NCBI GenBank assembly: GCA_965207225.1
Contig: CBDBLV010000005.1
Span: 1,568,001-1,632,000 of the forward strand
DNA: 64,000 nt
Reading direction: 5' to 3'
From: Dehalococcoidia bacterium
GTDB taxonomy: Bacteria; Chloroflexota; Dehalococcoidia; Plut-88900
Shown here: in pieces, positions 1 through 64,000 of the stretch
How positions within the stretch are numbered: the first letter of the stretch is position 1
Layout: each line of letters begins with the position of its first letter
Translations under genes and position numbers: made by a program
Notes under the pieces: model-generated
The model's database searches: none
Seen by the model: the letters and a program-made list of their open reading frames with translations, nothing else
What the model was told of the DNA's origin: nothing

Positions 1-1
1 G

Positions 2-1735
2 GTCCAACCCCTCAAGGAACGCACCCTCAGGATGTTCCTCCTGGCCTCGGTGTTGGGAGGCTCTCCCAGGGAGGTGGATGACAATGCAGAAGTGAGTGTC
101 GAGGTCAACCGGCGGGAGATGAGGATAAGCGGCATGCTGATGCGCTCCCTCCACCTGGTGAAATGGCCCCGCTCCCTGGCCCCGGGGTTCCTGCAGGCCC
201 TGATGATGACGGGCATCCCCATGGACATTTCGCTCCACATGGGAGCCATACCGGCGGACCAGGCCTCCCGAACCCTGGAATGGCAGAAGGTGCGGTTCGA
301 ATCGGCCCGTGCACTGTCATTCCGCAAGGGTAAGAGCCTGTCCCCCGAGGCGGAGATAGCCCTGGAGGACATCTCACGGCTCAGGGACGAGGTGCAGAGG
401 GGCAGGGAGCGGCTATTCCACTCGTCCCTCGCCATCACCCTTCATGCCCGAGACCGGAAGAACCTGGACGAGTACACCCAGAGGGCCAAGGCTCACTTCG
501 CCTCCGTCCTGGGCAGGCTTGACGGCCTCTCCTTCCGGCAGAGGGAGGGGCTCCTCTCTACCCTGCCGCTGGAGCTCAACGCCGTGTCCCTGTGGAGAAC
601 ATTGGACACCTCCAGCCTTGCTCGGCTGTTCCCCTTCTCTCCCCCCGACCTGGACACCCGGAGCGGCACTCTCTACGGGCTCGACCTCAGGGCCCGGGCG
701 CCCATCGTGTACGACCCCTGGGATGGCACCCACCTCAACGCCAACACCGCTGTACTGGCCCGCTCCGGATCGGGAAAGTCCTTTGCCACCAAGCTGGGGG
801 TGCTGAGGGGGATCTGCCGCGGTATCACAGCCTACGTTATAGACCCCGAGGGTGAGTACGCCGACATGGCCAGGGCGGCCGGGGGCAGGGTGCTCTCCCC
901 CGGCGTGCCGGGACAGGGCATGAACCCCTTCGTCATCGACCGTGAAGACGAGGAGGAGATGCTGCAGCGCATCGGCAGCCTCAGGCGTCTGATAGAGGTG
1001 ATGGTGGGAGAGAGGCTGGGCGCAGAGCGGAGGGCGTCCCTGGACCACGCCCTTGCGCGCTACTACGACCGGGCAGGTGAGAGGACGGGGTTCGGAGATT
1101 TCTACAAATACCTGGAGACCTACGACTCCGATGGGCTGGCGAAACTGTTGAGGCCATTCTCCACCGGGAGCCTGCGCCACCTGCTTTCGGACGAAGGGGA
1201 CGACCTGCTGCACAACGAGGCGCTGGTGACGGTGTTCGACCTGAGGCTCCTGGAGCCGGAGCTCCGACCCGCCGCCGCCATGGTCTGCACCGAGACGGTA
1301 TGGGCAGCTTCGGCCCGCGATCCGAGGCCCCGTCTGCTGGTGGTGGACGAGGTGTGGAGCATCATGCAGCACCCCGAGGGAGCGGCCTTCATGGTATCGA
1401 TGGCCAAGAGGGCCCGAAAGCACAGGCTGGGCCTGTCGTTCATCACCCAGGACGTCCAGGACCTCCTCAGCGAGGACACCTCCCGCACCATTACCGGGCA
1501 CTCAGGGAGAGCCCTCCTCCAGAACGCAGCCTTCAAGCTGCTGCTCCAGCAGGACGCCGCCGCCATCGGCACCGTGGGGGACGCCTTCGACCTGCCGGAG
1601 GAGTTGCAGAGGTGGCTGCTGTCGTGCCCCCGGGGCGACGGGCTGCTGCTGGCAAAGGGGGACCGGTTCCCGGTGCGCATTGAGGCCACGTCGGAGGAGA
1701 CGGCGATCATCGAGTGGAGGCCGGGCAGGCACTAG
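2..1735 (+). CDS. VirB4-like conjugation ATPase (5' partial)
   Basis: Walker A ARSGSGKS, IDPEGEY motif, Walker B LVVDEVW, ARKHRLGLSFITQ; frame is open from the window start. Confidence 0.85.
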   Translation, partial: VQPLKERTLRMFLLASVLGGSPREVDDNAEVSVEVNRREMRISGMLMRSLHLVKWPRSLAPGFLQALMMTGIPMDISLHMGAIPADQASRTLEWQKVRFESARALSFRKGKSLSPEAEIALEDISRLRDEVQRGRERLFHSSLAITLHARDRKNLDEYTQRAKAHFASVLGRLDGLSFRQREGLLSTLPLELNAVSLWRTLDTSSLARLFPFSPPDLDTRSGTLYGLDLRARAPIVYDPWDGTHLNANTAVLARSGSGKSFATKLGVLRGICRGITAYVIDPEGEYADMARAAGGRVLSPGVPGQGMNPFVIDREDEEEMLQRIGSLRRLIEVMVGERLGAERRASLDHALARYYDRAGERTGFGDFYKYLETYDSDGLAKLLRPFSTGSLRHLLSDEGDDLLHNEALVTVFDLRLLEPELRPAAAMVCTETVWAASARDPRPRLLVVDEVWSIMQHPEGAAFMVSMAKRARKHRLGLSFITQDVQDLLSEDTSRTITGHSGRALLQNAAFKLLLQQDAAAIGTVGDAFDLPEELQRWLLSCPRGDGLLLAKGDRFPVRIEATSEETAIIEWRPGRH

Positions 1736-1751
1736 AGGTTGGAGATTTGTC

Positions 1752-4346
1752 ATGCAGCTAAACCCCCTGAAACGTTTGACACGCAGGCCCCAAAGTCCCG
1801 AGCCCGTGCTTTTGGCGGTAACCCCACCCCGCACGGGGGAGCGCACACTGCTGGGGGTGGAGAACATGCTTTCCTCCATAGCCTTACCCAAGCCTTTCTC
1901 GCTGGAGCTGGCGGGAGACTCTCATGGGGTGACGCTCATGGCCCGCTGCCTGGACGGCGACGTGGTCAGGGACCAGATCGCGGCTCACTATCCCCAGGCC
2001 CGGATACGGGAGGTGTCGAAAGTGCAGGACCCGCTGCGACTCCGGGAAGACGATCAGGCCTGGGAGATGACCATCCGGTCGTCGGGTCCCGAGTACGTGC
2101 CGCTACGGCTGTTCAGGGACGGCGACCTGCTGGACCCCGGCTCCGATCCCCTCGTCGCCCTATTGGGCGCCCTCTCCGACCTCAATGAGGGAGAGCGGGT
2201 GGTGTCAAGGCTCCTGCTGCGCTCCCTGGGACCGGGGTGGTCGCGGCACCACATGGAAATGGCCCACGGCCAGACCGTCCCGCGTTCCCAACTCGTTCCC
2301 GGGCCTTACGCCCAACAACCTCGGGGTCCGGGTCTGGGGATGGTCGTTCTGGGACTCGTGGCCCTGGCTGCCTACCAGGGCTACACATGGTTCCACGCGG
2401 GTGAAGTTTTGAAGGCCGTGGTACTGGGACTGGGAGCCGTGGGACTCCTGGCCGTTGGAACATGGGCATGGCAACGTTGGAAAGATTCCCGCTCCCGGGT
2501 CTTTGACCCAGTGCTCATAAAGGAGAAGGTCTCCCGCACAGCCTTCGAGGCCGAGATACGGGTGACGGCCATCCTGCCGCAGAACTCGAGGGCACAGCGA
2601 GCCGGAGAACTGCTGGAGAAGATCGCATCAGCCTACCGGAACTACGACAACCCGGCCGGCGCCCGGTTCAGGGTGGGAAAGGCCAGACCTTTAGTTCCGG
2701 TTGCGGACCTCAATCCCACCGGGCCTGGACTGTTCGGCGCCCGGAGCATAATCGGGGTGCGTGAGGCAGCCTGCCTCTGGCATCCTCCTGGCGAAAAGGA
2801 TGAAACGCCCCTGGTGAGCCGGGCCGGGTCGAAGGTGCTGCTACCGGAGACCACCGGTATCGAGGAGGGCGCCCACGTCGGAGAGACCACGGACGGAACT
2901 CCCCGGAAGGTCCGGTTCTCCACGGATCTGTTGCGGCGACACCATCTCTACGTGGCCAGGACCCGCATGGGCAAGTCCACCCTAATGCACCACGTCGTCG
3001 CCCACAAGATGAGGGAGAAGTCGGAGGGCAGGGACGGTGACGCCATTGTCCTTATAGATCCCCACGCAGACCTGGTCGGCGGCCTGCTGGAGCACGTTCC
3101 CGAATCCCTGGTGGACCGGGTGCGCCTCATCGACTTGGCCGACGAGCGGGGAGCGCCCGGCATCAACCTCCTGGACACCCGCGTCTTCTCCGACCGTGAC
3201 CGCACCGCCGACTCTGTGGTGCGGGTGGCGCGGGGTCTCTGGGACCAGTGGGGGCCCAGGATGCAGTCCATACTGGAGCAGACGGTCAAGAGCCTGCATG
3301 AGGCCAACGAGCACCGCGAGGCAGGGGAGCAATACACTATCCTCGACGGGCTCAGGATTCTTTCCAACGACAAGTTCCGAAACAAGGTGCTGGAGAAGGT
3401 CAGCGATCCGTACCTGCTGGAATGGTGGGCCAGGGACTTCGCCGGCTGGCGGCGGGAGTACAAGGCCGAGGCACTGGCTCCCGTGCAGACCCGCCTCTCC
3501 TACTACGCCACATCCAAGCGGGCCCGTGCGGTGCTGGGCCAGTCCCGCTCCACCATCGACATGCGCAGGCTCATCCACGACGGAGGCGTGCTGCTGGTAT
3601 CCACGGCCCAGGGGAGCGTCGGCAGGGATGTCGCCGCGCTGGTCGGGGCGTCCCTGCTCAACCTGGTTGATGCGGTCGTCCGGGAGCAGGGGAGCCTGCC
3701 TTTGGAGAAGCGACGAGGCGCGCTGGTCGTGGTAGACGAGATGCAGTCCATGCCTGGCGTGGACTACGAGTCGATGCTCTCGGAGCTGGGCAAGTTCGGG
3801 GCTTCGTTCATCCTGGCCACCCAGAGCCTCGCGAAGCTGGACGACCTCTCCCGCACCATGCGGGATACCCTGCTGGCCAACGTGGGGTGTCTGGCCGTGT
3901 TCCAGGTGGCGGGCGGCGACGCGAGACAGCTTGTGTGGGAGCTGGGCCGTGACAGGCTTTCGGAGGAGGACATCACCTCCCTAGAGGTGCACCAGTGCTA
4001 TGTGAGGGCAACGGTAGGCAGGGAGCGGATACCTGCGTTCTCGATGAAAATCAGGAAACCGGAGTCCGGTGATCCCGCCGTTGCCGACGGTATTCGTTCG
4101 GAGGCCCAGGGATACGTAACCAAAGCGCGAGACATTGCAGAGAAGGACTCAGGTCTGCTCAAACTTGTGGAAGAGTACCGGGAGAAAATGGAGAACCTGA
4201 AGGAGGGCGAGAAGCCTTCGACGACGACTAAAGAGAAAGGGCCCACCCAATCCAAGAAAGACGCCCGTCACAAGGTGCGCTCCAAGCGGGACAAAGCAGA
4301 CAAGGCCCCGGTACCCAAGGGTTTGGAAGAGAGCGGCGTCCAGTGA
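1752..4346 (+). CDS. Type IV coupling protein (VirD4/TraG-like) with two TM helices
   Basis: RTRMGKST Walker A, IDPHADL, VVDEMQ Walker B, LATQSLAKL; hydrophobic segments in the N-terminal third; GGAG before ATG 1752. Confidence 0.8.
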   Translation: MQLNPLKRLTRRPQSPEPVLLAVTPPRTGERTLLGVENMLSSIALPKPFSLELAGDSHGVTLMARCLDGDVVRDQIAAHYPQARIREVSKVQDPLRLREDDQAWEMTIRSSGPEYVPLRLFRDGDLLDPGSDPLVALLGALSDLNEGERVVSRLLLRSLGPGWSRHHMEMAHGQTVPRSQLVPGPYAQQPRGPGLGMVVLGLVALAAYQGYTWFHAGEVLKAVVLGLGAVGLLAVGTWAWQRWKDSRSRVFDPVLIKEKVSRTAFEAEIRVTAILPQNSRAQRAGELLEKIASAYRNYDNPAGARFRVGKARPLVPVADLNPTGPGLFGARSIIGVREAACLWHPPGEKDETPLVSRAGSKVLLPETTGIEEGAHVGETTDGTPRKVRFSTDLLRRHHLYVARTRMGKSTLMHHVVAHKMREKSEGRDGDAIVLIDPHADLVGGLLEHVPESLVDRVRLIDLADERGAPGINLLDTRVFSDRDRTADSVVRVARGLWDQWGPRMQSILEQTVKSLHEANEHREAGEQYTILDGLRILSNDKFRNKVLEKVSDPYLLEWWARDFAGWRREYKAEALAPVQTRLSYYATSKRARAVLGQSRSTIDMRRLIHDGGVLLVSTAQGSVGRDVAALVGASLLNLVDAVVREQGSLPLEKRRGALVVVDEMQSMPGVDYESMLSELGKFGASFILATQSLAKLDDLSRTMRDTLLANVGCLAVFQVAGGDARQLVWELGRDRLSEEDITSLEVHQCYVRATVGRERIPAFSMKIRKPESGDPAVADGIRSEAQGYVTKARDIAEKDSGLLKLVEEYREKMENLKEGEKPSTTTKEKGPTQSKKDARHKVRSKRDKADKAPVPKGLEESGVQ

Positions 4347-6007
4347 GACCCCTGGATGAGGAACTGCTCGGCCTTCTATCCCGGATGCCCTTCGTCGATC
4401 GGCTGGAAGCCGCGATTGTCTCGGGCTGGTCGAGGGGGGCGGTATACGGGGCGGTGTCCCACATGAAGGAGACGGGGCTGCTATCAGCGGTTCCGCACGC
4501 CACAGTTCTCACGGCTGCGACCGGCAGGTATTGCCTCACCGCGTCCGGGTTGCACCGGCTGGCAAAACGGGAAGGAATAGCCATTGACGAGTTACTTCGT
4601 TCTCGTCCCGTGTCAGACTGGTGGCGGCGCCTGCTCCTTGAGCGCCTGGACAGCGTGGCCACTATCTACCGGCTGGTCTCCACGGTAACCGACATAGCCC
4701 ATCCCCTAAAGTTCAGGTGGTACAGGGCAATGCCGATGGACGCCGGCCTCTTTCTCCCTGGGGACCGCACCATCGCCGTGGTGCGTCAGGGACACACTTC
4801 CGACAGGACGGGGTTCTCCAAGCGGCTTTGGAGGCTCCGTGAAGCTACCCGACCGGACGGCATTCTCCTTCTGGCGCCCGATGAGACCAGGCTACGCCAT
4901 TCCAGGAGGATCCTGGCGGGAAATTCCGCCCCCTCGTTCCTGGCCGTCGAGACGAAGGTAGCCCTCGCCGGGGCTGATGATCCGGTGTGGTACTTGTCCT
5001 CCGTGAACGCCTCCATAAGTCTCAGAGATGCTATTGACCACATGGGGTGGGGAGGAACCCTCCCGGTTGAAAGGCCGCTCACCCGGATTCGTCCACCCGA
5101 TAAGCTCAGAATTGAAGCGAGGGGCACCAGCACTCCCGACTTCATGCTCCCCGCTCTCCTAAAGCCCACCGAGAAACGCGCCCTCGATGTCGTATCCGAC
5201 TGGCCATGGATCTCACTGGATGAACTGTCGGGGCTGCTGGGCCTGTCCCGTACCCGCGCCAATCACCTCATTTCAGCCCTTGAAACCTTCGGATTGGTGA
5301 CTAGGGTCCCGGCGGGAGGGCGACGCCTCACCATAACCGACCGAGGGCTATCCGTTCTGGCTCGCCGGGACCGGACGTCAGTCGGGTGGGCGAAGACGCG
5401 GTGGAGTTCAGCTCCCAACGATGCCGACAACTGGCGCAGCGTCTCAGGAAGGCGGAGCCGCCAGCTATTACGGAACATGGAGCACACGGAATCCGTCCAC
5501 GCGTTCCTGGCGGCCCTGGCTCAGCAGGCACGGGCGCAGGGCTGGGAAATTCTGCAGCTAGATCCGCCAAAGAGGGCTTCACGATATTTTCGGTATTTCG
5601 GCAGTCTGCGCTCGATCCAGCCTGACGCCTTCGGCATTTTGCGGCGAGGAGGAGTGGTCAGGCCGTTCTTCCTTGAGTGGGAACGCAGGGCCGTGCGTCC
5701 GGGGACAATGGCTGACCGCCTAGCCCCCTATATCCGCTACTACTCCACGCGGCGGCCATTGGACGATCACGGCGTCATGCCTGCCATAATGGTGGTATTG
5801 CACGATGAACTAACGGCGAGCCACTTTCTGAGGGCGGCAAAGCAGGAGATGGAGCAAACTATGACTGCCGTTCCCCTGCTTGTCTCCGACGTGCAACTAT
5901 TGAACCGGGCAGGTCCGTTGCAGCGGGTATGGTCGACTCCGAGCCACGGGAAAGCTGTCACGCTAGTACAGGTGGCGAGACTCTCAATACCCCTTGCGGT
6001 CAGCTAG
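4343..6007 (+). CDS. Replication-relaxation (Replic_Relax/MOB_C-like) relaxase, internally duplicated
   Basis: wHTH segments plus IQPDAFG...FFLEWER PD-(D/E)xK-like motif; GTGA overlap with the T4CP stop. Confidence 0.7.
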   Translation: MRPLDEELLGLLSRMPFVDRLEAAIVSGWSRGAVYGAVSHMKETGLLSAVPHATVLTAATGRYCLTASGLHRLAKREGIAIDELLRSRPVSDWWRRLLLERLDSVATIYRLVSTVTDIAHPLKFRWYRAMPMDAGLFLPGDRTIAVVRQGHTSDRTGFSKRLWRLREATRPDGILLLAPDETRLRHSRRILAGNSAPSFLAVETKVALAGADDPVWYLSSVNASISLRDAIDHMGWGGTLPVERPLTRIRPPDKLRIEARGTSTPDFMLPALLKPTEKRALDVVSDWPWISLDELSGLLGLSRTRANHLISALETFGLVTRVPAGGRRLTITDRGLSVLARRDRTSVGWAKTRWSSAPNDADNWRSVSGRRSRQLLRNMEHTESVHAFLAALAQQARAQGWEILQLDPPKRASRYFRYFGSLRSIQPDAFGILRRGGVVRPFFLEWERRAVRPGTMADRLAPYIRYYSTRRPLDDHGVMPAIMVVLHDELTASHFLRAAKQEMEQTMTAVPLLVSDVQLLNRAGPLQRVWSTPSHGKAVTLVQVARLSIPLAVS

Positions 6008-6258
6008 AGGATTGAGTCTGAACCACAAACCTCAGTTCATTGATGCGCCTGATACACTGTCAACAATACTCAAGCCGCCGACGAGGCCCTGTACTAGGTG
6101 TTGAAGCGCCCTTCACTCTGCCGAATTTGCCGCTCTAGGTAGTTCATAGGGCGGTCAGCACCTAGCCTGAATGCTCCTATAGCACTCCGCACAAACGCAT
6201 ACCTCAAGTCGATGGCACACCACCGCAGGACGATCTCAGAGAAAGCCATTGGGAGACC

Positions 6259-6501
6259 ATGAATGCCGACAAGAGGATCAAACGCTCAGCGAACATAGTC
6301 TCCGATCACTTCAGGGCCCGTGCGTATCCCGAAAGCTACCTGCCTTTGTTGACCCAAATCATGTTGATGGAAGGTACCACATTCCACCGGGTCCCGTTGG
6401 TTGACGATGTACGCACGGTTGCCTATGAAGCATTTCGCTTGTCGGTAGATGCTTCGAAGCTCCTGGGCCGGCCAGTGCACCACTCCCGGTCGGTAAACTA
6501 G
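6259..6501 (+). CDS. Small hypothetical protein
   Basis: 80-aa ORF with GGGAG before ATG. Confidence 0.4.
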   Translation: MNADKRIKRSANIVSDHFRARAYPESYLPLLTQIMLMEGTTFHRVPLVDDVRTVAYEAFRLSVDASKLLGRPVHHSRSVN

Positions 6502-6583
6502 GCCTGCCGCATGGCCCTCGGGCTTCAACGGGACGAAGAAGTCTCTAGAATGGAATAACTGCCTAAGAAGGAACTACCAAGCC

Positions 6584-7330
6584 GTGATAATGAATAAACT
6601 CTTTCAACAGCTGCAGGCAGCATCTCTTGGTGTCTGTGCTGTGTCGCTGGACCAGAGGATCGTGTTCTGGAACCGCAAAGCGGAGCGTATCCTGGGCCTC
6701 TTGTCTCGGGATGTGGTGGGTCGCAGGTGTAACGACGTGATGAAGGGACACGAGTCGTGCGGCCTCACGCCCGAGTGTGCAAACGGCTGCTCGTCAATGC
6801 GCTACCTGCGCTCCGGCTTGATCCCGCCGCCGACCCAGGCAAGAATGGTGACCTCCTCCGGCCAGCGCAAGTGGGTGTCCATCAACCCCGCGGTGGTCTC
6901 CACCCCGCTAGAGGGCGGCCCGTTCCTGCTCTATCTCTTCGCGGAGATAGGGGAGACGGAAGTCTCTCATTCCGCCCACGACGCTGCCAGCGCTTTTGAC
7001 CACGATGAGGGCTCCAATATTGGGGAATGCTTACTGGAATCGCGACCGGATGGGAGAGAGGGAGCATTTCTGTCCCGGCGTGAGCAGGAAGTGCTGCGCC
7101 TCGTGGCCTTGGGCTGGGAGACGACACGGATTGCCAACCAGCTCAACATCAGCCAATACACGGTCCGTAACCACATCCGCAACCTGCGCAACAAGCTGAG
7201 CGCATCCACAAAGCTGGATGCTGTGGTCAAAGGCCTTCGCTTGGGCATCATCTCTGTCGGGAGCCCTGCCCAGTACCAGTCCTTTCTTACGTGTGTATCG
7301 CTTGGGCTCTGCCGACGAGGTGGTTCCTGA
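6584..7330 (+). CDS. PAS-domain LuxR-family transcriptional regulator
   Basis: N-terminal PAS (RIVFWNRKAERILG...VVGRRC), C-terminal LSRREQEVLRLVALG...TVRNHIRNLRNKL. Confidence 0.9.
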   Translation: MIMNKLFQQLQAASLGVCAVSLDQRIVFWNRKAERILGLLSRDVVGRRCNDVMKGHESCGLTPECANGCSSMRYLRSGLIPPPTQARMVTSSGQRKWVSINPAVVSTPLEGGPFLLYLFAEIGETEVSHSAHDAASAFDHDEGSNIGECLLESRPDGREGAFLSRREQEVLRLVALGWETTRIANQLNISQYTVRNHIRNLRNKLSASTKLDAVVKGLRLGIISVGSPAQYQSFLTCVSLGLCRRGGS

Positions 7331-7374
7331 TTCGTGCTGAGAGCTCCCGAGGACGTCCAATATGGGGACCTGCA

Positions 7375-7572
7375 ATGGAGAGTCTTCCAATGCTTTTCCT
7401 CTTTACTCCGCTCATCGTCCTTACGATGTTGGCCGTCAACGCGCTCGGATTTGGCGAAACCTGGGTGGCGGTATCTGGCGTAGTGATGGCTCTCATGTTC
7501 AGCAGTACGATTTCGGAGCCTGTCAGGCAATTCGTTCTTGATCTAGGGAATCTCTCTACAGATCGCAATTAG
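7375..7572 (+). CDS. Small protein with two predicted TM helices
   Basis: Two hydrophobic stretches in 65 aa, directly upstream of the next ORF. Confidence 0.4.
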   Translation: MESLPMLFLFTPLIVLTMLAVNALGFGETWVAVSGVVMALMFSSTISEPVRQFVLDLGNLSTDRN

Positions 7573-7593
7573 CCTACTGGAGGCGCATCGAGC

Positions 7594-8508
7594 ATGACAT
7601 TAAACTGGGAACAAAGTAAGAGTGGACTCTTCACCCCGACCGATGTCCCGTCTCCGCCTAATGGTTTGCCTATTCCCCCTACTGATGCTCCTGTGGTCCA
7701 ATTTCTTCTAGAAAATCTCATCACAGATTGGTCCATTAATAACTGGGAAACCGTGTGGTATTCACCAATCTACGAGGACGTGTCAAACGTCTGGTCCGTG
7801 ACAATGAAGGGCATAGACATCCTGAGGGCTGACGGATTCGCCAATACTGGTAAGGCGATCGTGGTGTCCCAGATGATGGCCAGGGGACTCTCACTGACCA
7901 GGACAGCCTGCTGGGCAATGGCCGTCGGAAGTCCTATGGATGCATTGGCTTGCTACAGGATGCTATATGACCGGGCGTTGACACTCCAATTGCTGGACAG
8001 GAAGGCGCAGTATCAAGAGTTCGAGAAGTACTGCTGGGCAGAGGCCTACTTCTGGCTCTCCGATGCGGCGTCTTTGCAGCTATGGCGTACACAAGCCACC
8101 CGGCAAGAGATTCAGTCCCACAAGGATAGACAAACGAAGATTAGGAAAAAATACTTTGGCGGTCTTGTACCCAAGAGGCCGGGTACATACTGGAACCCCC
8201 CAAGGTCAGAGGAGTTGGTGGAAGGATTCTCGCTTCATCCCCTCGGATTGTCAGAACCAAAGAACAGCGAGCTTCTAAAGGCAATGAAACGGCTATACGA
8301 GCTCGGGAGCAAAGCCGTTCACCCCAGGATAGGGGATATGGTGGAGACCGAGGAGCTCGGTTGGTCCCCAGACTCGAAGGAGTGCATGGACCTCATTCTA
8401 ATGGCCCTAACTTCTCTGACCACATTCGGTCTTTCCCGCTTCTCCAAAACTGAATTCCTGGCGAGAAGGATTGCAGCCCTGGCCGTCAGCCACAGCAAAA
8501 GAACCTAG
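7594..8508 (+). CDS. DUF5677/HEPN-like helical protein
   Basis: ALACYRMLYD and LYELGSKAVHP motifs reminiscent of DUF5677; GGAGG RBS. Confidence 0.55.
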   Translation: MTLNWEQSKSGLFTPTDVPSPPNGLPIPPTDAPVVQFLLENLITDWSINNWETVWYSPIYEDVSNVWSVTMKGIDILRADGFANTGKAIVVSQMMARGLSLTRTACWAMAVGSPMDALACYRMLYDRALTLQLLDRKAQYQEFEKYCWAEAYFWLSDAASLQLWRTQATRQEIQSHKDRQTKIRKKYFGGLVPKRPGTYWNPPRSEELVEGFSLHPLGLSEPKNSELLKAMKRLYELGSKAVHPRIGDMVETEELGWSPDSKECMDLILMALTSLTTFGLSRFSKTEFLARRIAALAVSHSKRT

Positions 8509-8524
8509 AAGCCAGGAGGTCACT

Positions 8525-10282
8525 GTGTATCAGACTGGCGACACCATCAAGAAGACCCTCGACGAGATATACAGGCATGACCTTGTACTGCCCGCCATCC
8601 AACGTGAGTTCGTCTGGCAGCCCGAGCAGATATGTCGCCTCTTCGATAGCCTCATGCAGGGTTACCCATTTGGCACCTTTCTCTACTGGCGTGTTGCTCC
8701 CGAGAACAGTGGCAAGTTCAAGTTCTTCGACTTCGTTCGCAACTACCACCAGCGCGACAATCCCCACTGCCCACCTCTCCCTGAAATGCCGAACCGGCAG
8801 CTGACTGCAGTGCTCGACGGACAGCAGCGTCTGACTGCTCTCAATATCGGGCTTCGAGGAAGCATCGCACGGAAGTTGCCTTACAGGTGGTGGAACAGTC
8901 CCGGTGCCTTCCCCACGAGGAGGCTGTACCTGGACCTCCTGTGGCAGCCGGACGAAGATGACGAGGATGGGTTGAGGTATCGGTTCAGTTTTCTGACTGA
9001 CGAGCAGTCCAGTGATTCCCAGGGCGATGTGTGTTGGTTTCCGGTGGGGGAAGTCCTATCCCTAAAGAACGCCGGCCCTGCCATGAGCCAGTGGCTCAAC
9101 GAAAGGCTCCCACAGGAACAGGTGACGCCCGCCTTCGAAGCGCTCTACCAACTCTACGAGGTCGTGCACAGTAAGCATCTCGTTGCCTACTACGAGGAGA
9201 CAGGGCAAGAGTTGGATAAGGCCCTACAGATCTTCATCCGCATGAACGACGGGGGAACGCCTCTCTCTCATTCCGACCTGTTGCTATCCATTGCCATAGC
9301 TCAGTGGACCGACCACGACGCCCGGCAGGAGATTCACGACCTGGTCGATGAACTGAACCACATTGGTGTTGGATTCACTTTCTCCAAGGACCTCGTTCTC
9401 AAGGCCGGTCTAATGCTGAGCGACATTGGCAGGGTCGGGTTCAAAGTGGACAACTTCAACCGGGAGAACATGCACACCTTCGAGAGCAAATGGGACAACA
9501 TCAAGCGGGCTCTCATGCTGACCGTCCAGCTGGTGTCCTCTTTTGGATTCACCGGGCACAGCCTGACGGCCCACAACTCGATTCTGCCCATCGCCTACTA
9601 TCTCTATGCGAAAGACCCAGGGGACTCATTCCTTACCAACAGCAGATTTGAGCAGGACAGAAAGAGAATCCATCAATGGCTTATCAGGAGCCTGCTCAAG
9701 TCAGGCGTCTGGGGCAGTGGGTTGGACACACTCCTTACTGACCTGAGACGAGCCATCAGCCGGAGTGGCACGGGAGCATTTCCCGTCGACAGTATTCGTG
9801 AAGCGATGGCAAGGAGGGGAAGACAGTTGGTCTTCGACGACGAAGAGATTGAGGACCTCGCAGACATGCGGTACGGGGACAGGTTGACCTTCGCGCTGCT
9901 GTCATTGCTCTTCCCATTCGTTGATCTGCGAAATCAGTTCCACGTAGACCACATCTTCCCGGCGGCAAGGTTCACCGATAGCAAGTTGAGGGGTGACAGT
10001 GTTCCAGACGAAAAGATAGGCGCCTTCAAGGACATGAAGGACCGACTAGCCAATCTCCAACTGCTCCAGGGAGCCCTGAACATCGAAAAGAATGCGACTA
10101 TGCCTGCCGAGTGGCTGGCACAGACGCATAGCAACGAGACTTCCAGGCGTGAATATGAAGAGCGACATCTTCTGGGCCATGTACCTGACTCGATTGGACA
10201 ATTCGACAGTTTCTACGACAAGAGGAGAGAACGGCTGAAGGACAGAATAAGACAACTTCTGGGTAGGCATGCGCCACTGTGA
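8525..10282 (+). CDS. GmrSD-type restriction protein (DUF262 + HNH/DUF1524)
   Basis: LPAIQREFVW, LDGQQRLT, FIRMNDGGTPL, VDHIFP, LANLQLL motifs; AGGAGG before GTG 8525. Confidence 0.9.
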   Translation: MYQTGDTIKKTLDEIYRHDLVLPAIQREFVWQPEQICRLFDSLMQGYPFGTFLYWRVAPENSGKFKFFDFVRNYHQRDNPHCPPLPEMPNRQLTAVLDGQQRLTALNIGLRGSIARKLPYRWWNSPGAFPTRRLYLDLLWQPDEDDEDGLRYRFSFLTDEQSSDSQGDVCWFPVGEVLSLKNAGPAMSQWLNERLPQEQVTPAFEALYQLYEVVHSKHLVAYYEETGQELDKALQIFIRMNDGGTPLSHSDLLLSIAIAQWTDHDARQEIHDLVDELNHIGVGFTFSKDLVLKAGLMLSDIGRVGFKVDNFNRENMHTFESKWDNIKRALMLTVQLVSSFGFTGHSLTAHNSILPIAYYLYAKDPGDSFLTNSRFEQDRKRIHQWLIRSLLKSGVWGSGLDTLLTDLRRAISRSGTGAFPVDSIREAMARRGRQLVFDDEEIEDLADMRYGDRLTFALLSLLFPFVDLRNQFHVDHIFPAARFTDSKLRGDSVPDEKIGAFKDMKDRLANLQLLQGALNIEKNATMPAEWLAQTHSNETSRREYEERHLLGHVPDSIGQFDSFYDKRRERLKDRIRQLLGRHAPL

Positions 10283-10506
10283 ATGGATGGTGCGATGCCG
10301 GCTACGCACTGGTCGGAGGACTTGTAGCCACATGTACGAATCAGGGGTGTAGTCGCCTTCCCATATTCTGTCCAGGGTGCGGCCGGGAAGACCCCATGAT
10401 GCTCAGGCACGTGGCCCGGAAGCTGGCCCACAACAGAGCCCAAAGGCGCGAATATGAGAGGTTGTGCATTTCTGCCGACCCGGAAATTCGTCACTACTTC
10501 AACTAG
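10279..10506 (+). CDS. Small Cys-rich hypothetical protein
   Basis: GTGA overlap with the GmrSD stop; CPGC motif. Confidence 0.25.
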   Translation: MNGWCDAGYALVGGLVATCTNQGCSRLPIFCPGCGREDPMMLRHVARKLAHNRAQRREYERLCISADPEIRHYFN

Positions 10507-10696
10507 GGCCCACTAGACGACTGAGAGTTAGAGCTGGTACGGGAAGACACTGACTAACTGTTGAGATGATTCAGCGAGCGCGGTGGCGGCTGAGTTGTCA
10601 TTTGGCCGACGGAAACAGGTATATAATTGCCAAATAATATGTTGCAGGTAGATGTGAGCGAGTTGGGAGTTAGCGCCAGGTAAGCGAGGATACGAA

Positions 10697-11377
10697 TTGG
10701 CAGAGGCGAGTTTACTTGCAACATGTCTAGCCTTTGACGAGTTGGATTCCGGTTCCGACATTGACCGAGCTTTCGCCATTGGCTACAGATTTCAAGATGC
10801 GCTCGGTGAGCGATGGACCCAGCGATTTTCCAGATTCAAAGCAGGCAGCCAGAAATCAGTGAGGGCCGGTGCACATCTTCTGGGTCTAGCAACACCAAGG
10901 ATCTTGGCCGAACTTGACCTCGGTGGCAAAGGCGTAACTTTCGTCCCGGCACTGTCGTCTGGTGAGACCGTTGCTTTAGAAAAACGAGTGCTTCCCGCAA
11001 TAGCGCAGTGGTGTGCCAAGAAATGTGAAGCTGAGTTTACGCTTGATCTGCTCAGGAAAAAGCCTCACGCAAAGTTGCATAGTCAGAAGAGAACCGCTGA
11101 AGAACGAGAAGCTATACTTTCGTCCGCTGAATACATGTCCGATTCGGTAGCCACGTCCAGCGTATTCGTCGTTGACGACTTCATTACAAGAGGCTCAACA
11201 CTTTGTGCGATAGCCAGCGCGATCAAACAAAATAACCCTGGAGTTACTGTCTACGGGTTGGCTCTCGCCAAGAACGACCGCCAGAGTTTTCTAGTTGACT
11301 ACGGTCACGAGTATCACACGAATGAACACATACCATCCGAGTGGGATGAAATCTGGACGAGGTATGAGCAGTCATGA
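10697..11377 (+). CDS. ComF-like type I phosphoribosyltransferase
   Basis: PRPP-binding loop VFVVDDFITRGSTL; GAGGA before TTG. Confidence 0.85.
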   Translation: MAEASLLATCLAFDELDSGSDIDRAFAIGYRFQDALGERWTQRFSRFKAGSQKSVRAGAHLLGLATPRILAELDLGGKGVTFVPALSSGETVALEKRVLPAIAQWCAKKCEAEFTLDLLRKKPHAKLHSQKRTAEEREAILSSAEYMSDSVATSSVFVVDDFITRGSTLCAIASAIKQNNPGVTVYGLALAKNDRQSFLVDYGHEYHTNEHIPSEWDEIWTRYEQS

Positions 11378-12351
11378 ACACGACATTCTATAGCGCACCT
11401 TCGGTGGAAGTCGCTCAGGTCTTGCTCTCCCTCTCGAGATTGAAGGGGATGAGGAATCGAAAGGCTTTGGATCTCTTTAGCGAGGTGGCTGACAGACTAG
11501 GTCATCTCGATCCCCGCGAGGTGTTCATGTCTCTGGCCTCCGAGCACGTCGAATACACAGATGGTCATGAAGAAGCCTGGACCAACAGCGTGCGCTGGCT
11601 AGCGGAAAGCCAAGACGCAGGCCTTGAAGCCATTCCGTTTTTTGACCAACGCTATCCCAAGCGGTTGCGGAATATCGATGACCCCCCTGCTGTGCTCTTC
11701 GCTAAAGGCCGTATTGAAGCTCTGAATACTGCTAGGAGTGTTGCGATAGTCGGAACACGCAACCCAACCCAGTTCGGGGAACGGGCCGCGCAGAAGGCTG
11801 GAAGGTCTGCGGCGGAGTTGGGAGTAGTTGTGGTAAGTGGACTTGCTTTGGGCTGCGATGCCAGTGCTCACGAAGGTTGTGTCGAGGGCGAGGGTGTCGG
11901 CGTAGCAGTTCTGGCGCATGGGCTTGACAGGGTTTACCCAGCGGCGAATCGTGATCTAGCGGAGCAGATTCTTGACTGTGGGGGATGTCTCGTCAGTGAG
12001 TTGCCGATTGGTGTGAAGCCGGCGCGTTGGACTTTTGCATATCGGGATAGGATACAGAGCGGTCTTTCTGACGGTGTACTGGTGATCGAAACAGATGTAA
12101 AGGGTGGTACTATGCATACCGTCGAATTCTCTCGGAAGCAACGACGGTCGCTGGCCTGCATTGAACACCCACATCAACTCCGTCATGAGGTTCAGGCTCA
12201 GGGGAATCAAAAGCTGATCAATCAAGGAGCAGCGATCCCTATAGCCGACCAGACAGCCCTCAGCCGCTTTCTGGCTGGCATTGAAGCGCCGACCCTGAAG
12301 AAACAACGGGCGGGACCCAAGGCGGCCGCAGAGCAATTGCGTCTGGTCTAG
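11374..12351 (+). CDS. dprA: DprA/Smf-family protein
   Basis: YPKRLRNIDDPPAVLFAKG, VAIVGTR, VVSGLALGCD, RDRIQSGLS; ATGA overlap with the PRTase. Confidence 0.9.
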   Translation: MNTTFYSAPSVEVAQVLLSLSRLKGMRNRKALDLFSEVADRLGHLDPREVFMSLASEHVEYTDGHEEAWTNSVRWLAESQDAGLEAIPFFDQRYPKRLRNIDDPPAVLFAKGRIEALNTARSVAIVGTRNPTQFGERAAQKAGRSAAELGVVVVSGLALGCDASAHEGCVEGEGVGVAVLAHGLDRVYPAANRDLAEQILDCGGCLVSELPIGVKPARWTFAYRDRIQSGLSDGVLVIETDVKGGTMHTVEFSRKQRRSLACIEHPHQLRHEVQAQGNQKLINQGAAIPIADQTALSRFLAGIEAPTLKKQRAGPKAAAEQLRLV

Positions 12352-12359
12352 TTCGTGCA

Positions 12360-12872
12360 ATGGTGATATTCGACTTCGACCAAACACTGGTTGACACGAG
12401 TTCGTTAGCCTCCCTAAGGACATCCCGCAGATGGTCTGAGGTAAACAGGAGAGCCAAGAGCCTAAGTCCTTACCCAGGTATCACGGAACTGCTTCAAGAC
12501 CTGGCTAAATGGAACCAGAGCATAGCGATCGTAACAACTAGTCCAAGTATGGTTGCGGAAGGTTTTGCAGCCAGACATGGCTGGCCCATCGACTCGGTAA
12601 TCGGTTTCCACCAGGTCAGTCGCCGAAAGCCAGACCCAGAGGGCCTTCTGCTGGCGCTTGACCGCAGCAATGCTGAGGCCCCTACGTCGTTCCACGTAGG
12701 AGACAGACCCGAAGACACCGTAGCTTCCAATCGAGCCGGCGTCGTCGCCATTGGAGCTGGCTGGGGATGCGAGGATACTGAACAGTTGAGAGAATCCTGC
12801 CCCGACTACCTGTTCATGTCAGTAGACGAGTTGCATGCATTCTTTGAAGATGCACTGCGGGATCAAGTGTAG
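12360..12872 (+). CDS. HAD-family hydrolase
   Basis: FDFDQTLVD motif I, KPDP, HVGDRPED. Confidence 0.9.
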   Translation: MVIFDFDQTLVDTSSLASLRTSRRWSEVNRRAKSLSPYPGITELLQDLAKWNQSIAIVTTSPSMVAEGFAARHGWPIDSVIGFHQVSRRKPDPEGLLLALDRSNAEAPTSFHVGDRPEDTVASNRAGVVAIGAGWGCEDTEQLRESCPDYLFMSVDELHAFFEDALRDQV

Positions 12873-13035
12873 TCATGACCAATCTCAAGTACTTTGATTG
12901 GTTGAACTAACCCACACGTGAACATGAACAAAAGATTGAAATTACATAAAATTTCCCCCAAGACTCCTTGGCAATGCCAACCGACGGAACAATCTATAGG
13001 TGGGCGGACCGGCGGGAAAATGAGAGGAGACGAAA

Positions 13036-13362
13036 ATGGCTGTCATTGCCAAATCAGATTTCCGGGATGAGAACGGACTCCCTGTGGACGTATCGCCGTT
13101 GGATTTAAGCAGCCTCGTTGTTCCCATACAAGGCAACAAAGATCGTTGGGTTGGAGTACTTCTCGGCATCGCTCACAGTGAACTACTAGCCCGCGCTGTT
13201 CAAAGATACGTGAAGGTAAGCGACGAATGGTCGGAGAAGAAAGACGACCATTCTCTTGCGCAAGAACGTCGCCTCGCTTTCATAGAGGTGCTACGGTCTA
13301 TTTCCGGAGGTTGCGATACCTTAGCACTACATGTGGAAGACAGTTACGAGCAGACAGCATGA
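13036..13362 (+). CDS. Hypothetical protein
   Basis: 108-aa ORF with GAGGAG RBS. Confidence 0.55.
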   Translation: MAVIAKSDFRDENGLPVDVSPLDLSSLVVPIQGNKDRWVGVLLGIAHSELLARAVQRYVKVSDEWSEKKDDHSLAQERRLAFIEVLRSISGGCDTLALHVEDSYEQTA

Positions 13363-13707
13363 GCTGCCGGGCGGCGTGGGTAAGAGGTATGTAATTCCCA
13401 AGAAGATAGTGTCTCGGATAGTCCCTCTCGTTGTGCTCATGGTCGTGTTCTTGGCTTCAGCCTTCAGGAACTGGATCCAGGTCGATAGGCCATAGCCTGC
13501 GAATCCCCGCCTCTCCTGCCACAGCAGGCCCTGTATCAGTCTTAACCGAGTTTGTGGCCGTTTACCAAAGGTGATCGGGCATCCTGGTGACACCCCTAAT
13601 GTCCCCCGCAAGGACATGATCTGTGCATCCACTCGAACCCTGCCGTCGAGCATGTGTGCCCGACAGGGTTGTGCTGGAGATGCCTTCACTCAAACTGAGG
13701 AATACAG

Positions 13708-14115
13708 ATGAATGAAGAGAAGAGTGAGCGTATCGTAGGCGAGAAAGAGATCATGGGAAGCCTTGTGGCTGCCAGATCAGTGCTGGAGAGCGCACTGAAT
13801 CTGTTGACGCGCGAGCAGTTGCAATTCTTGCATGAGGTTGAAGCGGGCACCCTCAATGACTTACGTGCACTGTGGGGTGGGCGGACGCCTGAAGACTTCA
13901 GATCCGGCATCTTAGAAGAGTATGACCGCCTCATGTTCAGGCTTCGTCATAAAGTGCATCTTCTTGATACTGGCCAGAGGGAATCGCGACACAGTGATGC
14001 GACCGACCGGCAATTATTCTGCCGTAAGTGTGAGATGCCGGCAGTGCCTCCTCTCGACCTTGCCAATTCGAGATGCCCGAAGTGTGGAGGTGACGAATTC
14101 CTTGAACTTATCTAG
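13708..14115 (+). CDS. Hypothetical protein with C-terminal zinc ribbon
   Basis: CRKC...CPKCGG; GAGGA RBS. Confidence 0.6.
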   Translation: MNEEKSERIVGEKEIMGSLVAARSVLESALNLLTREQLQFLHEVEAGTLNDLRALWGGRTPEDFRSGILEEYDRLMFRLRHKVHLLDTGQRESRHSDATDRQLFCRKCEMPAVPPLDLANSRCPKCGGDEFLELI

Positions 14116-14216
14116 CGTCACGATTCCTCCGAGGCCCACCCAAGTTGGGGGGAATTGATACAGCACTCGGGGTAGACATCACTAGACGGCCGCCACTCAA
14201 TTCGCTCATGACGAGA

Positions 14217-14233
14217 GTATGACGTTGTCATAC
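14217..14233. promoter_or_regulatory. Perfect 7-3-7 inverted repeat, candidate RHH operator
   Basis: GTATGAC-GTT-GTCATAC just upstream of the RHH gene RBS. Confidence 0.5.
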
Positions 14234-14249
14234 ATTTCGAGGTAAGAGA

Positions 14250-14447
14250 GTGCCCACGACCCGGAAGGCCATCACCTTCTCCATGCCCCCGGAGATGGCG
14301 GAGCAGGTGCAACAGGTGGTGAAGGAGGAAGGCCGCGCCATGAGCGAGTTCCTCCGTGACTGCATCCGCCTGTAAATGGAGGAGCGGGAGTGGCTGCGGC
14401 AGGAGCGCCGCCAACGGGCGAATGCCCGCAGGAACGGCCAGGAATGA
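14250..14447 (+). pseudogene. CopG/ribbon-helix-helix regulator with internal stop
   Basis: Reads MPTTRKAITFSMPPEMAEQVQQVVKEEGRAMSEFLRDCIRL*MEERE...; TAA at 14373-14375. Confidence 0.7.
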
Positions 14448-16110
14448 GTAAGAAGAATAACATGAAGAAGCACTTCCAGCCCTTCACGCTGGCGGTGCTC
14501 TATACCAGGGTTCCCAGCGATAGGCAGGACCTCGACCTGTCCGTGTCCGCCTAGCTTCGGGCGCTCAAGGAGTACGCTAAGGCCAACGGCTACTCCGTGG
14601 CCAGGGAGTACGTGGACGAGGCCGAGAGCGGCCGAGTCGCAGACCGACCCCAGTTCAGGGAGATGATCGAGAAGGGTGGCAAGGCAAAGGCCCCCTTCGA
14701 GGTCATATTGGTCTGGAAATTCAGCCGCTTCACCAGGAAGCGGGAGCACACCGTGGCGTTCAAGGCCCAACTGCGGCACAAGGGCATCCCCGTGGTGCCC
14801 TCACCGAGCAGGCCGAGGACAGCACCACCGGCAGGTTGCTTGAGGGCATCATCGAGAGCGTGGATGTACATTACTCGGAGAATTTGGCACAGGAGATCGT
14901 CCGTGGGATGAGAGAGGCCGCATCGAGGGGCTTCTTCCCCGCTTCCGACGCCCCCTTCGGCGACAGGAAGACCAAGGTGCAGGACGGCCCCAAGGAGCGT
15001 CCCTCGCTGGAGATTGACCTAGCCACCGCCCCGGTAGTGAAGGAGATTTTCGAGAAATCCCTGCGGGGCAGCGGCCACAAGGAGCTGAACGACCGGGGCA
15101 TCACCAACAGGGGCAAGCGATGTTACAGGGGAACGCTCCACTACGTCCTGATGAACGAGGCGTATACCGGAACCGCCGTCTGGAGCAAAACCAGTAAGGA
15201 CGGACAGGCCCCGGACCCAGAACAAGTAGAGGGAGCGTGGCCCGCGCTGGTATCGATCGAGTTGTTCGACGAGGTTCAGCAGGCGATGAGCGAGCGCGCT
15301 CCGAAGGTGCAGAGGCTTGGCAGGGTGGGGAGCAAGTATCTCCTGAGCGGGCTGCTCAAGTGCGGGGTGTGCGGCAGGGCCTACTCAGCCCAGGGAGCCA
15401 AGAGCGGGCAGTTGGCCTACTACATCTGCGGCACCCTGTTCAGGGAGGGAGCGGGGACGTGCAGCGCCGGCTACCTGAACGCCCCGAAGTTGGAGACCTT
15501 CGCTGTGGAGAAGATCAGGGAGCGGATACTGAACGAGGAGACCATCATGGCCTTGGTGCAGCTTGTGGCCAAGGAGATCGACGCCATGGCCGGGGAGCTG
15601 TCTGGCAGGCTGGAGGTAGTCGAGGCCGAGCTATCCGACGTGCGGAAGCGCCTCGAAAAACTCTACGAGGCCATTGAGATCAGCGAGTTGACCCTTGAGG
15701 TCCTGTCGCCCCGAATCATGTCTCTGAGACACCGAGAGGAGCAGCTGGAGGCTGCGAGGGAGGACGCCGAGACCCAGCTTGAGCAGCGCCGGGTGGAGCT
15801 GCCCGACACCGAGGAGATAGCCCGGTACGTTGCAGACTTCCGGGAGTTCCTGAAGGACGGGACGATACCGGAGAAGAAGGTGCTCATCCGCAACTTCGTG
15901 GAGGGCATCAAGGTGGAGGGAGACGAGGCGACGCTGACGTACACGGTCCCCATGCCGAGCGACGGGGCGATGTCCGAATCGGCCTCGGTTCTTGATTTCA
16001 TCAAGTCCAGCCCACCAACCAGCATTGAAACCTTATTCCAAGAAAATCTCCCAATATGGATTTACTGGTCGTCAGCTTGGTCAAACATCACTCGAGTCCG
16101 CAACGCCTAG
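14444..16110 (+). pseudogene. Large serine recombinase, inactivated
   Basis: Catalytic YxRVS reads YTRVP; TAG at 14552-14554; frameshift near 14800; recombinase domain, CGVC...C...C zinc ribbon and coiled coil retained. Confidence 0.85.
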
Positions 16111-16190
16111 CAAATGCAGATTTGTGGTGTCGATTGTCTTGCAGGCCACTTAGGCCTGCTACTTGGCTCGTGGGCCGATGCCTGTCATAT

Positions 16191-16490
16191 CTATAGCTGC
16201 CGCCTGTTGCCTAGGGGTGGCTCATCGGGCAGATCCCTGTGAGGAATCATGAGTACGCTATCCCGTAGACCCATGCTTTCAGCCAAGGTCAACAGATGGA
16301 ATAGGTGGGCGGCACCGGGTACAACGCCCCTAAACCGCCATTGCCTGATCCTGTAGGAGCTAACTCCAAGAATCTGGGCCAAATGCCTCCAGGAGAATCC
16401 GCTAACATCTTTAAACTGCGCGAGCCGTTGCGGAAAATCTTCGGGAAAACTCAACTTGGCGGATCTATGGACCTTCCGTTGGACTCCCAA
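16191..16490 (-). CDS. XRE-like HTH protein
   Basis: SWRHLAQILGVSSYRIRQWR HTH; paralogous to the adjacent ORF. Confidence 0.65.
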   Translation of the reverse strand: MGVQRKVHRSAKLSFPEDFPQRLAQFKDVSGFSWRHLAQILGVSSYRIRQWRFRGVVPGAAHLFHLLTLAESMGLRDSVLMIPHRDLPDEPPLGNRRQL

Positions 16491-16494
16491 GATA

Positions 16495-16866
16495 CTATCC
16501 CTGCACCTTCTTCACGCCGGGACCCGCTGCAACATTTGGCATGAAAGCCTCTCTGAAGCTGGCTCCTCCAACCAAGGCATCCTGTACCCGCTGTTCAGGC
16601 AAGGGGATGTCCGTCCCTAGTAAGATATGGACCCCTCCCGGAAACCTGGACGCCAGGGTAAAGAGGCCGAACAGTGCATCTCCACAAGGCTTGGCGCCGT
16701 GCCGCCAGCGCCGGAGCTGTCGAGGGTCTACGCCCATACAGTAGGCCATACCGTCCCAGGTGAGGCGGCTGATCCTCTTGAAGTATTCCAGACGGTCCAC
16801 GAAGTCATCCGGAAGAAATGGTAGACAGTGCAGGGTCTCTGGAGGTTGTTGGGATTTGCGGCTCAT
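16495..16866 (-). CDS. XRE-like HTH protein
   Basis: TWDGMAYCMGVDPRQLRRWRHGAKP HTH. Confidence 0.7.
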   Translation of the reverse strand: MSRKSQQPPETLHCLPFLPDDFVDRLEYFKRISRLTWDGMAYCMGVDPRQLRRWRHGAKPCGDALFGLFTLASRFPGGVHILLGTDIPLPEQRVQDALVGGASFREAFMPNVAAGPGVKKVQG

Positions 16867-17102
16867 TCGACGAGCTCCAGAATAAACAGGTCATCAAAAC
16901 TGTTTATGCCAAGGACCTCCTGAAGATGCTTGCGCATCTCGGCCGATGGGCAACGTGTGCCTGTCATCAACTGGGAGAGATATCCCGAAGTGATGCCGAG
17001 CTTGCGAGCCAGCGCGTTCTGGCTCATGTTGAGTTGATCGATGCGATCCCAGACGCAACGTTGATTTAGCCTGACCTTTGCGGCAGGGCGTCGTCCTTTC
17101 AT
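16863..17102 (-). CDS. Cro-like XRE HTH protein
   Basis: MSQNALARKLGITSGYLSQLMTGTRCPS; strong AAGGAGGAG RBS. Confidence 0.9.
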   Translation of the reverse strand: MKGRRPAAKVRLNQRCVWDRIDQLNMSQNALARKLGITSGYLSQLMTGTRCPSAEMRKHLQEVLGINSFDDLFILELVE

Positions 17103-17400
17103 GTGAACTCCTCCTTAACAGCGCGGTCCTCACCTGCGGGTGCCACACCAGCGTCATATATTGCTAACCAAGGATGATGACCGAGGAGTGACGGGTCGTA
17201 GCGCGGGGTTTAACGCAGGGTGAGATTTGTATTCTTGGCATTTGCATTTCCTCCCGCCCCGTGGCTGTGCGTCTGATTTTCCTCACCTTGATATCGTCTC
17301 CCCCGAAATTCGTCATTCTCCGGGGCTGGTACGCCGAAGCAGACGAGTGTATGATTCAATGCATAGAACAAACTCTCTATGTGGCTGCAGTCTAACAAAA

Positions 17401-17464
17401 ATGCTTGCATTTATGCAATAACGGAGAAGCTAATTAGCAAGTAATACACCAAATATGCTTGCAT
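17401..17464. promoter_or_regulatory. Candidate operators in the divergent XRE control region
   Basis: ATGCTTGCAT at 17401-17410 and 17455-17464; TTGCAT-TT-ATGCAA palindrome at 17405-17418. Confidence 0.5.
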
Positions 17465-17541
17465 ACATGTTACAATAGATGGCAGATGGGCGTTACAATC
17501 TCACTCATACAAGAACCACAGAATCTAAATGGAGAGTTGCC

Positions 17542-17949
17542 ATGAACGAAGAAGCCGAACGCCAAGATGAGGACGTCGGCGAGATGCTGAGGAGGCTTAG
17601 GGGGAATAGAAGCCTTCGGGGCGTCCAACGCCTGACTGGCATCTCTAACGCGTACCTGTCCCAGGTCGAAAAAGGCGACCGACGTCCCGGTCCCAGGGTC
17701 CTGAGCAGACTAGCGGCCCTGTACGGGGTAAGGCTCCAGGAACTGCTGAGGAAGGCCGGTCACCTCGACATAGAAGGAGAGGAACCAGAGGTCGACGTAG
17801 CCGCGGAGGTGGAGAGAGGTTACCAGTACGTGATGTCCGACCCTGTATTCAGGGTTGGCACGAGACCGAGGGGTCCGCTCTCTTTGGAGACCAAGAGATT
17901 CATAGTCGAATTGTACGAACGTTACACGGGAAAGAGATTGCTTCAATGA
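17542..17949 (+). CDS. XRE-family repressor (ImmR/CI-like)
   Basis: SLRGVQRLTGISNAYLSQVEKGDRRPG; divergent from the Cro-like gene and coupled to the ImmA-like gene. Confidence 0.9.
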   Translation: MNEEAERQDEDVGEMLRRLRGNRSLRGVQRLTGISNAYLSQVEKGDRRPGPRVLSRLAALYGVRLQELLRKAGHLDIEGEEPEVDVAAEVERGYQYVMSDPVFRVGTRPRGPLSLETKRFIVELYERYTGKRLLQ

Positions 17950-18905
17950 ACAGCGCCATGCTTGACCACTTTTGCCATAGCCTTGCTGGCAGCCGGACCC
18001 GCCCCGAAAAGCTCGCACCGGGCGAGTTGGCCCGGAGGTTCGTCGGGCACTTCGGGTTCTCGTCGTTTCCCCGAATGGGTGAAATGGTGAGGGTACTGAG
18101 AAGTGCCGGAATAGAGACCGTGGCGGACCCCAAACTGGACAAAGGGCTCAGGGGAATGCACGTGGGTAGTAGCAACGGGACCTACGTTATCAGGTACGAT
18201 GCCGCCGAGACGGAAGGGACCCAGGAGCACACGGTGTTCCACGAGACATACGAGATCATCCGTGAACGGTTGACTGATCTTCATCCTGAAATCGAACGTC
18301 CCCAAGGTTCTTCTCTGTGCCGTCAGGCCGACCGGTTCGCCGCCGCGGCCCTCATTCAGCCAGGCTTCTTCGCCCTCTTTTCCGAGACCACCGGTCTCGA
18401 CGTGATTGCCCTTCAGCGAACATATGGCCGCGCCTACTCTTCGTTGACCATCCGGTTGGCCGAGGTAATGCGTCATCAGCCGCTGCTGGCAGTTCTGTAC
18501 GAGCGCCAGGGATCCAATGATCCTTCCCGGTGGGCTGCACGTCCTTCGCCGGAAGAATTCACAGCAACCGTGGTGGCCCGGACGCCGGGATTCAGGTTAA
18601 GGACCGTCAAAAGCCCACTGTCGACACTTCGGGGGCTGCTCCCTCGAAGAGGTTCGCCTCCAGCACAGTGTTCGATAGCGGAGAGAATGGTACTGACCGA
18701 CAGGTCGGCATACGTTGAGCGGGTCACGGGCTACGACCTTTGGAATGCCGACGACATCACGGTAGCCGGAAGGCTGGTCCACTGGCACGGGCGACTGGCC
18801 AAGATCTCCCTGGTCGCGGTGCCTTACAGGGACCGCAAGGTCATTGCCCCTCAGCTGAACAGGGTCTCCTTTGAACACATCCCCCATGCTCACCAGATTG
18901 TCTAG
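17946..18905 (+). CDS. ImmA/IrrE-family metallopeptidase-like protein
   Basis: EHTVFHETYE...ADRFAAAAL in the IrrE N-terminal pattern, then an HTH-like segment and a C-terminal domain. Confidence 0.75.
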   Translation: MNSAMLDHFCHSLAGSRTRPEKLAPGELARRFVGHFGFSSFPRMGEMVRVLRSAGIETVADPKLDKGLRGMHVGSSNGTYVIRYDAAETEGTQEHTVFHETYEIIRERLTDLHPEIERPQGSSLCRQADRFAAAALIQPGFFALFSETTGLDVIALQRTYGRAYSSLTIRLAEVMRHQPLLAVLYERQGSNDPSRWAARPSPEEFTATVVARTPGFRLRTVKSPLSTLRGLLPRRGSPPAQCSIAERMVLTDRSAYVERVTGYDLWNADDITVAGRLVHWHGRLAKISLVAVPYRDRKVIAPQLNRVSFEHIPHAHQIV

Positions 18906-19114
18906 CCTAGTGAGAGTTGTGTAATTCGGATACTGCCTGGTACCGACTCTCAGTCCGAAAGAGGTATGTCCGCGGTGATCAGTCACGAAGTCGCCCGGGT
19001 TGTACCGGTGCACTCTTTCCCTCCCTTGGTGGTATCGCCAGCCTGGTCGAATATGGCGAGGCTGTAGCCGGGTACCCCATCACACAGAATCAGACAACAT
19101 TAAGAGGTAAAGTC

Positions 19115-19324
19115 ATGCAAGACAGACTGTTAAGGCGTCGACAGGTTGAAGAGATTACTGGCATGAGCCGTTCCGCCATCTACAAGAGGATGCAGGAAGG
19201 TGAGTTCCCCAGGCCGGTGAGAATCGGTCCCTCCGCCGTCAGGTGGAGGACAAGCGACATCGCGGCCTGGGTGGAGTCTCGGCCGGTAGCCACAGGTGAA
19301 TTTGACAGGCCTAGCGCGGCCTAG
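19115..19324 (+). CDS. AlpA-family regulator/excisionase
   Basis: LLRRRQVEEITGMSRSAIYKRMQEGEFPRPVRIGPSAVRW. Confidence 0.9.
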   Translation: MQDRLLRRRQVEEITGMSRSAIYKRMQEGEFPRPVRIGPSAVRWRTSDIAAWVESRPVATGEFDRPSAA

Positions 19325-20530
19325 TCAGGAACCAAACAACTGGAGAGCGAGTTCGGCCTTTCCGTTTCGACGACCATCGCAACTGCTGGTCACGTAGTCC
19401 GCCCATTGCTGCATCAGTGTGCGCCGGCGCTCGAACAAATCGGACCTGGCATAGGCCTGCTCGGTTGAATTGCCCAGGCTGTGAGCGAGGGCTGCCTCGG
19501 AGACCACCCAGGGCGTATCAGTCTGTTCAAGCGTCCAGTTCTTGAAACTGCTGCGGAACCCGTGGACGGTGGCACGTTTCGCCAGTCCGACGGAACGCAG
19601 GACCTTCGTCAGAGTCATGTCGGACATCGGCACCCCCGGCTTAAGTGGAGACGGGAACACCAGCCCCGAATCTTCACGCAATGCGGAAGCTGCTTCGAGC
19701 AAGCGGAGAGACTGCTCACTAAGAGGTACACGGTGTTCCATGCCCGCCTTCATCCGCGCAGACGGGATACGCCATTCCTTGCCTTCCAGGTCGATCTCGT
19801 CCCAGGTTGCACCCCTGGCTTCGCCTGAGCGTGCCGCGGTCAGTACCAGGAACCGAAGGCAGAGTTTGGCGGACATCGAGGAGAGGGAATCTTCAACCTT
19901 ATCCAGAGCCATCCCAACCTCCTTGTAAGGTAGTGACCTGAAATGAGCCTTCACCTTCGGCATCGGAGGCAGGGCGCCATCAATAGCCTCACCAGCAGGG
20001 TTGGTTTCAATAAACCCATGAGCCATTGCCCACCGGAACACAGACCGCATCCGTTGGCGCACGCGTCTTGCCGTCTCAGGACGGGTAGTCCAAATGGGAG
20101 TGAGAACCCGCAGCACGTCTCCTCGATCTATCTCGTCCACGGGCGTGTTGCCCAGTGCCGGCATCGCGTGGCGTTCCAGGGTCTGGATCCATCCGGCCGC
20201 GTGCCGGGCGTTGCGCCACCGCGGCTTGTTGGTCTTGTGAACGGCGTGGGCGGCTTCTCTGAAGGTGGGCATCGCAGGTGCGCGCTTTTCGGCCACCGGG
20301 TCCCGGCCCTCGGCGATGACGTCACGGTACCCCGTAGCTTTTTCCCGGGCCCTGGCGAGGCTGACTGACGGGTATCCCCCCAGTCCGATATCCCGGCGTC
20401 GTCCATTGACGGTGATACGCAGAACCCAAGATTTCCGGCCCGCTTTGGTGATGAAGAGGTGTAGGCCGCCTCCATCGGAGTAGCGACCAGGAACACTCAG
20501 GGCCTTGACTTGAGTTGCGGAAAGGGTCAC
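19325..20530 (-). CDS. P4-like tyrosine integrase
   Basis: Arm-binding domain (DGGGLHL...GLGGYPSVSLARAR), LTAARSGE, VHGFRSSF, LAHSLG, AYARSD. Confidence 0.95.
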   Translation of the reverse strand: MTLSATQVKALSVPGRYSDGGGLHLFITKAGRKSWVLRITVNGRRRDIGLGGYPSVSLARAREKATGYRDVIAEGRDPVAEKRAPAMPTFREAAHAVHKTNKPRWRNARHAAGWIQTLERHAMPALGNTPVDEIDRGDVLRVLTPIWTTRPETARRVRQRMRSVFRWAMAHGFIETNPAGEAIDGALPPMPKVKAHFRSLPYKEVGMALDKVEDSLSSMSAKLCLRFLVLTAARSGEARGATWDEIDLEGKEWRIPSARMKAGMEHRVPLSEQSLRLLEAASALREDSGLVFPSPLKPGVPMSDMTLTKVLRSVGLAKRATVHGFRSSFKNWTLEQTDTPWVVSEAALAHSLGNSTEQAYARSDLFERRRTLMQQWADYVTSSCDGRRNGKAELALQLFGS

Positions 20531-20551
20531 GGATGCCTCCTTCAGTCGTGA

Positions 20552-20574
20552 AATGTTACCACCAATATTACCAC
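20552..20574. repeat. Direct repeat pair, candidate integrase arm-type sites
   Basis: AATGTTACCAC and AATATTACCAC, starts 12 bp apart, between the integrase start and the tRNA. Confidence 0.55.
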
Positions 20575-20689
20575 ATCTGAAGCGAGTAACCAAGGGATTA
20601 ACAGGGTGTCAGAGGGCAGTAGGGGAAGGATTATTAGCTATAAAGCAAGCGTGAGTCAGGAAAATGATGGCCAACGAAAAAGGGGGTGT

Positions 20690-20781
20690 TGGCGGAGAGG
20701 GTGGGATTCGAACCCACGAGAGAGCTTCCGCCCCCTACGCGATTTCCAGTCGCGCCTGTTCGGCCACTCCAGCACCTCTCC
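20690..20781 (-). tRNA. tRNA-Ser(GGA)
   Basis: GGAGAGG...CGCGA-CTGGAAA-TCGCG anticodon arm, long variable arm, GGTTCGAATCC T-arm, encoded CCA. Confidence 0.97.
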
Positions 20782-21012
20782 GGGACCCGGGCTCAGGCCC
20801 GGAATTCCGAGGTCAAATGATAGCATTGCGCGGGCCGAAAGATAAGGTGTCGGGGACGGGGGAAGGGAATGGCGAGTCGAATGCAGCGACGAAAACACAT
20901 TGTGCAAATGCTGGCAGTCGCAAAGGGTTGCATCTATAATCCGGTACTGTGCTGACGGTCGCGATGAGCACCCCGACGATTCCAAACCCGACTTGAATAC
21001 CGAGGCCTGACG

Positions 21013-22329
21013 ATGGCACATCACCACGGATCCCCCTTCGACCACGCCGAGAAAGACACTCCCGTCCGAAGGACGGCGAGCTTCATTTTGGCGGGGTTGA
21101 GCGGGGGCCACGGGATCTTCCACTGGTTCAACCAGAGCTTCCTCGTGATGTTGCCGGACATCCAGGACGCCTTCGGGCTGAGCAAGGTGCAGGTAGGGGC
21201 GATAACGGCGACACGGGAGATAGCCGGTGGGCTGGTGATGCTGCCCAGCGGGATTATCCTGGACGTTCTCAGACCGTACTGGGGCGTGGCCCTGAGCCTG
21301 TGTATGTTGGCGTTTGGGCTGGGGTGGATCCTCACGGGGCTTTCCCCGATCTACCCGGTGATCTTGGTCGGCATGGTCATAGTGTCGGTGGCGAGCTCCA
21401 TCTGGCACTTGCCGGCTATGGGCGCTCTCTCCCACCACTTTGAACATCGCAAGGGGACGGCGCTGTCATTTCACGGGATAGGCGGGAGCCTGGGCGATTT
21501 CATAGGGCCTCTGGCCACGGGTGCGATCCTGACTGTGATGAGCTGGCGGGGGATCATAAGCGTTTACGCCGTCGTGCCCTTGACCCTGACGTTCATCGTG
21601 TTCTGGGCATTCCGGGACATCGGGACGAAGGGAGTGCCGAGGCACCGGGAGAGGGGTGTTGGGGAACAGCTGCAGATGACCAAGCAGCTGTTGAAGAGCA
21701 TCACGCTGTGGATAGTCATGTTCGTGGCGGGGCTGCGGGGCATGGCCTACCTGGCCGTGGTGACCTTCCTTCCCATATACATGGATGAGTCCCTGGAGTT
21801 CGGTACGTTCAGGGTCGGGTTCTACATCGGGATGCTGGTATTCATAGGCATCCTCGCAACGCCGACCCTGGGATACCTGTCCGACCGAATAGGCAGGAAG
21901 GTGGTAATTGTCCCGTCTCTCCTGGCGATGACGGCGGTCTCCTTCCTGCTCGCGCCCTACGGCGAGGGATGGCAGTTCACCACGCTGATAGCGCTGCTGG
22001 GCCTGTTCCTTTACAGCGACCAACCGATATTGACGGCGGCGGCCCTGGACATGGTCGAACCGGAGAGTCAGGGGTCGATGCTGGGGATATTGTCCTTCGA
22101 GAGGATTGCGCTGGGCGGCCTGTCACCAATATTTGCTGGGCTGATCTACGACCACTGGGGTATGGACTACGTGTTCTACTATGCGGCGGGACTACTGGTA
22201 GCATCAGCGACGCTGCTGATGACTGTAAAGCTAGGGGGTCGGGAAAAGTTTGTGAGAGATGGGCAGGGCCACGGGCATGATCACGGGCACAGACATGAAG
22301 ATGAACATGGGCACGGGCATGGCCATTGA
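21013..22329 (+). CDS. MFS transporter with His-rich termini
   Basis: Many hydrophobic helices, GYLSDRIGRK motif, tail GHGHDHGHRHEDEHGHGHGH. Confidence 0.9.
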   Translation: MAHHHGSPFDHAEKDTPVRRTASFILAGLSGGHGIFHWFNQSFLVMLPDIQDAFGLSKVQVGAITATREIAGGLVMLPSGIILDVLRPYWGVALSLCMLAFGLGWILTGLSPIYPVILVGMVIVSVASSIWHLPAMGALSHHFEHRKGTALSFHGIGGSLGDFIGPLATGAILTVMSWRGIISVYAVVPLTLTFIVFWAFRDIGTKGVPRHRERGVGEQLQMTKQLLKSITLWIVMFVAGLRGMAYLAVVTFLPIYMDESLEFGTFRVGFYIGMLVFIGILATPTLGYLSDRIGRKVVIVPSLLAMTAVSFLLAPYGEGWQFTTLIALLGLFLYSDQPILTAAALDMVEPESQGSMLGILSFERIALGGLSPIFAGLIYDHWGMDYVFYYAAGLLVASATLLMTVKLGGREKFVRDGQGHGHDHGHRHEDEHGHGHGH

Positions 22330-22410
22330 ACGCAGTCACTCAAATGCTCTTGAAGAATTCGGGGTATGCTCCAGATTTGCTCTCATTGACTGACGTCTAC
22401 ACGTGCTGAG

Positions 22411-22534
22411 CCCCGTAAAGGCCCACCCTCAGAATCTGCACGACCCTTCGACCCTGCCCAGGATGAGCGGACTCTGCCCCGCCTCTGTATCAGGCATCTC
22501 GAAGAGAAAAACAGAATCAGACCTCTTTACGGGG
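22411..22534. repeat. MITE-like element with 10-bp terminal inverted repeats
   Basis: CCCCGTAAAG ... CTTTACGGGG enclosing a CCTTCGAC...CAGGATGAGCGG REP-like motif. Confidence 0.45.
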
Positions 22535-22562
22535 GATATACAAGAGGGTGTTGGAGGAATGC

Positions 22563-23654
22563 ATGAGGGTTGAGAAGGCTTCTTATCTACGGGAGGTGTA
22601 CAGGGCGCTAGGTCGTGGGTTCGGGGCGTCGGAGGAGGAAACGAGACTGTTCGCGGAGCCCTTTGTACAGGCCGACCTGTTCGGGAAGGACACCCAGGGA
22701 ATTGCGTGTATCGACCTCGTGTATCCATGGGTTAAGAGCGGGGCATTGCAATTCGGTACGCCCTTGGAGATAGTGAGCGAAGGTCCTTCATATGCGTTGC
22801 TGGACGGGAACGGGGGCCCGGGCCAGATTACGGCTACGAGGGCGATGGAGGTAGCAATAGAGAAGGCAAGGGAGTCGACTGTGGGGCTGGTGTGGGTGCG
22901 GAACACCAACGATTTCACCATGGCGTCGGCATACGCGATAAGGGCGCTGGAGTACGACTTCATAGGGCTGGCGATGAGCAACGGGGTGCCCTTAGTGTCG
23001 GGGTGGGGAGGACGGGAGCCGATATTCAACACGAATCCCTTGGCCTTTGTCATACCCGCGGGAGACGAGAGGCCGATCATATTCGATGGGGCGATGAGCT
23101 CGGTATCGCACGGCCGGGTGGTGCTTTCGGCGAGGGACAGGTTGTCGATGGCGGATGATCCCCTCGTTGGAACGGATGGCGTGCGAACGGGCGACCCAAT
23201 GCCGTTGATAGTCGACCCCATGAGCCGGAACTCTGAGCAACTGGGAGCGATACTACCGCTGGGCCCGAAGGGGATGGGGTGGCTGTTATTTGTAGATGTG
23301 CTGGCTGGAATAGCATCGGGGGGCACGACGGGTAAGAGCGTCCCACATGACCCAACGCCCGATGAACCGTGGACCGGTGGATTCTTCCTGATGGCGGTGA
23401 ATGTCGGGAACTTGCAGCCACTGGATGAATTCAAGGTCAAGGTTGATGAGATGATCAGGAATGTGAAGGAGTCCGAGACTGCGGAGGAGTTCGATGAAAT
23501 CGTGCTTCCGGGGGAGCGGGCGCAACTGGAATACGAGCGGAGGTCTCGGGAGGGAGTGCCGGTGAGGGAGGAACACTGGGAGCAGGTGGTCAGGATAGGC
23601 AAAGAGCTCGGGGTGGACGTGGAGGGGTTGAGGACGCGAACCACCCAGGGGTGA
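22563..23654 (+). CDS. Ldh2/malate-L-lactate dehydrogenase family oxidoreductase
   Basis: LLDGNGGPGQ, NTNPLAF, LPLGPKG, LPGERA motifs. Confidence 0.9.
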   Translation: MRVEKASYLREVYRALGRGFGASEEETRLFAEPFVQADLFGKDTQGIACIDLVYPWVKSGALQFGTPLEIVSEGPSYALLDGNGGPGQITATRAMEVAIEKARESTVGLVWVRNTNDFTMASAYAIRALEYDFIGLAMSNGVPLVSGWGGREPIFNTNPLAFVIPAGDERPIIFDGAMSSVSHGRVVLSARDRLSMADDPLVGTDGVRTGDPMPLIVDPMSRNSEQLGAILPLGPKGMGWLLFVDVLAGIASGGTTGKSVPHDPTPDEPWTGGFFLMAVNVGNLQPLDEFKVKVDEMIRNVKESETAEEFDEIVLPGERAQLEYERRSREGVPVREEHWEQVVRIGKELGVDVEGLRTRTTQG

Positions 23655-23682
23655 GGTACGGGACCCCGAGATCAAGGAGAGA

Positions 23683-23925
23683 TTACTCGGGGATGTGGGG
23701 CTTGCGGTCGGGCTTTGCGGATTCGGAGCATAGAGGCTCCTTGGCGTCCTGGACCACTTTCTCAACTTCGGAGGAAGACCTCTTGAACTCGCGGATGCCC
23801 TTGCCCAAGGCGCCGCCGATTTCCGGCAGCTTGCCAACGCCAAAGATGATAATGACGATGACAAGTATGACGAGGATCTCCGGCAACCCTATTCCCGGGC
23901 CTCCGATGAAGGCGCTCAAGGGCAT
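23683..23925 (-). CDS. tatA: Twin-arginine translocase TatA/E
   Basis: GLPEILVILVIVIIIFGVGKLPEIGGALGKGIREFK. Confidence 0.95.
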   Translation of the reverse strand: MPLSAFIGGPGIGLPEILVILVIVIIIFGVGKLPEIGGALGKGIREFKRSSSEVEKVVQDAKEPLCSESAKPDRKPHIPE

Positions 23926-24051
23926 ATTTTTGTCCCCCTAGAGGAGAGAAGTGTGAATCAATGATAATAGGCGCCGCGATGGGAGTCAACCAAAGCCTTT
24001 CATCCTGCCGCAGGAATCGAGATTGACAGGCCGTCAGACAAGGTGTAATTG

Positions 24052-24855
24052 ATGAACAGAAATGTGATAGCTCTGGACTTTGACGGGGTGATATGCGACA
24101 GCGCGGCGGAGTGCGTGGTGTCGGCGTATGGGGCTTACGTTGAGGCCAAGGGAGAGGCGTTCGATCCCATGGAATCGGTGGTGCCGGACTACTTCAGAGA
24201 TGGGTTCTACCGGCTGAGGCCTCTGATCCGGGACGGTCGGGACTACGTGATGATCCTGTACCTCCTGGACCTGGGTGTAGAGATAGAGAACCAGGAGGAT
24301 TTCGACCACGAACTGGAGACCCGGCTGCCGGACCTCCTCAACTTATTCGGGGTGGAGGATGGGCCGGGGCTGGAGGCTGCGTTCCAGAAGTACCGGGCGG
24401 GATTCAGGGGTCGGGACGAGGAGGGGTGGATGGACAGGAATCGACTCTATGAAGGCATGGTGGAATCCTTAAGTCGACGGGAGGGTGACTTTGGGGAGAT
24501 ATTCGTAACCACGTCCAAGCCAAGCACTGTCGCCCGAGGAATATTGGAACACAAGGGATTCGTGCTGCCGGAGGGCCATGTACTTGGTAAGGACATGGTG
24601 GGCAGGTCGCCGGACAAGAACGTGCACATGCGGCTGGTGACCGAGGCGTCGAGAGTGAGGTACGAGGACATCCATTTTGTGGACGACCAGGTGGCACACC
24701 TGGAGTCTGCGATGGGCTTGGCAGTCAACTGCTACCTGGCGTCGTATGGGTATACGACGGAGAAGCAGGTGAGGAAAGCCCGGGAGTTGGGGATCAGGGT
24801 GCTTGAGGAGACGGAGTTGGCGGGGTGGATGGGTGGGGTGTTGGGTGGTGGATAA
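24052..24855 (+). CDS. HAD-superfamily hydrolase
   Basis: ALDFDGVICDS, FVDDQ. Confidence 0.85.
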   Translation: MNRNVIALDFDGVICDSAAECVVSAYGAYVEAKGEAFDPMESVVPDYFRDGFYRLRPLIRDGRDYVMILYLLDLGVEIENQEDFDHELETRLPDLLNLFGVEDGPGLEAAFQKYRAGFRGRDEEGWMDRNRLYEGMVESLSRREGDFGEIFVTTSKPSTVARGILEHKGFVLPEGHVLGKDMVGRSPDKNVHMRLVTEASRVRYEDIHFVDDQVAHLESAMGLAVNCYLASYGYTTEKQVRKARELGIRVLEETELAGWMGGVLGGG

Positions 24856-24859
24856 GAAA

Positions 24860-25999
24860 CTATTGGAGGCCCATTATTCGGGCCGCGGTGTTGCCAAGGA
24901 TGTCGGCTCTTTCGGAGTCTGACAGGAAGTTGCAGTTGAGCTTGTACTGATTGAGGGCCTGCTTGTATGTACAGTAGCGCCCGACCATAGGCCAGTCGGA
25001 GCCCCACATGAGCCTGTGGGCACCGATGCGCTTGACGCACTCCTCGATAGTAGGCTCCGCCTCTTTCCAGGGATACTCCCAGATGGCGCCCATCTGTATA
25101 GTTAACATAAGCTCCATATGGCACTGTGGGGACTGGAAGACCGACCAAATGTCTTCGGGGAAACGGATGCGGTCGCCGTCCAGGAAGGCGCGCCAGGGGA
25201 GACCGTGGGTTATGACTACCTTGACGCCGGGGTAGCGTTCCATCCAGCGGATAAGTATTCGGAGTTCATCCATGTACTCTTCGAGGAGCGCTGGGCCGTA
25301 AGGGCTCGGGCCCGCGAGGCCCTTGCCGATCATGGTGAAGAACACCGGGACACCGAGCCTGGTGACTGCGTCCCAGAATGGCCGCATGGCCTCCTCGTCC
25401 CACGGGTCGCGGTGGCCCTGCTGATCGTGAAGGGGCGGGCTGTAGTAATAGCGGGGCATGAACTGGAGCCCCGATGGGCTCTTCGAGTTGACGACTTCCC
25501 AGGCCACTTCTTCGGCGGCCTTTTCGGGATTGGCGGGGATGGAGTGGGCCTCGACCATTACGAGCCTCATAAGGCGGTCCGGGTAGAGGTTAACGACGTT
25601 GCGCTGGAACTCGTTCTGGAAGGTGTAGCGACCCTTGTGGGGGTGGGTGTGGAGGATGCCGCAGTCGATGCCGGCGTAGTCCATCTCGGCGATCATTAGC
25701 TCGGGCGGACATTCGAGGTTGTGGAGCATGGGCGGGAAGTACTGTTTGACGTAGGTCTCGCCTTCGTACTCCCAGGCGAGCTGTCCCATATGTCGGGTCC
25801 AGCGGGCGTTGGTGAGTTCTCCGGTGTCTGGGTTGATTAGGGAAGAGTTGTCGACGGGGGCACGGTCACGGGCGCTCCAGGCAGGCTGATGGTGGGTGGC
25901 CAGCTCCCGATGGATGACCTCCATCTTCTCGGCCCTGGATTTGTAACCGGCGGCCGAGTCCCACTGGGCGAAGGAGCTGGGGTAGCAGTCGATTATCAT
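24860..25999 (-). CDS. Amidohydrolase family 2 protein
   Basis: EMDYAGID, VVITHG, RLMWGSDWP, ILGNTAAR. Confidence 0.85.
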   Translation of the reverse strand: MIIDCYPSSFAQWDSAAGYKSRAEKMEVIHRELATHHQPAWSARDRAPVDNSSLINPDTGELTNARWTRHMGQLAWEYEGETYVKQYFPPMLHNLECPPELMIAEMDYAGIDCGILHTHPHKGRYTFQNEFQRNVVNLYPDRLMRLVMVEAHSIPANPEKAAEEVAWEVVNSKSPSGLQFMPRYYYSPPLHDQQGHRDPWDEEAMRPFWDAVTRLGVPVFFTMIGKGLAGPSPYGPALLEEYMDELRILIRWMERYPGVKVVITHGLPWRAFLDGDRIRFPEDIWSVFQSPQCHMELMLTIQMGAIWEYPWKEAEPTIEECVKRIGAHRLMWGSDWPMVGRYCTYKQALNQYKLNCNFLSDSERADILGNTAARIMGLQ

Positions 26000-26013
26000 G
26001 GCCCGGTCTCGGC

Positions 26014-26769
26014 CTACTTTTCGTCCGCGACGTAGTTGCGGAGTACACCAACGCCCTGCACCTCGACCTCGACGGTGTCGCCGTCCTTGGTGGCGCCGGG
26101 GATGCCCGGGGTGCCGGTGTAGATGACGTCTCCCGGCTCAAGGGTCATGGAGGCGGAGATGAAGCTGATGATGGTGGGCACGTCGAAGATGAGGTCGGAG
26201 GTGTTGCCTTCCTGGGCGGTCTCGCCGTTGATGCGGACGGCGAGGTTGGTGTTGAAGGGGTCGATCTCGGTGTTGATGAAGGGGCCGAGGGGGCCAAAGG
26301 TGTCGGAGCCCTTGGCGCGCCACCACTGGAGGTCGCCTCGCTGCCAGGGCCTGCAGCTGACGTCGTTACCTGCGGTGTAGCCGAGAACATAGGCGAGGGC
26401 GTCTTCTTTGGATACGGACTTGGCCCGTCGGCCAATGACGATAACTAGCTCGCCTTCGTGCTCTATGAGTCCGGCGTCCCTGGGGAGGATGATGGTACCC
26501 TCGGGGTCCAGGAGGGAGGTGAGGGTCTTGAAGAAGATTCCGGGCACCTCGGGTTGCTTCCTGCTGCCGAGATGGCTGGCGTAGTTGAGGCCCACCGCAA
26601 GGACCTTCGTGGGTTCGCAGGGCATGAGTAGCTTTACATCGGCGAGGTTGTGTCGGGTAGAGGTCTGCTTTACATCACCGTAGATGCTTCCTTCGATCTC
26701 TGTGACAGTGTCACCTTCGACTACGCCGAAAGAAGTTCGTCCGTCGGCCTGGTATCTTGCGAATTTCAT
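26014..26769 (-). CDS. Fumarylacetoacetate hydrolase family protein
   Basis: GLNYASH, HEGEL, GYTAGNDVS, KGSDTFGPLGP, GDVIYTGTP. Confidence 0.95.
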   Translation of the reverse strand: MKFARYQADGRTSFGVVEGDTVTEIEGSIYGDVKQTSTRHNLADVKLLMPCEPTKVLAVGLNYASHLGSRKQPEVPGIFFKTLTSLLDPEGTIILPRDAGLIEHEGELVIVIGRRAKSVSKEDALAYVLGYTAGNDVSCRPWQRGDLQWWRAKGSDTFGPLGPFINTEIDPFNTNLAVRINGETAQEGNTSDLIFDVPTIISFISASMTLEPGDVIYTGTPGIPGATKDGDTVEVEVQGVGVLRNYVADEK

Positions 26770-26934
26770 GTGTGCCTCCGGGGTGTTGGGTGTTGGGGTT
26801 AGGGGCTGGGACATATTACATGGGGCGGTTGGGTGGGACAATCCCTTTTGACGTATGGTCAAAGTTGGCTTGCGGCATCGTTCACTAGCAAATAGAGTGT
26901 ATCGACCGACACTCCTGTGCGTGAGTGAAGACGT

Positions 26935-28098
26935 TTGTACTTGGAAATTCTATCGCTTACCAACTTCAGAAATTACGCTTCCCTGGATCTGCCATTTGGG
27001 CCGGGGACGTTCATTCTGTGGGGCGACAACGCGCAGGGGAAGTCGAACTTGCTGGAGGCAGTGTACCTGCTGGCTACCACCAAGTCGGCGAGGGCTTCCA
27101 ACGAGCGGGAACTGATAGGGTGGGGGGCGATGGATGACCCTCTGCCCGCAGCCCGTGTCACGGGTGAGCTGAGCCGAGGTGGAGAGAAGACGAGACTGGA
27201 TGTCGGTTTGGTGGCGGAGAAATCGGAGGTTGGGGATGAAATTTCGTTCAGCCTCAGGAAGCAGACTCGGGTAAACGGTGTGCCGCGGCGGGCGTCGGAC
27301 GTGATGGGGACGCTGAACGCGGTTCTGTTCGACCCACAGGACGTTGACCTGGTCACCGGGCCTCCTTCGTCGAGAAGACGCTACCTGGACGTCACGATTT
27401 CCCAGATGAACAGGGACTACCTGAAGGCGTTACAACGCTATACGAGGATACTGACGCAGCGCAATCACCTGCTGAGGGCGATCAGAGAAGGGACGAGCCA
27501 GAGCAGCCAACTGAGGGTTTGGGACGCTCCTCTCATCGAGGAAGCGGTGCATACTCATCTCACTCGCAGACGGATGCTGGAAGAAATGGCCGGAGCCAGC
27601 ACAGTGATATACGGGGAGCTGACGGGTAGCGAGGAGTCATTTGCGTTGAGGTATTTGCCGAATCCCAGGGAACTTCGGGGTATTTCTGAAGATGCGAACG
27701 AAGTTGGAGAGGTTATCCGGGAGCGGCTTTCGGCGAATGTGGACAGAGAGATTGGGCAGGGGGTGACCGTGGTCGGGCCTCACAGGGACGATGTGCAGTT
27801 TGAGGTGGGAGGTCGGGACGCGAGCCTGTACGGGTCTCGGGGCCAGCAGCGTACTGTGGTGGCGGCCCTGAAGCTCGCTGAGGTGAAGCTGCTGGAGTCC
27901 AACACGGGTGAAGACCCCGTCCTGCTGCTGGATGATATTCTTTCTGAACTGGATGAAACGAGACGGCGTCGGGTGCTTCAAACGGTGCTGCGGAGTGAGC
28001 AGACTATATTGACTACTACTGACCTGGACCGAATTGATGAGGGGTTGAGGACTCGGGCGCGGTTGATCAGGGTTGAAGGAGGGAGGCTGTTGTTTTGA
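26935..28098 (+). CDS. recF: DNA replication/repair protein RecF
   Basis: NFRNY, GDNAQGKSNLLEA, GPHRDD, GSRGQQR, LLLDDILSELD. Confidence 0.97.
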   Translation: MYLEILSLTNFRNYASLDLPFGPGTFILWGDNAQGKSNLLEAVYLLATTKSARASNERELIGWGAMDDPLPAARVTGELSRGGEKTRLDVGLVAEKSEVGDEISFSLRKQTRVNGVPRRASDVMGTLNAVLFDPQDVDLVTGPPSSRRRYLDVTISQMNRDYLKALQRYTRILTQRNHLLRAIREGTSQSSQLRVWDAPLIEEAVHTHLTRRRMLEEMAGASTVIYGELTGSEESFALRYLPNPRELRGISEDANEVGEVIRERLSANVDREIGQGVTVVGPHRDDVQFEVGGRDASLYGSRGQQRTVVAALKLAEVKLLESNTGEDPVLLLDDILSELDETRRRRVLQTVLRSEQTILTTTDLDRIDEGLRTRARLIRVEGGRLLF

Positions 28099-28223
28099 CT
28101 CGGGGCGTGCTCTAGCTCTCTCCTCCGAAGGAGATGGGGTCGGAGGTGCTGACCCAGATTCTTCGCGAGGCACCAAAAGACAATAAGGAAAAGCATTACG
28201 GACTGGGAAGAAGGAGAACGGCT

Positions 28224-29018
28224 GTGAACGAGGTTGAGTTGCAGGCAGGGATAGACAGGGCGGCGGAGCTTATTGTTGGGTCTGAGTACACGACGGCCCT
28301 GGTCGGGGCTGGGATGTCGGTAGAGAGCGGTATTCCTCCGTTCAGGGGCCCCGGTGGCATCTGGACGAAGTACGGGGAGCCGCCGATGGACGGTTACCAG
28401 AAGATGCTGCAGGACCCTGAGGGCTACTGGCTGGAACGCAACAGCGACGAGGGCCCGATGGCGGAGTTTAGGAGCACTTTTGAGCAGGCCCGACCGAACC
28501 CGGGACACCTGGCAATGGCCGAGATGGAGGAGATGGGTTACCTGCGCTGCATAATCACCCAGAACGTGGACAACCTGCACCAGGTTGCGGGCAGCATGAA
28601 CGTGGCGGAAATACACGGCAATTCGACAAAGCTGAGGTGTGTCGGTTGCAATAGCCGATGGGATGCGGAGGAATACGAGGTCACAGACTATCCACCGCTG
28701 TGCGACGACTGCGGGGGCATCATCAAGGCTGACACAGTGATGTTCGGCGAGCCGATACCATTTGACGTGCTGGTGAAGTGCGACCAGGAGTCGAAGAAGT
28801 CGGACTGCATGATGCTGGTCGGGACCACGGCAGAGGTATACCCGGCAGCCAGCTTTCCCCACATGATCAAGCAGTCGGGCGGGGTGCTAATCGAGATAAA
28901 TCCCTACGATACGGTGATTTCAGGGCTATGTGATGTAGTCCTGCGGGGGCCGTCAGGGGATGTGCTCCCGAGGTTGGTGGAGAGGGTGAGGTCGTTGAGG
29001 CCGGGTGGGTCAGGGTGA
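28224..29018 (+). CDS. Sir2-family NAD-dependent deacylase
   Basis: GAGMSVESGIPPFRG, ITQNVDNLH, HGN, two CxxC. Confidence 0.95.
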   Translation: MNEVELQAGIDRAAELIVGSEYTTALVGAGMSVESGIPPFRGPGGIWTKYGEPPMDGYQKMLQDPEGYWLERNSDEGPMAEFRSTFEQARPNPGHLAMAEMEEMGYLRCIITQNVDNLHQVAGSMNVAEIHGNSTKLRCVGCNSRWDAEEYEVTDYPPLCDDCGGIIKADTVMFGEPIPFDVLVKCDQESKKSDCMMLVGTTAEVYPAASFPHMIKQSGGVLIEINPYDTVISGLCDVVLRGPSGDVLPRLVERVRSLRPGGSG

Positions 29019-29414
29019 GGGCATTTCGGCGACGCGGAAGGGGAGAGTGCAGATTTCGATGCCGTCTATGAGCCAGCTGACCTGGTAATCGCCAAATTTC
29101 TGGAAGCGGAGGCCGTAGAGACCGTTGACGTTGCGGTAGGTGCGGTAGGTGAGACCCTTGCCGGGAGCGGGAATGTCGCGGTTAGCGGTAACGGGCGGGA
29201 TAATGTCGTTGGCGTCGGCGTCCTGGACGCGCATTTCGAATGCCTTGGTGCGCCGGGTCTCGTTGGAGGTGAACTTTAACCCGAGGACGGCGAAGAGCTG
29301 CTGGTGCACCACTGGTACGGTCTTGGCGTAAATGGTGTCTATGCCGATGCCGACAGCGGTGAGCTTGTTGGAGGAATCGGCGTAATCGCAGAGGAAAGCG
29401 TATTCGACGTTCAT
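29010..29414 (-). CDS. Hypothetical protein (DUF6941-like)
   Basis: AFLCDYA...KLTAVG...FGDYQV pattern. Confidence 0.65.
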   Translation of the reverse strand: MNVEYAFLCDYADSSNKLTAVGIGIDTIYAKTVPVVHQQLFAVLGLKFTSNETRRTKAFEMRVQDADANDIIPPVTANRDIPAPGKGLTYRTYRNVNGLYGLRFQKFGDYQVSWLIDGIEICTLPFRVAEMPSP

Positions 29415-29552
29415 GGCGTGGAATTGGGTGGTGAGGTTGACTCTTCAATGGTCACGGGTCGGGGGAGTCTTTGTCAAGGCGGCTGTTATAATTCTCGGCC
29501 AAGACTGGGTCGAGATGGTGGGTGGGGCAGGAGAAACAGGGAGATTGAAGAA

Positions 29553-30761
29553 ATGTTGCCTTTAGAGGGCGTGAAGGTCGTAGAGCTGGCGATCTGGCTG
29601 GCGGGTCCCGCGTGCGGGGTGATCATGGCCGACTGTGGCGCAGACGTGATAAAGGTGGAGCATCTGGAGACGGGCGGAGACCCTGCTCGCGGATGGACCC
29701 CGACGGATGCAACGGTCAAGCAGGACCCTAACTACGTGTTCGAGACGATGAACCGCGGGAAGCGGGGCATCGCACTGGACCTGTCCCGGGAAAAGGGTCG
29801 GGAAGTTCTTTACACGCTGTGCAAGCAGGCGGACGTGTTCGTCACCAATCTCCGTCTCTCGACACTGGACAAGCTGAAGGTGAATTACGACTCGATAAGG
29901 GAGGTAAATCCCGGAATTGTGTATGTGCGGGGTACCGGATACGGGCCCCGGGGGCCGGAGAAGGACAAGATGGGTTTCGACTCCATCGGGTTCTGGGCTC
30001 GGTCGGGGATCATGGCGTCGATAGGGGACCCGGGGTCGGTGCCGACGAGGATGAGGGGGTCGCTGGGGGACGTTTCGACTGGCACATGCATGTTTGCGGG
30101 GACAATGGCCGCCCTGTACAGGAAAGAAAGGACGGGAGAAGGGGGCCTGGTGGACGGGTCGCTGTTGGGGACAGGGGCGTGGATTGCGGCCGAGAACCTG
30201 TGGGCGCCGCTAAGGACTGGGAAAACACCTCCCCGGTATTCGCGGAAGAGCCCGCCCAATCCGCTGGTCAACATCTACAGCACGTCGGATGGCCGGTGGG
30301 TCTACATGACGATCCTGCAGGCGGACCGGTTCTGGCCCAACCTGTGCAGGGCCGTTGAAAGGGATGACCTCATAGAGGATGAACGGTTTTCCAAGATTGA
30401 TGCCCGAAGGGAGAACAGTGCGGCGCTGGTCGCGATACTGGATGAGCAGTTCAGGAAGAGAACGCTGGAGGACTGGGGAAATAGGCTGGATGCCGAGCGC
30501 ATAGCCTGGGGGCTGGTGACCGAGCCCGAGGAGGTGATCTCGGGGGAGCAGGTGGAGGCCAACGAATACGTGATAGGGGTCGATCACCCGGTTCTTGGGC
30601 ATTTGAGGGAAACGGCGATCCCATTCCAGATCGATGGGTCGGCGCTGACGCCGCGGGCCCCGAGCCCGGAATTTGGGGGGTCTACGGAGGAGGTGCTGTT
30701 GGAAGCGGGGTATTCGTGGGAGGAGATCGGGGATATGAAGGAGGAGAGGGTCGTGATTTAA
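29553..30761 (+). CDS. Class III CoA-transferase (CaiB/BaiF)
   Basis: PLEGVKVVE, GADVIKVE, NRGKR, catalytic Asp in SLGDVSTG. Confidence 0.95.
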   Translation: MLPLEGVKVVELAIWLAGPACGVIMADCGADVIKVEHLETGGDPARGWTPTDATVKQDPNYVFETMNRGKRGIALDLSREKGREVLYTLCKQADVFVTNLRLSTLDKLKVNYDSIREVNPGIVYVRGTGYGPRGPEKDKMGFDSIGFWARSGIMASIGDPGSVPTRMRGSLGDVSTGTCMFAGTMAALYRKERTGEGGLVDGSLLGTGAWIAAENLWAPLRTGKTPPRYSRKSPPNPLVNIYSTSDGRWVYMTILQADRFWPNLCRAVERDDLIEDERFSKIDARRENSAALVAILDEQFRKRTLEDWGNRLDAERIAWGLVTEPEEVISGEQVEANEYVIGVDHPVLGHLRETAIPFQIDGSALTPRAPSPEFGGSTEEVLLEAGYSWEEIGDMKEERVVI

Positions 30762-30924
30762 GGGGTGGATGATGATCTCCAGCCCAAGTCAATGCGTGAG
30801 CCCCTGCGACTCCATTCAGGGCGAACGGAAGCCCCAATCCCCGACCACTCGTGTGGCATCGATATGATGGTGGAAAGGCTCAGGAAGACACCGATAAGGG
30901 AGGTGGTTAGAGATTCCGGCAGGG

Positions 30925-33291
30925 ATGGCTAGTGAAGTATCGCCGGGGCCCGTGGAAGGGCTGCGGGTTGTGGACTTTACGCGAGGGTTTCCAGGTGCTC
31001 TGACGACGATGCTTCTGTCCGACTACGGGGCGGAGGTGCTAAAGGTAGTGTCGCCTGGAGAGGCCCCGCTGGAGATAGCACCGGGGTTCAGGGTGTGGAA
31101 CAGGGGGAAGAGGCAGATGGCGGTGGACTTGAGGTCTGGGGAGGGGGTGGAGGCTACGCTGGAGTTGGCATCTCGGGCGGACGTTGTGATTGAGAGCTGG
31201 AGAGTCGGGGTGGCGGACGGCATTGGGGTCGGGTACGGTGCGGTGAGGGAGCGGAACCCGGGCGTTATCTACTGTTCGATATCGTCGTTTGGGGAGAAGG
31301 GGCCGCTAAAAGGGTTGCCGGGTTATGAGGGGATAGCGGCTGCGGCGTCAGGGATCATGACGGAGCAGGCAGGGGTGAGACCCGGACCCGTCTATGTGTC
31401 GTCGCCGGTGGCTAGCTTCGGGACGGTGATGCTGGCGCTGCAGGGGATTCTATCTGCGCTGCACGTGAGGAATGAGACGGGGGTCGGGCAGCGGGTCTGG
31501 ACCAGTCTGTACGAAGGTGCGATCGCCATCCGGTACCCGGTTCTTCCCATAGCCAACGAGCTGCCGCCTTTCATAGTGAATAACGTACATCCCCATGGTG
31601 GAATGCCGGCCTACCGCATGTATCCATGTGCAGATGACAGGTGGATACACATCGGGTGCCTGACGCGCTGGTTCTGGGACAAGCTGTCGATTGCCCTGGA
31701 CCTTCCGGAACTGGTCATAGACCCTCGATTCGAGACCGCACCAACGGGATGGAAAGAAGACGAGGATCGCCTGGCAGCAATAGAGCTGATTGGAAACAGG
31801 GTCAGGGAGAGACCTCGGGCGGAGTGGCTGCAGATCCTGGAGGATGGAGACGTGCCGACCGCGCCCGTCCTATCGACCCAGGAGTACATGGACGTTCCCC
31901 AGGTGCACGAAAACGGGCTGGTCGTGGACGTGAACGACCCGGTGCTGGGAGAGATGAAGCAGGTCGGGCACCCGATCCTGTATTCGGAGACGCCGGGTCG
32001 GGTTAGGGGGCCTGCTCCCCTGGATGGCCTTGGCAATGTGGAATCATTGGATAATCTGTTTCCTTGCTCAGAGGTGCGATGGAATAGGAATCGAAAGTCG
32101 GGAGGGGAGTTGCACAGGACGCCGTTGCAGGGGTTGAGGGTACTTGACCTGTCCGCGTACATAGCCGGACCCCTGGGACCGATGGCGCTTTGCGATCTCG
32201 GGGCGGAGGTGGTGAAGGTGGAACCGCTGCACGGCGAGGGCGGACACAGTGTGCCGATGCTCATACTGGGCTCGAACAGAGGCAAGAAGGACCTTGCCAT
32301 GGACCTCAAAGTGCCCGAGTCCAGGGAAGTGCTGAGGAGGCTGATCGAAAGGAGTGACGTGCTGGTGCACAACATGAGGGTCGGCGTGGCGGAGCGGCTT
32401 GGAATCGACTATGAGTCGGCGCGGAAGATACGGCCGGACATCATTTACGTACACAGCACGGCATACGGGCCGACCGGTCGAGAGGCGAAGAAACCGGGTT
32501 TTGACCCACTTTTCCAGTCGATGTCGGGGCTTACGGCATGGAACGGGGGAAGGTCGGGCGGGCCCATATTCCTGAGGACCGCGATCTGCGACGACACGAA
32601 TGCCCTGATGCTGGCCGTGGCTGTGCTGATGGCGCTGAATCACCGGGACAGCACAGGTCAGGGGCAGAAGGTCGATCTGAGCCTGATGAAAACCGGTGCG
32701 TTGGCGACTTCGGACGATTTTATGCGGTACCCAGGGAAGAAAGATAGGCCATTGGCGGATACGGATGTGCACGGGCTTTCGGCGCTGTACCGGTTGTATG
32801 AGACGAGGGAGGGATGGGTGTTCCTCGGGTGTGTGCAGGAGAAGGAGTGGGAGCGGCTGAAGGGGGCACTGGAAGGAGATTGGGAAGAGCCAAGGGTGAC
32901 CTTTGAGGAGGCGTCCGCAATGGATCCGTGGAACGAGGAACTATGTGAGGCCCTCGGTAAGGTCTTTGCGAGGGACACGGCCCGGGACTGGGAGGCGAGG
33001 CTCGTTCAGAAAGGTGTCCCGTGCGTCAGGGTGGCAGAAGGAAATTTCGAGGGATTCTACGAGAACGAGCACGCACTTGCGGAGGGGATGGTCTATGAGG
33101 GCGAACACCGGACTTTCACGGGGTTGAGGCAGCCCGGGGTGCTGGTGCATTTTTCAGAGACGCCTACGGGGGATAACGCGGCCGCAGCGGTGTTGGGGCA
33201 GCACACGGTGGAGGTGCTGGGGGAGGTGGGATACTGTTCGGAGGAGATCGAGTGGATGATAGAGGCGGGGATAGTAGCAGTCCCAGACTAG
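30925..33291 (+). CDS. Two-domain fused class III CoA-transferase
   Basis: Two GLRVxD...GAEVxKV...NRGK repeats. Confidence 0.95.
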   Translation: MASEVSPGPVEGLRVVDFTRGFPGALTTMLLSDYGAEVLKVVSPGEAPLEIAPGFRVWNRGKRQMAVDLRSGEGVEATLELASRADVVIESWRVGVADGIGVGYGAVRERNPGVIYCSISSFGEKGPLKGLPGYEGIAAAASGIMTEQAGVRPGPVYVSSPVASFGTVMLALQGILSALHVRNETGVGQRVWTSLYEGAIAIRYPVLPIANELPPFIVNNVHPHGGMPAYRMYPCADDRWIHIGCLTRWFWDKLSIALDLPELVIDPRFETAPTGWKEDEDRLAAIELIGNRVRERPRAEWLQILEDGDVPTAPVLSTQEYMDVPQVHENGLVVDVNDPVLGEMKQVGHPILYSETPGRVRGPAPLDGLGNVESLDNLFPCSEVRWNRNRKSGGELHRTPLQGLRVLDLSAYIAGPLGPMALCDLGAEVVKVEPLHGEGGHSVPMLILGSNRGKKDLAMDLKVPESREVLRRLIERSDVLVHNMRVGVAERLGIDYESARKIRPDIIYVHSTAYGPTGREAKKPGFDPLFQSMSGLTAWNGGRSGGPIFLRTAICDDTNALMLAVAVLMALNHRDSTGQGQKVDLSLMKTGALATSDDFMRYPGKKDRPLADTDVHGLSALYRLYETREGWVFLGCVQEKEWERLKGALEGDWEEPRVTFEEASAMDPWNEELCEALGKVFARDTARDWEARLVQKGVPCVRVAEGNFEGFYENEHALAEGMVYEGEHRTFTGLRQPGVLVHFSETPTGDNAAAAVLGQHTVEVLGEVGYCSEEIEWMIEAGIVAVPD

Positions 33292-33359
33292 CTAAGCTGC
33301 CTAGAGCCTCTCCCCAAAGATAAGACGGAACACCGAGACCATAGGGTAGACTTACCCCC

Positions 33360-34589
33360 ATGGCCCGGACGACGTACGCAGCGCCCACCGGTCCCTGGGC
33401 GGCTTTCAGCTTTCGAGACTTCCGCTTTTTGTGGGGCGGAGGCGTTTTCCACGCGCTGAGCTGGGGCATGGAGATGGTGGCCCTGGGATGGCTGGTCTTC
33501 GAAATGACCGACGATCCCTTTCTTGTCGGGGTGGCGTTTGCGGCAGGCATGGTCCCGTTCTTCTTCCTGGGGATAGTGTCGGGGTCCGTGGCGGACAGGG
33601 TGAACCGGCGCATGTTTCTGCGTTTCATATACGTCGGGGCGGCAATCTGGGCCGGGACAATGGCAACGCTTATGTTCCTGGAAGTGGGCCAGGTCTGGCC
33701 GATCATCCTGCTGGCTGGGGTGTCGGGATGCCTGAAGGCGTTCTTTGGAACGACCAGCCAGGCCTACGCGTACGACATCGTGGGCCCGGAGAGGAGCTTG
33801 AATGGGCTTGCGCTGATGTCGTCTAGCCACCGGGTCGGGGCACTGTTGGGGTCGCTGAGTTCGGGGTTCATGATCCGTGAGGTTGGGATCGGGGGGGCGT
33901 ATGTATTGATAGGTGCTACCTATCTGGTGGGTCTGACGGTGCTGCTGGGAACACGAGATGTCGGGCAAGCTGCGCCAGCCAATCGGCAGCCGGTATTTGA
34001 AAACCTGGTGGGTTGGGTACGGCTCATCCGGCAGAACCGGGTGTTGTTGGCCCTGATGTACCTGGCGGCGATAACCGAGATCTTGGGGTTCACGCACCAG
34101 AGCGTACTCCCGGTCTTCGCCAAGGATGTATTGGGGGTGGGGTCGGTGGGGCTGGGGGTGATGGCGGCTACGAGCCAGATTGGAGGACTGTTGGGGTTGC
34201 TAAGCTTGGCAAGGCTGAGAAACTCTGGGAGGAAAGGGTTGTATGCGTTCATCACGGCGGGAGGGTTCGGCATCTCCCTCATGGCCTTCTCCTTATATGA
34301 GAACTTCATGTTCTACCTGTTCGTGATTCTGGTTGTAAATGCGTGCGCGACTGCGGCGGATACGCTCTACAAGACGCTGATGCAGGAGAACGTTCCGAAC
34401 GAACAGCGGGGACGGGCGATGGGTTCCTGGGTGCTGGCGATCGGGACGGCGCCGACGGGTCACCTGGAAGTGGGTTGGGTTGCGGGGCTGCTGGGAGCGC
34501 CGAGGGCGCTGTTGATCAACGGAGGAATACTGGCAATGGCGAATCTGGTGTCGGGGGTCGGGATGCCGAGGATTCGGAGGTTGCCCTGA
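33360..34589 (+). CDS. MFS transporter
   Basis: FRDFRFLW, GSVADRVNRR, QRGRAMG; many TM helices. Confidence 0.9.
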   Translation: MARTTYAAPTGPWAAFSFRDFRFLWGGGVFHALSWGMEMVALGWLVFEMTDDPFLVGVAFAAGMVPFFFLGIVSGSVADRVNRRMFLRFIYVGAAIWAGTMATLMFLEVGQVWPIILLAGVSGCLKAFFGTTSQAYAYDIVGPERSLNGLALMSSSHRVGALLGSLSSGFMIREVGIGGAYVLIGATYLVGLTVLLGTRDVGQAAPANRQPVFENLVGWVRLIRQNRVLLALMYLAAITEILGFTHQSVLPVFAKDVLGVGSVGLGVMAATSQIGGLLGLLSLARLRNSGRKGLYAFITAGGFGISLMAFSLYENFMFYLFVILVVNACATAADTLYKTLMQENVPNEQRGRAMGSWVLAIGTAPTGHLEVGWVAGLLGAPRALLINGGILAMANLVSGVGMPRIRRLP

Positions 34590-34659
34590 GGGGTATGATT
34601 CATCCTCACCCCAGCCTTCTTCCGTCAAGGGAGGTAGGTATTGAGGAAAGGAGAACAAG

Positions 34660-35907
34660 ATGAGCAGCAATGGAGTCCCGACGATTATCAAGATAGGGAG
34701 GTTGGCGGATGGCGTGAGTGGAGATGTCAGGAAGAAGATGGCGGTCAAGGTGTCAGGGGGAGGGGTGGAGTGGGTGTCCCGGCAATCGGACCTGTCACAG
34801 AGCGGGGATATGGAGGGTGTGGTGCTGGACTTTCCGGGCGCTACGCTCATGCCGGGGCTCATAGACTGCCACACGCACACGAACATGCCGGGGACTGGGT
34901 TGTCGGTGGACGAGGTGCACGAGGATGGGGACGACATTCACCTGATGGAAGCAGTGAAGAGCGCGAGGATAGCGCTGGAGAGCGGCGTAACGACTATGAG
35001 GGACAACGGCGGGTGGAACAAGGTGGTGTTTTCGTTGATGGAGGGGATTCGCCGTGAGATAGTTCCCGGGCCCCGGATTGTGGCCTGTGGCAACCCGGTT
35101 ACCGTAACCGGCGGGCACTGCTGGATGATGGGCGCCGAGGCGGACGGTATAGACGGGGTCAGGGCGGCGGTAAGACGTATGGTGAAGAACGGAGCGGGAT
35201 TCATCAAGGTGATGACGAGCGGGGGCACGACCCGCGGGAGTATGCCGGAGCGGGCAGCCTACACACTGGATGAACTGAAGGTGATAGTGGAGGAGGCGCA
35301 TTACAGGGGCCGGCTGGTGGCGGGTCATGCGATTTCGACGCAGTCGATAGTGAATTGCCTCGATGCTGGCGTGGACATGATCATCCACTGCAATTTCTTG
35401 GACGAAGACGGGGTTAGCAGGTGGGCCCCGAGAATCGGGGAGCGGATCGCGAAAACGGGAGCATGGGTCAACCCGACCATTCACATACGTCGGGCGGCGA
35501 CACTGACACTGGAGGCAAAGAGAGAGGACGGGACGATATCGGAGGAGGAAAGGCTGGAACTGGAGGAGAACGAGGAGACCATTCGGCAGCGGGGCGAAGT
35601 GTTCAGGGAACTGGTATCGGCGGGGGCGAGGATGATCGGGGGGTCAGATTGCGGGTGGGGGGCCTACCCGTTCGGGCAGTTCCACAGGGAGCTGGAGTCT
35701 ATGGTTGAGGTCGGGATGCCGACGGAGCAGGCCTTTCTATCCGGAACGAGGGAGGCGTCGAAGGCCCTGGGGTTGGAGGCGGAGGTTGGGACGGTGGAGG
35801 CAGGCAAAGGGGCGGACCTTCTGCTGGTGGAGGGAGACCCGACGCGTGACCTAAGGGCGCTGGAAAAGATAGTGGCCGTGTTTAGGGCCGGGGAAAGGGT
35901 GCGCTAG
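34660..35907 (+). CDS. Metal-dependent amidohydrolase (prolidase-like)
   Basis: LMPGLIDCHTH, GVTTMRD, GGSDCG, GKGADLL. Confidence 0.9.
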   Translation: MSSNGVPTIIKIGRLADGVSGDVRKKMAVKVSGGGVEWVSRQSDLSQSGDMEGVVLDFPGATLMPGLIDCHTHTNMPGTGLSVDEVHEDGDDIHLMEAVKSARIALESGVTTMRDNGGWNKVVFSLMEGIRREIVPGPRIVACGNPVTVTGGHCWMMGAEADGIDGVRAAVRRMVKNGAGFIKVMTSGGTTRGSMPERAAYTLDELKVIVEEAHYRGRLVAGHAISTQSIVNCLDAGVDMIIHCNFLDEDGVSRWAPRIGERIAKTGAWVNPTIHIRRAATLTLEAKREDGTISEEERLELEENEETIRQRGEVFRELVSAGARMIGGSDCGWGAYPFGQFHRELESMVEVGMPTEQAFLSGTREASKALGLEAEVGTVEAGKGADLLLVEGDPTRDLRALEKIVAVFRAGERVR

Positions 35908-35911
35908 CAGC

Positions 35912-37351
35912 TCAGGCGATGGAGGCCTGCAGGGCTGCAAACTCTGCTGAATCGGGGTCGTGGTTGGAGGCGGTCCAGGCCTGGTTGGCCTGGTGGAAGT
36001 CCTTTTGCGCAGCGTCGGCGTTGCCCAGGGCGGCCTTGGACTTGGCGAGCCAGAAGAGGTCTCGGGTGGAGGGGCGGCGGGAGAGGCGGGTGCGGAGCAT
36101 GGTCTCGGCCTGCTCGAAGCGGCCGGTCTCGATGTAGCAGGCCACCAGGGTGTCTTCCAGGACCTCTCGCTGGGCGTGGCTGCCGCCGATGCGGGCCAGC
36201 CGATCGAGGACTGAAGGGCCGAATAGGGGGTCGAGAAGTTCCAGGGCCTCCTCGGCCTTCTCGGCGGCGAAACATTCCAAGCCCATGAGTAAGGGGACCA
36301 TGATCTCGGAGGCCAGTGCTTCGCCGTCGGCGGCCCGGGCCCGCATTCGAGCAAGCAGGCCGGTCATCCTGCCCCAGTGATTGGCACCCGCTAAGGCAAG
36401 GGCGGCGTGTACGTCCCGGTAAGCGGTGCCCTCGGTATGGATAGCGGGTTCGGCCAGGTCTGAAAGCGCCTGCCAGTCGATATCCGGGACGGTATTGGAA
36501 TAGAGCATATATCTCCAGGCGAGGGCTGCGGCGTCGGCGAGGGCGCCCCCGTCACCCGCGGCAACGGCGGGCTGGATACGGCGTTTGTAGAGGTCCATGA
36601 CCTTGCCGTAATGGCCCTGGGAGAGCTCGAAGAGAGCGTAGTGCCAGGCAAGGTGGACGTAGAAGGGGGCCCGGGGGTCGTAGTCCTCGGTCCACTCGTC
36701 TAGGAACTGGGCCCCGTCGCGGGCCTCTCCCCTTTCGAATAAGACGTGGGCGACGGAGTGGGAGGCGTCGGCGTTGTCAGGCCGAGTCTTTAGGGAGGCT
36801 TCGGCGAGGCGCAGGGACTCGTCGAGGATTCCGGACTCGTGGTACGCGAAGGCGTAGCGACTCTGGAATGCCCAGTCATCACCGTAGTGGGAAGCTACCC
36901 CACCACACAGGGCCAGCTGGTCTGCAGGAAAGCTCTTCGAACCGCCGCCGCTGCAGCCGTAGAAGAGGAGGTTGTTGGCGATATAGAGGATGAGGATGTC
37001 CCTGGGGTACTCCCTCAGGTATTCGTGCATGAGGGAGAGGGCCTGGGGCCCGGGGCTGTGAATATAAGCGTGGATAACTGCAACGTAGAGACGCTCCCGA
37101 CGGGGAAGTCCCTCGGCCCGGGCCTCCGCGAGCTTGATGCTGTCTCGGGCCTCCTTGACCTTGCCCTCATACATGTAGCGGTAGGCCAGTGTGGCATGAG
37201 CTACAGCGAAGGAATCGTCGGCTTCGATAGCCTGGGAGATTCGCTCAAGAGAGCCGTGATTCATGGAGAGCAGGATATCCAGGCCATCCACGAAGATGTC
37301 GGCGGAGTGGGGGGAATTGGTGGTAATGGAAAGGCCGTATCTGTCCTGCAT
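35912..37351 (-). CDS. TTC38-like tetratricopeptide repeat protein
   Basis: DRYGLSITT, HSVAHV, HLAWHYAL, IGGSHAQREV. Confidence 0.8.
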   Translation of the reverse strand: MQDRYGLSITTNSPHSADIFVDGLDILLSMNHGSLERISQAIEADDSFAVAHATLAYRYMYEGKVKEARDSIKLAEARAEGLPRRERLYVAVIHAYIHSPGPQALSLMHEYLREYPRDILILYIANNLLFYGCSGGGSKSFPADQLALCGGVASHYGDDWAFQSRYAFAYHESGILDESLRLAEASLKTRPDNADASHSVAHVLFERGEARDGAQFLDEWTEDYDPRAPFYVHLAWHYALFELSQGHYGKVMDLYKRRIQPAVAAGDGGALADAAALAWRYMLYSNTVPDIDWQALSDLAEPAIHTEGTAYRDVHAALALAGANHWGRMTGLLARMRARAADGEALASEIMVPLLMGLECFAAEKAEEALELLDPLFGPSVLDRLARIGGSHAQREVLEDTLVACYIETGRFEQAETMLRTRLSRRPSTRDLFWLAKSKAALGNADAAQKDFHQANQAWTASNHDPDSAEFAALQASIA

Positions 37352-37696
37352 GGGCTAAGGTAAGTTTAGGTGGTCGGGGGAGGTAGTTTCAAGGCATTTT
37401 CAACCAAAGAATGGGCCAAGAATTTGATTGCTTTGCAATTTCAAGCACGGGTTTGATTGTTTAGCGAAGAAACTTCTGTTAAGGAGGTGAGAGATTCGGT
37501 GCCCGCAAGCGAAACGGACCCCAAGGGGCGGTCAGCGCTACGGAGGGCACAGAAATACTTAGACTGTACATTCGTTGGGGATAGGCGTCCGTGGTGGTCG
37601 GGGCAATGGACGGATGACACACTCTTGAGGGAGCGGCAGTGCCCCGAGAATCCGGTTGCCTGCGCAGAGGGGTGCGGATATATTGGCGGCGGTAAA

Positions 37697-38968
37697 ATGC
37701 CTGTTACGCATAACAATGGCAATCTGCCCCAGGCCCTGGCCACGATGAAGGTCTTGGACCTTACCCACTATGTGGCCGGGCCATTCTGCACGAAACTGCT
37801 TGCCGACTACGGTGCAGAAGTAATCAAGGTGGAACGCCCCGGCCAGGGTGACCCGGGGCGAAGGCTGGGCCCTTTCCCCGAAGACAAACCCGGGCCCGAC
37901 TCAAGCGGCCTGTTTAGCTACCTCAACGGAAACAAGCTTGGCATCACCCTCGACCTGAAGCATGCAGCGGGCGTCGGGATTTGCAAGGAGCTTGTCGGGT
38001 GGGCCGACGTAGTAGTCGAGAGCTTCAGGCCGGGCGTGATGGCCGGCTACGGCCTCTCCTATAGCCAGCTTTCGAAGGCGCATCCCGGAGTGATAGTGAC
38101 GTCGCTCTCCAATTTCGGGCAGTCGGGGCCCTACAGGGACTACAAGGCCAGCGAGATCATCGAGTACGCGATAGGCGGCCCGATGCTGTTCACCGGCACA
38201 TCAAACAGGGAGCCGTTGAAGCTGGGGGGTCGGGTGGGGATGATTTTCGCCGGGCAGGAAGCGGCGATGGCGACGCTCATGGCGTTCTACAGAGAGATGG
38301 GAGGAGATGGAGGTGGGGACCACGTTGACGTTTCGATAATGGAGACCCAGGCAGGATCCATAGACAGGCAGACGGCGCTGCTGGTGAATTACCAGTACAC
38401 GGGCAACAGGTATTCGAGGCCCGACGCCTCGGAGGCCTACCTGGGCGGAGTCTATCCGGCGCTGGACGGCTATCTTGACGTCCAGGTGATTGAGAGATTC
38501 CCCCAGCTCCTGGCGGCCATGGGCCAGCCCGACACCATCACGGAGTCGGAGGCCGTCGAATTGGCGATTTTCCTGGACAAGTGGGAGAACGCAGACGGCA
38601 ACCCCCTGGAGAGCGGCGAGCTTATCAAGGATCTGGGCGTGATGTTGGAAAAGTGGGTCCGGGCCCGACCCATGGGCCCGGCCTGGGCCCAGTTCCAGAG
38701 GCACGGGACGCTATCGGCTGCATTTAACGACGCTGCGGGTGTCTACCGGGACCCGAGTTTCAGCCTGCGAGGACTTTGGACGAAGGTGGAAGGCGCGGAG
38801 TCAGGGGTGAGGCGTTTGCCCGGGCGCATTTCGATACTGGAGCGTACGCCCTGGCAGGCGCGGAGACCGGCCCCGGGCCTGGGCGAGCACAACAACGACG
38901 TTTACGGTGGGATGCTGGGGTACAGCCGCCGGGAGCTTGCAGGGCTAAGGCAGATGGGGGTCATTTAG
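37697..38968 (+). CDS. Class III CoA-transferase subunit (no catalytic Asp); possible upstream start at 37499
   Basis: KVLDLTHYVAGP, NGNKLGITLDL. Confidence 0.9.
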   Translation: MPVTHNNGNLPQALATMKVLDLTHYVAGPFCTKLLADYGAEVIKVERPGQGDPGRRLGPFPEDKPGPDSSGLFSYLNGNKLGITLDLKHAAGVGICKELVGWADVVVESFRPGVMAGYGLSYSQLSKAHPGVIVTSLSNFGQSGPYRDYKASEIIEYAIGGPMLFTGTSNREPLKLGGRVGMIFAGQEAAMATLMAFYREMGGDGGGDHVDVSIMETQAGSIDRQTALLVNYQYTGNRYSRPDASEAYLGGVYPALDGYLDVQVIERFPQLLAAMGQPDTITESEAVELAIFLDKWENADGNPLESGELIKDLGVMLEKWVRARPMGPAWAQFQRHGTLSAAFNDAAGVYRDPSFSLRGLWTKVEGAESGVRRLPGRISILERTPWQARRPAPGLGEHNNDVYGGMLGYSRRELAGLRQMGVI

Positions 38969-38973
38969 GCGAT

Positions 38974-40296
38974 ATGAGTGGGCGAAGGCTGCCCCTGGAC
39001 GGGGTCCGGATAGTCGACCAGACGTTGGCGTGGGCCGGGCCTTTCGGGGCACAGCTGCTGGCCGACTGGGGGGCTGAGGTGATCAGGGTCGAGCCGCTCC
39101 AGTTCATGCAGCGGGCGACCCGGGCCCCGAACATCAGGCCCTTCAAAAGACCAACGTCAAACTGGGCCAACGACTATCCAGACGGAAAACCGGGTGAACG
39201 CCACTGGAACAGGCACCTGATGTTCCAGGTTCACGGACGCAACAAGCTGAGCATCACCTCGGACCTCCCCGATCCCGGCTGCATGGAAGCCTACCTGAAG
39301 CTTGTGGCCGTGTCGGACGTTGTGGTGGAGAACAACGTGCCCCAGACCTACGCGAAGTTCGGGGCTAGCTACAAAACCCTCCGGCAGGCCAGACCCGACA
39401 TAATCCTGGCCAGGCTTCCGGCCTATGGTCTGGACGGCCCCTACGCCACATACCGGGCGGCGGGCCGTCAGATGGAGTCGCTGGCAGGTCACAACTGGCT
39501 GCGAGGATACAGGGACGAATCGACAGACGAGGCGAGTGACCTGATATCCGTGCGCGGCACAACTTACCTGGCCGACGCCGTGGGAGGTGCGAGCCTCGCG
39601 TTCGCCATCATGGGCGCCCTTTGCCATCGGAAGGCCACGGGCGAAGGGCAACTAGTGGAGGTCGCATCCGCCGAGGCAGTGGTCCACCACGTCGCCGAGT
39701 CCGTAATTGACTACGAACTGAACGGGCGTATCCAGGGGCCCCTGGGCAACGGGCATCCATCGAGGGCGCCCCAGGGCTGCTACCGTTGTAAGGGAGATGA
39801 CAACTGGCTGGTGGTCTCGGTGGGGAGCGATGAAGAATGGACGGGGCTTCTACGCGTGATGGAGGATCCGGCGTGGGCCCATGATTCCCGTTTTGCCACA
39901 ACGCTCGGGAGGCACCGTTGGCAGGACGAGATTGATGAACATATCTCGGCGTGGACCCGAGACAAGGACCACGTCGAGCTAATGCACGTTCTGCAGGCAG
40001 AAGGGGTGGCCGCGGCGCCCGTGCATGACCAGGAAGAGCTGTTCGATGACCCGCACATGAGGTATCGGGGGTTTTTCCAGGAGGTGCACCAGCCTTCTAC
40101 CGGGACCCACATCTATCCCGGGATGTCCTGGCAGATGGCCGGGACTCCGAACCCGATCAGGCGGCCATCCCCGATGCTGGGCGAACACAACGAGACGGTC
40201 TACAAGGAGCTGTTGGGGCTAACGGCGGAGGAATACGGCAGGCTGGAGGATGCGGGCCACATCGGGATGGACTATCCGGCGCACCTGTATGGCTGA
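38974..40296 (+). CDS. Class III CoA-transferase subunit
   Basis: PLDGVRIVD, RNKLSIT, YLADAVGG. Confidence 0.92.
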   Translation: MSGRRLPLDGVRIVDQTLAWAGPFGAQLLADWGAEVIRVEPLQFMQRATRAPNIRPFKRPTSNWANDYPDGKPGERHWNRHLMFQVHGRNKLSITSDLPDPGCMEAYLKLVAVSDVVVENNVPQTYAKFGASYKTLRQARPDIILARLPAYGLDGPYATYRAAGRQMESLAGHNWLRGYRDESTDEASDLISVRGTTYLADAVGGASLAFAIMGALCHRKATGEGQLVEVASAEAVVHHVAESVIDYELNGRIQGPLGNGHPSRAPQGCYRCKGDDNWLVVSVGSDEEWTGLLRVMEDPAWAHDSRFATTLGRHRWQDEIDEHISAWTRDKDHVELMHVLQAEGVAAAPVHDQEELFDDPHMRYRGFFQEVHQPSTGTHIYPGMSWQMAGTPNPIRRPSPMLGEHNETVYKELLGLTAEEYGRLEDAGHIGMDYPAHLYG

Positions 40297-40342
40297 GGCA
40301 AGGGCCAGCGCAATGCAGGCCCGAGCCTGAACACGAAGAGGC

Positions 40343-41275
40343 TTACCTGACTCTAGGCAGGACCTCTTTGGCAAAGGTCTCGTACAAATCCTCTATCTGT
40401 TCGGCGGGGCACTTTGCCGTAATGATGATATGGGTAAGGCCCGCGTCAATGTAACGTTGGATGCTCTCGGAGCAGTCATCCACCGTACCGAAGGCATAGC
40501 AGCCTTCCCCGACAGGTCTCGGGTCCCGCCCTGCGCCCTCCCGCACCACCCGACTCAACGTCTCCCACGCCTTTTCCCGTGACTCGCCGAGGCACGTGTA
40601 CATCAGGCATGCCCAGTCCATCCCCTCCGGCTCTCGTCCGAAGGACAGAGCGTAATCTGAGATTTTATCCATGCAGTCCTTGTAGATCTGCGCAGGAGCG
40701 CTATTCAGGAATCCATCGGCAAACTTTCCGGCCCGCCTCAGAGGGCCTTCCCTCAGCTTTCCGTCCCAGAACGCCGATGTCCAGATTGGCAGGCTGTTCT
40801 TCTGCACGGGTCTGGGCAGGACGGTGAGTTCTTCGAAGCTGAAGTGGTCACCGCGATGCGTTACGTTTGTTTCATGGACCAGCCTGCGGAGCACTTCGAG
40901 GGCCTCGTCATTGATCTTCGCCCTGGAAACGCCGCCCACCTGTGCCGCCTGCAGGTCCTTCTGGAAGACCCCGAGCCCCGTCCCCAGAATGAACCGGCCA
41001 TTGGACATGGCATCCAGGGAGAGAGCGGTCTTTGCCAGCTGGACGGGAGGCCTGGCGGGAAGAATCAGGACGCTGGTCCCGAGCCCGATGCGGCTTGTCC
41101 TCGCCGCCGCCCCCGACATGATTACCAGGGGGTCTAGGTCGGGGGTGGTGAGGAGGTCGGGGGCCCAGAAGGAGTCATAGCCCCAGCCCTCCAGCTTTTC
41201 GGCGAGGGTCGCCGGGTCAACAAGGGTCGGGAGAGTCGACCTAGGGTAGGTGGCCCCAAACCGTATTGCAGGCAT
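40343..41275 (-). CDS. LLM-class flavin-dependent oxidoreductase
   Basis: GYDSFWAPD, RIGLGTSV, SNGRFILGTGLG, LPRPVQ. Confidence 0.92.
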   Translation of the reverse strand: MPAIRFGATYPRSTLPTLVDPATLAEKLEGWGYDSFWAPDLLTTPDLDPLVIMSGAAARTSRIGLGTSVLILPARPPVQLAKTALSLDAMSNGRFILGTGLGVFQKDLQAAQVGGVSRAKINDEALEVLRRLVHETNVTHRGDHFSFEELTVLPRPVQKNSLPIWTSAFWDGKLREGPLRRAGKFADGFLNSAPAQIYKDCMDKISDYALSFGREPEGMDWACLMYTCLGESREKAWETLSRVVREGAGRDPRPVGEGCYAFGTVDDCSESIQRYIDAGLTHIIITAKCPAEQIEDLYETFAKEVLPRVR

Positions 41276-41299
41276 CGGCAAGCGGGTAGGCCGGTACCC

Positions 41300-42994
41300 C
41301 TAGCCGACCATATCGCGGCTGCGGAGGAGATGGCCGGGCAGTGCGCCCGTGCAGTCGTTCCCTTCGAAGGTGACCTGGCCGTTTACTATGGTGTAGCGGA
41401 GGCCGGTCGGTTTCTGGATAAGGCGGCGCTCGTCACCCGGGAAGTCGTGGGCAAAGATCACCTTGTCGTAGAGGAAGCCCAACTCCTCAAGGTTGTAGAC
41501 CATGATGTCGGCCCAGTTACCGACCTGAAGTGTGCCGCGGTCCTTGAAGTCTGCGAACCAGGCGGGCATGGTGCTCATCTTGTAGTGGGCCTGCTCCAGC
41601 GACATGATCTCCCTGTCTCTGATCCAGAACATGAGCCAGTAAACGGGCCACGTACTTCCGGTGGCAAACCTAGTGTGGGCACCACCATCGGAAACGGAGA
41701 TGTGACCGTAGGGGTCCTTGAACCGCCGGGCGGCCTTTTCTATGACGTCCTCGGAGCGCATGGTGGGGAGGGCGAAAACAGTTTCCAGGTCTTCGTCCAA
41801 GGCAAGATCGAGGAAGGCGTCGACGGGATGCTTGCCGGTCATTTCGGCGACCTCGCTGATGGTCCTGCCCTCGAACTGGACGTTGCGCTCGTGTTCCGTC
41901 TCCAACACCTTGACGATGTTCCAGGTGGTGCGGAAGTGGGGGATTTTCTCCACGTCGTCCTTCATAGCCTGGCGGGTCTCCGGGACTCTTAGCTTGGCGG
42001 CGCGTTCCTCGGGGCTGCCGACGAGGGGTTGCACCCAGTTGGGCATGTAGTCGTAGAGGTTGTACTCGGCGAGCTTGAACTCGCTGTCGAAGGGGGTGCA
42101 GACCAACTGGGTGACGAGGGGTAGGTTATCGGCTCGACAGGCCTTCAACCAGTCCCTGCCCTCGCCTAACTGCGCATCCAGCAGATGCAGGGGGCGACCG
42201 CTCCTTCTCATCAACTGTTCGCTCAGGTCACGGGCTCCGGTGCGTTCTTCCAGCGTGAGACCTGATCCAATGGTGACTCCGATATGACCCACTCCGAAGC
42301 CCCGCATGACGTCTGCCAGGGCGAGGAATTCTTCATCTGAGGCGACGACGGTCGGGAGGACGCTGCCGTCTTCGGCACGGTCTTCGAGGTTCTTGTCCAG
42401 GGCGAAGCCGAATGCGCCTGCCTGCATGGCTTCGTGGAAGATTTGCTTCATTTCGTTCAGTTCGGAGTCGGTGACGGATGTGCGTTCCCGTGCGGGATAC
42501 ATTCCCAGGACATATCCGCGCATGGGGGAGAAGGGAAACAGGGCCCCGACATTCAAACCGAGACCCTGTTTTTCAAGGCTGTCGAGATATTCCGGGAAGG
42601 TCTCCCAGTCCCAGCGCATTCCGAGGCGCATGGACTTGAGGGGTATGGCCTCGATGCGGTCCATCATGCGCATATTGAGGTCCCGGTCCTCGGGGCGGGT
42701 GGGGGCGAAGCCGAAGCCACACTGGCCGATGGTGAGGGAAGTTACGCCGAACCAGCCGGAAAGGGAGGCGTAGGGGTCCCAGTTGAGTTGTGCGTCGTAG
42801 TGGGTATGAAGGTCTATGGCCCCGGGGGCGACGTAGCAGCCCGAGGCGTCGATCTCTTTTGCGGCGCCGGCAGGGATGTTGCCGCTGATCATTGCGACCC
42901 GGCCGTCCTTCACGGCCACGTCTGCCCGGTGCCGGGGGACGCCCGTGCCGTCGATAACCGTGCCGCCCCTGATAACCAGGTCGTACTCTCTCAT
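41300..42994 (-). CDS. N-acyl-D-amino-acid deacylase-like amidohydrolase
   Basis: DLVIRGGTVIDGTG, PGAIDLHTHYDAQ, SDGGAH. Confidence 0.9.
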   Translation of the reverse strand: MREYDLVIRGGTVIDGTGVPRHRADVAVKDGRVAMISGNIPAGAAKEIDASGCYVAPGAIDLHTHYDAQLNWDPYASLSGWFGVTSLTIGQCGFGFAPTRPEDRDLNMRMMDRIEAIPLKSMRLGMRWDWETFPEYLDSLEKQGLGLNVGALFPFSPMRGYVLGMYPARERTSVTDSELNEMKQIFHEAMQAGAFGFALDKNLEDRAEDGSVLPTVVASDEEFLALADVMRGFGVGHIGVTIGSGLTLEERTGARDLSEQLMRRSGRPLHLLDAQLGEGRDWLKACRADNLPLVTQLVCTPFDSEFKLAEYNLYDYMPNWVQPLVGSPEERAAKLRVPETRQAMKDDVEKIPHFRTTWNIVKVLETEHERNVQFEGRTISEVAEMTGKHPVDAFLDLALDEDLETVFALPTMRSEDVIEKAARRFKDPYGHISVSDGGAHTRFATGSTWPVYWLMFWIRDREIMSLEQAHYKMSTMPAWFADFKDRGTLQVGNWADIMVYNLEELGFLYDKVIFAHDFPGDERRLIQKPTGLRYTIVNGQVTFEGNDCTGALPGHLLRSRDMVG

Positions 42995-43117
42995 GCCGTT
43001 CCTCTTATTACTTTCTTCTCGCAACGTTCCACTTCAATGCTGTGGGCAAGCTCATGTTAGCACATGCCGCGAATGAGCCGTGCGGAGCACCCCGCAAGCC
43101 GGGAGACCACCCGAGAC

Positions 43118-44194
43118 TTAGCCTCCCACATCCTCAAAAAACACCTCATCACAAGGCTCCCCCTCCTCCCTTAACGCCGCCTGCGACACCCTTATCCCCC
43201 GCCCGACAATCTTCGCCATCATCTCCACGAAGCCAAACATCGCATGGTGTATTTCGACCGGCGCTTTCTGTGCTTCAAATAATCGCCTGCGGGTTGTACG
43301 CAGGACGTATTTGTCCGGGGAGGGCGAAAATAGCTCGGACTCGTCTCCGGCCATGTCGGCTAGATGCTTCATGAACGTTGCCATAGACCTGGCGTTGGAG
43401 CCTTCTACATCCATTTCTGACAAGAGCTCCCGCCCGTACTGGATAGCGATGCCCTCGTATGACTTGCGGACGATCCGGGCAACGGTATCGAGGTCCAGGA
43501 TATCCAGCAGGGAGAGGACGGACTCCTCGACGTACCCCCGACCAAAATTCCTCTTCGACTTGGCTATCCGGTCCGGAGGCCAGACCTCTGGGTCCAGTTT
43601 CGGCGCAGTCTCCGGGTCAAACGGAGGCATCGTCTCCGAGGGATCGAACCTGAATCGCTCTTCGGGCGTGAGTTCATGGTCGTATTCCATGAAATAGCCT
43701 TCGGCGTATGGTTCACCGTCGGCAAACCCCCGACACAACACGAATCCAAGTTTCGGCTTGTTGAGCCGCACCCCGTTGTACGGGTGCCACCCCTCGAACG
43801 GCGCCCGACCCACGCTCGCCGGATTTGCAAGCCACCCCGTCCCGTCCGGAACGTAGGGCGAGTTGTATCGTATCCATGCCTTCTTCGGCGATTCCACCAC
43901 CATCTCTAGGTCAATCCCACCGAGCCCGTTGGAGAAGTAGTGGTACTTCGCGGCGACCACCGCAGGAGGTTCGGTGTCCGGGTCAATGCCCAGCTTCTTC
44001 AGCCCTTCGATGAAATGCCCTGACTGGTGTCGGTTGAGCATCTTGAAACGCCAATCGACGACGGTATCTTCGCCATGCCGGAAGAGTGTGACCACGGTCA
44101 TGCCTCCGACCCAGAGCCAGTAAAGATTGGAAATGAAGTCGCATTTACGCTGGAGCGACCACTGGTCGGGGGTGGGGGTGTTATCGAGTGACAT
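43118..44194 (-). CDS. Hypothetical protein
   Basis: 358-aa ORF co-oriented within a catabolic operon. Confidence 0.8.
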   Translation of the reverse strand: MSLDNTPTPDQWSLQRKCDFISNLYWLWVGGMTVVTLFRHGEDTVVDWRFKMLNRHQSGHFIEGLKKLGIDPDTEPPAVVAAKYHYFSNGLGGIDLEMVVESPKKAWIRYNSPYVPDGTGWLANPASVGRAPFEGWHPYNGVRLNKPKLGFVLCRGFADGEPYAEGYFMEYDHELTPEERFRFDPSETMPPFDPETAPKLDPEVWPPDRIAKSKRNFGRGYVEESVLSLLDILDLDTVARIVRKSYEGIAIQYGRELLSEMDVEGSNARSMATFMKHLADMAGDESELFSPSPDKYVLRTTRRRLFEAQKAPVEIHHAMFGFVEMMAKIVGRGIRVSQAALREEGEPCDEVFFEDVGG

Positions 44195-44242
44195 CTCTGT
44201 TCCTGCTTCTTCGCACGGACCACATATTTCCAGCTGAGACCA

Positions 44243-45550
44243 TCATACAGGCGGCCGGGTCACCATCAGCCCGGCTTCCTTTAGCCTGTCGATCTCTGCG
44301 TGCTTCATCCCCAGCAGCTCCCTCGCCACATATTCGTTGTGCTCACCGAGCATGGGGGCGGCCCTGTGCAGCACAACCGGAGTCTTCGACATCTGGAACG
44401 GAGCCCCGAGAAACTGCTGCGTCCCCGCTTTGGCATGGGGGACATCCCAGATGTAGCCCCGGTCCTTCAGGTGAGGGTCCTCCGCCACGTCCTGGTTGGT
44501 AAACACCGCTGCGGCGGCTATCCCCCTCGCCTGTAGCGAATGCATTACTTCCTTGTAGTCCTTGTCAGCCGTCCACCGCGAGATGTGGGAGTCCAGTTCG
44601 TCATAGTTGGCGCGTCGGCCTTCCTGGGTTGCGAACTTGTCTGAGCGTGCCCATTCAGGACCCCCGACCACCTCGCAAAACGACTCCCATTCCTCCTCAC
44701 CCTCCACCGAGATTGCCACCCACTTGTCCTCCCCCCGACACCTGTAACACCCGTAAGGAGCGAACTCTGAATGCCTGTTCCCGATTCTCTCAGGCTCTTC
44801 TCCGTTCATGCTGTAGGCCACGATGTGCTCCCCTATCAGCCCGATCATCGACTCGCTCTGCGCCAGGTCCACGTACTGCCCCCGACCTGTCCGACGCCTA
44901 TAGAACAAGGCAGTCAGAATGGCCTGGGCGGCGTGTACGCCCGCGCTCGGGTCTGCGTATGCTTCACCGTGCCGCAAGGGCCCCGACCCCTCGTAACCCA
45001 TTAGATTGGTGATGCCCGCGTTCGGCTCTATGTCGCTGCCGTAGCTCACGAAGTGGCCCTGTGGCCCGTAGGTCCCGAAGCCCGGCATCGACACCATGAT
45101 TATGCCCGGGTTCAGCTTCCTCAGCGACTCGTAGTCAAACCCGAAGTTCCTCATCACCCGTGCGCTGTAGTTCTCCAGCACCACGTCCGAAATCAGCACG
45201 AGGTTGCGGAATATCTCCTTGCATTCCTTGGCGGTCAGGTCGAGCGTGAGGCTCAATTTGTTGCGGTGATATTCGTTGAAGGCGCCATAGCGGTTGTAGG
45301 GTTCGTCTCCGGGGTCGTTGTCGGGATAGGCTGCATGGACGACGCGCATGTATTTCAGGGGTTGAGGTGGGTCGACACTCGCCAGCCCCCGACCCGTCGG
45401 CGCTTCGACCTTGATTACCTCGGCCCCGAAGTCGGCCAGGAACCTGCCCCCGATCGGCCCCGCCCAGCCCCGGGTCAGGTCCAGCGCCCGTATACCACTC
45501 AGCGCCGACTGTTTTGCTCCATTTCTAATGCGTGAAGCAGTTCGTTCCAT
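44243..45550 (-). CDS. Class III CoA-transferase subunit
   Basis: LSGIRALDL, RNKLSLTLDL, AYADPSAG. Confidence 0.93.
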   Translation of the reverse strand: MERTASRIRNGAKQSALSGIRALDLTRGWAGPIGGRFLADFGAEVIKVEAPTGRGLASVDPPQPLKYMRVVHAAYPDNDPGDEPYNRYGAFNEYHRNKLSLTLDLTAKECKEIFRNLVLISDVVLENYSARVMRNFGFDYESLRKLNPGIIMVSMPGFGTYGPQGHFVSYGSDIEPNAGITNLMGYEGSGPLRHGEAYADPSAGVHAAQAILTALFYRRRTGRGQYVDLAQSESMIGLIGEHIVAYSMNGEEPERIGNRHSEFAPYGCYRCRGEDKWVAISVEGEEEWESFCEVVGGPEWARSDKFATQEGRRANYDELDSHISRWTADKDYKEVMHSLQARGIAAAAVFTNQDVAEDPHLKDRGYIWDVPHAKAGTQQFLGAPFQMSKTPVVLHRAAPMLGEHNEYVARELLGMKHAEIDRLKEAGLMVTRPPV

Positions 45551-45566
45551 GCCATGCCATGCAGAC

Positions 45567-46781
45567 TTAGATTACCTTGGATGCTCCAAGCCGGGACATA
45601 TCGTCTAGGCTCATACCCAGGATATTGGTGTAAACGTCCTCGTTATGCTCCCCGAGCAGCGGCGCCCGGGCCAGTTGGTACGGCGTCTCGCTCATCTTGA
45701 ATGGTGCGCCGGGGTAGGTCTGCCGGCCGGCATACGGGTGCTCAACGTGCATCCAGAAGTCACGGGCAGAAAGCTGGGGATCGGTCATCAGCTGCCCGCA
45801 GTTATTGAATCTTCCGGACGGAATCCTCAACTCCTGCGCCCGACCTACTATCTCGTCAGCCGTATGCTCCATGAGCCACAGCAGCAATATCTCGTCGAAT
45901 TCATCGGCAAGGTTCCACCGATCGTGGCGGTCTGCATACCTGGGTTCGTCCAGCAGGTCGGGTCTTTCTATGAGGAGCATCAGGTTGTCGTACTGGTCAG
46001 GAGTCGCCACGCTGATCGACACGTAACCGTCCTTGCACGGGTAGAGTGACAGGGGATGAATCCCGACCGGGTGTCGGTTCCCTGCTCTTTCGTTAAGGAT
46101 CCCGACGTGAGTCCATACAACTATGGCGAATTCGTGGAAATAGGCCATGGTCTCCATCACGGAAACGTCGATGTACTGCCCCTCCCCCGTGCCCTCCCGC
46201 CAGAATAGCGCGGCGGCAATCGCATTGTAGGCGTGAATCGCTGCTTCGTACTCCGGGATGTGGCCGCTGCCGGTAAGCGGCTCCTTGTCGGGTTCTCCGT
46301 TCATGTACATCAGGCCCGTGACCGCATAGCTGATCATGGAGTTGGATTTGTAGTCCCGGTACGGCCCCGACTGCCCGAACCCCGTGATCGAACCCATGAC
46401 GAGGCCCGGGTTGGTCTCCTTGAGGCTTTCGTAGGACAGGCCCATTTCTGCCATGCAACCGGGCGGCAGGTCCTCCACCAGGACGTCGGCCTTCTCCACC
46501 AGCCTTTTGAATGTCTCCACCCCGGCTTTCGACTCCAGTTCAAGGGTGATGCTCTTTTTACCGGTGTTGAGGTAAAGGAAGGGTGCGCTGGTCTCCGGGT
46601 GGGGTGTGTCGTCGAGAAATGGCCCAGACCGCCGGAAGGCGTCTCCCTGCGTCGGAGGTTCGACTTTGACGACCTCCGCACCGAAGGCTGCCAGGTTCCT
46701 CGTGCAATAGGGAGCGGCCAGCCCCCGGCCAATTTCCAGCACCCTTATTCCTTCCAGGGCCTGGGGTATGGGTGCCTTCAT
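45567..46781 (-). CDS. Class III CoA-transferase subunit (no catalytic Asp)
   Basis: ALEGIRVLE, NTGKKSITL, HIPEYEAA at the Asp position. Confidence 0.9.
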   Translation of the reverse strand: MKAPIPQALEGIRVLEIGRGLAAPYCTRNLAAFGAEVVKVEPPTQGDAFRRSGPFLDDTPHPETSAPFLYLNTGKKSITLELESKAGVETFKRLVEKADVLVEDLPPGCMAEMGLSYESLKETNPGLVMGSITGFGQSGPYRDYKSNSMISYAVTGLMYMNGEPDKEPLTGSGHIPEYEAAIHAYNAIAAALFWREGTGEGQYIDVSVMETMAYFHEFAIVVWTHVGILNERAGNRHPVGIHPLSLYPCKDGYVSISVATPDQYDNLMLLIERPDLLDEPRYADRHDRWNLADEFDEILLLWLMEHTADEIVGRAQELRIPSGRFNNCGQLMTDPQLSARDFWMHVEHPYAGRQTYPGAPFKMSETPYQLARAPLLGEHNEDVYTNILGMSLDDMSRLGASKVI

Positions 46782-46897
46782 TTCGCTCAACCGTTGCCTC
46801 ATCCCTGGAAAGCGACGGGGCCGGGCGTCCCATCGTGACACCCGACCCCACCGGTTCTTTCTATTACCTTGAGAGCAACTCTCTGCTGCTTGACCTG

Positions 46898-48307
46898 CTA
46901 TTCAGACTGCCAGGCTACGAAGCGCTCGATCTCCGCACCCTGGGCTCTGGCCTGCCATACTTCGTCCACGAGCCAGCCATATTGGGCGTTCTCGGGGGAG
47001 GTGGGCAAGAACTGGCGGTCGTCTTCGAATTCAGGGCCGTCAAGGAGCGCCCAGGAGTCCTGGTTGATGGGCGAATACTGGATCTCACCGGAAATTCGGA
47101 CGTTTATCTCCGGGAAGGAGAGCCAAGCCATCACAAGCTGGGTGAGTTCAAACGCCTCGGGGTCCGCCTGCTTCAAGCCACCGGGTATAACCTGCGCGAA
47201 GGTGGTCATCAGGTGGCCGGCTTCCCAGGACATCTGCAGGGGGTCGCCGTTCAGGATGGCGGCCCCGAAACGCCCGTTGCCGGTGAGGCACATGTCCACC
47301 TCTCCGATGATGAGGAACGTGGGACAGTCGGAGGATGACGCCGCCCAGACGTCGATGTGAGGCTTGATGGCATCCAGGTACATGTAGGCCTCATCGATCT
47401 GCTCTTGGCTCAGGGTTCCCTGCGTCGTACCGATGTGCTCGGGGTTTTCACTCCAGTAGGCCGCCGTCACATAGCGCAACCAAGTCCAGCCTCGGCTGTC
47501 CAGGGCCCGGACGCCGGGGAAGTTCTCCACGTCGAAGAAGTCCTTCATCGTTCTAGGCCGGGTCTCTTCCGTGTACGTGTTGGTGCTGTATGCCAGGGGC
47601 TCGGAGGCTATGCCGCCCACTCCGGCGAAGTAGGGGTGGTTCCTCAGAATTCCGGCAAAGTTACGATTATCCACGACGCTCTTGTCGAGAGGTTCTAGGA
47701 GCCCGATCTGGCCAAGTTCGGCGAAGACGGGCGTAGTCCCGAGGGCGAAGGTCCACTCGAAGTTCTGGGTCTCCGCAATCAGCCGCAGTTTCGTGTTCGG
47801 GTTGGCTGTGCCATCCGCAATGACTTCGATCCCGAACTGGTCGGCGATGGGGTCGAAGTAGGCCTTGTTCTCGCCAGCCGTGTAGGCACCGCCCCAGGTG
47901 CCGTAGCTTATCGTCGATCCCCGGAACTTCTCCAGCTCCGCTTCAATCTCTTCTCGGGTTGCCGGGTTGTCGACAGTCCACTCTGCCGGGGGCCTCAGCT
48001 GGGACACGGGCTCCGGCGTGGCAGTGGGCGGAGGCGGTACGGGAGTCGGGGGGACGGGGGTGGGAGGAATTGGGGTTGCCGTCGGCAGGGGGTCCTCACC
48101 TGCTGCAGGCCCTTGCGGGCCCTGGGGTCCGGCGGGTCCGGCGTCTCCGGTGGGGCCAGCGGGTCCGGCGGGGCCAGCGGGTCCGGCAGGACCGGCGGGG
48201 CCAGCAGGGCCTTCACACGCCGCGAGCACCAGCAGCAATGCCAGCATCACGCCGAGCATTCCAATGATAACGCGCCCCTTAGTCATCTTTCGTCCAATCC
48301 TGAGCAT
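46898..48307 (-). CDS. Lipoprotein solute-binding protein (PotD-like) with collagen-like and Pro-rich stalk
   Basis: LLLVLAAC lipobox, 12 Gly-X-Y triplets, PTPVPP linker, TWGGAY...DFFDVENFPGVRAL...GNGR. Confidence 0.88.
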   Translation of the reverse strand: MLRIGRKMTKGRVIIGMLGVMLALLLVLAACEGPAGPAGPAGPAGPAGPAGPTGDAGPAGPQGPQGPAAGEDPLPTATPIPPTPVPPTPVPPPPTATPEPVSQLRPPAEWTVDNPATREEIEAELEKFRGSTISYGTWGGAYTAGENKAYFDPIADQFGIEVIADGTANPNTKLRLIAETQNFEWTFALGTTPVFAELGQIGLLEPLDKSVVDNRNFAGILRNHPYFAGVGGIASEPLAYSTNTYTEETRPRTMKDFFDVENFPGVRALDSRGWTWLRYVTAAYWSENPEHIGTTQGTLSQEQIDEAYMYLDAIKPHIDVWAASSSDCPTFLIIGEVDMCLTGNGRFGAAILNGDPLQMSWEAGHLMTTFAQVIPGGLKQADPEAFELTQLVMAWLSFPEINVRISGEIQYSPINQDSWALLDGPEFEDDRQFLPTSPENAQYGWLVDEVWQARAQGAEIERFVAWQSE

Positions 48308-48411
48308 AATCCCTCCCATATCATAAAGACCGGCTGTTCCCTGGGCACAAGTCGGCATTATGATGGGGCACAGGCCGAGGGGTCAAGCCTACACATCCGG
48401 CCGTATGCCTC

Positions 48412-48783
48412 CTCCCCCTTCTCCCCTGTCATTCCGATGCCCCGCGAGGAATCTGGGGCTGGCAGGGAGGCTGGTCCCCTCCCCTGGGCCGAGGGGCCGC
48501 TCGTGCTGAGGCTACTCGAAGTATGAGCGGAGGGGAGGCCCACGCCTTGCCAACCCGTCTCATTCCTCCATCACCAACCACCCCCTTCTCCCCTGTCATT
48601 CCGATGCCCCGCGAGGAATCTGGGGTTGGGAGGAGGCCGGTCCCATTTCCTGGGCCATGGGGCCGCTCGTGCTGAGGCCCTCGAAGTATGAGCGGGGGGT
48701 GGCCCACGCCTCTCCAAATAGTCACCTCAGTCTGCCATCCACCCACGCGCCTAACTGTCATTCCGATGCCCCGCGAGGAATCT
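48412..48783 (+). repeat. Tandem ~165-bp REP-like units
   Basis: GTCATTCCGATGCCCCGCGAGGAATCT at 48428, 48595 and 48757, alternating with GCTCGTGCTGAGGC..CTCGAAGTATGAGC. Confidence 0.85.
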
Positions 48784-48989
48784 AGGACTTGTCCACTCAC
48801 GCCTTTTACCTCCTCCCCCCTTCCTCTCCCCAGTACTGAACTAGAGGCAGAGGTTGGTGCTTTAGCGCCAACCTCGGCCTCTGTTATTCTCTCCCCCTCT
48901 CCCTTAAAGGCCCTAAGGGAGAGGGGGATAAAGGGGGTGAGGGTTCCCCTGTGGGGCCGGGGGGCATCCTCTCCTCCCAAATGGGACAT

Positions 48990-49018
48990 TTGCACTACCT
49001 GAACCCCCGTGCTATACT
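48990..49018 (+). promoter_or_regulatory. Sigma70-like promoter of MSRI cassette A
   Basis: TTGCAC-17bp-TATACT with extended TG. Confidence 0.65.
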
Positions 49019-49080
49019 ACACCCCAGGCCGCCGACCTCACACCTCGGCGCCCATCACAATGCAGGATCAAAGGAGTCCC

Positions 49081-49722
49081 ATGAGCCGCATAAGCCTATA
49101 TAGGCCCCGTCTCAGCCGAGCGGTATCCCGCCGCCCGGCCACCGGCACGCGCCTCCTCCTAACTCCCTTTTCATTCCCCGTCCTGCACCCCAACACCCAC
49201 AACAAGCGCTGCCCAAAGGCCCAACGCCTGGGCCTTCGCAGCGATCAATCACCGCCCCGCCCTCAATACTGCCTGGTCCCCGTGACCGGCAACGGAAGGT
49301 TCCTTAACTCAAATCGGCTAGCTCTACTTCATGGCCAACACCGTAGAATCAGCGCCCCCGTTCCAGGTCGAATCTACGTAGCCGGCATCGACCTCGCCGG
49401 CGAATCGGAACAACCGGGAGACGTCCGTCTCCAGGGCTTTAAGCCCACCCAAGATTCCACCGTCGTAACTATCGGCGAACTCCAAATGCTTGATGACGGC
49501 CTCGGCTCCAGGCTCCCCGCCCTCTCTGTCGTCGAGCGCCATTGGTGGACGGGGAAGCCCCACACCGAGACCTTTTCGGGCCTTGTCCACCTTCTCAAAG
49601 ACGTTTGGGGCTGCCGCAGGGTGGTCGTCGACGCCATTGGCATTGGCGCAGACGTAGCCGCCTTCCTGCCTAAGACCATAGGACCTTCCATCGTCGTTCC
49701 CCTCACCTTCACCGCCCCGACC
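49081..49722 (+). pseudogene. MSRI leader fused to a terminase large-subunit nuclease fragment
   Basis: AAAGGAG RBS; YVAGIDLAGE, DSTVVTI and VVVDAIGIG RNase H-like terminase motifs; no ATPase domain; frame then runs into repeats. Confidence 0.6.
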
Positions 49723-50312
49723 ATTTGCCCCCCCACCCCAATCGGGAATCCATCTCGAGGGGTGGAGCGGCCGGCCTCCGTAATGACTACCGGCGGGTCG
49801 CCCACCCCAGGGGAGGGGTCGCTCACCCTGAAGCCCCTCGAAGAGCCTGCCCCGATTCCCTCGAGGGGGTCGAGCGGGGTGGCCCACCCCCGACTGTCAA
49901 ATCTCGCCAGTCATCCCCGCCCACCCTATGCCGTCCTCCCTTCCCCTCTCCCCAGTATTGAACTAGAGGCCGAGGTTGGCGCTAGAGCGCCAACCTCGGC
50001 CTCTGTTATTCTCTCCCCCTCTCCTGTAGAGCCATCAAGGGAGAGGGGGACCAAGGGGGTGAGCGTTCCCTTCCTTCTTCTGAGACTGAGGCGCCCCTCT
50101 CTGTCGTCCCCGACTCCGGTCAAGAATCCCTCCTTTCCTCCCCCAGTATTGAAACTAGAGGGAGCAGTTGGCGCAGGCGCGCCAACTGCTCCCTCTGTTT
50201 TTCCTTCCCCCTCTCCCTTAAAGGCCCTAAGGGAGAGGGGGATAAAGGGGGAGAGGGTTCCTTCCCCGCCCCCTGCGACACGCGAAGTCCCCGGAAATCC
50301 CTTTAAGCGTCG

Positions 50313-50364
50313 TTCAATCAAACCAGCTACGAGTTCAATCAACCTTCAATCAACGTTCAATCAA
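50313..50364 (+). repeat. Four phased TTCAATCAA direct repeats
   Basis: Copies at 50313, 50334, 50345 and 50356. Confidence 0.8.
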
Positions 50365-50508
50365 AACCCCCCACCCCCAACCGAACAAAAGCGGGGTGCG
50401 TCACTGCCCAACAAGGGCAGGCTGTTGACGCAATCTCCTTTTGACATTACCTTGTCGGAGCAATTGCCGGACTGAGAGACCCCAACACAACAACTTGGGA
50501 GAAGCACT

Positions 50509-51750
50509 ATGGGCAGGTCATTTCCAAAGACGGGCGCCAACTGGGACGAGCTCAAGGCTCGCCTGACCGAAGGCCGGCAGGAAGACGTCGACTGGCGCAC
50601 CGGGAAGATATCCGGCCTCCTCTACTACGCCGGCGAAGACGTTATAAAGGTCGCCCATGACGCCTACGCCATGTACTTCAACGAAAACGCGGTCTACCCG
50701 AAGGTGTTTCCCAGCCTTGCCAGGATGGAGGAAGAGGTAATCGACCTGAGCCTGGCGCTCCTGAACGGAGGAGAGCAGGCATCCGGGAGTATGACGACGG
50801 GAGGCACGGAAAGCATCTTCCTGGCCATCAAGACGGCCCGGGACTGGGCCCGGGCCAACAAGCCGCCCAACGGGACCCCCGAGATATTGATGTCCAGGAC
50901 GGCCCACCCGGCCTTCGACAGGGCCGCCGAGCTGATGGACCTTAAGGTCGTGCGCCTTGACCCGGGCCCCGACTTCCGCGCCGACGTTGACGCCATGTCC
51001 GACGCTATCACCGATAACACCATAATGATGGTCGGTTCCGCTCCCGAGTACCCCCACGGCATCGTCGACCCCATCACAGAGCTCGGCAAACTCGCCCAGT
51101 CCCGAGACCTATGGCTCCACGTCGATTGCTGCATTGGCGGCTTCATCGCCCCCTTTGTAAGGAAGCTCGGCTACCCCATACCCGACTTCGATTTCTCGGT
51201 GCCTGGGGTCAGGTCCATATCGGCGGACGTGCACAAGAACGGCTACGCGGCCAAGGGCGCCTCGACCGTCCTCTACAGTAATGCCGAATACCTGCAGTAC
51301 CAGGGGTTCGAGTTCGACCAGTGGTCGAAGGGCTACTACGGGACGCAGACGTTCGTTGGGAGCAGGCCGGGAGGGGCGGTGGCCTCGGCGTGGGCAGTCA
51401 TGAACTACCTTGGAGAAGAGGGTTACATGCGGATTGCCCAGGACGTAATGCACATCCGGGAAGCACTGATGGACGGTGTGAACCGGATAGGTGGGCTGGA
51501 GACCTACGGCGACCCCCAGCTGACCATCTTCACCTACGGGTCGAAAGAGTTCGACATCTTTGCGGTGGCGGACGGGATGGTGGATGCGGGGTGGTACACG
51601 AGCAGGATTCAAGAGCCCAATGCAATCCACATGATGCTATCGTTGATCCAGAAGCCGGTCGTGGAGGAGTACATCAGTGACCTTTCCTACGTGGTGAGCA
51701 AAGTACGGGAGGGTGGTCTGGTGTCGGAGAACAGGAAGATCATCTACTAG
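50509..51750 (+). CDS. PLP-dependent decarboxylase/sphingosine-1-phosphate lyase-like protein
   Basis: TTGGTESI, WLHVDCCIGG, SISADVHKNG. Confidence 0.92.
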   Translation: MGRSFPKTGANWDELKARLTEGRQEDVDWRTGKISGLLYYAGEDVIKVAHDAYAMYFNENAVYPKVFPSLARMEEEVIDLSLALLNGGEQASGSMTTGGTESIFLAIKTARDWARANKPPNGTPEILMSRTAHPAFDRAAELMDLKVVRLDPGPDFRADVDAMSDAITDNTIMMVGSAPEYPHGIVDPITELGKLAQSRDLWLHVDCCIGGFIAPFVRKLGYPIPDFDFSVPGVRSISADVHKNGYAAKGASTVLYSNAEYLQYQGFEFDQWSKGYYGTQTFVGSRPGGAVASAWAVMNYLGEEGYMRIAQDVMHIREALMDGVNRIGGLETYGDPQLTIFTYGSKEFDIFAVADGMVDAGWYTSRIQEPNAIHMMLSLIQKPVVEEYISDLSYVVSKVREGGLVSENRKIIY

Positions 51751-51944
51751 GGCGGGATGGGGGGTGGGGATATGGTTGCGGCCGTTGGATACCGGCGGCC
51801 TCGACATCAGGACGACTCTTACTCCACGCCAGATTCCTCACGGAACATCGGGATGACAGTAATGCGTGAGTCCCGGTTTGGGAGAGTGGCGAAGGCACAA
51901 AATGAAAAGGTAGAATGGCGCATTACTTTTGCCGGAGGGCAACG

Positions 51945-52943
51945 ATGGCCAAACCGAAAATTTATGTAACACGACAGATATTCGACGAAGCCGTAGAGAA
52001 GCTGCGCGATGCCACGGAGATGAAGTACTGGGACTCCGAGATGCCGCCGCCCAGGGACGTTCTCCTGAAGGAGGTGCAGGACATCGACGGGCTGTACTGT
52101 CTCCTGACGGAGAAGATAGACGCGGAGCTGTTTGATGTGGCGCCGAACCTGCGAGTTGTGAGCAACATGGCAGTCGGGTTCGACAACATAGACATCGCCG
52201 AGGCGACGAAGCGAGGGATACCGGTAGGGAACACCCCCGGGGTACTGACGGAGACTACGGCCGACTTCGCATTTGCGCTGCTTATGGCGGCGGGCCGGAG
52301 GGTGTCGGAAGGCGATCGCTACACGAGAGCAGGCAAATGGAAGACCTGGGGCCCGAAAGTGCTTTTGGGACAGGACATCCACGGGTCCACGCTGGGGATC
52401 ATCGGGTTTGGGCGAATCGGGATCGAGATGGCGAAGCGGGCAAGGGGTTTCGGGATGAGCATCGCCTACTACGACATATTCAGAAACGAGGCGGCGGAAA
52501 AGGAATACAACGCCACGTATTGTACGGACCTCAAGGACCTTCTGGGACAATCGGACTTCGTGAGCGTTCACGTTAACTTGACCCCCGAGACCCGGCACCT
52601 GATCAACAGCGACACTCTGGGGGCGATGAAGTCTACGGCGGTGCTGGTGAACACGTCTCGAGGGCCGGTAGTGGACCAGGCTGCCCTATACCATGCGCTA
52701 AAGGACGGGACAATAGCGGCGGCGGGGCTGGACGTCACGGAGGTGGAGCCGATCTCGATGGAAGACCCGCTCCTGACGCTTGAGAACGTGATAATTGCGC
52801 CCCACATAGCCAGCGGCAGCGTTGTGACGAGGACCAAAATGTCGTTGATGGCGGTGGACAACCTGATGGCCGGGCTTAACGGGGAACCGCTGCCCAACAC
52901 CCCCAACCCCGAGGCCCGGGACGTCAGGGCGAAGATGGGTTGA
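51945..52943 (+). CDS. D-glycerate dehydrogenase/glyoxylate reductase
   Basis: NTPGVLTETTAD, GIIGFGRIG, NTSRGPVVD, PHIAS. Confidence 0.95.
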   Translation: MAKPKIYVTRQIFDEAVEKLRDATEMKYWDSEMPPPRDVLLKEVQDIDGLYCLLTEKIDAELFDVAPNLRVVSNMAVGFDNIDIAEATKRGIPVGNTPGVLTETTADFAFALLMAAGRRVSEGDRYTRAGKWKTWGPKVLLGQDIHGSTLGIIGFGRIGIEMAKRARGFGMSIAYYDIFRNEAAEKEYNATYCTDLKDLLGQSDFVSVHVNLTPETRHLINSDTLGAMKSTAVLVNTSRGPVVDQAALYHALKDGTIAAAGLDVTEVEPISMEDPLLTLENVIIAPHIASGSVVTRTKMSLMAVDNLMAGLNGEPLPNTPNPEARDVRAKMG

Positions 52944-55150
52944 CTGGAGACCTCGGGCGCCGAATGAGGTCGGGGGGCGGGGGATGGTGGAGAGTTTTGC
53001 TTGCGCCATTGGTCCTGTTTGTCCTGGCAGCGCAAGTTTCATGTATCGCGTCGGTGGAGGCCACGGGTGACGAGGAGGACTGGGTAGAGGTTAGGCTGGA
53101 CGCCTACTTCACGCTGTTCAACGTCACCTCCGAGGGTAGGGATGTGGTAGAGACGCTGGATTTCAGGCAGATGGAGGGGCGGCCGGCCTGGTACGGGAGC
53201 ACAGGGTATCGAGGGTTTACGGGGGTCGGACAGGCTCGGCCGGACGCGGTGGCACATGAACTAGGGCACGCCTATTGGGGGGCGTTTCCGGTTACGGGAC
53301 ACCCTGAACTATCGTGGGACGTAGCCCCGGGCGCTAACCTATCTACAGCGATGGCCCGTTACCACGATGACCTTGTCAAATTCATGCTTCAGCCACCGGA
53401 CAGGTACGAGCCGCTGAGGGAGCGGTTCAGGAACTTCCCGAATCTCACTAAAGGTCGAATCCCGGACCTGATACACGCGGGAGAAGCGGACATACCGCGC
53501 TTTACTGCGGGAGACTTGGGTCTGGTGCCACCCATCTTGAGAAAGTACTTCGACAGGTATCTGTCAGATGGAGGGCTTGAAACATGGGCTGACCTTATGG
53601 GCTGGTACGCGGCCCTTGAGCCCGGCGACAGGCGCCTGGCCGACACTTATCTTCAAATTGCACATATTCCAAGGGACGCCTATTCGGGGGTGGAGCGGGA
53701 AGAAGGTGCGATGCTGGATGATGCATTGAGAGAGACGCTGGTCGGGGAGGAGAGGCAAAGGCTAATCGACTTTGTTGAGCAGTTCGATGCTGTGCTCAAA
53801 AACGACGACAGCCTGAAGGATGCGGTGAACGTGGATAGGGGATTCCCGTTCTGGCGGAGCTATTTGAGGGAAATGTTCGCATTTCACAAGCGATATCCGG
53901 AAGTGGTGGGGGAGTACGAGGCCACTGATAATGACGGCTCCATAGAGTCGGCGTTTGAGGCACTGGAGTCAGCGATGGCTCTAAGCCATGATAGGGCAGT
54001 CGGATTTCTGACCGACAGGCTGGAAGAAGACTCTTTCCTGTACAACTTCCTGCCGATTCTGGACGACAAACTTCTCTTGGCAGTGCTGGAGCCGGAAACG
54101 GAAGGGACTCCTCCTCATGAGTTGCCGAAAGGTGCGGACGCCTTCGTGGAGGAACTGAGGCACTTCATTGCGGACGTGGAGAAGATTGTCGAGGTGGGGA
54201 GACGGGAGCCGGCGGAGGGCGCCATAGTCGCAGAACAACTTGTTGCGAGATACGAAATAGAAAGTCCGACTAAGCTACAACAAAGTGTGGACACTTTCAT
54301 TGATCTGCTGTTCAGCACCGACAGGCGGGTTGCCAGGGAAATTATGGCCAACCTTCCCGATGACCTCGCCGTGGCCCTGCTGGAACTTACGCCGGCCAAG
54401 GCTCGGCTGAGTTTGCAACCTGTCCAGCTGGTCGACGCACTGGGGATTCAGGAAGATGCTGATCGAGAGGTGTTTACGGAAGGGCTAGGGACACTATTCG
54501 AGAACAGTTCCGGAAACTTCGAAATCGACGTGCGTACGAATGAAGCAGCGTATGACCGGATCGCTGCGAGAGGGTCGAGGGACCCGCAAGGGACGTTAGA
54601 GATCCTCAGGGATGTGCAGCCCCGGGTTAGGGAATTTATCGCCTACAAACCGGAGGAAACGGTGGCGATTCTGAGTTCAGATTTGCAGACTACGCTGGAC
54701 CTGGTGCTGGAGTCAGGGCCGGTGCGGACGCCACCGGCGCGACTGATATACCAGATCGCCTATTTCGATGTGGATTTCGCAGCGGAAATTGTTTCGGGGC
54801 TGGGGAGGAGGGGAGAGGATGAGGTAGTGCAAGAGAGCCTGGCGTATTTTGCGTATGATCTGGAGAGGTCTCGGGACTACCCGGAACAAAGGATATCGCT
54901 GGAGAGGGACGGAGAGTTTCTGTCGGGGCTGATGGAGAGGAACGGATCGTGGTGGCTTATCAGGATGTTAGCAGGAGCGGTAGAGAAGTATGGGCGGGAG
55001 GTCTCGATGGGGAATGTAGACAGAGACTTTCTGGAAGCATTCAAGGAGACACTGGGAGCGGCGGTGACAATCATTGAGGGACCTTGGGAGAAGGAGAGGT
55101 TGGGTCGGGTGGTTGAGGAGGCGTTCGGGGTAGGGAGGCCGCATCTTTAA
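52940..55150 (+). CDS. Exported hypothetical protein with HExxH motif
   Basis: N-terminal hydrophobic segment, VAHELGHAYW, long acidic helical C-terminal region. Confidence 0.75.
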   Translation: MTGDLGRRMRSGGGGWWRVLLAPLVLFVLAAQVSCIASVEATGDEEDWVEVRLDAYFTLFNVTSEGRDVVETLDFRQMEGRPAWYGSTGYRGFTGVGQARPDAVAHELGHAYWGAFPVTGHPELSWDVAPGANLSTAMARYHDDLVKFMLQPPDRYEPLRERFRNFPNLTKGRIPDLIHAGEADIPRFTAGDLGLVPPILRKYFDRYLSDGGLETWADLMGWYAALEPGDRRLADTYLQIAHIPRDAYSGVEREEGAMLDDALRETLVGEERQRLIDFVEQFDAVLKNDDSLKDAVNVDRGFPFWRSYLREMFAFHKRYPEVVGEYEATDNDGSIESAFEALESAMALSHDRAVGFLTDRLEEDSFLYNFLPILDDKLLLAVLEPETEGTPPHELPKGADAFVEELRHFIADVEKIVEVGRREPAEGAIVAEQLVARYEIESPTKLQQSVDTFIDLLFSTDRRVAREIMANLPDDLAVALLELTPAKARLSLQPVQLVDALGIQEDADREVFTEGLGTLFENSSGNFEIDVRTNEAAYDRIAARGSRDPQGTLEILRDVQPRVREFIAYKPEETVAILSSDLQTTLDLVLESGPVRTPPARLIYQIAYFDVDFAAEIVSGLGRRGEDEVVQESLAYFAYDLERSRDYPEQRISLERDGEFLSGLMERNGSWWLIRMLAGAVEKYGREVSMGNVDRDFLEAFKETLGAAVTIIEGPWEKERLGRVVEEAFGVGRPHL

Positions 55151-55216
55151 CTGAAGCAGCGGCTGTGTAAACCAGTCATATAATTGCGACAGGGGGGCGA
55201 CAAAGGCAGGAGTGAT

Positions 55217-55898
55217 TTGAGCAATTCTAACGGCAGATCGTACGTCAAATATACGTTTTTCAAAGCGGACAAGGAGTGGCGGAGACTATCGGGTGGCGAG
55301 AGGATGCAGGGGAGAGAACAGTTCGCTGCGATTCTGGATGAGTGCTCGGACAGGTTGATGGTCGGTCGGAATCCGGGGGGATACCGATCTGCTGATCTGG
55401 AATGCGTGCGATGAACTGGAGCCGATACAGCAGTTGACGGCGGCGCTTTTGGGGTCGGGGCTGGGGAAGCACCTAGATATCCCGTATTCGTACCTGGCGA
55501 TGACCCGGAAGTCGATTTACACGGAGAAGCACCGGCACCCGGGGCAGGAGGGGAACAGGCTGAAGATCACTCCAACGGGAGCCCGGTACCTGTTCGTCTA
55601 CCCGTTTGTGAAGACCCGGGCGTGGTATATGCTGGACAAAGCGGAGAGGCAGCGGATGATGGATGCGCACATCACCACGGGGCACAAGTACCCATCGGTG
55701 AAGATCAACACCAGCTACTCCTTTGGGTTGGACGATCAGGAGTTCATGGTCTCCTTCGAGACGGACAGCCCGTCGGACTTCCTGGACCTCGTGATGGAGC
55801 TCCGCGGGACGGAGGCTAGCAGCTACACACTGCGGGACACGCCGATTTTCACGTGCGTATCCATGAGTCCGATGGAGGCGCTGGAGATGCTGGGCTAG
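55217..55898 (+). pseudogene. Chlorite dismutase/coproheme decarboxylase family gene split by a frameshift
   Basis: YTFFKADKEWRRL in one frame; GIRGDTDLLIW...VYPFVKTRAWY...YSFGLDDQEF in the next; switch at ~55361-55365. Confidence 0.8.
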
Positions 55899-57052
55899 CC
55901 GACTGCTGCCTGCTGCCGGGACTCTACGAGGGGGATGACCCTCTCCGCGAACAACTCGATGGAGCGCATGACGTGGCGGTGGTCCAGACCCGGCATGGCC
56001 ATAAGGGTCAGCAGGCTGTCCAACTGATACTCCTCATCAAGCTCGCGGATCTTGGCGGCGACGAACTCGGGATCTCCGATGAAGAGGTGGTTTTTCTCCA
56101 TGAGGAAGTCGAACCAGGGTTTCACCTTGTCCTCTTCGGTGAGCTCCTCGCCGGGTTCGAGGTAGATGGAGCGGGGTCTGGCGCCGCTGGTGTACTGAGC
56201 CAGGGCGTTTAGGGGGCCTTCGGCGATGCGCCGGGCCTCTTCGTTGGTCTCGGCGACGAAGGTTGTGCGGAGAAGGGCGCAGTCCTCGCCGAGAGCCATA
56301 GGCCGACCATTGACCCGGGTTGCGGCCTCCTGGTAGGTGGAGAATACCTCCCAAAGGCTGCCCCGGGCCCTGAGCCAGGTCATAGGTTTGAGCCCGAGCT
56401 CGGCGGCGACGACGAAGCCAGGGGTCTTGTCGACGACGTTCCAGAGAGGGGGGTGGGGGGACTGGAAGGGCTTGGGCTGGATGGACATGCCGATATACTC
56501 GCCCTCTTCGGAGCGGTACCTGGGGTCGCGCTCGCGCCAGGAGTGGCTGTCTTTAACGCCGGGGTGGGGGAAGCTGTAGAACTCTCCGTCGTAGGTGAAG
56601 GGGTCCTCGGTCCAGGCCCTTTTCATAATATCTACGGTCTCGGTGAAGACGCGCCAGTTCTTCTGCTCGTTGCGGCGGTCTGCTTCGATGTTCAGGTTGG
56701 TGAGCTCCCGGGGGAAGATGCCGCGCCCGACGCCGCACTCGACGCGTCCGCCGCTGAGCTGGTCGAGCATGGCGACGTCCTCGGCGACGCGGAGGGGGTG
56801 CCACTGGGGGACGATGAGCGCTGCAAGGCCAAGCCGGACATCGGTGGTCTTGGCGGCCAGATGGGAGAGGATCATCATGGGGTTGGGGATCCCGTCGAAA
56901 CCCTCGCCGCCGAAGTGGTGCTCGCCGAGCCAGACGGCGTTGAAGCCCGCCTGCTCGATGGCGAGAGTCTGCTCGGTGAGTTCGGAGAGGATCTGGTTGT
57001 ATGGGAGTCGGAGGTCGGGGTTGTCCAGAGTGGAGAAGAAACCGAATTTCAA
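55895..57052 (-). CDS. LLM-class flavin-dependent monooxygenase
   Basis: VWLGEHHF, HPLRVAEDVAMLDQLSGGRVECGVGRG, PKPFQSPHPP. Confidence 0.95.
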   Translation of the reverse strand: MKFGFFSTLDNPDLRLPYNQILSELTEQTLAIEQAGFNAVWLGEHHFGGEGFDGIPNPMMILSHLAAKTTDVRLGLAALIVPQWHPLRVAEDVAMLDQLSGGRVECGVGRGIFPRELTNLNIEADRRNEQKNWRVFTETVDIMKRAWTEDPFTYDGEFYSFPHPGVKDSHSWRERDPRYRSEEGEYIGMSIQPKPFQSPHPPLWNVVDKTPGFVVAAELGLKPMTWLRARGSLWEVFSTYQEAATRVNGRPMALGEDCALLRTTFVAETNEEARRIAEGPLNALAQYTSGARPRSIYLEPGEELTEEDKVKPWFDFLMEKNHLFIGDPEFVAAKIRELDEEYQLDSLLTLMAMPGLDHRHVMRSIELFAERVIPLVESRQQAAVG

Positions 57053-57235
57053 GATCAGACTCCTGCTGCCTTGTGTAATCGGGCCTCAGGTTAGCACAGG
57101 CGGGAAAGGGAGTCTATCAGCAGGGGGGAGATGAGATGAAGGTCGGTCTGGGTGTTGTGGGGGGAGGGGTGGGATTATGGGCTAGCGGGGCAGGTCCTTT
57201 CTATGGGCGGGACCCGCCACGCCCCCGCACCGCCC

Positions 57236-57400
57236 TGGATTCCCGACTGCTCGGGAATGACGGATTGGGAAGGGATGGATTCCGGCTCGGGGGCCGGAAT
57301 GACGGAAAGGGGAGGGGTGAGTTGCGGGGTCAGGGGTGAGTGTTTCGGAGGGATGGATTCCTGCCTCCGCAGGAATGACGAAGAAGAGGCGGGAATGACG
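57236..57400 (-). repeat. Cluster of CGTC-type REP palindromes
   Basis: TGGATTCC-n-GGAATGACG at 57236, 57276 and 57354 plus a half copy at 57389; the stems differ but stay paired. Confidence 0.85.
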
Positions 57401-57419
57401 GTGTAAAGGGAGGGGAATG

Positions 57420-57827
57420 CCAGCGCCCCCTCATCGGCGTAAGCCGGGGCGTCGGGGACCGGAACGTGGGCAATCGCCTGGGCGTTGGCCCGGGCAATCT
57501 TCGCAAGGCCGGGTAGGGCGTTGCGGGCGTACCTCCGCGCAAAGGCGCGGGCATCCACAGCGGAGGGGAAAGCTCGCAAAGGGTTAGCTGTGGGAAATAC
57601 ATCTGCGGCGAGCCTGGGCAGGCATCCACGGCGGAGGGGGGCACTCGCGGGGGTTAGCCGTGGGAACATCTGCAGCGAGTGAAAGCAGGCATCCATCCGT
57701 ACGCCGCTATGGGCGCAGGTGGGGTCCTTCCGCGGAAAACCGCGGGCATCCACGTCCGGGTGGGGCAGCAAGGGAAGATGCGGCTCCTTAGTGACGCCGG
57801 ACGGCAGTAGTCGAGAGGGGGCGCTGG
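57420..57827 (+). ncRNA. Candidate large structured RNA (unrecognised family)
   Basis: 13-bp closing stem, nested long-range helices, duplicated module with compensatory change, G-U pairs and a GNRA loop on the + strand. Confidence 0.5.
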
Positions 57828-57969
57828 GCTTTGAACTTCCACGGGGGAAGGGTGAAGGGCTGAGGGACACGGTAGGCGGAAAGGTAGTGGGGAGGAGGTG
57901 CGTGTCGGCAGAGGGTCGGTCCCATACCGACCGGGTGCGACGGGGCCATGTGAGGCCTATGCGGCTCAT
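57822..57969 (-). CDS. MSRI leader peptide, copy B (N-terminal conserved part; frame stays open to 57175)
   Basis: AAAGGAGTCCCATGAGCCGCATA identical to copy A; 17/34 aa identical with synonymous changes. Confidence 0.5.
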
Positions 57970-58032
57970 GGGACTCCTTTAGTCCTTTCCTGGTTTGGTG
58001 GCCCGGGTAACGAGGCCGGTGCCACGAACATA

Positions 58033-58060
58033 AGTATAGCACATACATTTACAAAATCAA
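58033..58060 (-). promoter_or_regulatory. Sigma70-like promoter of MSRI cassette B
   Basis: TTGATT-16bp-TATACT with extended TG on the minus strand. Confidence 0.65.
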
Positions 58061-58109
58061 TAGGTGGGGGTGGTAATGGAGGAACGCGACGGATTGCAAA
58101 AGCGTGGTC

Positions 58110-58291
58110 CGCCCCTGCTCATACTTCGAGTGGCCTCAGCATGAGCGGCCCAACCCCAAGAAGGAAACTCCCTCACCCCGCCCCAGATTCCTCGCGGGGC
58201 ATCGGAATGACAGGGGAGAAGGCTGTGGGTGGGGTGAAGGATGGTTGTGGGTTGGCGGGCGTGAGAGATCTTTCGCGGGGCATCGGAATGG
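58110..58291 (-). repeat. Inverted copies of the 48412-48783 REP-like unit
   Basis: GCTCATACTTCGAG..GCCTCAGCATGAGCGG at ~58117 and AGATTCCTCGCGGGGCATCGGAATGAC at 58185-58211; degenerate copy at ~58266. Confidence 0.85.
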
Positions 58292-58341
58292 GATAAAGGG
58301 AGTAGGGTAGGGGGCTGTGCTAAAATCGGCGAATCCGGGCA

Positions 58342-59130
58342 TTGAAGAGCGAGGCATTTACGCGCATGCAGCTACCTCACATAGGACTGGATATTGACGG
58401 ACCGGTGGCCGTTTTGACGTTGAGGGGAGAGGATGAGTCCAATCGTGTGACGGCGGCAATGGGGGAGGACATGGCGGCGACGGTTGAATGGGTCAGGGAC
58501 GACGAGAGTGTGCGGGTTGTGGTGGTGACGGGGGAGGGTGCGGTGTTCTCCGGGGGGACAGAGGCGGCGGTGAGGGAGGTCGTGGGCAGGGGTGTTGACA
58601 GGGCGCCGGGCGCGGCCCGCCATATCGCTCAACTGGCTTTACCGGTGATTGCGGCAGTCAATGGGGATGCGCTGGGGTTGGGGCTGGAGCTGGCGCTGGC
58701 CTGTGACCTTAGGGTGGCGAGCGAGGAAGCCGTTTTCGCGATGGACCAGATCAAGTACGGAATGATGTCGTGGGACGGCGGGACGCAGCGTTTGCCGAGG
58801 CTGGTGGGCCGGGGGCGGGGGGCGGCGATGGTTTTAACCGGGATGGAGGTGGATGCCGAGAGGGCGCTGGAGATGGGGTTGGCGCACGCCTTGTTTCCGA
58901 GGGAATCGGTGGTGAAGGAAGCCATTGCGCTGGCGCACAGAATTGCGAACCATGCCCCCGTGGCCCTGGAGTATGCAAAAGAAACGATAAACAAGGGGAT
59001 GGACATGACGCTGGACCAGGGGCTCAGGCTGGAGCAGGACCTGACCGTGATATTGCAGTCGACGGCAGACCGGGCCGAGGGAATCCGGTCTTTCCTGGAG
59101 AAGCGCAAGCCAGAATTCCGCGGCGAATAG
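58342..59130 (+). CDS. Enoyl-CoA hydratase/isomerase
   Basis: PVIAAVNGDALGLGLELALACDLR, GGTQRLPRLVG. Confidence 0.93.
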   Translation: MKSEAFTRMQLPHIGLDIDGPVAVLTLRGEDESNRVTAAMGEDMAATVEWVRDDESVRVVVVTGEGAVFSGGTEAAVREVVGRGVDRAPGAARHIAQLALPVIAAVNGDALGLGLELALACDLRVASEEAVFAMDQIKYGMMSWDGGTQRLPRLVGRGRGAAMVLTGMEVDAERALEMGLAHALFPRESVVKEAIALAHRIANHAPVALEYAKETINKGMDMTLDQGLRLEQDLTVILQSTADRAEGIRSFLEKRKPEFRGE

Positions 59131-59137
59131 GGGCGGT

Positions 59138-59869
59138 ATGGAGAGTTTCGAGACGGTTATCTTCGAGATACGGGACTCGGTGGCGTGGGTCACACTTAAC
59201 AGGCCCCGGGTGCTGAACGCTTACAACGTCCAGATGCGGGACGACCTGTATGAGGCATTAACTGCGGTGTCGTGGGACTCGGAGATCAGGGCGGTGGTGA
59301 TATCGGGGGCCGGGGACCGGGCGTTTTGCGCAGGCGCCGACCTGACGGAGTTCGGGACTGCGCCATCGCAGAGGATTGCACGGCAGGTGAGGTGGGAGAG
59401 GGACGTGTGGGGCTTGCTTATGGATTTGCCCATCCCGACGATTGCGGCGATGCACGGGTACGTTTTTGGGTCGGGCCTAGAGATTGCGCTGTGCTGCGAT
59501 ATCAGAATCGCGACGCCGAATGCAATCTTCGGGCTGCCGGAGACGTCGTTAGGTTTCATACCGGCGGCGGGGGCCACTCAGACTTTTCCGAGGGCGGTCG
59601 GGACCGGGCAGGCATTGTGGACGCTGTTGACCGCAGAGCGGATGGACGCTAATCGGGCGCTCTCAATGGGGCTGATCAGCGAGATAGTGCCGGAGGGTGG
59701 ATTGAAGGCCCGGTGCGGGGCTTTGGCGGAGGGGTTCTTTAGGTCGGGGACGCGTCCCCTGGCGGCGGCGAAGGCAGCGATGCGTCGGGGGCTGGACCTG
59801 CTCCTGGAAGAGGGGCTGGGGGTGGAGTCGGGGCTGGCGCGAGAGCTTATCCGAGCCGGCAATAGATAA
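59138..59869 (+). CDS. Enoyl-CoA hydratase/isomerase
   Basis: TLNRP, AFCAGADL, GSGLEIALCCDIR, GLPE. Confidence 0.93.
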   Translation: MESFETVIFEIRDSVAWVTLNRPRVLNAYNVQMRDDLYEALTAVSWDSEIRAVVISGAGDRAFCAGADLTEFGTAPSQRIARQVRWERDVWGLLMDLPIPTIAAMHGYVFGSGLEIALCCDIRIATPNAIFGLPETSLGFIPAAGATQTFPRAVGTGQALWTLLTAERMDANRALSMGLISEIVPEGGLKARCGALAEGFFRSGTRPLAAAKAAMRRGLDLLLEEGLGVESGLARELIRAGNR

Positions 59870-59925
59870 ACGTTGAAGGGCGCGATAGAATAGTGGCCCA
59901 AAGCCTAGAAACAGGGGAACGGTGA

Positions 59926-61500
59926 ATGAACACGCCTGAATTTCTTCTTATCTCCAGCTCGATATGTCCCGACCGGGAAGCGATCATATTCGAGGGACAT
60001 CGGTGGACTTTCTCGGACTTGGCTGAACGGTCGAACCGCCTCGCCAATGCTCTGGCGGGGATGGGGGTGGGGCAGGGAGATAAGGTGGGAATGTTGCAGG
60101 TCAACTGCAACGAGTGCATCGAGGTCTATTTTGCCACGGCCAAGCTGGGGGCTACTTACGTGCCACTGAACTTCCGGGCGAAGGCCGACGAGCTGGCTTA
60201 CATGGTCAACTTCTCGGAGTCGTCGGTGATCTTTATCGGTGGCAGGTACGTGAAGCTGGTGAATTCGTTAAGGGACGAGATGCCGGCGTTGAAGCACGTG
60301 GTGTCGGTGGAGGGGCCGGTGGAAGGGATGCTGGAATATGAGTCAATAATCGCCGAGTCGGACCCCGAGGAGGTGTTCACGGATATAGACGACAACGACA
60401 CGTCCATCCTGATGTTCACCGCAGGGACCACGGGCCAGCCGAAGGGCGTGATGCTCACCCACGACAACCTGGCCACCTACGTGCTCAACAACGTAAGCCC
60501 CGCGGACCCAGAGATAGAGGAGAAGAATATCCTGACCGTGCCGCTGTACCACATCGCAGGGATGCAGGCGGTGCTGGCGGCGGTGTACGGGGGTCGGACG
60601 CTGGTGGTGCAGAGGCAGTTCGAGGCGAGCGACTGGATGAAGCTAGTGGAGACGGAGCGGGTGACCCGAGCGATGATGGTGCCAACGATGCTAAAGGGGC
60701 TGATGGAGCACGAAGAGTTTCACGACCGGGACCTGAGCAGCCTTCAGGTCATCACGTACGGGGCGGCCCCGATGCCCGTGGAAGTCATCACCAAGGCGAT
60801 CGAGGAGCTGCCCGGGACCCGGTTCATCAACGCATTCGGGCAGACGGAGTCGGCTTCCACGATTACGATGCTGACGCCGGAAGACCACGTGATAGACGGG
60901 ACACCTGCGGAGAGGGCGCTGAAGCTGAAGAGGCTGGGGTCGATTGGCCGGGCGCTGGGGGACACGGAGGTGAAGATCTTCGACGAGGATGGGAACGAGG
61001 CTCCTACTGACGAGGTCGGAGAGATCGTGGCCCGCGGGCCGAGGGTGATGAAGGGTTACTGGAAGGCGGACGAGGCGACGAACACGACCATCCGCAATGG
61101 CTGGTTGTACACGGGCGACATGGGATACATGGACGAGGCGGGGTACATCTTCCTTTCGGGTCGGGCGAAGGACATCATCATCCGGGCCGGAGAGAACATT
61201 TCGCCGGAGCAGGTGGAAGCGACGCTGCATTCGCACCCGGCCATCGACGAGGCTGCGGTTATCGGGGTGCCGGACCCGCAGTGGGGCGAGACGGTAAGGG
61301 CGATTGTGGCGTTGAAGGATGGTGCGCAGGCCTCTGAGGACGACATAATCGAGCACTGCCGGGGACAGCTGGCGAGCTTCAAGAAACCGGAGTCGGTTAT
61401 TTTTGTGGACTCCTTGCCGAGGAACCAGATGGGGAAGGTGCTGAAGAGGGTGCTGCGGGAAGAGTACGGGCAGGCGGACGTTCCGATGATGGGGGCTTAG
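59926..61500 (+). CDS. Long-chain acyl-CoA synthetase
   Basis: FTAGTTGQPKG, FGQTE, GWLYTGD, PRNQMGK. Confidence 0.95.
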   Translation: MNTPEFLLISSSICPDREAIIFEGHRWTFSDLAERSNRLANALAGMGVGQGDKVGMLQVNCNECIEVYFATAKLGATYVPLNFRAKADELAYMVNFSESSVIFIGGRYVKLVNSLRDEMPALKHVVSVEGPVEGMLEYESIIAESDPEEVFTDIDDNDTSILMFTAGTTGQPKGVMLTHDNLATYVLNNVSPADPEIEEKNILTVPLYHIAGMQAVLAAVYGGRTLVVQRQFEASDWMKLVETERVTRAMMVPTMLKGLMEHEEFHDRDLSSLQVITYGAAPMPVEVITKAIEELPGTRFINAFGQTESASTITMLTPEDHVIDGTPAERALKLKRLGSIGRALGDTEVKIFDEDGNEAPTDEVGEIVARGPRVMKGYWKADEATNTTIRNGWLYTGDMGYMDEAGYIFLSGRAKDIIIRAGENISPEQVEATLHSHPAIDEAAVIGVPDPQWGETVRAIVALKDGAQASEDDIIEHCRGQLASFKKPESVIFVDSLPRNQMGKVLKRVLREEYGQADVPMMGA

Positions 61501-62174
61501 TCGTCTTCGGCTAGTTCTCGGGCGCGGGCTAGGTCGGCCTTAGCGTTTTCACCTTCGCCGAGCTTGTTGTACAGGCTTGCGCGGTCTTCGTAGGCTTCGG
61601 CGTAGTAGGCGTCCAGTTTGATGGCGTAGGAGAGGTCGTCCAGAGCCTCGGGGAGGCGGTCCTGGGCGGCGAACAGCAAACCCCTGTGATGGTATGCCTC
61701 GGGGAGGCGGCTGTCCTGGAGGATGGCGTTGTCCAGGGACTCGAGGGCCCGGGCAGCGAGACGGGGCCTGGAGCGGGGTGGGGCCGACTCGGACTGCTTG
61801 GCGTAGACGATCCCGACGTTGAGGAGGGCACGGGCGTCTCGGGGGTTGAGCTTTAGAGCCTGCTTGTACTGCTTCAGGGCGGCGGCAAGCTGTCCTTTTC
61901 TCAGGTAGCAGGTGCCGAGGTTCGAGAGCAGGGCGCTGTCTACGGGGCCGAATTTCCTGGCGGAGTTCAGGTCGCGGATGGCGGCGTTAAGGTTGCCGAG
62001 GCCGCCGTGGGCGAGGCCCCGGTAGAAATAGGCGTGGGCGTCCCTGGGGTTCTGAGCGAGGGCCTCGTCGAGGTGGGCCAGGGCGTCCTCCCAGCGGCCT
62101 TCCTTGACGGCCTTTTCGCCCTTTCGGGAGCCGACGACCCAGCCGAGTCCGCGTAGTTTGTCTAGGATTCCCAT
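61497..62174 (-). CDS. TPR protein
   Basis: Repeated AYFYRGLAH / ALLNVGIVY / AYHHRGLL units. Confidence 0.9.
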   Translation of the reverse strand: MGILDKLRGLGWVVGSRKGEKAVKEGRWEDALAHLDEALAQNPRDAHAYFYRGLAHGGLGNLNAAIRDLNSARKFGPVDSALLSNLGTCYLRKGQLAAALKQYKQALKLNPRDARALLNVGIVYAKQSESAPPRSRPRLAARALESLDNAILQDSRLPEAYHHRGLLFAAQDRLPEALDDLSYAIKLDAYYAEAYEDRASLYNKLGEGENAKADLARARELAEDD

Positions 62175-62238
62175 AAGAGGTGTAGTTTAACTGAAGGTGA
62201 GGGAGGCCTGTCCCAGGGGAAGGCAGCGACGAGTGCCT

Positions 62239-63240
62239 CTATGATGGGGTGGTTACGTTGAAGATGCGGGGGGCGATGTGGGCGAGGAGGAGGTCGGTGG
62301 ACATGATCATTGAGCGGCCGGAGGGGTCGATGCGGGGGGAGACCTCGACGAAGTCCATGGCGCCGATGGGGTAGCTGGAGAGAATGCGGAGTATGGTGGC
62401 CATGATGTCGGGGGTGATGGCGTCGTTGACGACAGAGCCGGTGGCGGGAAAGAACCCGGTGTCTATGAAGTCGATGTCGACGGACATGTAGATGAAATCG
62501 CAGCCGGCGGAGGCGCGCTCGCCGGCCTGGCGGGCGACCTGCTCGGGGCCAATGCGGAGGACGTCGGCGGCGGTGAAGATGAGGCCGTTGTTGGAATCGA
62601 TAGCGCTGACGGGTTCCTCGTCGGACCAGCCCTGGATGCCGATCCAGACCATGTTGGAAGGGCTGACAAGGTCGAGCTCGGAGATGCGGCGGGCGTTGGT
62701 GCCGTGGTTGTACTTGCCCCAGACGGGGGTGTCGTCCCGGAAGTCGAGGTGGCCGTCGATGTGGATGTAGCCGATCCTGGGCTTTGGGGAAAGCTCGGTG
62801 ACGGCACGGGTGTAGCCCAGGCAGGAGGGGTAGCCGACGTAATGATCGCCGCCGAGGCAGACGGAGAAGCCTCCCCGCTTCACGACCTCTTCGACACCTC
62901 CGGCAATGCCTTCCGTGGACTTCATTACGTCGGAGGGGTAGACGTTGTAGTCGCCGACATCGACGAGGCGGTTGGTATCGGGGAGGGTGAGGCGGTCGCC
63001 GGAGGCGACATCGAGGATGCCGTCGGGGCCCGATTCGTGGATTCGCTGGGCCATGGCGAGGGAACCGTCCCTGATGCCTCGGGGGCCCATTCGAGTGCCG
63101 AAGCGGCTGGTGTGGGTGCTGTCGTGGGGGGCGCCGCCGATGACGACCATGCCGCGTTCGACCTTGTCCATGGCCACGTAGGGCGAGCCGAGGAAGGTGG
63201 AGGCGCCTATATCCACCAATTGGTGTGCTTGTTCACTCAC
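62239..63240 (-). CDS. Ureohydrolase (agmatinase/arginase family)
   Basis: GGDH, HIDGHLD and SVDIDFID metal motifs. Confidence 0.92.
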   Translation of the reverse strand: MSEQAHQLVDIGASTFLGSPYVAMDKVERGMVVIGGAPHDSTHTSRFGTRMGPRGIRDGSLAMAQRIHESGPDGILDVASGDRLTLPDTNRLVDVGDYNVYPSDVMKSTEGIAGGVEEVVKRGGFSVCLGGDHYVGYPSCLGYTRAVTELSPKPRIGYIHIDGHLDFRDDTPVWGKYNHGTNARRISELDLVSPSNMVWIGIQGWSDEEPVSAIDSNNGLIFTAADVLRIGPEQVARQAGERASAGCDFIYMSVDIDFIDTGFFPATGSVVNDAITPDIMATILRILSSYPIGAMDFVEVSPRIDPSGRSMIMSTDLLLAHIAPRIFNVTTPS

Positions 63241-64000
63241 TTGTAGCTCCCGGTGAGCCTGATCTTTTCGTCTATGAAGCGGATGAGCATTTCGACACCG
63301 CAGCGTTGCCCGGTCTTGACGAGGCTCATTGTTTCGATGAGGGGATTTAGGCCGCAGAGGCTGATGCCGCCGACCGGGCCACGGGCGAGGAGGGGCATGG
63401 CCTCGAAGAGCTCGACGTTGCGGAGGCCGTCGAATCGGGGGGTGCCGGTCATGGCGACGTAGCCGCCGTCCATTACGTCTATGTCGATGCCCACGAAGAT
63501 GCCGGAGCAGTTGTGGGAGGCGCTGTCAAGGGCTTCGGAGATTACGTCAGGGATGCCGCGGGTGTGGACCTGTTCGGCGGTGATGACCGTGGCCGGCAGC
63601 CTTTCGGCCATCTGCCACTGCTCCAGGGGTATGTAGCCATTGGCGCCGATAAAGACCATGTTTTCGGGGCGGACTGTTTCGGAGTCCAGGAGGCGTCTAG
63701 CGGTGGCGCCGCGCCAGACGTCTCCCCAGACCGGGTCCCGGGACCCGAGGTCAAGGCGGCTGGAAAACTGGATGTAGCCCACGGAGCCGCCGTCCGATTC
63801 ACGGAGGGCTTCCAGGTATCCCTGGACCAAGGGATAGGTGATGAAATGGTCGCCGCCGAGGGCCACGGGGGTAGCGCCCCGGAAGGTTATGTCTCGGGCG
63901 GCGTTGTGGAGGGTGGAGGACATGATATCCCAGTCGACGTGGGAGACGGGCAGGTCGCCGAGGTCCCGGACCAAGTTGCGGACGACATTGGTGTTGGTTG
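63237..64000 (-). CDS. Ureohydrolase-family paralogue lacking DxHxD ligands (5' partial)
   Basis: GGDH and GIDIDVMD present; DAHxD position reads FSSRLD. Confidence 0.85.
   Translation of the reverse strand, partial: TNTNVVRNLVRDLGDLPVSHVDWDIMSSTLHNAARDITFRGATPVALGGDHFITYPLVQGYLEALRESDGGSVGYIQFSSRLDLGSRDPVWGDVWRGATARRLLDSETVRPENMVFIGANGYIPLEQWQMAERLPATVITAEQVHTRGIPDVISEALDSASHNCSGIFVGIDIDVMDGGYVAMTGTPRFDGLRNVELFEAMPLLARGPVGGISLCGLNPLIETMSLVKTGQRCGVEMLIRFIDEKIRLTGSYK

Follow-up and report, generated by a model that had tools for sequence, protein, structure and literature searches.

The window analysed here (64,000 nucleotides of a Dehalococcoidia contig, whose coordinates are used throughout) contains two similar promoter regions, copy A (48990–49228) and copy B (57822–58060, minus strand), each followed by a ribosome binding site and the start of a reading frame. 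A first-pass annotation read them as a duplicated expression cassette with a selected leader peptide, joined to different cargo. The locus thus raises the question of what is repeated here, and of what is under selection in the sequence that follows the start codon.

A genus-specific dispersed repeat

Copies A and B share 78% identity over 108 nt (blastn, E = 7e-16), a similarity far beyond chance. The two are indeed homologous, but they are not a pair: the first-pass annotation had proposed a search for further copies, and nhmmer finds 17 copies of the promoter-leader repeat in the genome, including A and B, in three subtypes (seven of type A, three of type B and seven of type C). Matches occur in nine of 41 genomes, namely the source genome and all eight other members of the genus, and in none of the 32 genomes outside it. 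The eight congeners contain about 100 further copies, with 9–24 matches per genome. The cassette forms the 5′ portion of a dispersed repeat confined to this genus with a unit of ~650–750 nt, and each unit contains a sigma-70-type promoter, a hairpin (P1), a Shine-Dalgarno (SD) sequence and ATG, a folded leader, and an in-frame internal piece of the large terminase gene (terL). The reading frames so started span 190–790 codons.

Family-wide counts below refer to a set of 117 copies, made up of the 17 in the source genome and the first 100 of 102 start-codon-spanning matches in congeners; short second pieces from the same loci are omitted, and the congener copies L157 and L158 fall outside the analysis. 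The copies are mutually related, and counts over them overstate their independence. A scan with an exact pattern for the leader returned no viral contigs and one short metagenome contig, although the pattern is strict and the result is of little information.

Promoter, translation start and folded leader

The copy A promoter (48989–49018) has a −35 element TTTGCA/TTGCAC and a TG-extended −10 element TATACT at 49013–49018 (9 of 12 positions matched), and the copy B promoter (58033–58060, minus strand) has TTGATT, a 16-nt spacer and a TG-extended TATACT (58038–58033). An independent promoter scan selects exactly these two, each with the TG extension. As first described, both copies contain GTGCTATACT, the distance from the −10 element to the ATG is 62 nt in copy A (ATG at 49081) and 63 nt in copy B (ATG at 57969), and the 23-mer AAAGGAGTCCCATGAGCCGCATA is identical in the two with no mismatches. 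Across the family, at least 9 of the 12 promoter positions are matched in 109 of 117 members, and the median −10-to-ATG distance is 62 nt.

The 5′ hairpins reported for both copies were also found. P1 of copy A (49027–49052; core CCGA/TCGG) opens the predicted transcript, has changes on both sides in five of seven pairs among 113 leaders, and forms in all six single folds; its counterpart in copy B (57998–58025, minus strand), supported by sequence and folding, pairs GTGGC-ACCGG with CCGG-GCCAC. The SD and start codon of copy A lie at 49070–49083, with AAAGGAG at 49070–49076 and ATG at 49081–49083. Conservation of the SD columns is 90% or more, and 115 of the 117 copies start with ATG (113) or GTG (two). 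Two further hairpins, P2 (49094–49105) and P3 (49116–49138), fall within the first 20 codons and have compensatory changes in three of four and five of nine pairs, respectively. They are followed by the best conserved block of the leader, CACGCGCCTCCTCC (49146–49159), whose columns are near-invariant and whose CUCCU is able to pair with the SD in a fourth helix, P4. This SD:anti-SD helix is paired in 93.6% of cells, with changes on both sides in just one of five pairs, such that it is not independently supported. The SD lies within a long-range helix in the minimum-energy fold of five of six leaders, and in these predicted structures the anti-SD-like CGCCUCCUCC block can sequester it.

When all leader helices are taken together, pairing holds in 87.4% of cells, compared to 29–48% when the structure is slid along the alignment, and 14 of 25 pairs have changes on both sides. 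There are 79 cells with such changes, compared to 18.5±3.4 after shuffling, a value reached by none of 500 shuffles; the helices were proposed by eye and pair-counted in the same sequences, which favours the structure in these counts. Fold z-scores of leaders range from −1.5 to −3.3. RNAalifold returned an empty structure for the 113-leader alignment, and Rfam searches at gathering and permissive thresholds gave one tRNA in the whole window and no credible match over either cassette at E ≤ 10. The leaders have a conserved secondary structure, with covariation support for P1–P3.

A segment of the large terminase gene

The first-pass annotation placed a hairpin after the leader of copy A and a terminase fragment after the hairpin. 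The terminase homology holds, but it starts at ~49191 and the hairpin is inside it. The segment at 49191–49716 (plus strand; blastn and tblastn) corresponds to approximately residues 195–375 of the resident large terminase and is in the frame of the cassette ATG. It matches the full-length gene on contig C1 with 71% nucleotide identity over 526 ungapped nt, and two full-length paralogs with 65–70% amino acid identity (tblastn); upstream of 49191 the identity falls to 28–30%. The 8-bp AAGGCCCA/TGGGCCTT hairpin is present as described (49217–49237) and is part of a longer hairpin, P5 (CGCTGC..AAGGCCCA / TGGGCCTT..GCAGCG; 49207–49243), which is the block of lowest entropy in the terL-like alignment at each of the three codon positions.

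A terL-like piece is present in 71 of the 117 copies, in the ATG frame in 67 of the 71 and with 32–67% identity, and in most copies leader and terL join at the same place, ~100 nt past the ATG. Only residues 194–375 of 464 are covered, the N-terminal 190 residues being replaced by a 36-codon leader, and the cassette frame does not contain complete ATPase and nuclease domains. The resident genes appear to be genuine: the full-length paralogs match four PHROG TerL families, weakly (E from 7.5e-5 to 1.2e-3), and one of them adjoins an SPP1-type portal gene. One to four intact terL genes are present in every genome of the genus. A PDB sequence search with full-length TerL gave no match. Copy A is homologous to bona fide terL, yet its open reading frame and the fragment match no Pfam family at E ≤ 1, no PHROG and nothing relevant in NCBIfam; relatives in protein databases carry PF17289. 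Copy A keeps the GIDLAG and VVVDA motifs. The acidic motifs are gone from most copies, and degraded copies have the nuclease Asp motifs replaced (GIDLAG to GVHLAG).

Open reading frames and protein sequence

The frame of copy A (49081–50475, plus strand) is 464 codons long and has no stops over 900 nt, whereas the two alternative frames have 13 and 8. Its stop codon is followed after 33 nt, in the same frame, by the ATG of a downstream decarboxylase gene (50509). In copy B, the SD at 57980–57974 and ATG at 57969 open a frame of 264 codons (57175–57969, minus strand), whose end is separated by 122 nt from the listed TTG start of a luciferase-like monooxygenase gene (57052). The peptide starting MSRI is the N-terminus of these long frames in both copies, although not of any known protein.

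The frames are protected from nonsense and frameshift changes. Within their first 150 codons, the 117 copies together have 28 stops in the ATG frame compared to 548 and 255 in the +1 and +2 frames, and 110, 0 and 9 copies, respectively, are stop-free over this length. In 32 independent sister pairs ~63 new stops would be expected to have arisen, and none is seen; this test and the family-wide dN/dS comparison below used 65 of 66 terL-bearing copies, one having been left out because it contains a stop. Net length differences are a multiple of three in 25 of 27 pairs, although under a lax gap penalty just 49 of 180 gaps are. The ATG frame traverses the first downstream MITE without a stop in 16 of 16 cases, whereas the other two frames are open through the same MITE copies in one and seven of 16, and the genome-wide background for these elements is 15–21 of 61 open per phase.

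The amino acid sequence, by contrast with the frame, drifts as if neutral. Over 1594 pairs, median dN/dS is 0.80 in the ATG frame, compared to 0.91 and 0.81 when the frame is shifted, such that the dN/dS check proposed earlier gives ~0.8, near 1, in every frame. Codon-position entropies in the terL-like alignment are flat (0.63/0.63/0.71), and the codon-usage score of the frames is ~0 compared to 0.25–0.36 in real genes. One orthologous pair is an exception to the lack of purifying selection: the terL parts of copy A and its ortholog give a dN/dS of 0.35 (15 synonymous and 16 non-synonymous changes), which could reflect either real protein constraint or gene conversion from an intact terL. The two 34-residue leader peptides do share 17 residues, counted by eye, but the coding selection earlier read into them is not supported. 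Codon-position entropies of the first 36 codons are 0.70/0.75/0.87, the leaders of copy A and its ortholog give a dN/dS of 1.62, and the blocks that are conserved correspond to RNA helices with compensating changes.

These data bear on two readings in which a peptide is the object of selection. The first is that of a portable cassette whose selected 34-residue leader peptide was joined independently to unrelated cargoes. The leader is common to units whose downstream parts align poorly, and different subtypes occupy one orthologous site in different species, as such a cassette would allow. However, the peptide has no coding constraint, and a single fusion to one internal terL segment, joined at the same place in most copies, underlies the supposedly different cargoes of types A and C and of the beginning of B. 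This reading is already largely refuted and we consider it very improbable.

The second is that the frames encode a real, fast-evolving protein, such as truncated TerL-derived decoys or dominant-negatives directed against packaging by phages or satellites, in which an arms race combines purifying with diversifying selection and dN/dS averages near 1. Conservation of promoter, SD and ATG, protection of the frame, and TerL similarity of the ATG frame in 67 of 71 copies would all be expected of such a protein, as would the low dN/dS of the one terL pair; the intact terL genes of each genome offer possible targets, and gene callers do predict such proteins. Against it, dN/dS is the same as in shifted frames, codon-position entropy is flat, codon usage is unlike that of host genes, and Pfam, PHROG and NCBIfam have no match for the frame. 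Moreover, the nuclease Asp motifs are replaced in degraded copies, the frames continue through MITEs to arbitrary ends, and the best conserved blocks are RNA helices. A protein function of this kind seems unlikely.

The type B units

The type B unit in the window (57418–58073, minus strand) extends from just upstream of the −35 element to the 3′ arm of a closing helix and is bounded by comparison with a 98.5%-identical paralog. The 408-nt structure of the first-pass annotation is part of it (57418–57829, minus strand; fold z = −5.3), with GCCCAGCGCCCCCTCTCG (57829–57812) pairing with ATGAGGGGGCGCTGGC (~57434–57418) and an interior of tandem hairpin units of ~67 nt. The arms of the closing helix covary: GCGCC/GGCGC is replaced by GCGCT/AGCGC in ~14 copies, which come from several genomes. 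Homology between the copies had been said to end at CCCA(A/G)CGCC, but patchy similarity of B to A continues beyond that point (e.g. TACTGCC.GTCC). Type B is a rearranged derivative of the family with a ~400-nt repeat domain closed by a helix. An identity of this domain as an independent MITE was rejected because it occurs only behind the cassette.

The family, type B above all, could also be read as structured non-coding RNAs in which the ATG frame is incidental to a C-rich, stop-poor sequence. Covariation is found in the leader helices and in the helix that closes type B, folds are more stable than expected (z-scores above), and conservation is at the nucleotide level. However, C-richness leaves the bias towards frame 0 (28 stops compared to 548 and 255) unexplained, indels preserve the frame, SD and ATG are conserved, and there is no Rfam family match. 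We regard this reading as quite improbable.

Insertion sites and neighbouring genes

Copy A is directly preceded by a hairpin-rich MITE-like repeat (48825–48960; blastn), and further copies of this repeat lie within its frame at ~49930–50075 and ~50130–50262. Of the 167 blastn matches of the MITE-like repeat genome-wide, 61 span 100 nt or more. At the copy A site two related genomes are occupied and four have an empty intergenic region of ~70 nt; the copy B site is occupied in G008 and G007 and empty in G001, G005 and G002, and the occupant in G007 is a type C cassette. The units sit in insertion-prone intergenic DNA, and within the genus orthologous sites may be occupied or empty, although the inserted blocks also hold MITEs, such that mobility of the cassette unit itself is not isolated in these comparisons. 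Copy A and a G008-like ortholog have a "fresh" terL part and a more distant ortholog is of the degraded type. Neither terminal inverted repeats nor target duplications are seen at the ends of the three type B copies, and the boundaries of types A and C are obscured by abutting MITEs. No transposition machinery for the cassette was found.

The gene after the repeat is co-oriented and Pfam-verified in 14 of 17 copies (binomial P ~0.006, computed by hand), although nine of the sites are divergent, where any orientation faces a gene, and the count is therefore partly automatic. The other three copies precede an opposite-strand reading frame, a call made by codon score only. The 16 downstream genes scanned have 12 different top Pfam families, and no functional theme emerged among them. 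What stands of the proposed expression cassette is an unannotated module of promoter, hairpin, ribosome binding site and start codon located before different downstream sequences and host genes, and similar promoter regions before non-homologous genes within one genome are what characterises a mobile promoter. The ~90 nt before the decarboxylase start at 50509 are conserved with genomes that do not have the insertion, and host genes seem to keep their own upstream region.

Presence/absence polymorphism and embedding in MITE clusters, together with neutral protein evolution and patterns resembling gene conversion (fresh and degraded terL parts; type C at the copy B site in G007), are all consistent with a purely selfish or decaying repeat of no host function, made up of deletion derivatives of the packaging operon that spread by MITE-mediated or recombinational copying and whose frames stay open through intact "master" copies or fast turnover. 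The absence of new stops where ~63 are expected is difficult to reconcile with this, and copies with a mean divergence of 12% are not too young to have gained them. Nor would such a repeat be expected to keep leader helices by compensatory changes across species, to have a promoter and SD conserved in nearly all copies, or to be without terminal repeats and target duplications. On balance this is not a likely explanation. Readings as IS200/IS605-like elements, RAYT/REP sequences, type III toxin-antitoxin loci, retron/DGR systems or pac sites were dropped because the units have neither similar end hairpins nor an adjacent enzyme or toxin gene, and because the promoter is internal to the repeated unit and cassette orientation alternates along contig C5.

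Possible origin and role

The explanation that we favour, tentatively, is that the units are degenerate derivatives of a phage packaging operon that have multiplied upstream of host genes, and in which translation of the frame sustains transcription. The family would have arisen by internal deletion, an origin suggested because the cassette promoter region resembles that before the terS-like gene preceding full-length terL: when the promoter model is applied to 20 kb around two terL loci, the two best matches are directly upstream of terS-like reading frames, at E-values (0.0014 and 0.0087) that are weak and only roughly calibrated. The derivatives would then have multiplied, possibly carried between flanking MITEs.

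The frame may stay open because the act of translation matters. Classical polarity of nonsense mutations acts through Rho, and a rho gene is present in the genome. The predicted unit transcript is C-rich (40% C, 25% G), and terminator-like 19-bp hairpins are located within the frame of copy A. Ribosomes trailing RNA polymerase could shield this long, hairpin-bearing transcript from both Rho-dependent and hairpin termination, and transcription from the strong cassette promoter could thereby reach the downstream host gene, with the SD-sequestering leader fold gating the read-through. Points against this explanation are that host genes seem to keep their own upstream region and that a helix-closed RNA domain of 400 nt, as in type B, is awkward inside a translated frame. 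No RNA run was found to contain the sequence. That the repeat is a mobile, translation-gated read-through module, consisting of a promoter, a start that hides its SD and a phage-derived "spacer ORF" selected only for ribosome passage, is conceivable from the sequence comparisons but doubtful.

If such a module exists, its spread would place metabolic genes at scattered loci under a single signal. It would also be a clean natural case of selection on translating rather than on the protein, in which over 100 paralogous frames stay without stops although the codons drift, and would bear on transcription-translation coupling and Rho polarity as shapers of non-coding DNA, and on the movement of promoters and riboregulators around genomes. 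The family also illustrates how phage packaging genes are recycled into the intergenic architecture of a host.

Comparison with known systems

Mobile promoters, as outlined by Nijveen, Matus-Garcia and van Passel 2012 (PMC3575422), are near-identical promoter regions before non-homologous genes in one genome, possibly with a regulatory RNA motif, and Correia elements, ERICs and REPINs are named there. The cassette is alike in that its promoter recurs before non-homologous genes; relative to that outline it adds an SD, an ATG and a phage-derived frame of several hundred codons that is kept open, and it is confined to one genus with no transposase ends seen. In riboswitch- or structure-gated translated leaders of the kind presented by Kipkorir et al., a folded 5′ leader hides a start and upstream translation permits expression of the next gene. 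The cassette shares a folded leader that is predicted to occlude the translation start, and its coupling to the downstream gene is putative; known leader frames are short and single-copy, whereas those of the cassette (190–790 codons) are multicopy and phage-derived.

Relative to TerL of tailed phages, the type A and C bodies are homologous to residues 195–375 of the resident protein, but they do not have the ATPase N-terminus or the C-terminal half of the nuclease domain, match no profile and evolve neutrally. Non-autonomous deletion derivatives and prophage remnants likewise retain a regulatory end together with an internal part of the parent and have polymorphic sites; however, the parent here appears to be a packaging operon and not a transposon, the units have no recognisable element termini, and dead copies of such derivatives are not expected to be under reading-frame selection, unlike the cassette. 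Presence or absence at orthologous sites is shared with MITE and IS elements, and terminal inverted repeats and target duplications are not. A literature search on terminase-related repeats in Dehalococcoidia and sponges found none, which is no claim of absence from print. Gene callers predict these frames as proteins in many assemblies, with at least 231 protein-database matches, and so would inflate the number of "hypothetical proteins" in uncultivated Chloroflexota.

Cassette organization

The two cassettes, copy A (48990–49228, plus strand) and copy B (57822–58060, minus strand), have the shared anatomy that the first-pass annotation assigned to them. Both contain the -10 element GTGCTATACT, spaced 62 nt (copy A) or 63 nt (copy B) from the ATG, a 5′ hairpin, an identical 23-mer spanning the Shine-Dalgarno sequence (SD) and start codon, and leader peptides with 17 of 34 residues in common. 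An independently run consensus promoter scan returned exactly two sites, and these are the cassette promoters, both TG-extended (copy A, TTTGCA-18-TATACT, 48989–49018, plus strand; copy B, TTGATT-16-TATACT, 58060–58033, minus strand). The cassette ATG opens a 464-codon frame in copy A (49081–50475, plus strand) and a 264-codon frame in copy B (from 57969, minus strand).

A GTGACA(C/T) motif is conserved ~10 nt 5′ of the -35 element CCCCTTGAC in most congeners (columns ~8–30 of alignment A4, e.g. L052:95–115) and is a possible operator or activator site; in the window's own subtypes it is shortened to GGGACATTTGCAC. An extra hairpin module, GGAACATCCGCC...GGCGGAAC, is located between the 5′ hairpin and the SD in 26 of 117 copies, sometimes doubled, and lies just 5′ of the SD (e.g. 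L051, L053, L056, L062 and others).

A genus-specific repeat family

The cassette had been described as duplicated; it does recur, not as a two-copy duplication but as a repeat family with exactly 17 members in the 4.03-Mb assembly, by blastn and by nhmmer profile. These comprise seven type A copies (including copy A), three type B (including the minus-strand copy B) and seven type C. Of 41 genomes searched at the DNA level, nine have matches: the source genome and all eight congeners, with 9–24 matches per genome. The 32 genomes of other genera have none. With 100 further copies fetched, the family analyses cover 117.

Internal tandem repeats with periods that are multiples of three are present in several type B relatives (L036, L039–L041, L030, L033, L034) and in type A copies L142, L143 and L146. 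The type B units of G001–G004 have 60-nt tandem units, translated ...GVEADACGIAPRMTSRSAS..., and a 159-nt stretch, the terminase-like DSTVVT...EVWGC block, is duplicated in several type A copies.

Copies A and B both lie within repeat-filled intergenic blocks missing from relatives. The copy A block (~48368–50421) is missing entirely from four genomes, in which the flanking genes are ~70 nt apart, and two closer genomes have a copy at this position. G008 has a unit at the copy B site, and G001, G005 and G002 have none; in G007 the site holds a type C unit (L101, G007:C1:2485388–2486911, orthologous to window 57053–58341), suggesting that, at a single locus, one subtype replaced or converted another.

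Leader RNA structure

The cassette leader is predicted, from base covariation, to be a folded RNA. Four helices were proposed by eye and then counted on 113 distinct leaders: P1 corresponds to the 5′ hairpin, P2 and P3 fall within codons 5–20, and in P4 the SD is paired with the invariant block CGCCUCCUCC. Pairing is present in 87.4% of cells, versus 29–48% with the structure slid, and 14 of 25 base pairs have changes on both sides; such cells number 79, a value reached in none of 500 shuffles (18.5±3.4). Both sides of P4 are nearly invariant, so the helix itself shows hardly any covariation. The SD is within a long-range helix in five of six minimum-energy folds of diverse leaders (z -1.5 to -3.3). 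The type B domain, previously noted as a 408-nt structure, folds with z = -5.3 and has a closing helix that covaries between species. No Rfam family matches the cassettes.

Terminase-derived segment and origin

Profile libraries return nothing for the cassette open reading frames. However, the source genome has two full-length paralogs of their middle part, with weak matches (E 7.5e-5 to 1.2e-3) to four PHROG large-terminase families; one paralog adjoins an SPP1-type portal gene. In the protein database, PF17289 is found in relatives of the fragment. Copy A is 71% identical in nucleotide sequence to the full-length gene, ungapped, over 49191–49716, and identity just 5′ of 49191 is at background (28–30%), so that the terminase piece begins within the annotated cassette. 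An 8-bp hairpin followed by a terminase fragment had been proposed here; both are present, although in another order, with the hairpin (part of a longer one, 49207–49243) inside the terminase-derived part.

A piece of the large terminase gene (terL) is detectable in 71 of the 117 copies, always ~aa 194–375, in frame with the leader ATG in 67 and mostly starting ~100 nt past it. By reading sequences, the type C join is slightly further into terL, and type B keeps short terL-derived strings in common with type A. The supposedly different cargoes thus go back to one ancestral fusion, with types A, C and the start of B sharing a terL origin, and the proposal of independent cargo is not borne out.

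Every genome of the genus has 1–4 intact terL genes (70–85% aa identity), and in the source genome each follows a small terS-like ORF. A covariance model built from 43 cassette promoter/5′-UTR regions and searched over the 20 kb surrounding both terL loci gave its two best matches directly 5′ of the terS-like ORFs (E 0.0014 and 0.0087, roughly calibrated), with a similarity that reaches into the spacer of the promoter. MSR... begins one of these ORFs, as it does the cassette leader. These similarities suggest that the unit may be an internal-deletion derivative of a packaging operon. Type B unit boundaries have neither terminal repeats nor target duplications.

Of the full-length terS-like/terL modules, one (L159, G000:C5:236001–246000) is followed by a MITE-like repeat and the SPP1-type portal gene, and the other (L160, G000:C1:229001–239000) is solitary, flanked by a UbiA-family gene and a PQQ/beta-propeller gene. 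The 1–4 intact copies per genome raise the question of whether this two-gene module is itself mobile or domesticated.

A protected frame of unconstrained sequence

The amino acid sequence of the cassette frame is unconstrained. Codon-position entropies are 0.70/0.75/0.87 over the first 36 codons and a flat 0.63/0.63/0.71 in the terL part, the median dN/dS is 0.80 over 1594 pairs, like the 0.91 and 0.81 of the same alignments shifted by one and two bases, and codon-usage scores are ~0, versus 0.25–0.36 for neighbouring genes. The coding selection read from synonymous changes in the leader peptides is therefore not upheld, and of the proposed expression cassette it is the promoter, hairpin, ribosome-binding site and start that stand. 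The contrary case is the terL part of copy A versus its ortholog (dN/dS 0.35; 15 synonymous, 16 non-synonymous changes; leader 1.62), which could reflect gene conversion from an intact terL. A fast-evolving TerL-derived decoy protein would accommodate this value and the in-frame terL piece, yet is unlikely with substitution elsewhere so close to that of shifted frames.

The reading frame itself is strongly protected. Across the first 150 codons of all 117 copies, counted without pre-filtering, there are 28 stops in frame 0, versus 548 and 255 in the other frames, and 110 copies are stop-free, versus 0 and 9. Among 32 non-overlapping sister pairs (mean divergence 0.126; one of 66 sequences left out beforehand because of a stop), the expectation is ~63 substitutions to a stop codon, and there are none. 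Under a strict gap penalty, 25 of 27 sister pairs differ in length by a multiple of three, and 32 of 46 gaps are of such lengths, although the outcome depends on the penalty (49 of 180 gaps when lax). The frame stays open across the first downstream MITE-like repeat in 16 of 16 copies, versus 1 and 7 of 16 for the other two frames and 15–21 of 61 per phase genome-wide. A non-coding RNA would suit the folded leader and the covarying type B closing helix, but with stops so depleted it is very improbable.

Downstream genes and transcription

In 14 of the 17 copies, the gene that follows lies in the same orientation and can be assigned clearly to a Pfam family; these genes vary widely and include CoA-transferases, luciferase-like monooxygenases, amidohydrolases, ribosomal protein S2 and an RNase D-like protein. 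The copy A frame ends 33 nt 5′ of the start codon of the next gene, with which it is in phase. The transcribed strand is C-rich (40% C, 25% G), the genome has a rho gene, and MITE-like repeats within the copy A frame contain 19-bp hairpins followed by T-runs.

Together, the conserved promoter, SD and ATG, the leader fold predicted to hide the SD, the open but drifting frame, the C-rich, terminator-studded predicted transcript and the orientation towards host genes suggest selection on translation itself. The familiar mechanism of classical polarity would be the most economical: at an in-frame stop codon, ribosomes would lose their coupling to polymerase, and Rho or the hairpins would then terminate the transcript ahead of the host gene. 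That the family is a purely selfish repeat would fit its dispersal and empty sites, but is doubtful beside the protected frame and the compensatory changes in the leader helices.

With its unusual evolutionary signature, which is open to testing, the family joins the promoter-bearing dispersed repeats. Comparable systems are the putative mobile promoters (PMC3575422) and structure-gated translated leaders needed for downstream expression (PMC11260477); unlike the cassettes, neither is described as having multicopy phage-gene-derived frames of hundreds of codons.

The hairpin-rich MITE-like repeat (48825–48960, 49930–50075 and 50130–50262) contains a terminator-like 19-bp stem and T-run plus a second palindrome; it has 167 blastn matches in the genome, 61 of them spanning at least 100 nt, and its orientation 3′ of the cassettes is constant (16 of 16). 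Short palindromes of a second family (GTCATTCC..GGAATC type; 48757–48785, 58180–58207, 58262–58290, 57340–57395) are dispersed in the same intergenic blocks as the cassettes. Located 5′ of copy A is a solute-binding-protein-like ORF (46898–48358, minus strand) with a collagen-like GPAGPAGPAGPAGPAGPTGDAGPAGPQGPQGP run behind a signal-like N-terminus. Genes of the CoA-transferase family III, luciferase-like and amidohydrolase kinds are densely clustered at 38776–46841; the same gene families also occur 3′ of other cassette copies, a recurrence that probably reflects their abundance in the genome.

Follow-up and report, generated by a model that had tools for sequence, protein, structure and literature searches.

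A genus-restricted family of multicopy cassettes combining a structured 5′ domain, exchangeable folded bodies and a stop-free reading frame in Dehalococcoidia

A 408-nt nested fold at positions 57420 to 57827 of the window, which is the whole 64,000-nucleotide stretch of Dehalococcoidia DNA analyzed here, is best explained as part of a cassette family that is restricted to one genus, multicopy and insertion-polymorphic. A family member begins with a promoter, which is followed by a common 155-nt 5′ domain and then by one of several bodies, unrelated to one another and each closed by a long helix. The architecture, the promoter and the start signal, a Shine–Dalgarno (SD) box with AUG, are conserved, and pairing is upheld by compensatory changes. 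We tentatively favor the reading in which a minus-strand RNA of roughly 610 nt (about 58026 to 57418) carries the fold as its family-specific 3′ domain. This RNA, whose promoter lies within the repeated unit, would be the product and would be translated through. A preliminary description had taken the fold for a candidate large non-coding RNA, and its view of a large, conserved, modular folded element outside Rfam families is supported. The A-type unit that holds the fold has the following parts.

57418 to 58069, minus strand: whole repeat unit, about 650 bp, from the promoter to 2 nt beyond the closing helix
58033 to 58060, minus strand: sigma70-like promoter, TTGATT, 16-nt spacer and TATACT, with TG ahead of the −10 hexamer
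57876 to 58031, minus strand: conserved 155-nt 5′ domain, a hairpin and then a GGAAAGG/CCUUUCC closing helix enclosing three inner helices
57967 to 57979, minus strand: SD-like box and start codon of the ‘MSRI’ frame, AAGGAG, then UCCC, then AUG
57889 to 57903, minus strand: anti-SD-like segment ACGCACCUCCUCCCC, predicted to pair with GGAG and AUGAG..CGC
57420 to 57827, minus strand: A-type 3′ body, a multi-hairpin domain with a 13-bp closing helix (arms 57420–57432 and 57815–57827)
57547 to 57695, minus strand: two tandem ~70-nt modules, each CCCAC(G/A)GC...GC(C/U)GUGG, then GAUGCC, then a hairpin
57175 to 57969, minus strand: stop-free AUG frame of 264 codons, spanning the whole body and 80 codons past the unit end

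Homology among the copies spans 57418 to about 58069, so the fold is not the free-standing 408-nt gene that had been proposed. The unit ends are sharp in 15 copies, as homology opens at the −35 hexamer and stops directly after GAGGGGGCGCTGGCA. The source genome has three A-type units at 100, 98 and 92% identity, the second and third matching 366–1021 and 358–1015 of the 1289-nt intergenic query. Full A-type units number 15, in 5 of the 9 genus genomes (5 species), and the family defined by the 5′ domain has 17 members in the source genome. Many genomic copies had been named beforehand as one part of an outcome speaking against a new RNA, and copies were indeed found, three of the unit and 17 of the family, with insertion polymorphism.

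The common 5′ domain was searched with a model, R1, which scores 137.3 bits at 57876–58031. It gave 121 full-length matches, 9–19 per genome in all nine genus genomes, and none in 3 genomes from other genera of the same taxonomic family or in 145 other genomes of the class (148 in total). The domain is joined to at least three unrelated bodies. Its structure was drawn by hand and tested with controls; RNAalifold on a 41-sequence alignment gave 12 pairs because hairpins were misaligned there. In 100 copies, 84.7% of the cells are paired, compared with 36–48% when the partners are slid, and compensatory changes occur in 24 of the 40 pairs, compared with 7–12 when slid, none of 500 shuffles reaching as high. 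Three pairs alternate between U-A and U-G (51/43, 67/15 and 59/12), which is pairing on the transcribed strand only. Helices 3 and 4 are 91.6% and 98.6% paired and almost invariant, with too little variation for covariation to speak for or against them. Independent minimum-free-energy folds of the A-type and C-type RNAs (z-scores of −5.25 and −7.40) gave the same 5′ domain followed by a body with a 12–13-bp closing helix, and in both the SD-like box is paired with the CCUCC segment. The motif was located in 113 copies, of which 112 have ATG as the start codon.

In the body, the 13-bp closing helix, CCAGCGCCCCCTC (57420–57432) with GAGGGGGCGCTGG (57815–57827), is exact in the window sequence, just as described. 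Both strands of the 408 nt are far more stable than shuffles, the plus strand with −216 kcal/mol and a z-score of −5.90 and the minus strand with a z-score of −5.52, and none of 100 shuffles equaled the native fold on either strand. Helix conservation was counted as Watson–Crick cells in an alignment of 15 copies from 5 species. The count was 195/195 for the closing helix, 87/90 for GGCGTC/GACGCC and 81/90 for ACGTGG/CCACGT. The three local hairpins pointed out earlier were all found in the window and score 58/60 (CGGC), 90/90 (CCGCGC) and 88/90 (CCGCGG, with a GC-to-CG swap in 5 of the 15 copies). The list of nested helices stood in part. GGCGTC/GACGCC, ACGTGG/CCACGT and GGCGTAC/GTACGCC occur in the window, but across the 15 copies GGCGTAC/GTACGCC is not kept (62/105), nor is TCGCCTG/CAGGTGG (49/105), whose full pairing is reached only via plus-strand G-U.

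The ~70-nt duplication noted within the body was confirmed at a spacing of 67–71. A G-C pair in one of its two modules corresponds to a compensating A-U pair in the other, and this difference, also noted before, is kept in 14–15 of the 15 copies. CCACGGC/GCCGTGG is Watson–Crick in 104/105 cells; CCACAGC/GCTGTGG is seen in 15/15 aligned rows, its column count being blurred by a one-column alignment shift. As for the GCATCCA junction said to recur four times, a repeat search recovered three occurrences, and GGATGCC is present four times on the opposite strand in each of the three genome copies. Over the 107 predicted pairs of the body, 97.4% of the cells are paired (15 copies), and 22% of the paired columns vary versus 65% of the unpaired ones. 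Compensatory change was found in 11 pairs, compared with 1–4 when partners were slid. Because 75 of the 107 pairs never vary, the predicted long-range helices of the body, which are invariant, are compatible with the model but unproven.

Rfam 15 was scanned with 56500–59000 on both strands at E up to 10, and the four matches were each far below the gathering score of the family. The best match overlapping the unit was 2dG-II, with 15.1 bits against a gathering score of 60 (E 8.3), in agreement with the earlier remark that no known RNA signature is present. Membership in any Rfam 15 family, RNase P, tmRNA, group I/II introns and riboswitches included, is thus unsupported. Searches of Pfam and PHROGs with the A-, B- and C-type frames and the protein-like stretch 49345–49740 gave no family below E 0.01; a likeness of that stretch to a terminase nuclease domain, which we had at first presumed, has no supporting result. 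An 18-mer from the 5′ domain found no stretches in viral contigs. A 16-mer from the closing helix, an unspecific pattern, found at least 120 stretches in metagenomes, none matching the unit by BLAST among the matches listed. Literature searches on intergenic repeats of SAR202 and sponges and on non-coding RNA of sponge-symbiont Chloroflexi brought up no such element.

Which strand the body works on was approached through promoters and G-U pairs. The sigma70-like promoter forms the 5′ edge of the conserved unit, with the transcription start probably near 58026, and a comparable site (at least 9 of 12 positions matching) is present in 115 of the 121 family members. Shuffles give an expectation of 0.3 promoter-like sites between 57000 and 58400; the sequence has 2, both of them minus-strand sites, and the plus strand has none. 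Since promoter-like sites occur on the minus strand only, with the promoter at the very edge of the unit, the fold most probably shares a transcript with the ‘MSRI’ frame, rather than lying antisense to it as had been suggested. Folding energy and G-U counts are indecisive about the body’s strand. The alignment folds contain 203 G-U cells on the plus strand and 147 on the minus strand, so the statement that G-U pairs favor the plus strand holds as a raw count; on the pairs common to both strand folds the numbers are 10 and 8, which does not decide. An excess of G-U is expected on the plus strand because that strand is G-rich (41% G).

The original view, a stand-alone 408-nt scaffold or sponge RNA read from the plus strand, antisense to the MSRI transcript, is very improbable. 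The slightly better fold of that strand, its larger number of G-U cells and the recurrent GCATCCA motif speak for it, but a strand with 41% G should give such an excess of G-U, which vanishes on the shared pairs, and the helix that needs plus-strand G-U, TCGCCTG/CAGGTGG, is not kept among the copies. Moreover, the conserved unit stops 2 nt upstream of the plus-strand 5′ arm, so any plus-strand promoter, none of which was seen in the region above, would have to lie in non-conserved sequence. No result favors the scaffold or sponge role.

As for expression, contigs of RNA libraries from two sponge studies cover 57542–57957 and 57454–57708, in line with the transcription that the preliminary description had put forward for checking; these contigs carry no strand or end information, and the libraries may contain DNA. 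For the flanking genes the RNA contigs are only 31–44-nt pieces with several mismatches, where missing cover is no evidence. The habitat information comes from the runs labeled as sponge metagenome; runs with small shares add nothing to it.

The unit is insertion-polymorphic at orthologous loci. The LLM–ECH spacer carries an A-type unit both here (1289 nt) and in G008 (1281 nt), and in G007 a C-type unit lies upstream of LLM. Spacers lacking the unit, in G001, G002 and G005, measure about 306, 137 and 115 nt, and the 5′ domain is absent within 1.5 kb upstream of the LLM gene in 6 of the 8 other species. On comparing the filled with the empty site, about 1.2 kb of composite repeats replace about 37 nt. 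The unit is embedded in nests of other short hairpin repeats, the intergenic query having 84 matches in the genome.

We considered that the unit could be a non-autonomous DNA repeat of the MITE or REP type, in which the hairpins act in single-stranded DNA during copying and the promoter and frame are passengers or side effects. This is rather unlikely. Copy number and presence/absence polymorphism are as in MITEs. The setting among hairpin repeats, an inverted repeat that is invariant in all 15 copies and the equal folding of the two strands also speak for it. However, the unit lacks terminal inverted repeats at its two ends, as the 13-bp repeat spans 57420–57827 and limits the body only, whereas the unit reaches about 58069 and has the promoter at its other end. 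A clear target-site duplication is not visible between filled and empty sites, and a Y1 (REP-associated) transposase was not found in the genome, which is 92% complete. The folded single-stranded mobile unit of the preliminary description becomes less likely because the conserved promoter (115/121), SD-AUG and open frame are hard to explain without expression and because the U-G alternations of the 5′ domain, working on the transcribed strand only, become A-C mismatches on the opposite strand. REP/REPIN elements themselves were rejected, as the unit is about 650 bp versus palindromes of 20–40 nt and PF01797 has no match in the 92%-complete genome. A retron non-coding RNA was also rejected; the four RVT_1 frames of the genome lie elsewhere, and the genes adjoining the 17 genome copies are metabolic or ribosomal.

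Pneumococcal BOX and Neisseria Correia elements are multicopy, intergenic and modular with varying module number, about 100–300 bp long, and form stable stem-loops when transcribed. Some of their copies supply promoters, and no transposase is encoded inside. They are bounded by inverted repeats or fixed end-modules and are not known to carry a conserved SD-AUG with a maintained open frame. The unit resembles them in being multicopy, intergenic, modular, stem-loop-forming and promoter-bearing with no transposase inside. It differs in its length of 0.5–0.65 kb, in starting with a promoter and ending with a closing helix, and in having SD-AUG with an open frame, and it has no known sequence relation to them.

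The reading frame that starts at the conserved AUG is kept stop-free while its amino acids drift neutrally. Within the first 184 codons no stop occurs in 105 of 113 copies in the AUG frame, compared with 0 and 5 of 113 in the other two, and the first stop comes at a median of 292 codons versus 0 and 26. From AUG to the unit end, 14 of the 15 A-type copies have no stop, whereas the other frames have 1–8; this length is a multiple of 3 in 14 of the 15, and the single exception has 4 stops. Past its unit end, the A-type frame stays open for another 53 codons on average (14 copies), close to the ~55 expected from base composition. The mean dN/dS over 10 pairs is 0.99 in the AUG frame versus 1.07 and 0.87 in the other frames. 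Variable columns number 80, 81 and 77 by codon position, without codon periodicity, and GC by codon position is 0.69/0.62/0.72 in the frame versus 0.64/0.42/0.85 in the neighboring gene.

These numbers bear on the possibility, unlikely but deserving weight, that the ‘MSR...’ frames are true genes, encoding disordered proteins that are rich in Pro, Ala, Arg and Ser and evolve fast apart from ~27 conserved N-terminal residues, the folds being a by-product of the inverted repeats from which the genes are built. Like a conventional gene, the frame has start signals (promoter, SD and AUG) and is long and open, indels preserve it, and it fills most of the space to the next gene, with a median of 297 codons before co-oriented genes (n = 85) and 281 before convergent ones (n = 25). 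The neighbors, 85 co-oriented versus 25 opposite, are also as for ordinary genes. On the other hand, neither purifying selection nor protein-library homologues were found. The AUG frame has the dN/dS of wrong frames, GC is flat over its codon positions, the duplicated 70–71-nt modules are read in different frames, and a hairpin at codons 4–9 keeps its pairing while the residues change freely. Because no stop codon lies inside the conserved unit, the C-termini would be arbitrary. Pfam and PHROGs matches are absent. In a collection of 5.8 billion, no more than 5 metagenomic protein clusters match the N-terminus, so frames of this kind are seldom called as genes.

The unit reads towards a luciferase-like monooxygenase gene (55895–57052), and it is conceivable, though improbable, that it is a long structured leader regulating this co-oriented gene, with translation of the leader frame controlling read-through. 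A co-oriented gene comes next in 14 of the 17 genome copies and 85 of the 110 genus copies, a median of 117 nt separates the end of the frame from the open frame of that gene, and the predicted SD sequestration resembles an expression platform. Nonetheless, the monooxygenase gene does without the unit in 6 of the 8 other species and keeps its own −10-like box beside its start, the downstream genes are mutually unrelated, not orthologous or related as for a riboswitch or cis-acting leader, and the frame is equally long before convergent genes. Among bacterial neighbors generally, about 77% co-orientation is nothing unusual. The co-orientation bias was set aside as uninformative about a leader, since ordinary neighbors show it too and convergent genes are preceded by frames of equal length. 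A translational fusion with the gene that follows was ruled out, the three frame relations occurring 29, 28 and 28 times.

Returning to the minus-strand RNA that is translated through, we conceived an ordered sequence of events, which the model needs because a folded body and a translating ribosome are mutually exclusive. A ribosome loading on the nascent SD-AUG would pass through the C-rich transcript, indifferent to the encoded sequence, and its passage would protect the nascent RNA against Rho and nucleases for as long as the closing helix still lacks its 3′ arm. The RNA would then fold up compactly, its conserved CCUCC segment sequestering the SD, and this RNA would be the functional product. 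The minus-strand RNA is 41% C and 26% G, and the genome encodes a Rho homologue. In its most specific form, which is speculative and rather unlikely, the family would consist of mobile ‘translated non-coding RNAs’ with an amino-acid-neutral, stop-free frame and a self-sequestering SD, in which a single pioneer ribosome escorts RNA polymerase through a C-rich, Rho-prone transcript before the RNA folds into its helix-closed functional form, translation thereby acting as a chaperone of transcription and folding.

In leaders of the tnaC and mgtL type, a short frame is translated so that ribosome position controls the access of Rho to a C-rich leader, and the peptide is often unimportant. Known leader ORFs have tens of codons, end with a stop and serve one operon. 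In contrast, the frame here has 180–460 codons, is stop-free within the conserved unit and is carried in a mobile repeat. Leader-ORF and Rho attenuators and coupled transcription-translation are the subject of a review (PMC7858274) and of PMC7815308.

OLE, GOLLD, ROOL and HEARO are RNAs whose function is obscure or only recently found. The present RNA is like them in its about 600 nt, its many conserved nested hairpins and its promoter-driven nature; unlike them, it has no Rfam 15 match, is restricted to a genus with 9–19 copies per genome, and has interchangeable bodies and a translatable frame. Reused or ‘mobile’ prokaryotic promoters (PMC3575422) are highly similar promoter-bearing upstream regions before unrelated genes of one genome. 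The unit likewise reuses promoter-bearing sequence before unrelated genes, but its reused piece is far longer than a promoter and also takes in the structured 5′ domain, the start codon and a folded body of 400 nt.

If our reading is right, one sponge-associated genus of Dehalococcoidia has 9–19 strongly promoted structured RNAs of ~0.5–0.65 kb per genome that are described in no library, and the common 5′ domain with swapped bodies is a natural system for the exchange and spread of RNA modules. Conserved pairing together with a start signal and a stop-free frame at dN/dS of about 1 is an unusual combination. It would distinguish selection that maintains translation from selection acting on the translated product, making it testable whether ribosome passage itself serves an RNA. 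Attention is also drawn to DNA that gene prediction mostly passes over and that would otherwise be written off as repetitive intergenic sequence.

The window contains a second, B-type member of the family on the other strand.

48990 to 49174, plus strand: B-type family member, promoter TTGCAC, 17-nt spacer and TATACT (48990–49018), followed by the 5′ domain (49020–49174)
49081 to 50475, plus strand: B-type stop-free frame, 464 codons from AUG, stopping 11 codons short of the next gene’s ATG

B- and C-type frames stay open far past the recognizable unit, as the 464 codons of this copy illustrate, which the escort idea does not require. The 5′ domain of the B-type copy is matched by R1 with 147.7 bits, and its AUG frame has no stop, compared with many stops in the other two frames.

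The features listed in the preliminary description of the 408-nt nested fold are present at 57420-57827. A repeat search recovers the 13-bp closing helix as a perfect inverted repeat (57420-57432/57815-57827, pair I3), the ~70-nt duplication as repeat families D4, D5, and D10, and the recurring GCATCCA junction as repeat family D1. Folding of the 408 nt surpasses dinucleotide shuffles with z = -5.90 on the plus strand and -5.52 on the minus strand (0/100 shuffles as good on either). The stated lack of a known RNA signature also holds, as a permissive Rfam scan of 56500-59000 gave nothing near any family's gathering score.

The 408 nt do not stand alone as an RNA, as had been proposed. They occur three times in the source genome at 100, 98, and 92% identity, and when the 1289-nt intergenic region is the query, the other two loci match across ~655 nt; three-way alignment extends the common block from 57418 to ~58069. 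Among 60 relatives and the source genome, five of the nine genus genomes contain full units (3, 3, 3, 4, and 2 copies, making 15) at 73-100% identity. When the 15 copies are aligned, homology sets in at a -35-like hexamer and breaks off sharply 2 nt past the closing helix's 3′ arm; outside these limits lie unrelated sequence or other repeats. Short hairpin repeats of the type GGATTCC...GGAATGACGG lie on both sides of the unit (57236-57405 and 58185-58290) and make up most of the 84 matches of the intergenic region over all five contigs.

The interval 57000-58400 contains two promoter-like sites, where shuffles would give 0.3; the minus strand carries both, and the plus strand has none. One marks the unit edge.

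58060-58033, minus strand, unit-edge promoter (TTGATT, 16 nt, TATACT, TG extension)

A comparable site lies directly upstream of the conserved RNA domain in 115 of 121 family members genus-wide. Downstream of the promoter here, AAGGAG is followed by four bases and AUG (57969). The strand is decided by the 5′ domain, because several of its pairs alternate U-A/U-G (51/43), A-U/G-U (67/15), and G-C/G-U (59/12), which function only on the transcribed strand. From the promoter, the SD-AUG, and these pairs, we read the element as a putative minus-strand transcript of ~609 nt, from 58026 to 57418. It would thus share its strand with the 'MSRI' frame, the stop-free frame from the same AUG, to which it had been called antisense. 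The plus-strand scaffold RNA first suggested, on which the folding energies and raw G-U counts of the body are indecisive, is very improbable.

The minus-strand unit belongs to a larger family. Unit positions 466-612 have 14 more copies in the source genome. Common to all 17 loci are the promoter, a hairpin, and a GGAAAGG/CCUUUCC-closed domain; past this domain, each locus carries one of three bodies with no relation to each other, A at 3 loci, B at 7, and C at 7. A covariance model built on the 155-nt head gave 121 full-length matches, 9-19 per genome in 9/9 genus genomes, with no match in 3 genomes from the family's other genera or in 145 further genomes of the class (109 other genera). In 100 head copies, whose alignment was fitted to the model and so favours the structure somewhat, 84.7% of cells are paired in the drawn structure versus 36-48% with shifted partners. 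Compensatory change occurs in 24/40 pairs versus 7-12 with shifted partners, a number reached by 0/500 shuffles. Folded independently as single sequences, an A-type and a C-type RNA arrive at one common plan: GGAG pairs with CUCC inside the 5′ domain, and a multi-hairpin body follows, closed by a 12-13-bp helix whose 3′ arm marks the end of the conserved unit (z-scores of the two folds, -7.40 and -5.25).

For the 408-nt body, folding the alignment of 15 copies predicts 107 pairs, in which 97.4% of cells are paired. Compensatory change is seen in 11 pairs versus 1-4 with shifted partners, a number reached by 25/500 shuffles; counted by cells, it is 31 versus 12.3 ± 2.5 in shuffles and reached by 0/500. 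Most covariation sits in the hairpin at 57476-57495, the CCGCGG hairpin, and two short helices, and 75 of the 107 pairs are invariant. The closing helix, GGCGTC/GACGCC, and CGTGG/CCACG show no variation and are therefore neither supported nor contradicted. Variable columns make up 22% of paired versus 65% of unpaired positions, a contrast with some circularity in it, since conserved complementary segments are what the fold looks for. The compensating difference noticed between the duplicated modules (G-C in one, A-U in the other) is kept in 14-15 of 15 copies, and two of the helices first drawn are not kept in other species.

The spacer between the monooxygenase and hydratase genes measures 1289 nt here; that of the closest species measures 1281 nt, and each contains an A-type unit. 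In a third species, the unit upstream of this monooxygenase gene is of the C type. The orthologous spacer without a unit is ~306, 137, and 115 nt in three others; 6/8 other species have no 5′ domain within 1.5 kb upstream of this gene. The filled site holds ~1.2 kb of composite repeats versus ~37 nt in the empty site, and no clear target duplication is visible between them. That the element is a repeat acting at the DNA level, to be weighed between these differences among species and the transcribed-strand pairs of the 5′ domain, is unlikely. Searches of the source genome found no Y1 transposase and four reverse-transcriptase (RVT_1) frames, none adjoining a family member.

C2:158087-158773, RVT_1 frame
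C5:1548409-1549095, RVT_1 frame
C5:1553608-1554405, RVT_1 frame
C5:1671488-1672288, RVT_1 frame

Two of them score identically in 586-aa frames, and two lie in ~641-652-aa frames. Each of five related genomes contains 16-17 matches (E < 1e-60) to the luciferase-like monooxygenase (55895-57052, minus strand), which by these numbers is a large paralogue family. Upstream of the enoyl-CoA hydratase gene, a TGCTAAAAT box (58311-58341; loci L051-L053), kept in filled and empty spacer versions, has an extended -10 of the same style as the element's promoter.

The frame from the conserved AUG has zero stops to the unit end in 14/15 A-type copies, versus 1-8 in other frames. Their AUG-to-end lengths (552, 555, 558, 564, 567, and 618 nt) are each a multiple of three, and the lone exception, at 566 nt, carries 4 stops. 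Genus-wide, among the 113 of 121 copies whose start was located by pattern, the first 184 codons are stop-free in 105/113 versus 0/113 and 5/113 in the other frames, and the first stop lies at a median of 292 codons versus 0 and 26. The conserved unit has no stop codon inside; A-family frames run on past it for 53 codons on average before closing (our own arithmetic), about the chance expectation from base composition.

Beyond this openness, nothing resembles coding sequence. Variable columns per codon position number 80, 81, and 77 in the A-type AUG frame, GC is flat across codon positions, and mean dN/dS over 10 pairs is 0.99 versus 1.07 and 0.87 in wrong frames. The duplicated modules do not share a reading frame, and at codons 4-9 a hairpin keeps its pairs as residues change. 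Protein-library searches of the frames gave no match, and out of 5.8 billion predicted proteins just 5 clusters match the N-terminus. Set between the open frame and these measures, a genuine family of disordered proteins is rather unlikely.

The frame is equally long before convergent and co-oriented genes, and its phase relative to the next gene is not fixed, so it is a property of the cassette rather than of coupling to a neighbour. A regulatory leader, against which this independence speaks, is improbable.

The descriptive part of our reading, namely strand, unit, family, and mobility, we hold with good confidence. More tentatively, we favour a mobile, promoter-driven structured-RNA cassette whose minus-strand transcript may be translated through an amino-acid-neutral frame, with ribosome escort and then folding. 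Architecture, maintained pairing, promoter, start signal, and stop avoidance without residue constraint are its observed steps. A ribosome loaded on the nascent start would escort polymerase along the RNA, and afterwards the RNA would fold, with the SD covered by CCUCC. The RNA is 41% C and 26% G, and the source genome encodes a Rho homologue. Rfam, protein-family, and literature searches found no family or paper describing the element. Modular intergenic repeats and large ornate RNAs are the nearest in kind, and from both it differs in its promoter-to-helix boundaries, interchangeable bodies behind a common head, and maintained unconstrained frame.

Two metatranscriptome libraries from different studies each yielded one contig of the element, 424 nt spanning 57542-57957 with 19 differences and 256 nt spanning 57454-57708 with 18 differences. 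They are a hint of expression rather than proof, because strand and ends cannot be read from contigs, and DNA can be present in libraries of this kind. Among sequencing runs containing the sequence, some rows are labelled sponge metagenome.

A second family member lies within the window.

48990-50475, plus strand, B-type family member

From its AUG, a 464-codon open frame crosses several further types of repeat and closes 11 codons short of the ATG of a PLP-decarboxylase-like gene (50509-51750). Within it, ~130 residues at 49345-49740 (plus strand) resemble ordinary globular protein, with GC by codon position of about 0.65/0.45/0.73 and no match in Pfam or PHROGs; this stretch may be a gene relic. 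In another B-type locus of the source genome (L041, C4:332641), the AUG frame has 4 stops, but no stop interrupts the +2 frame over the rest of the length examined, 399 codons when confined to the locus and 471 in a longer stretch, as if an early frameshift had shifted the maintained frame. Downstream of C-type units (L036, L038, L039, L043, L044, L046, and L048), repeat runs containing TTCAATCAA recur, as does a CTCTCCCCCTCTCCC...GGGAGAGGGGGA hairpin repeat, the latter also found at 48890-48930.
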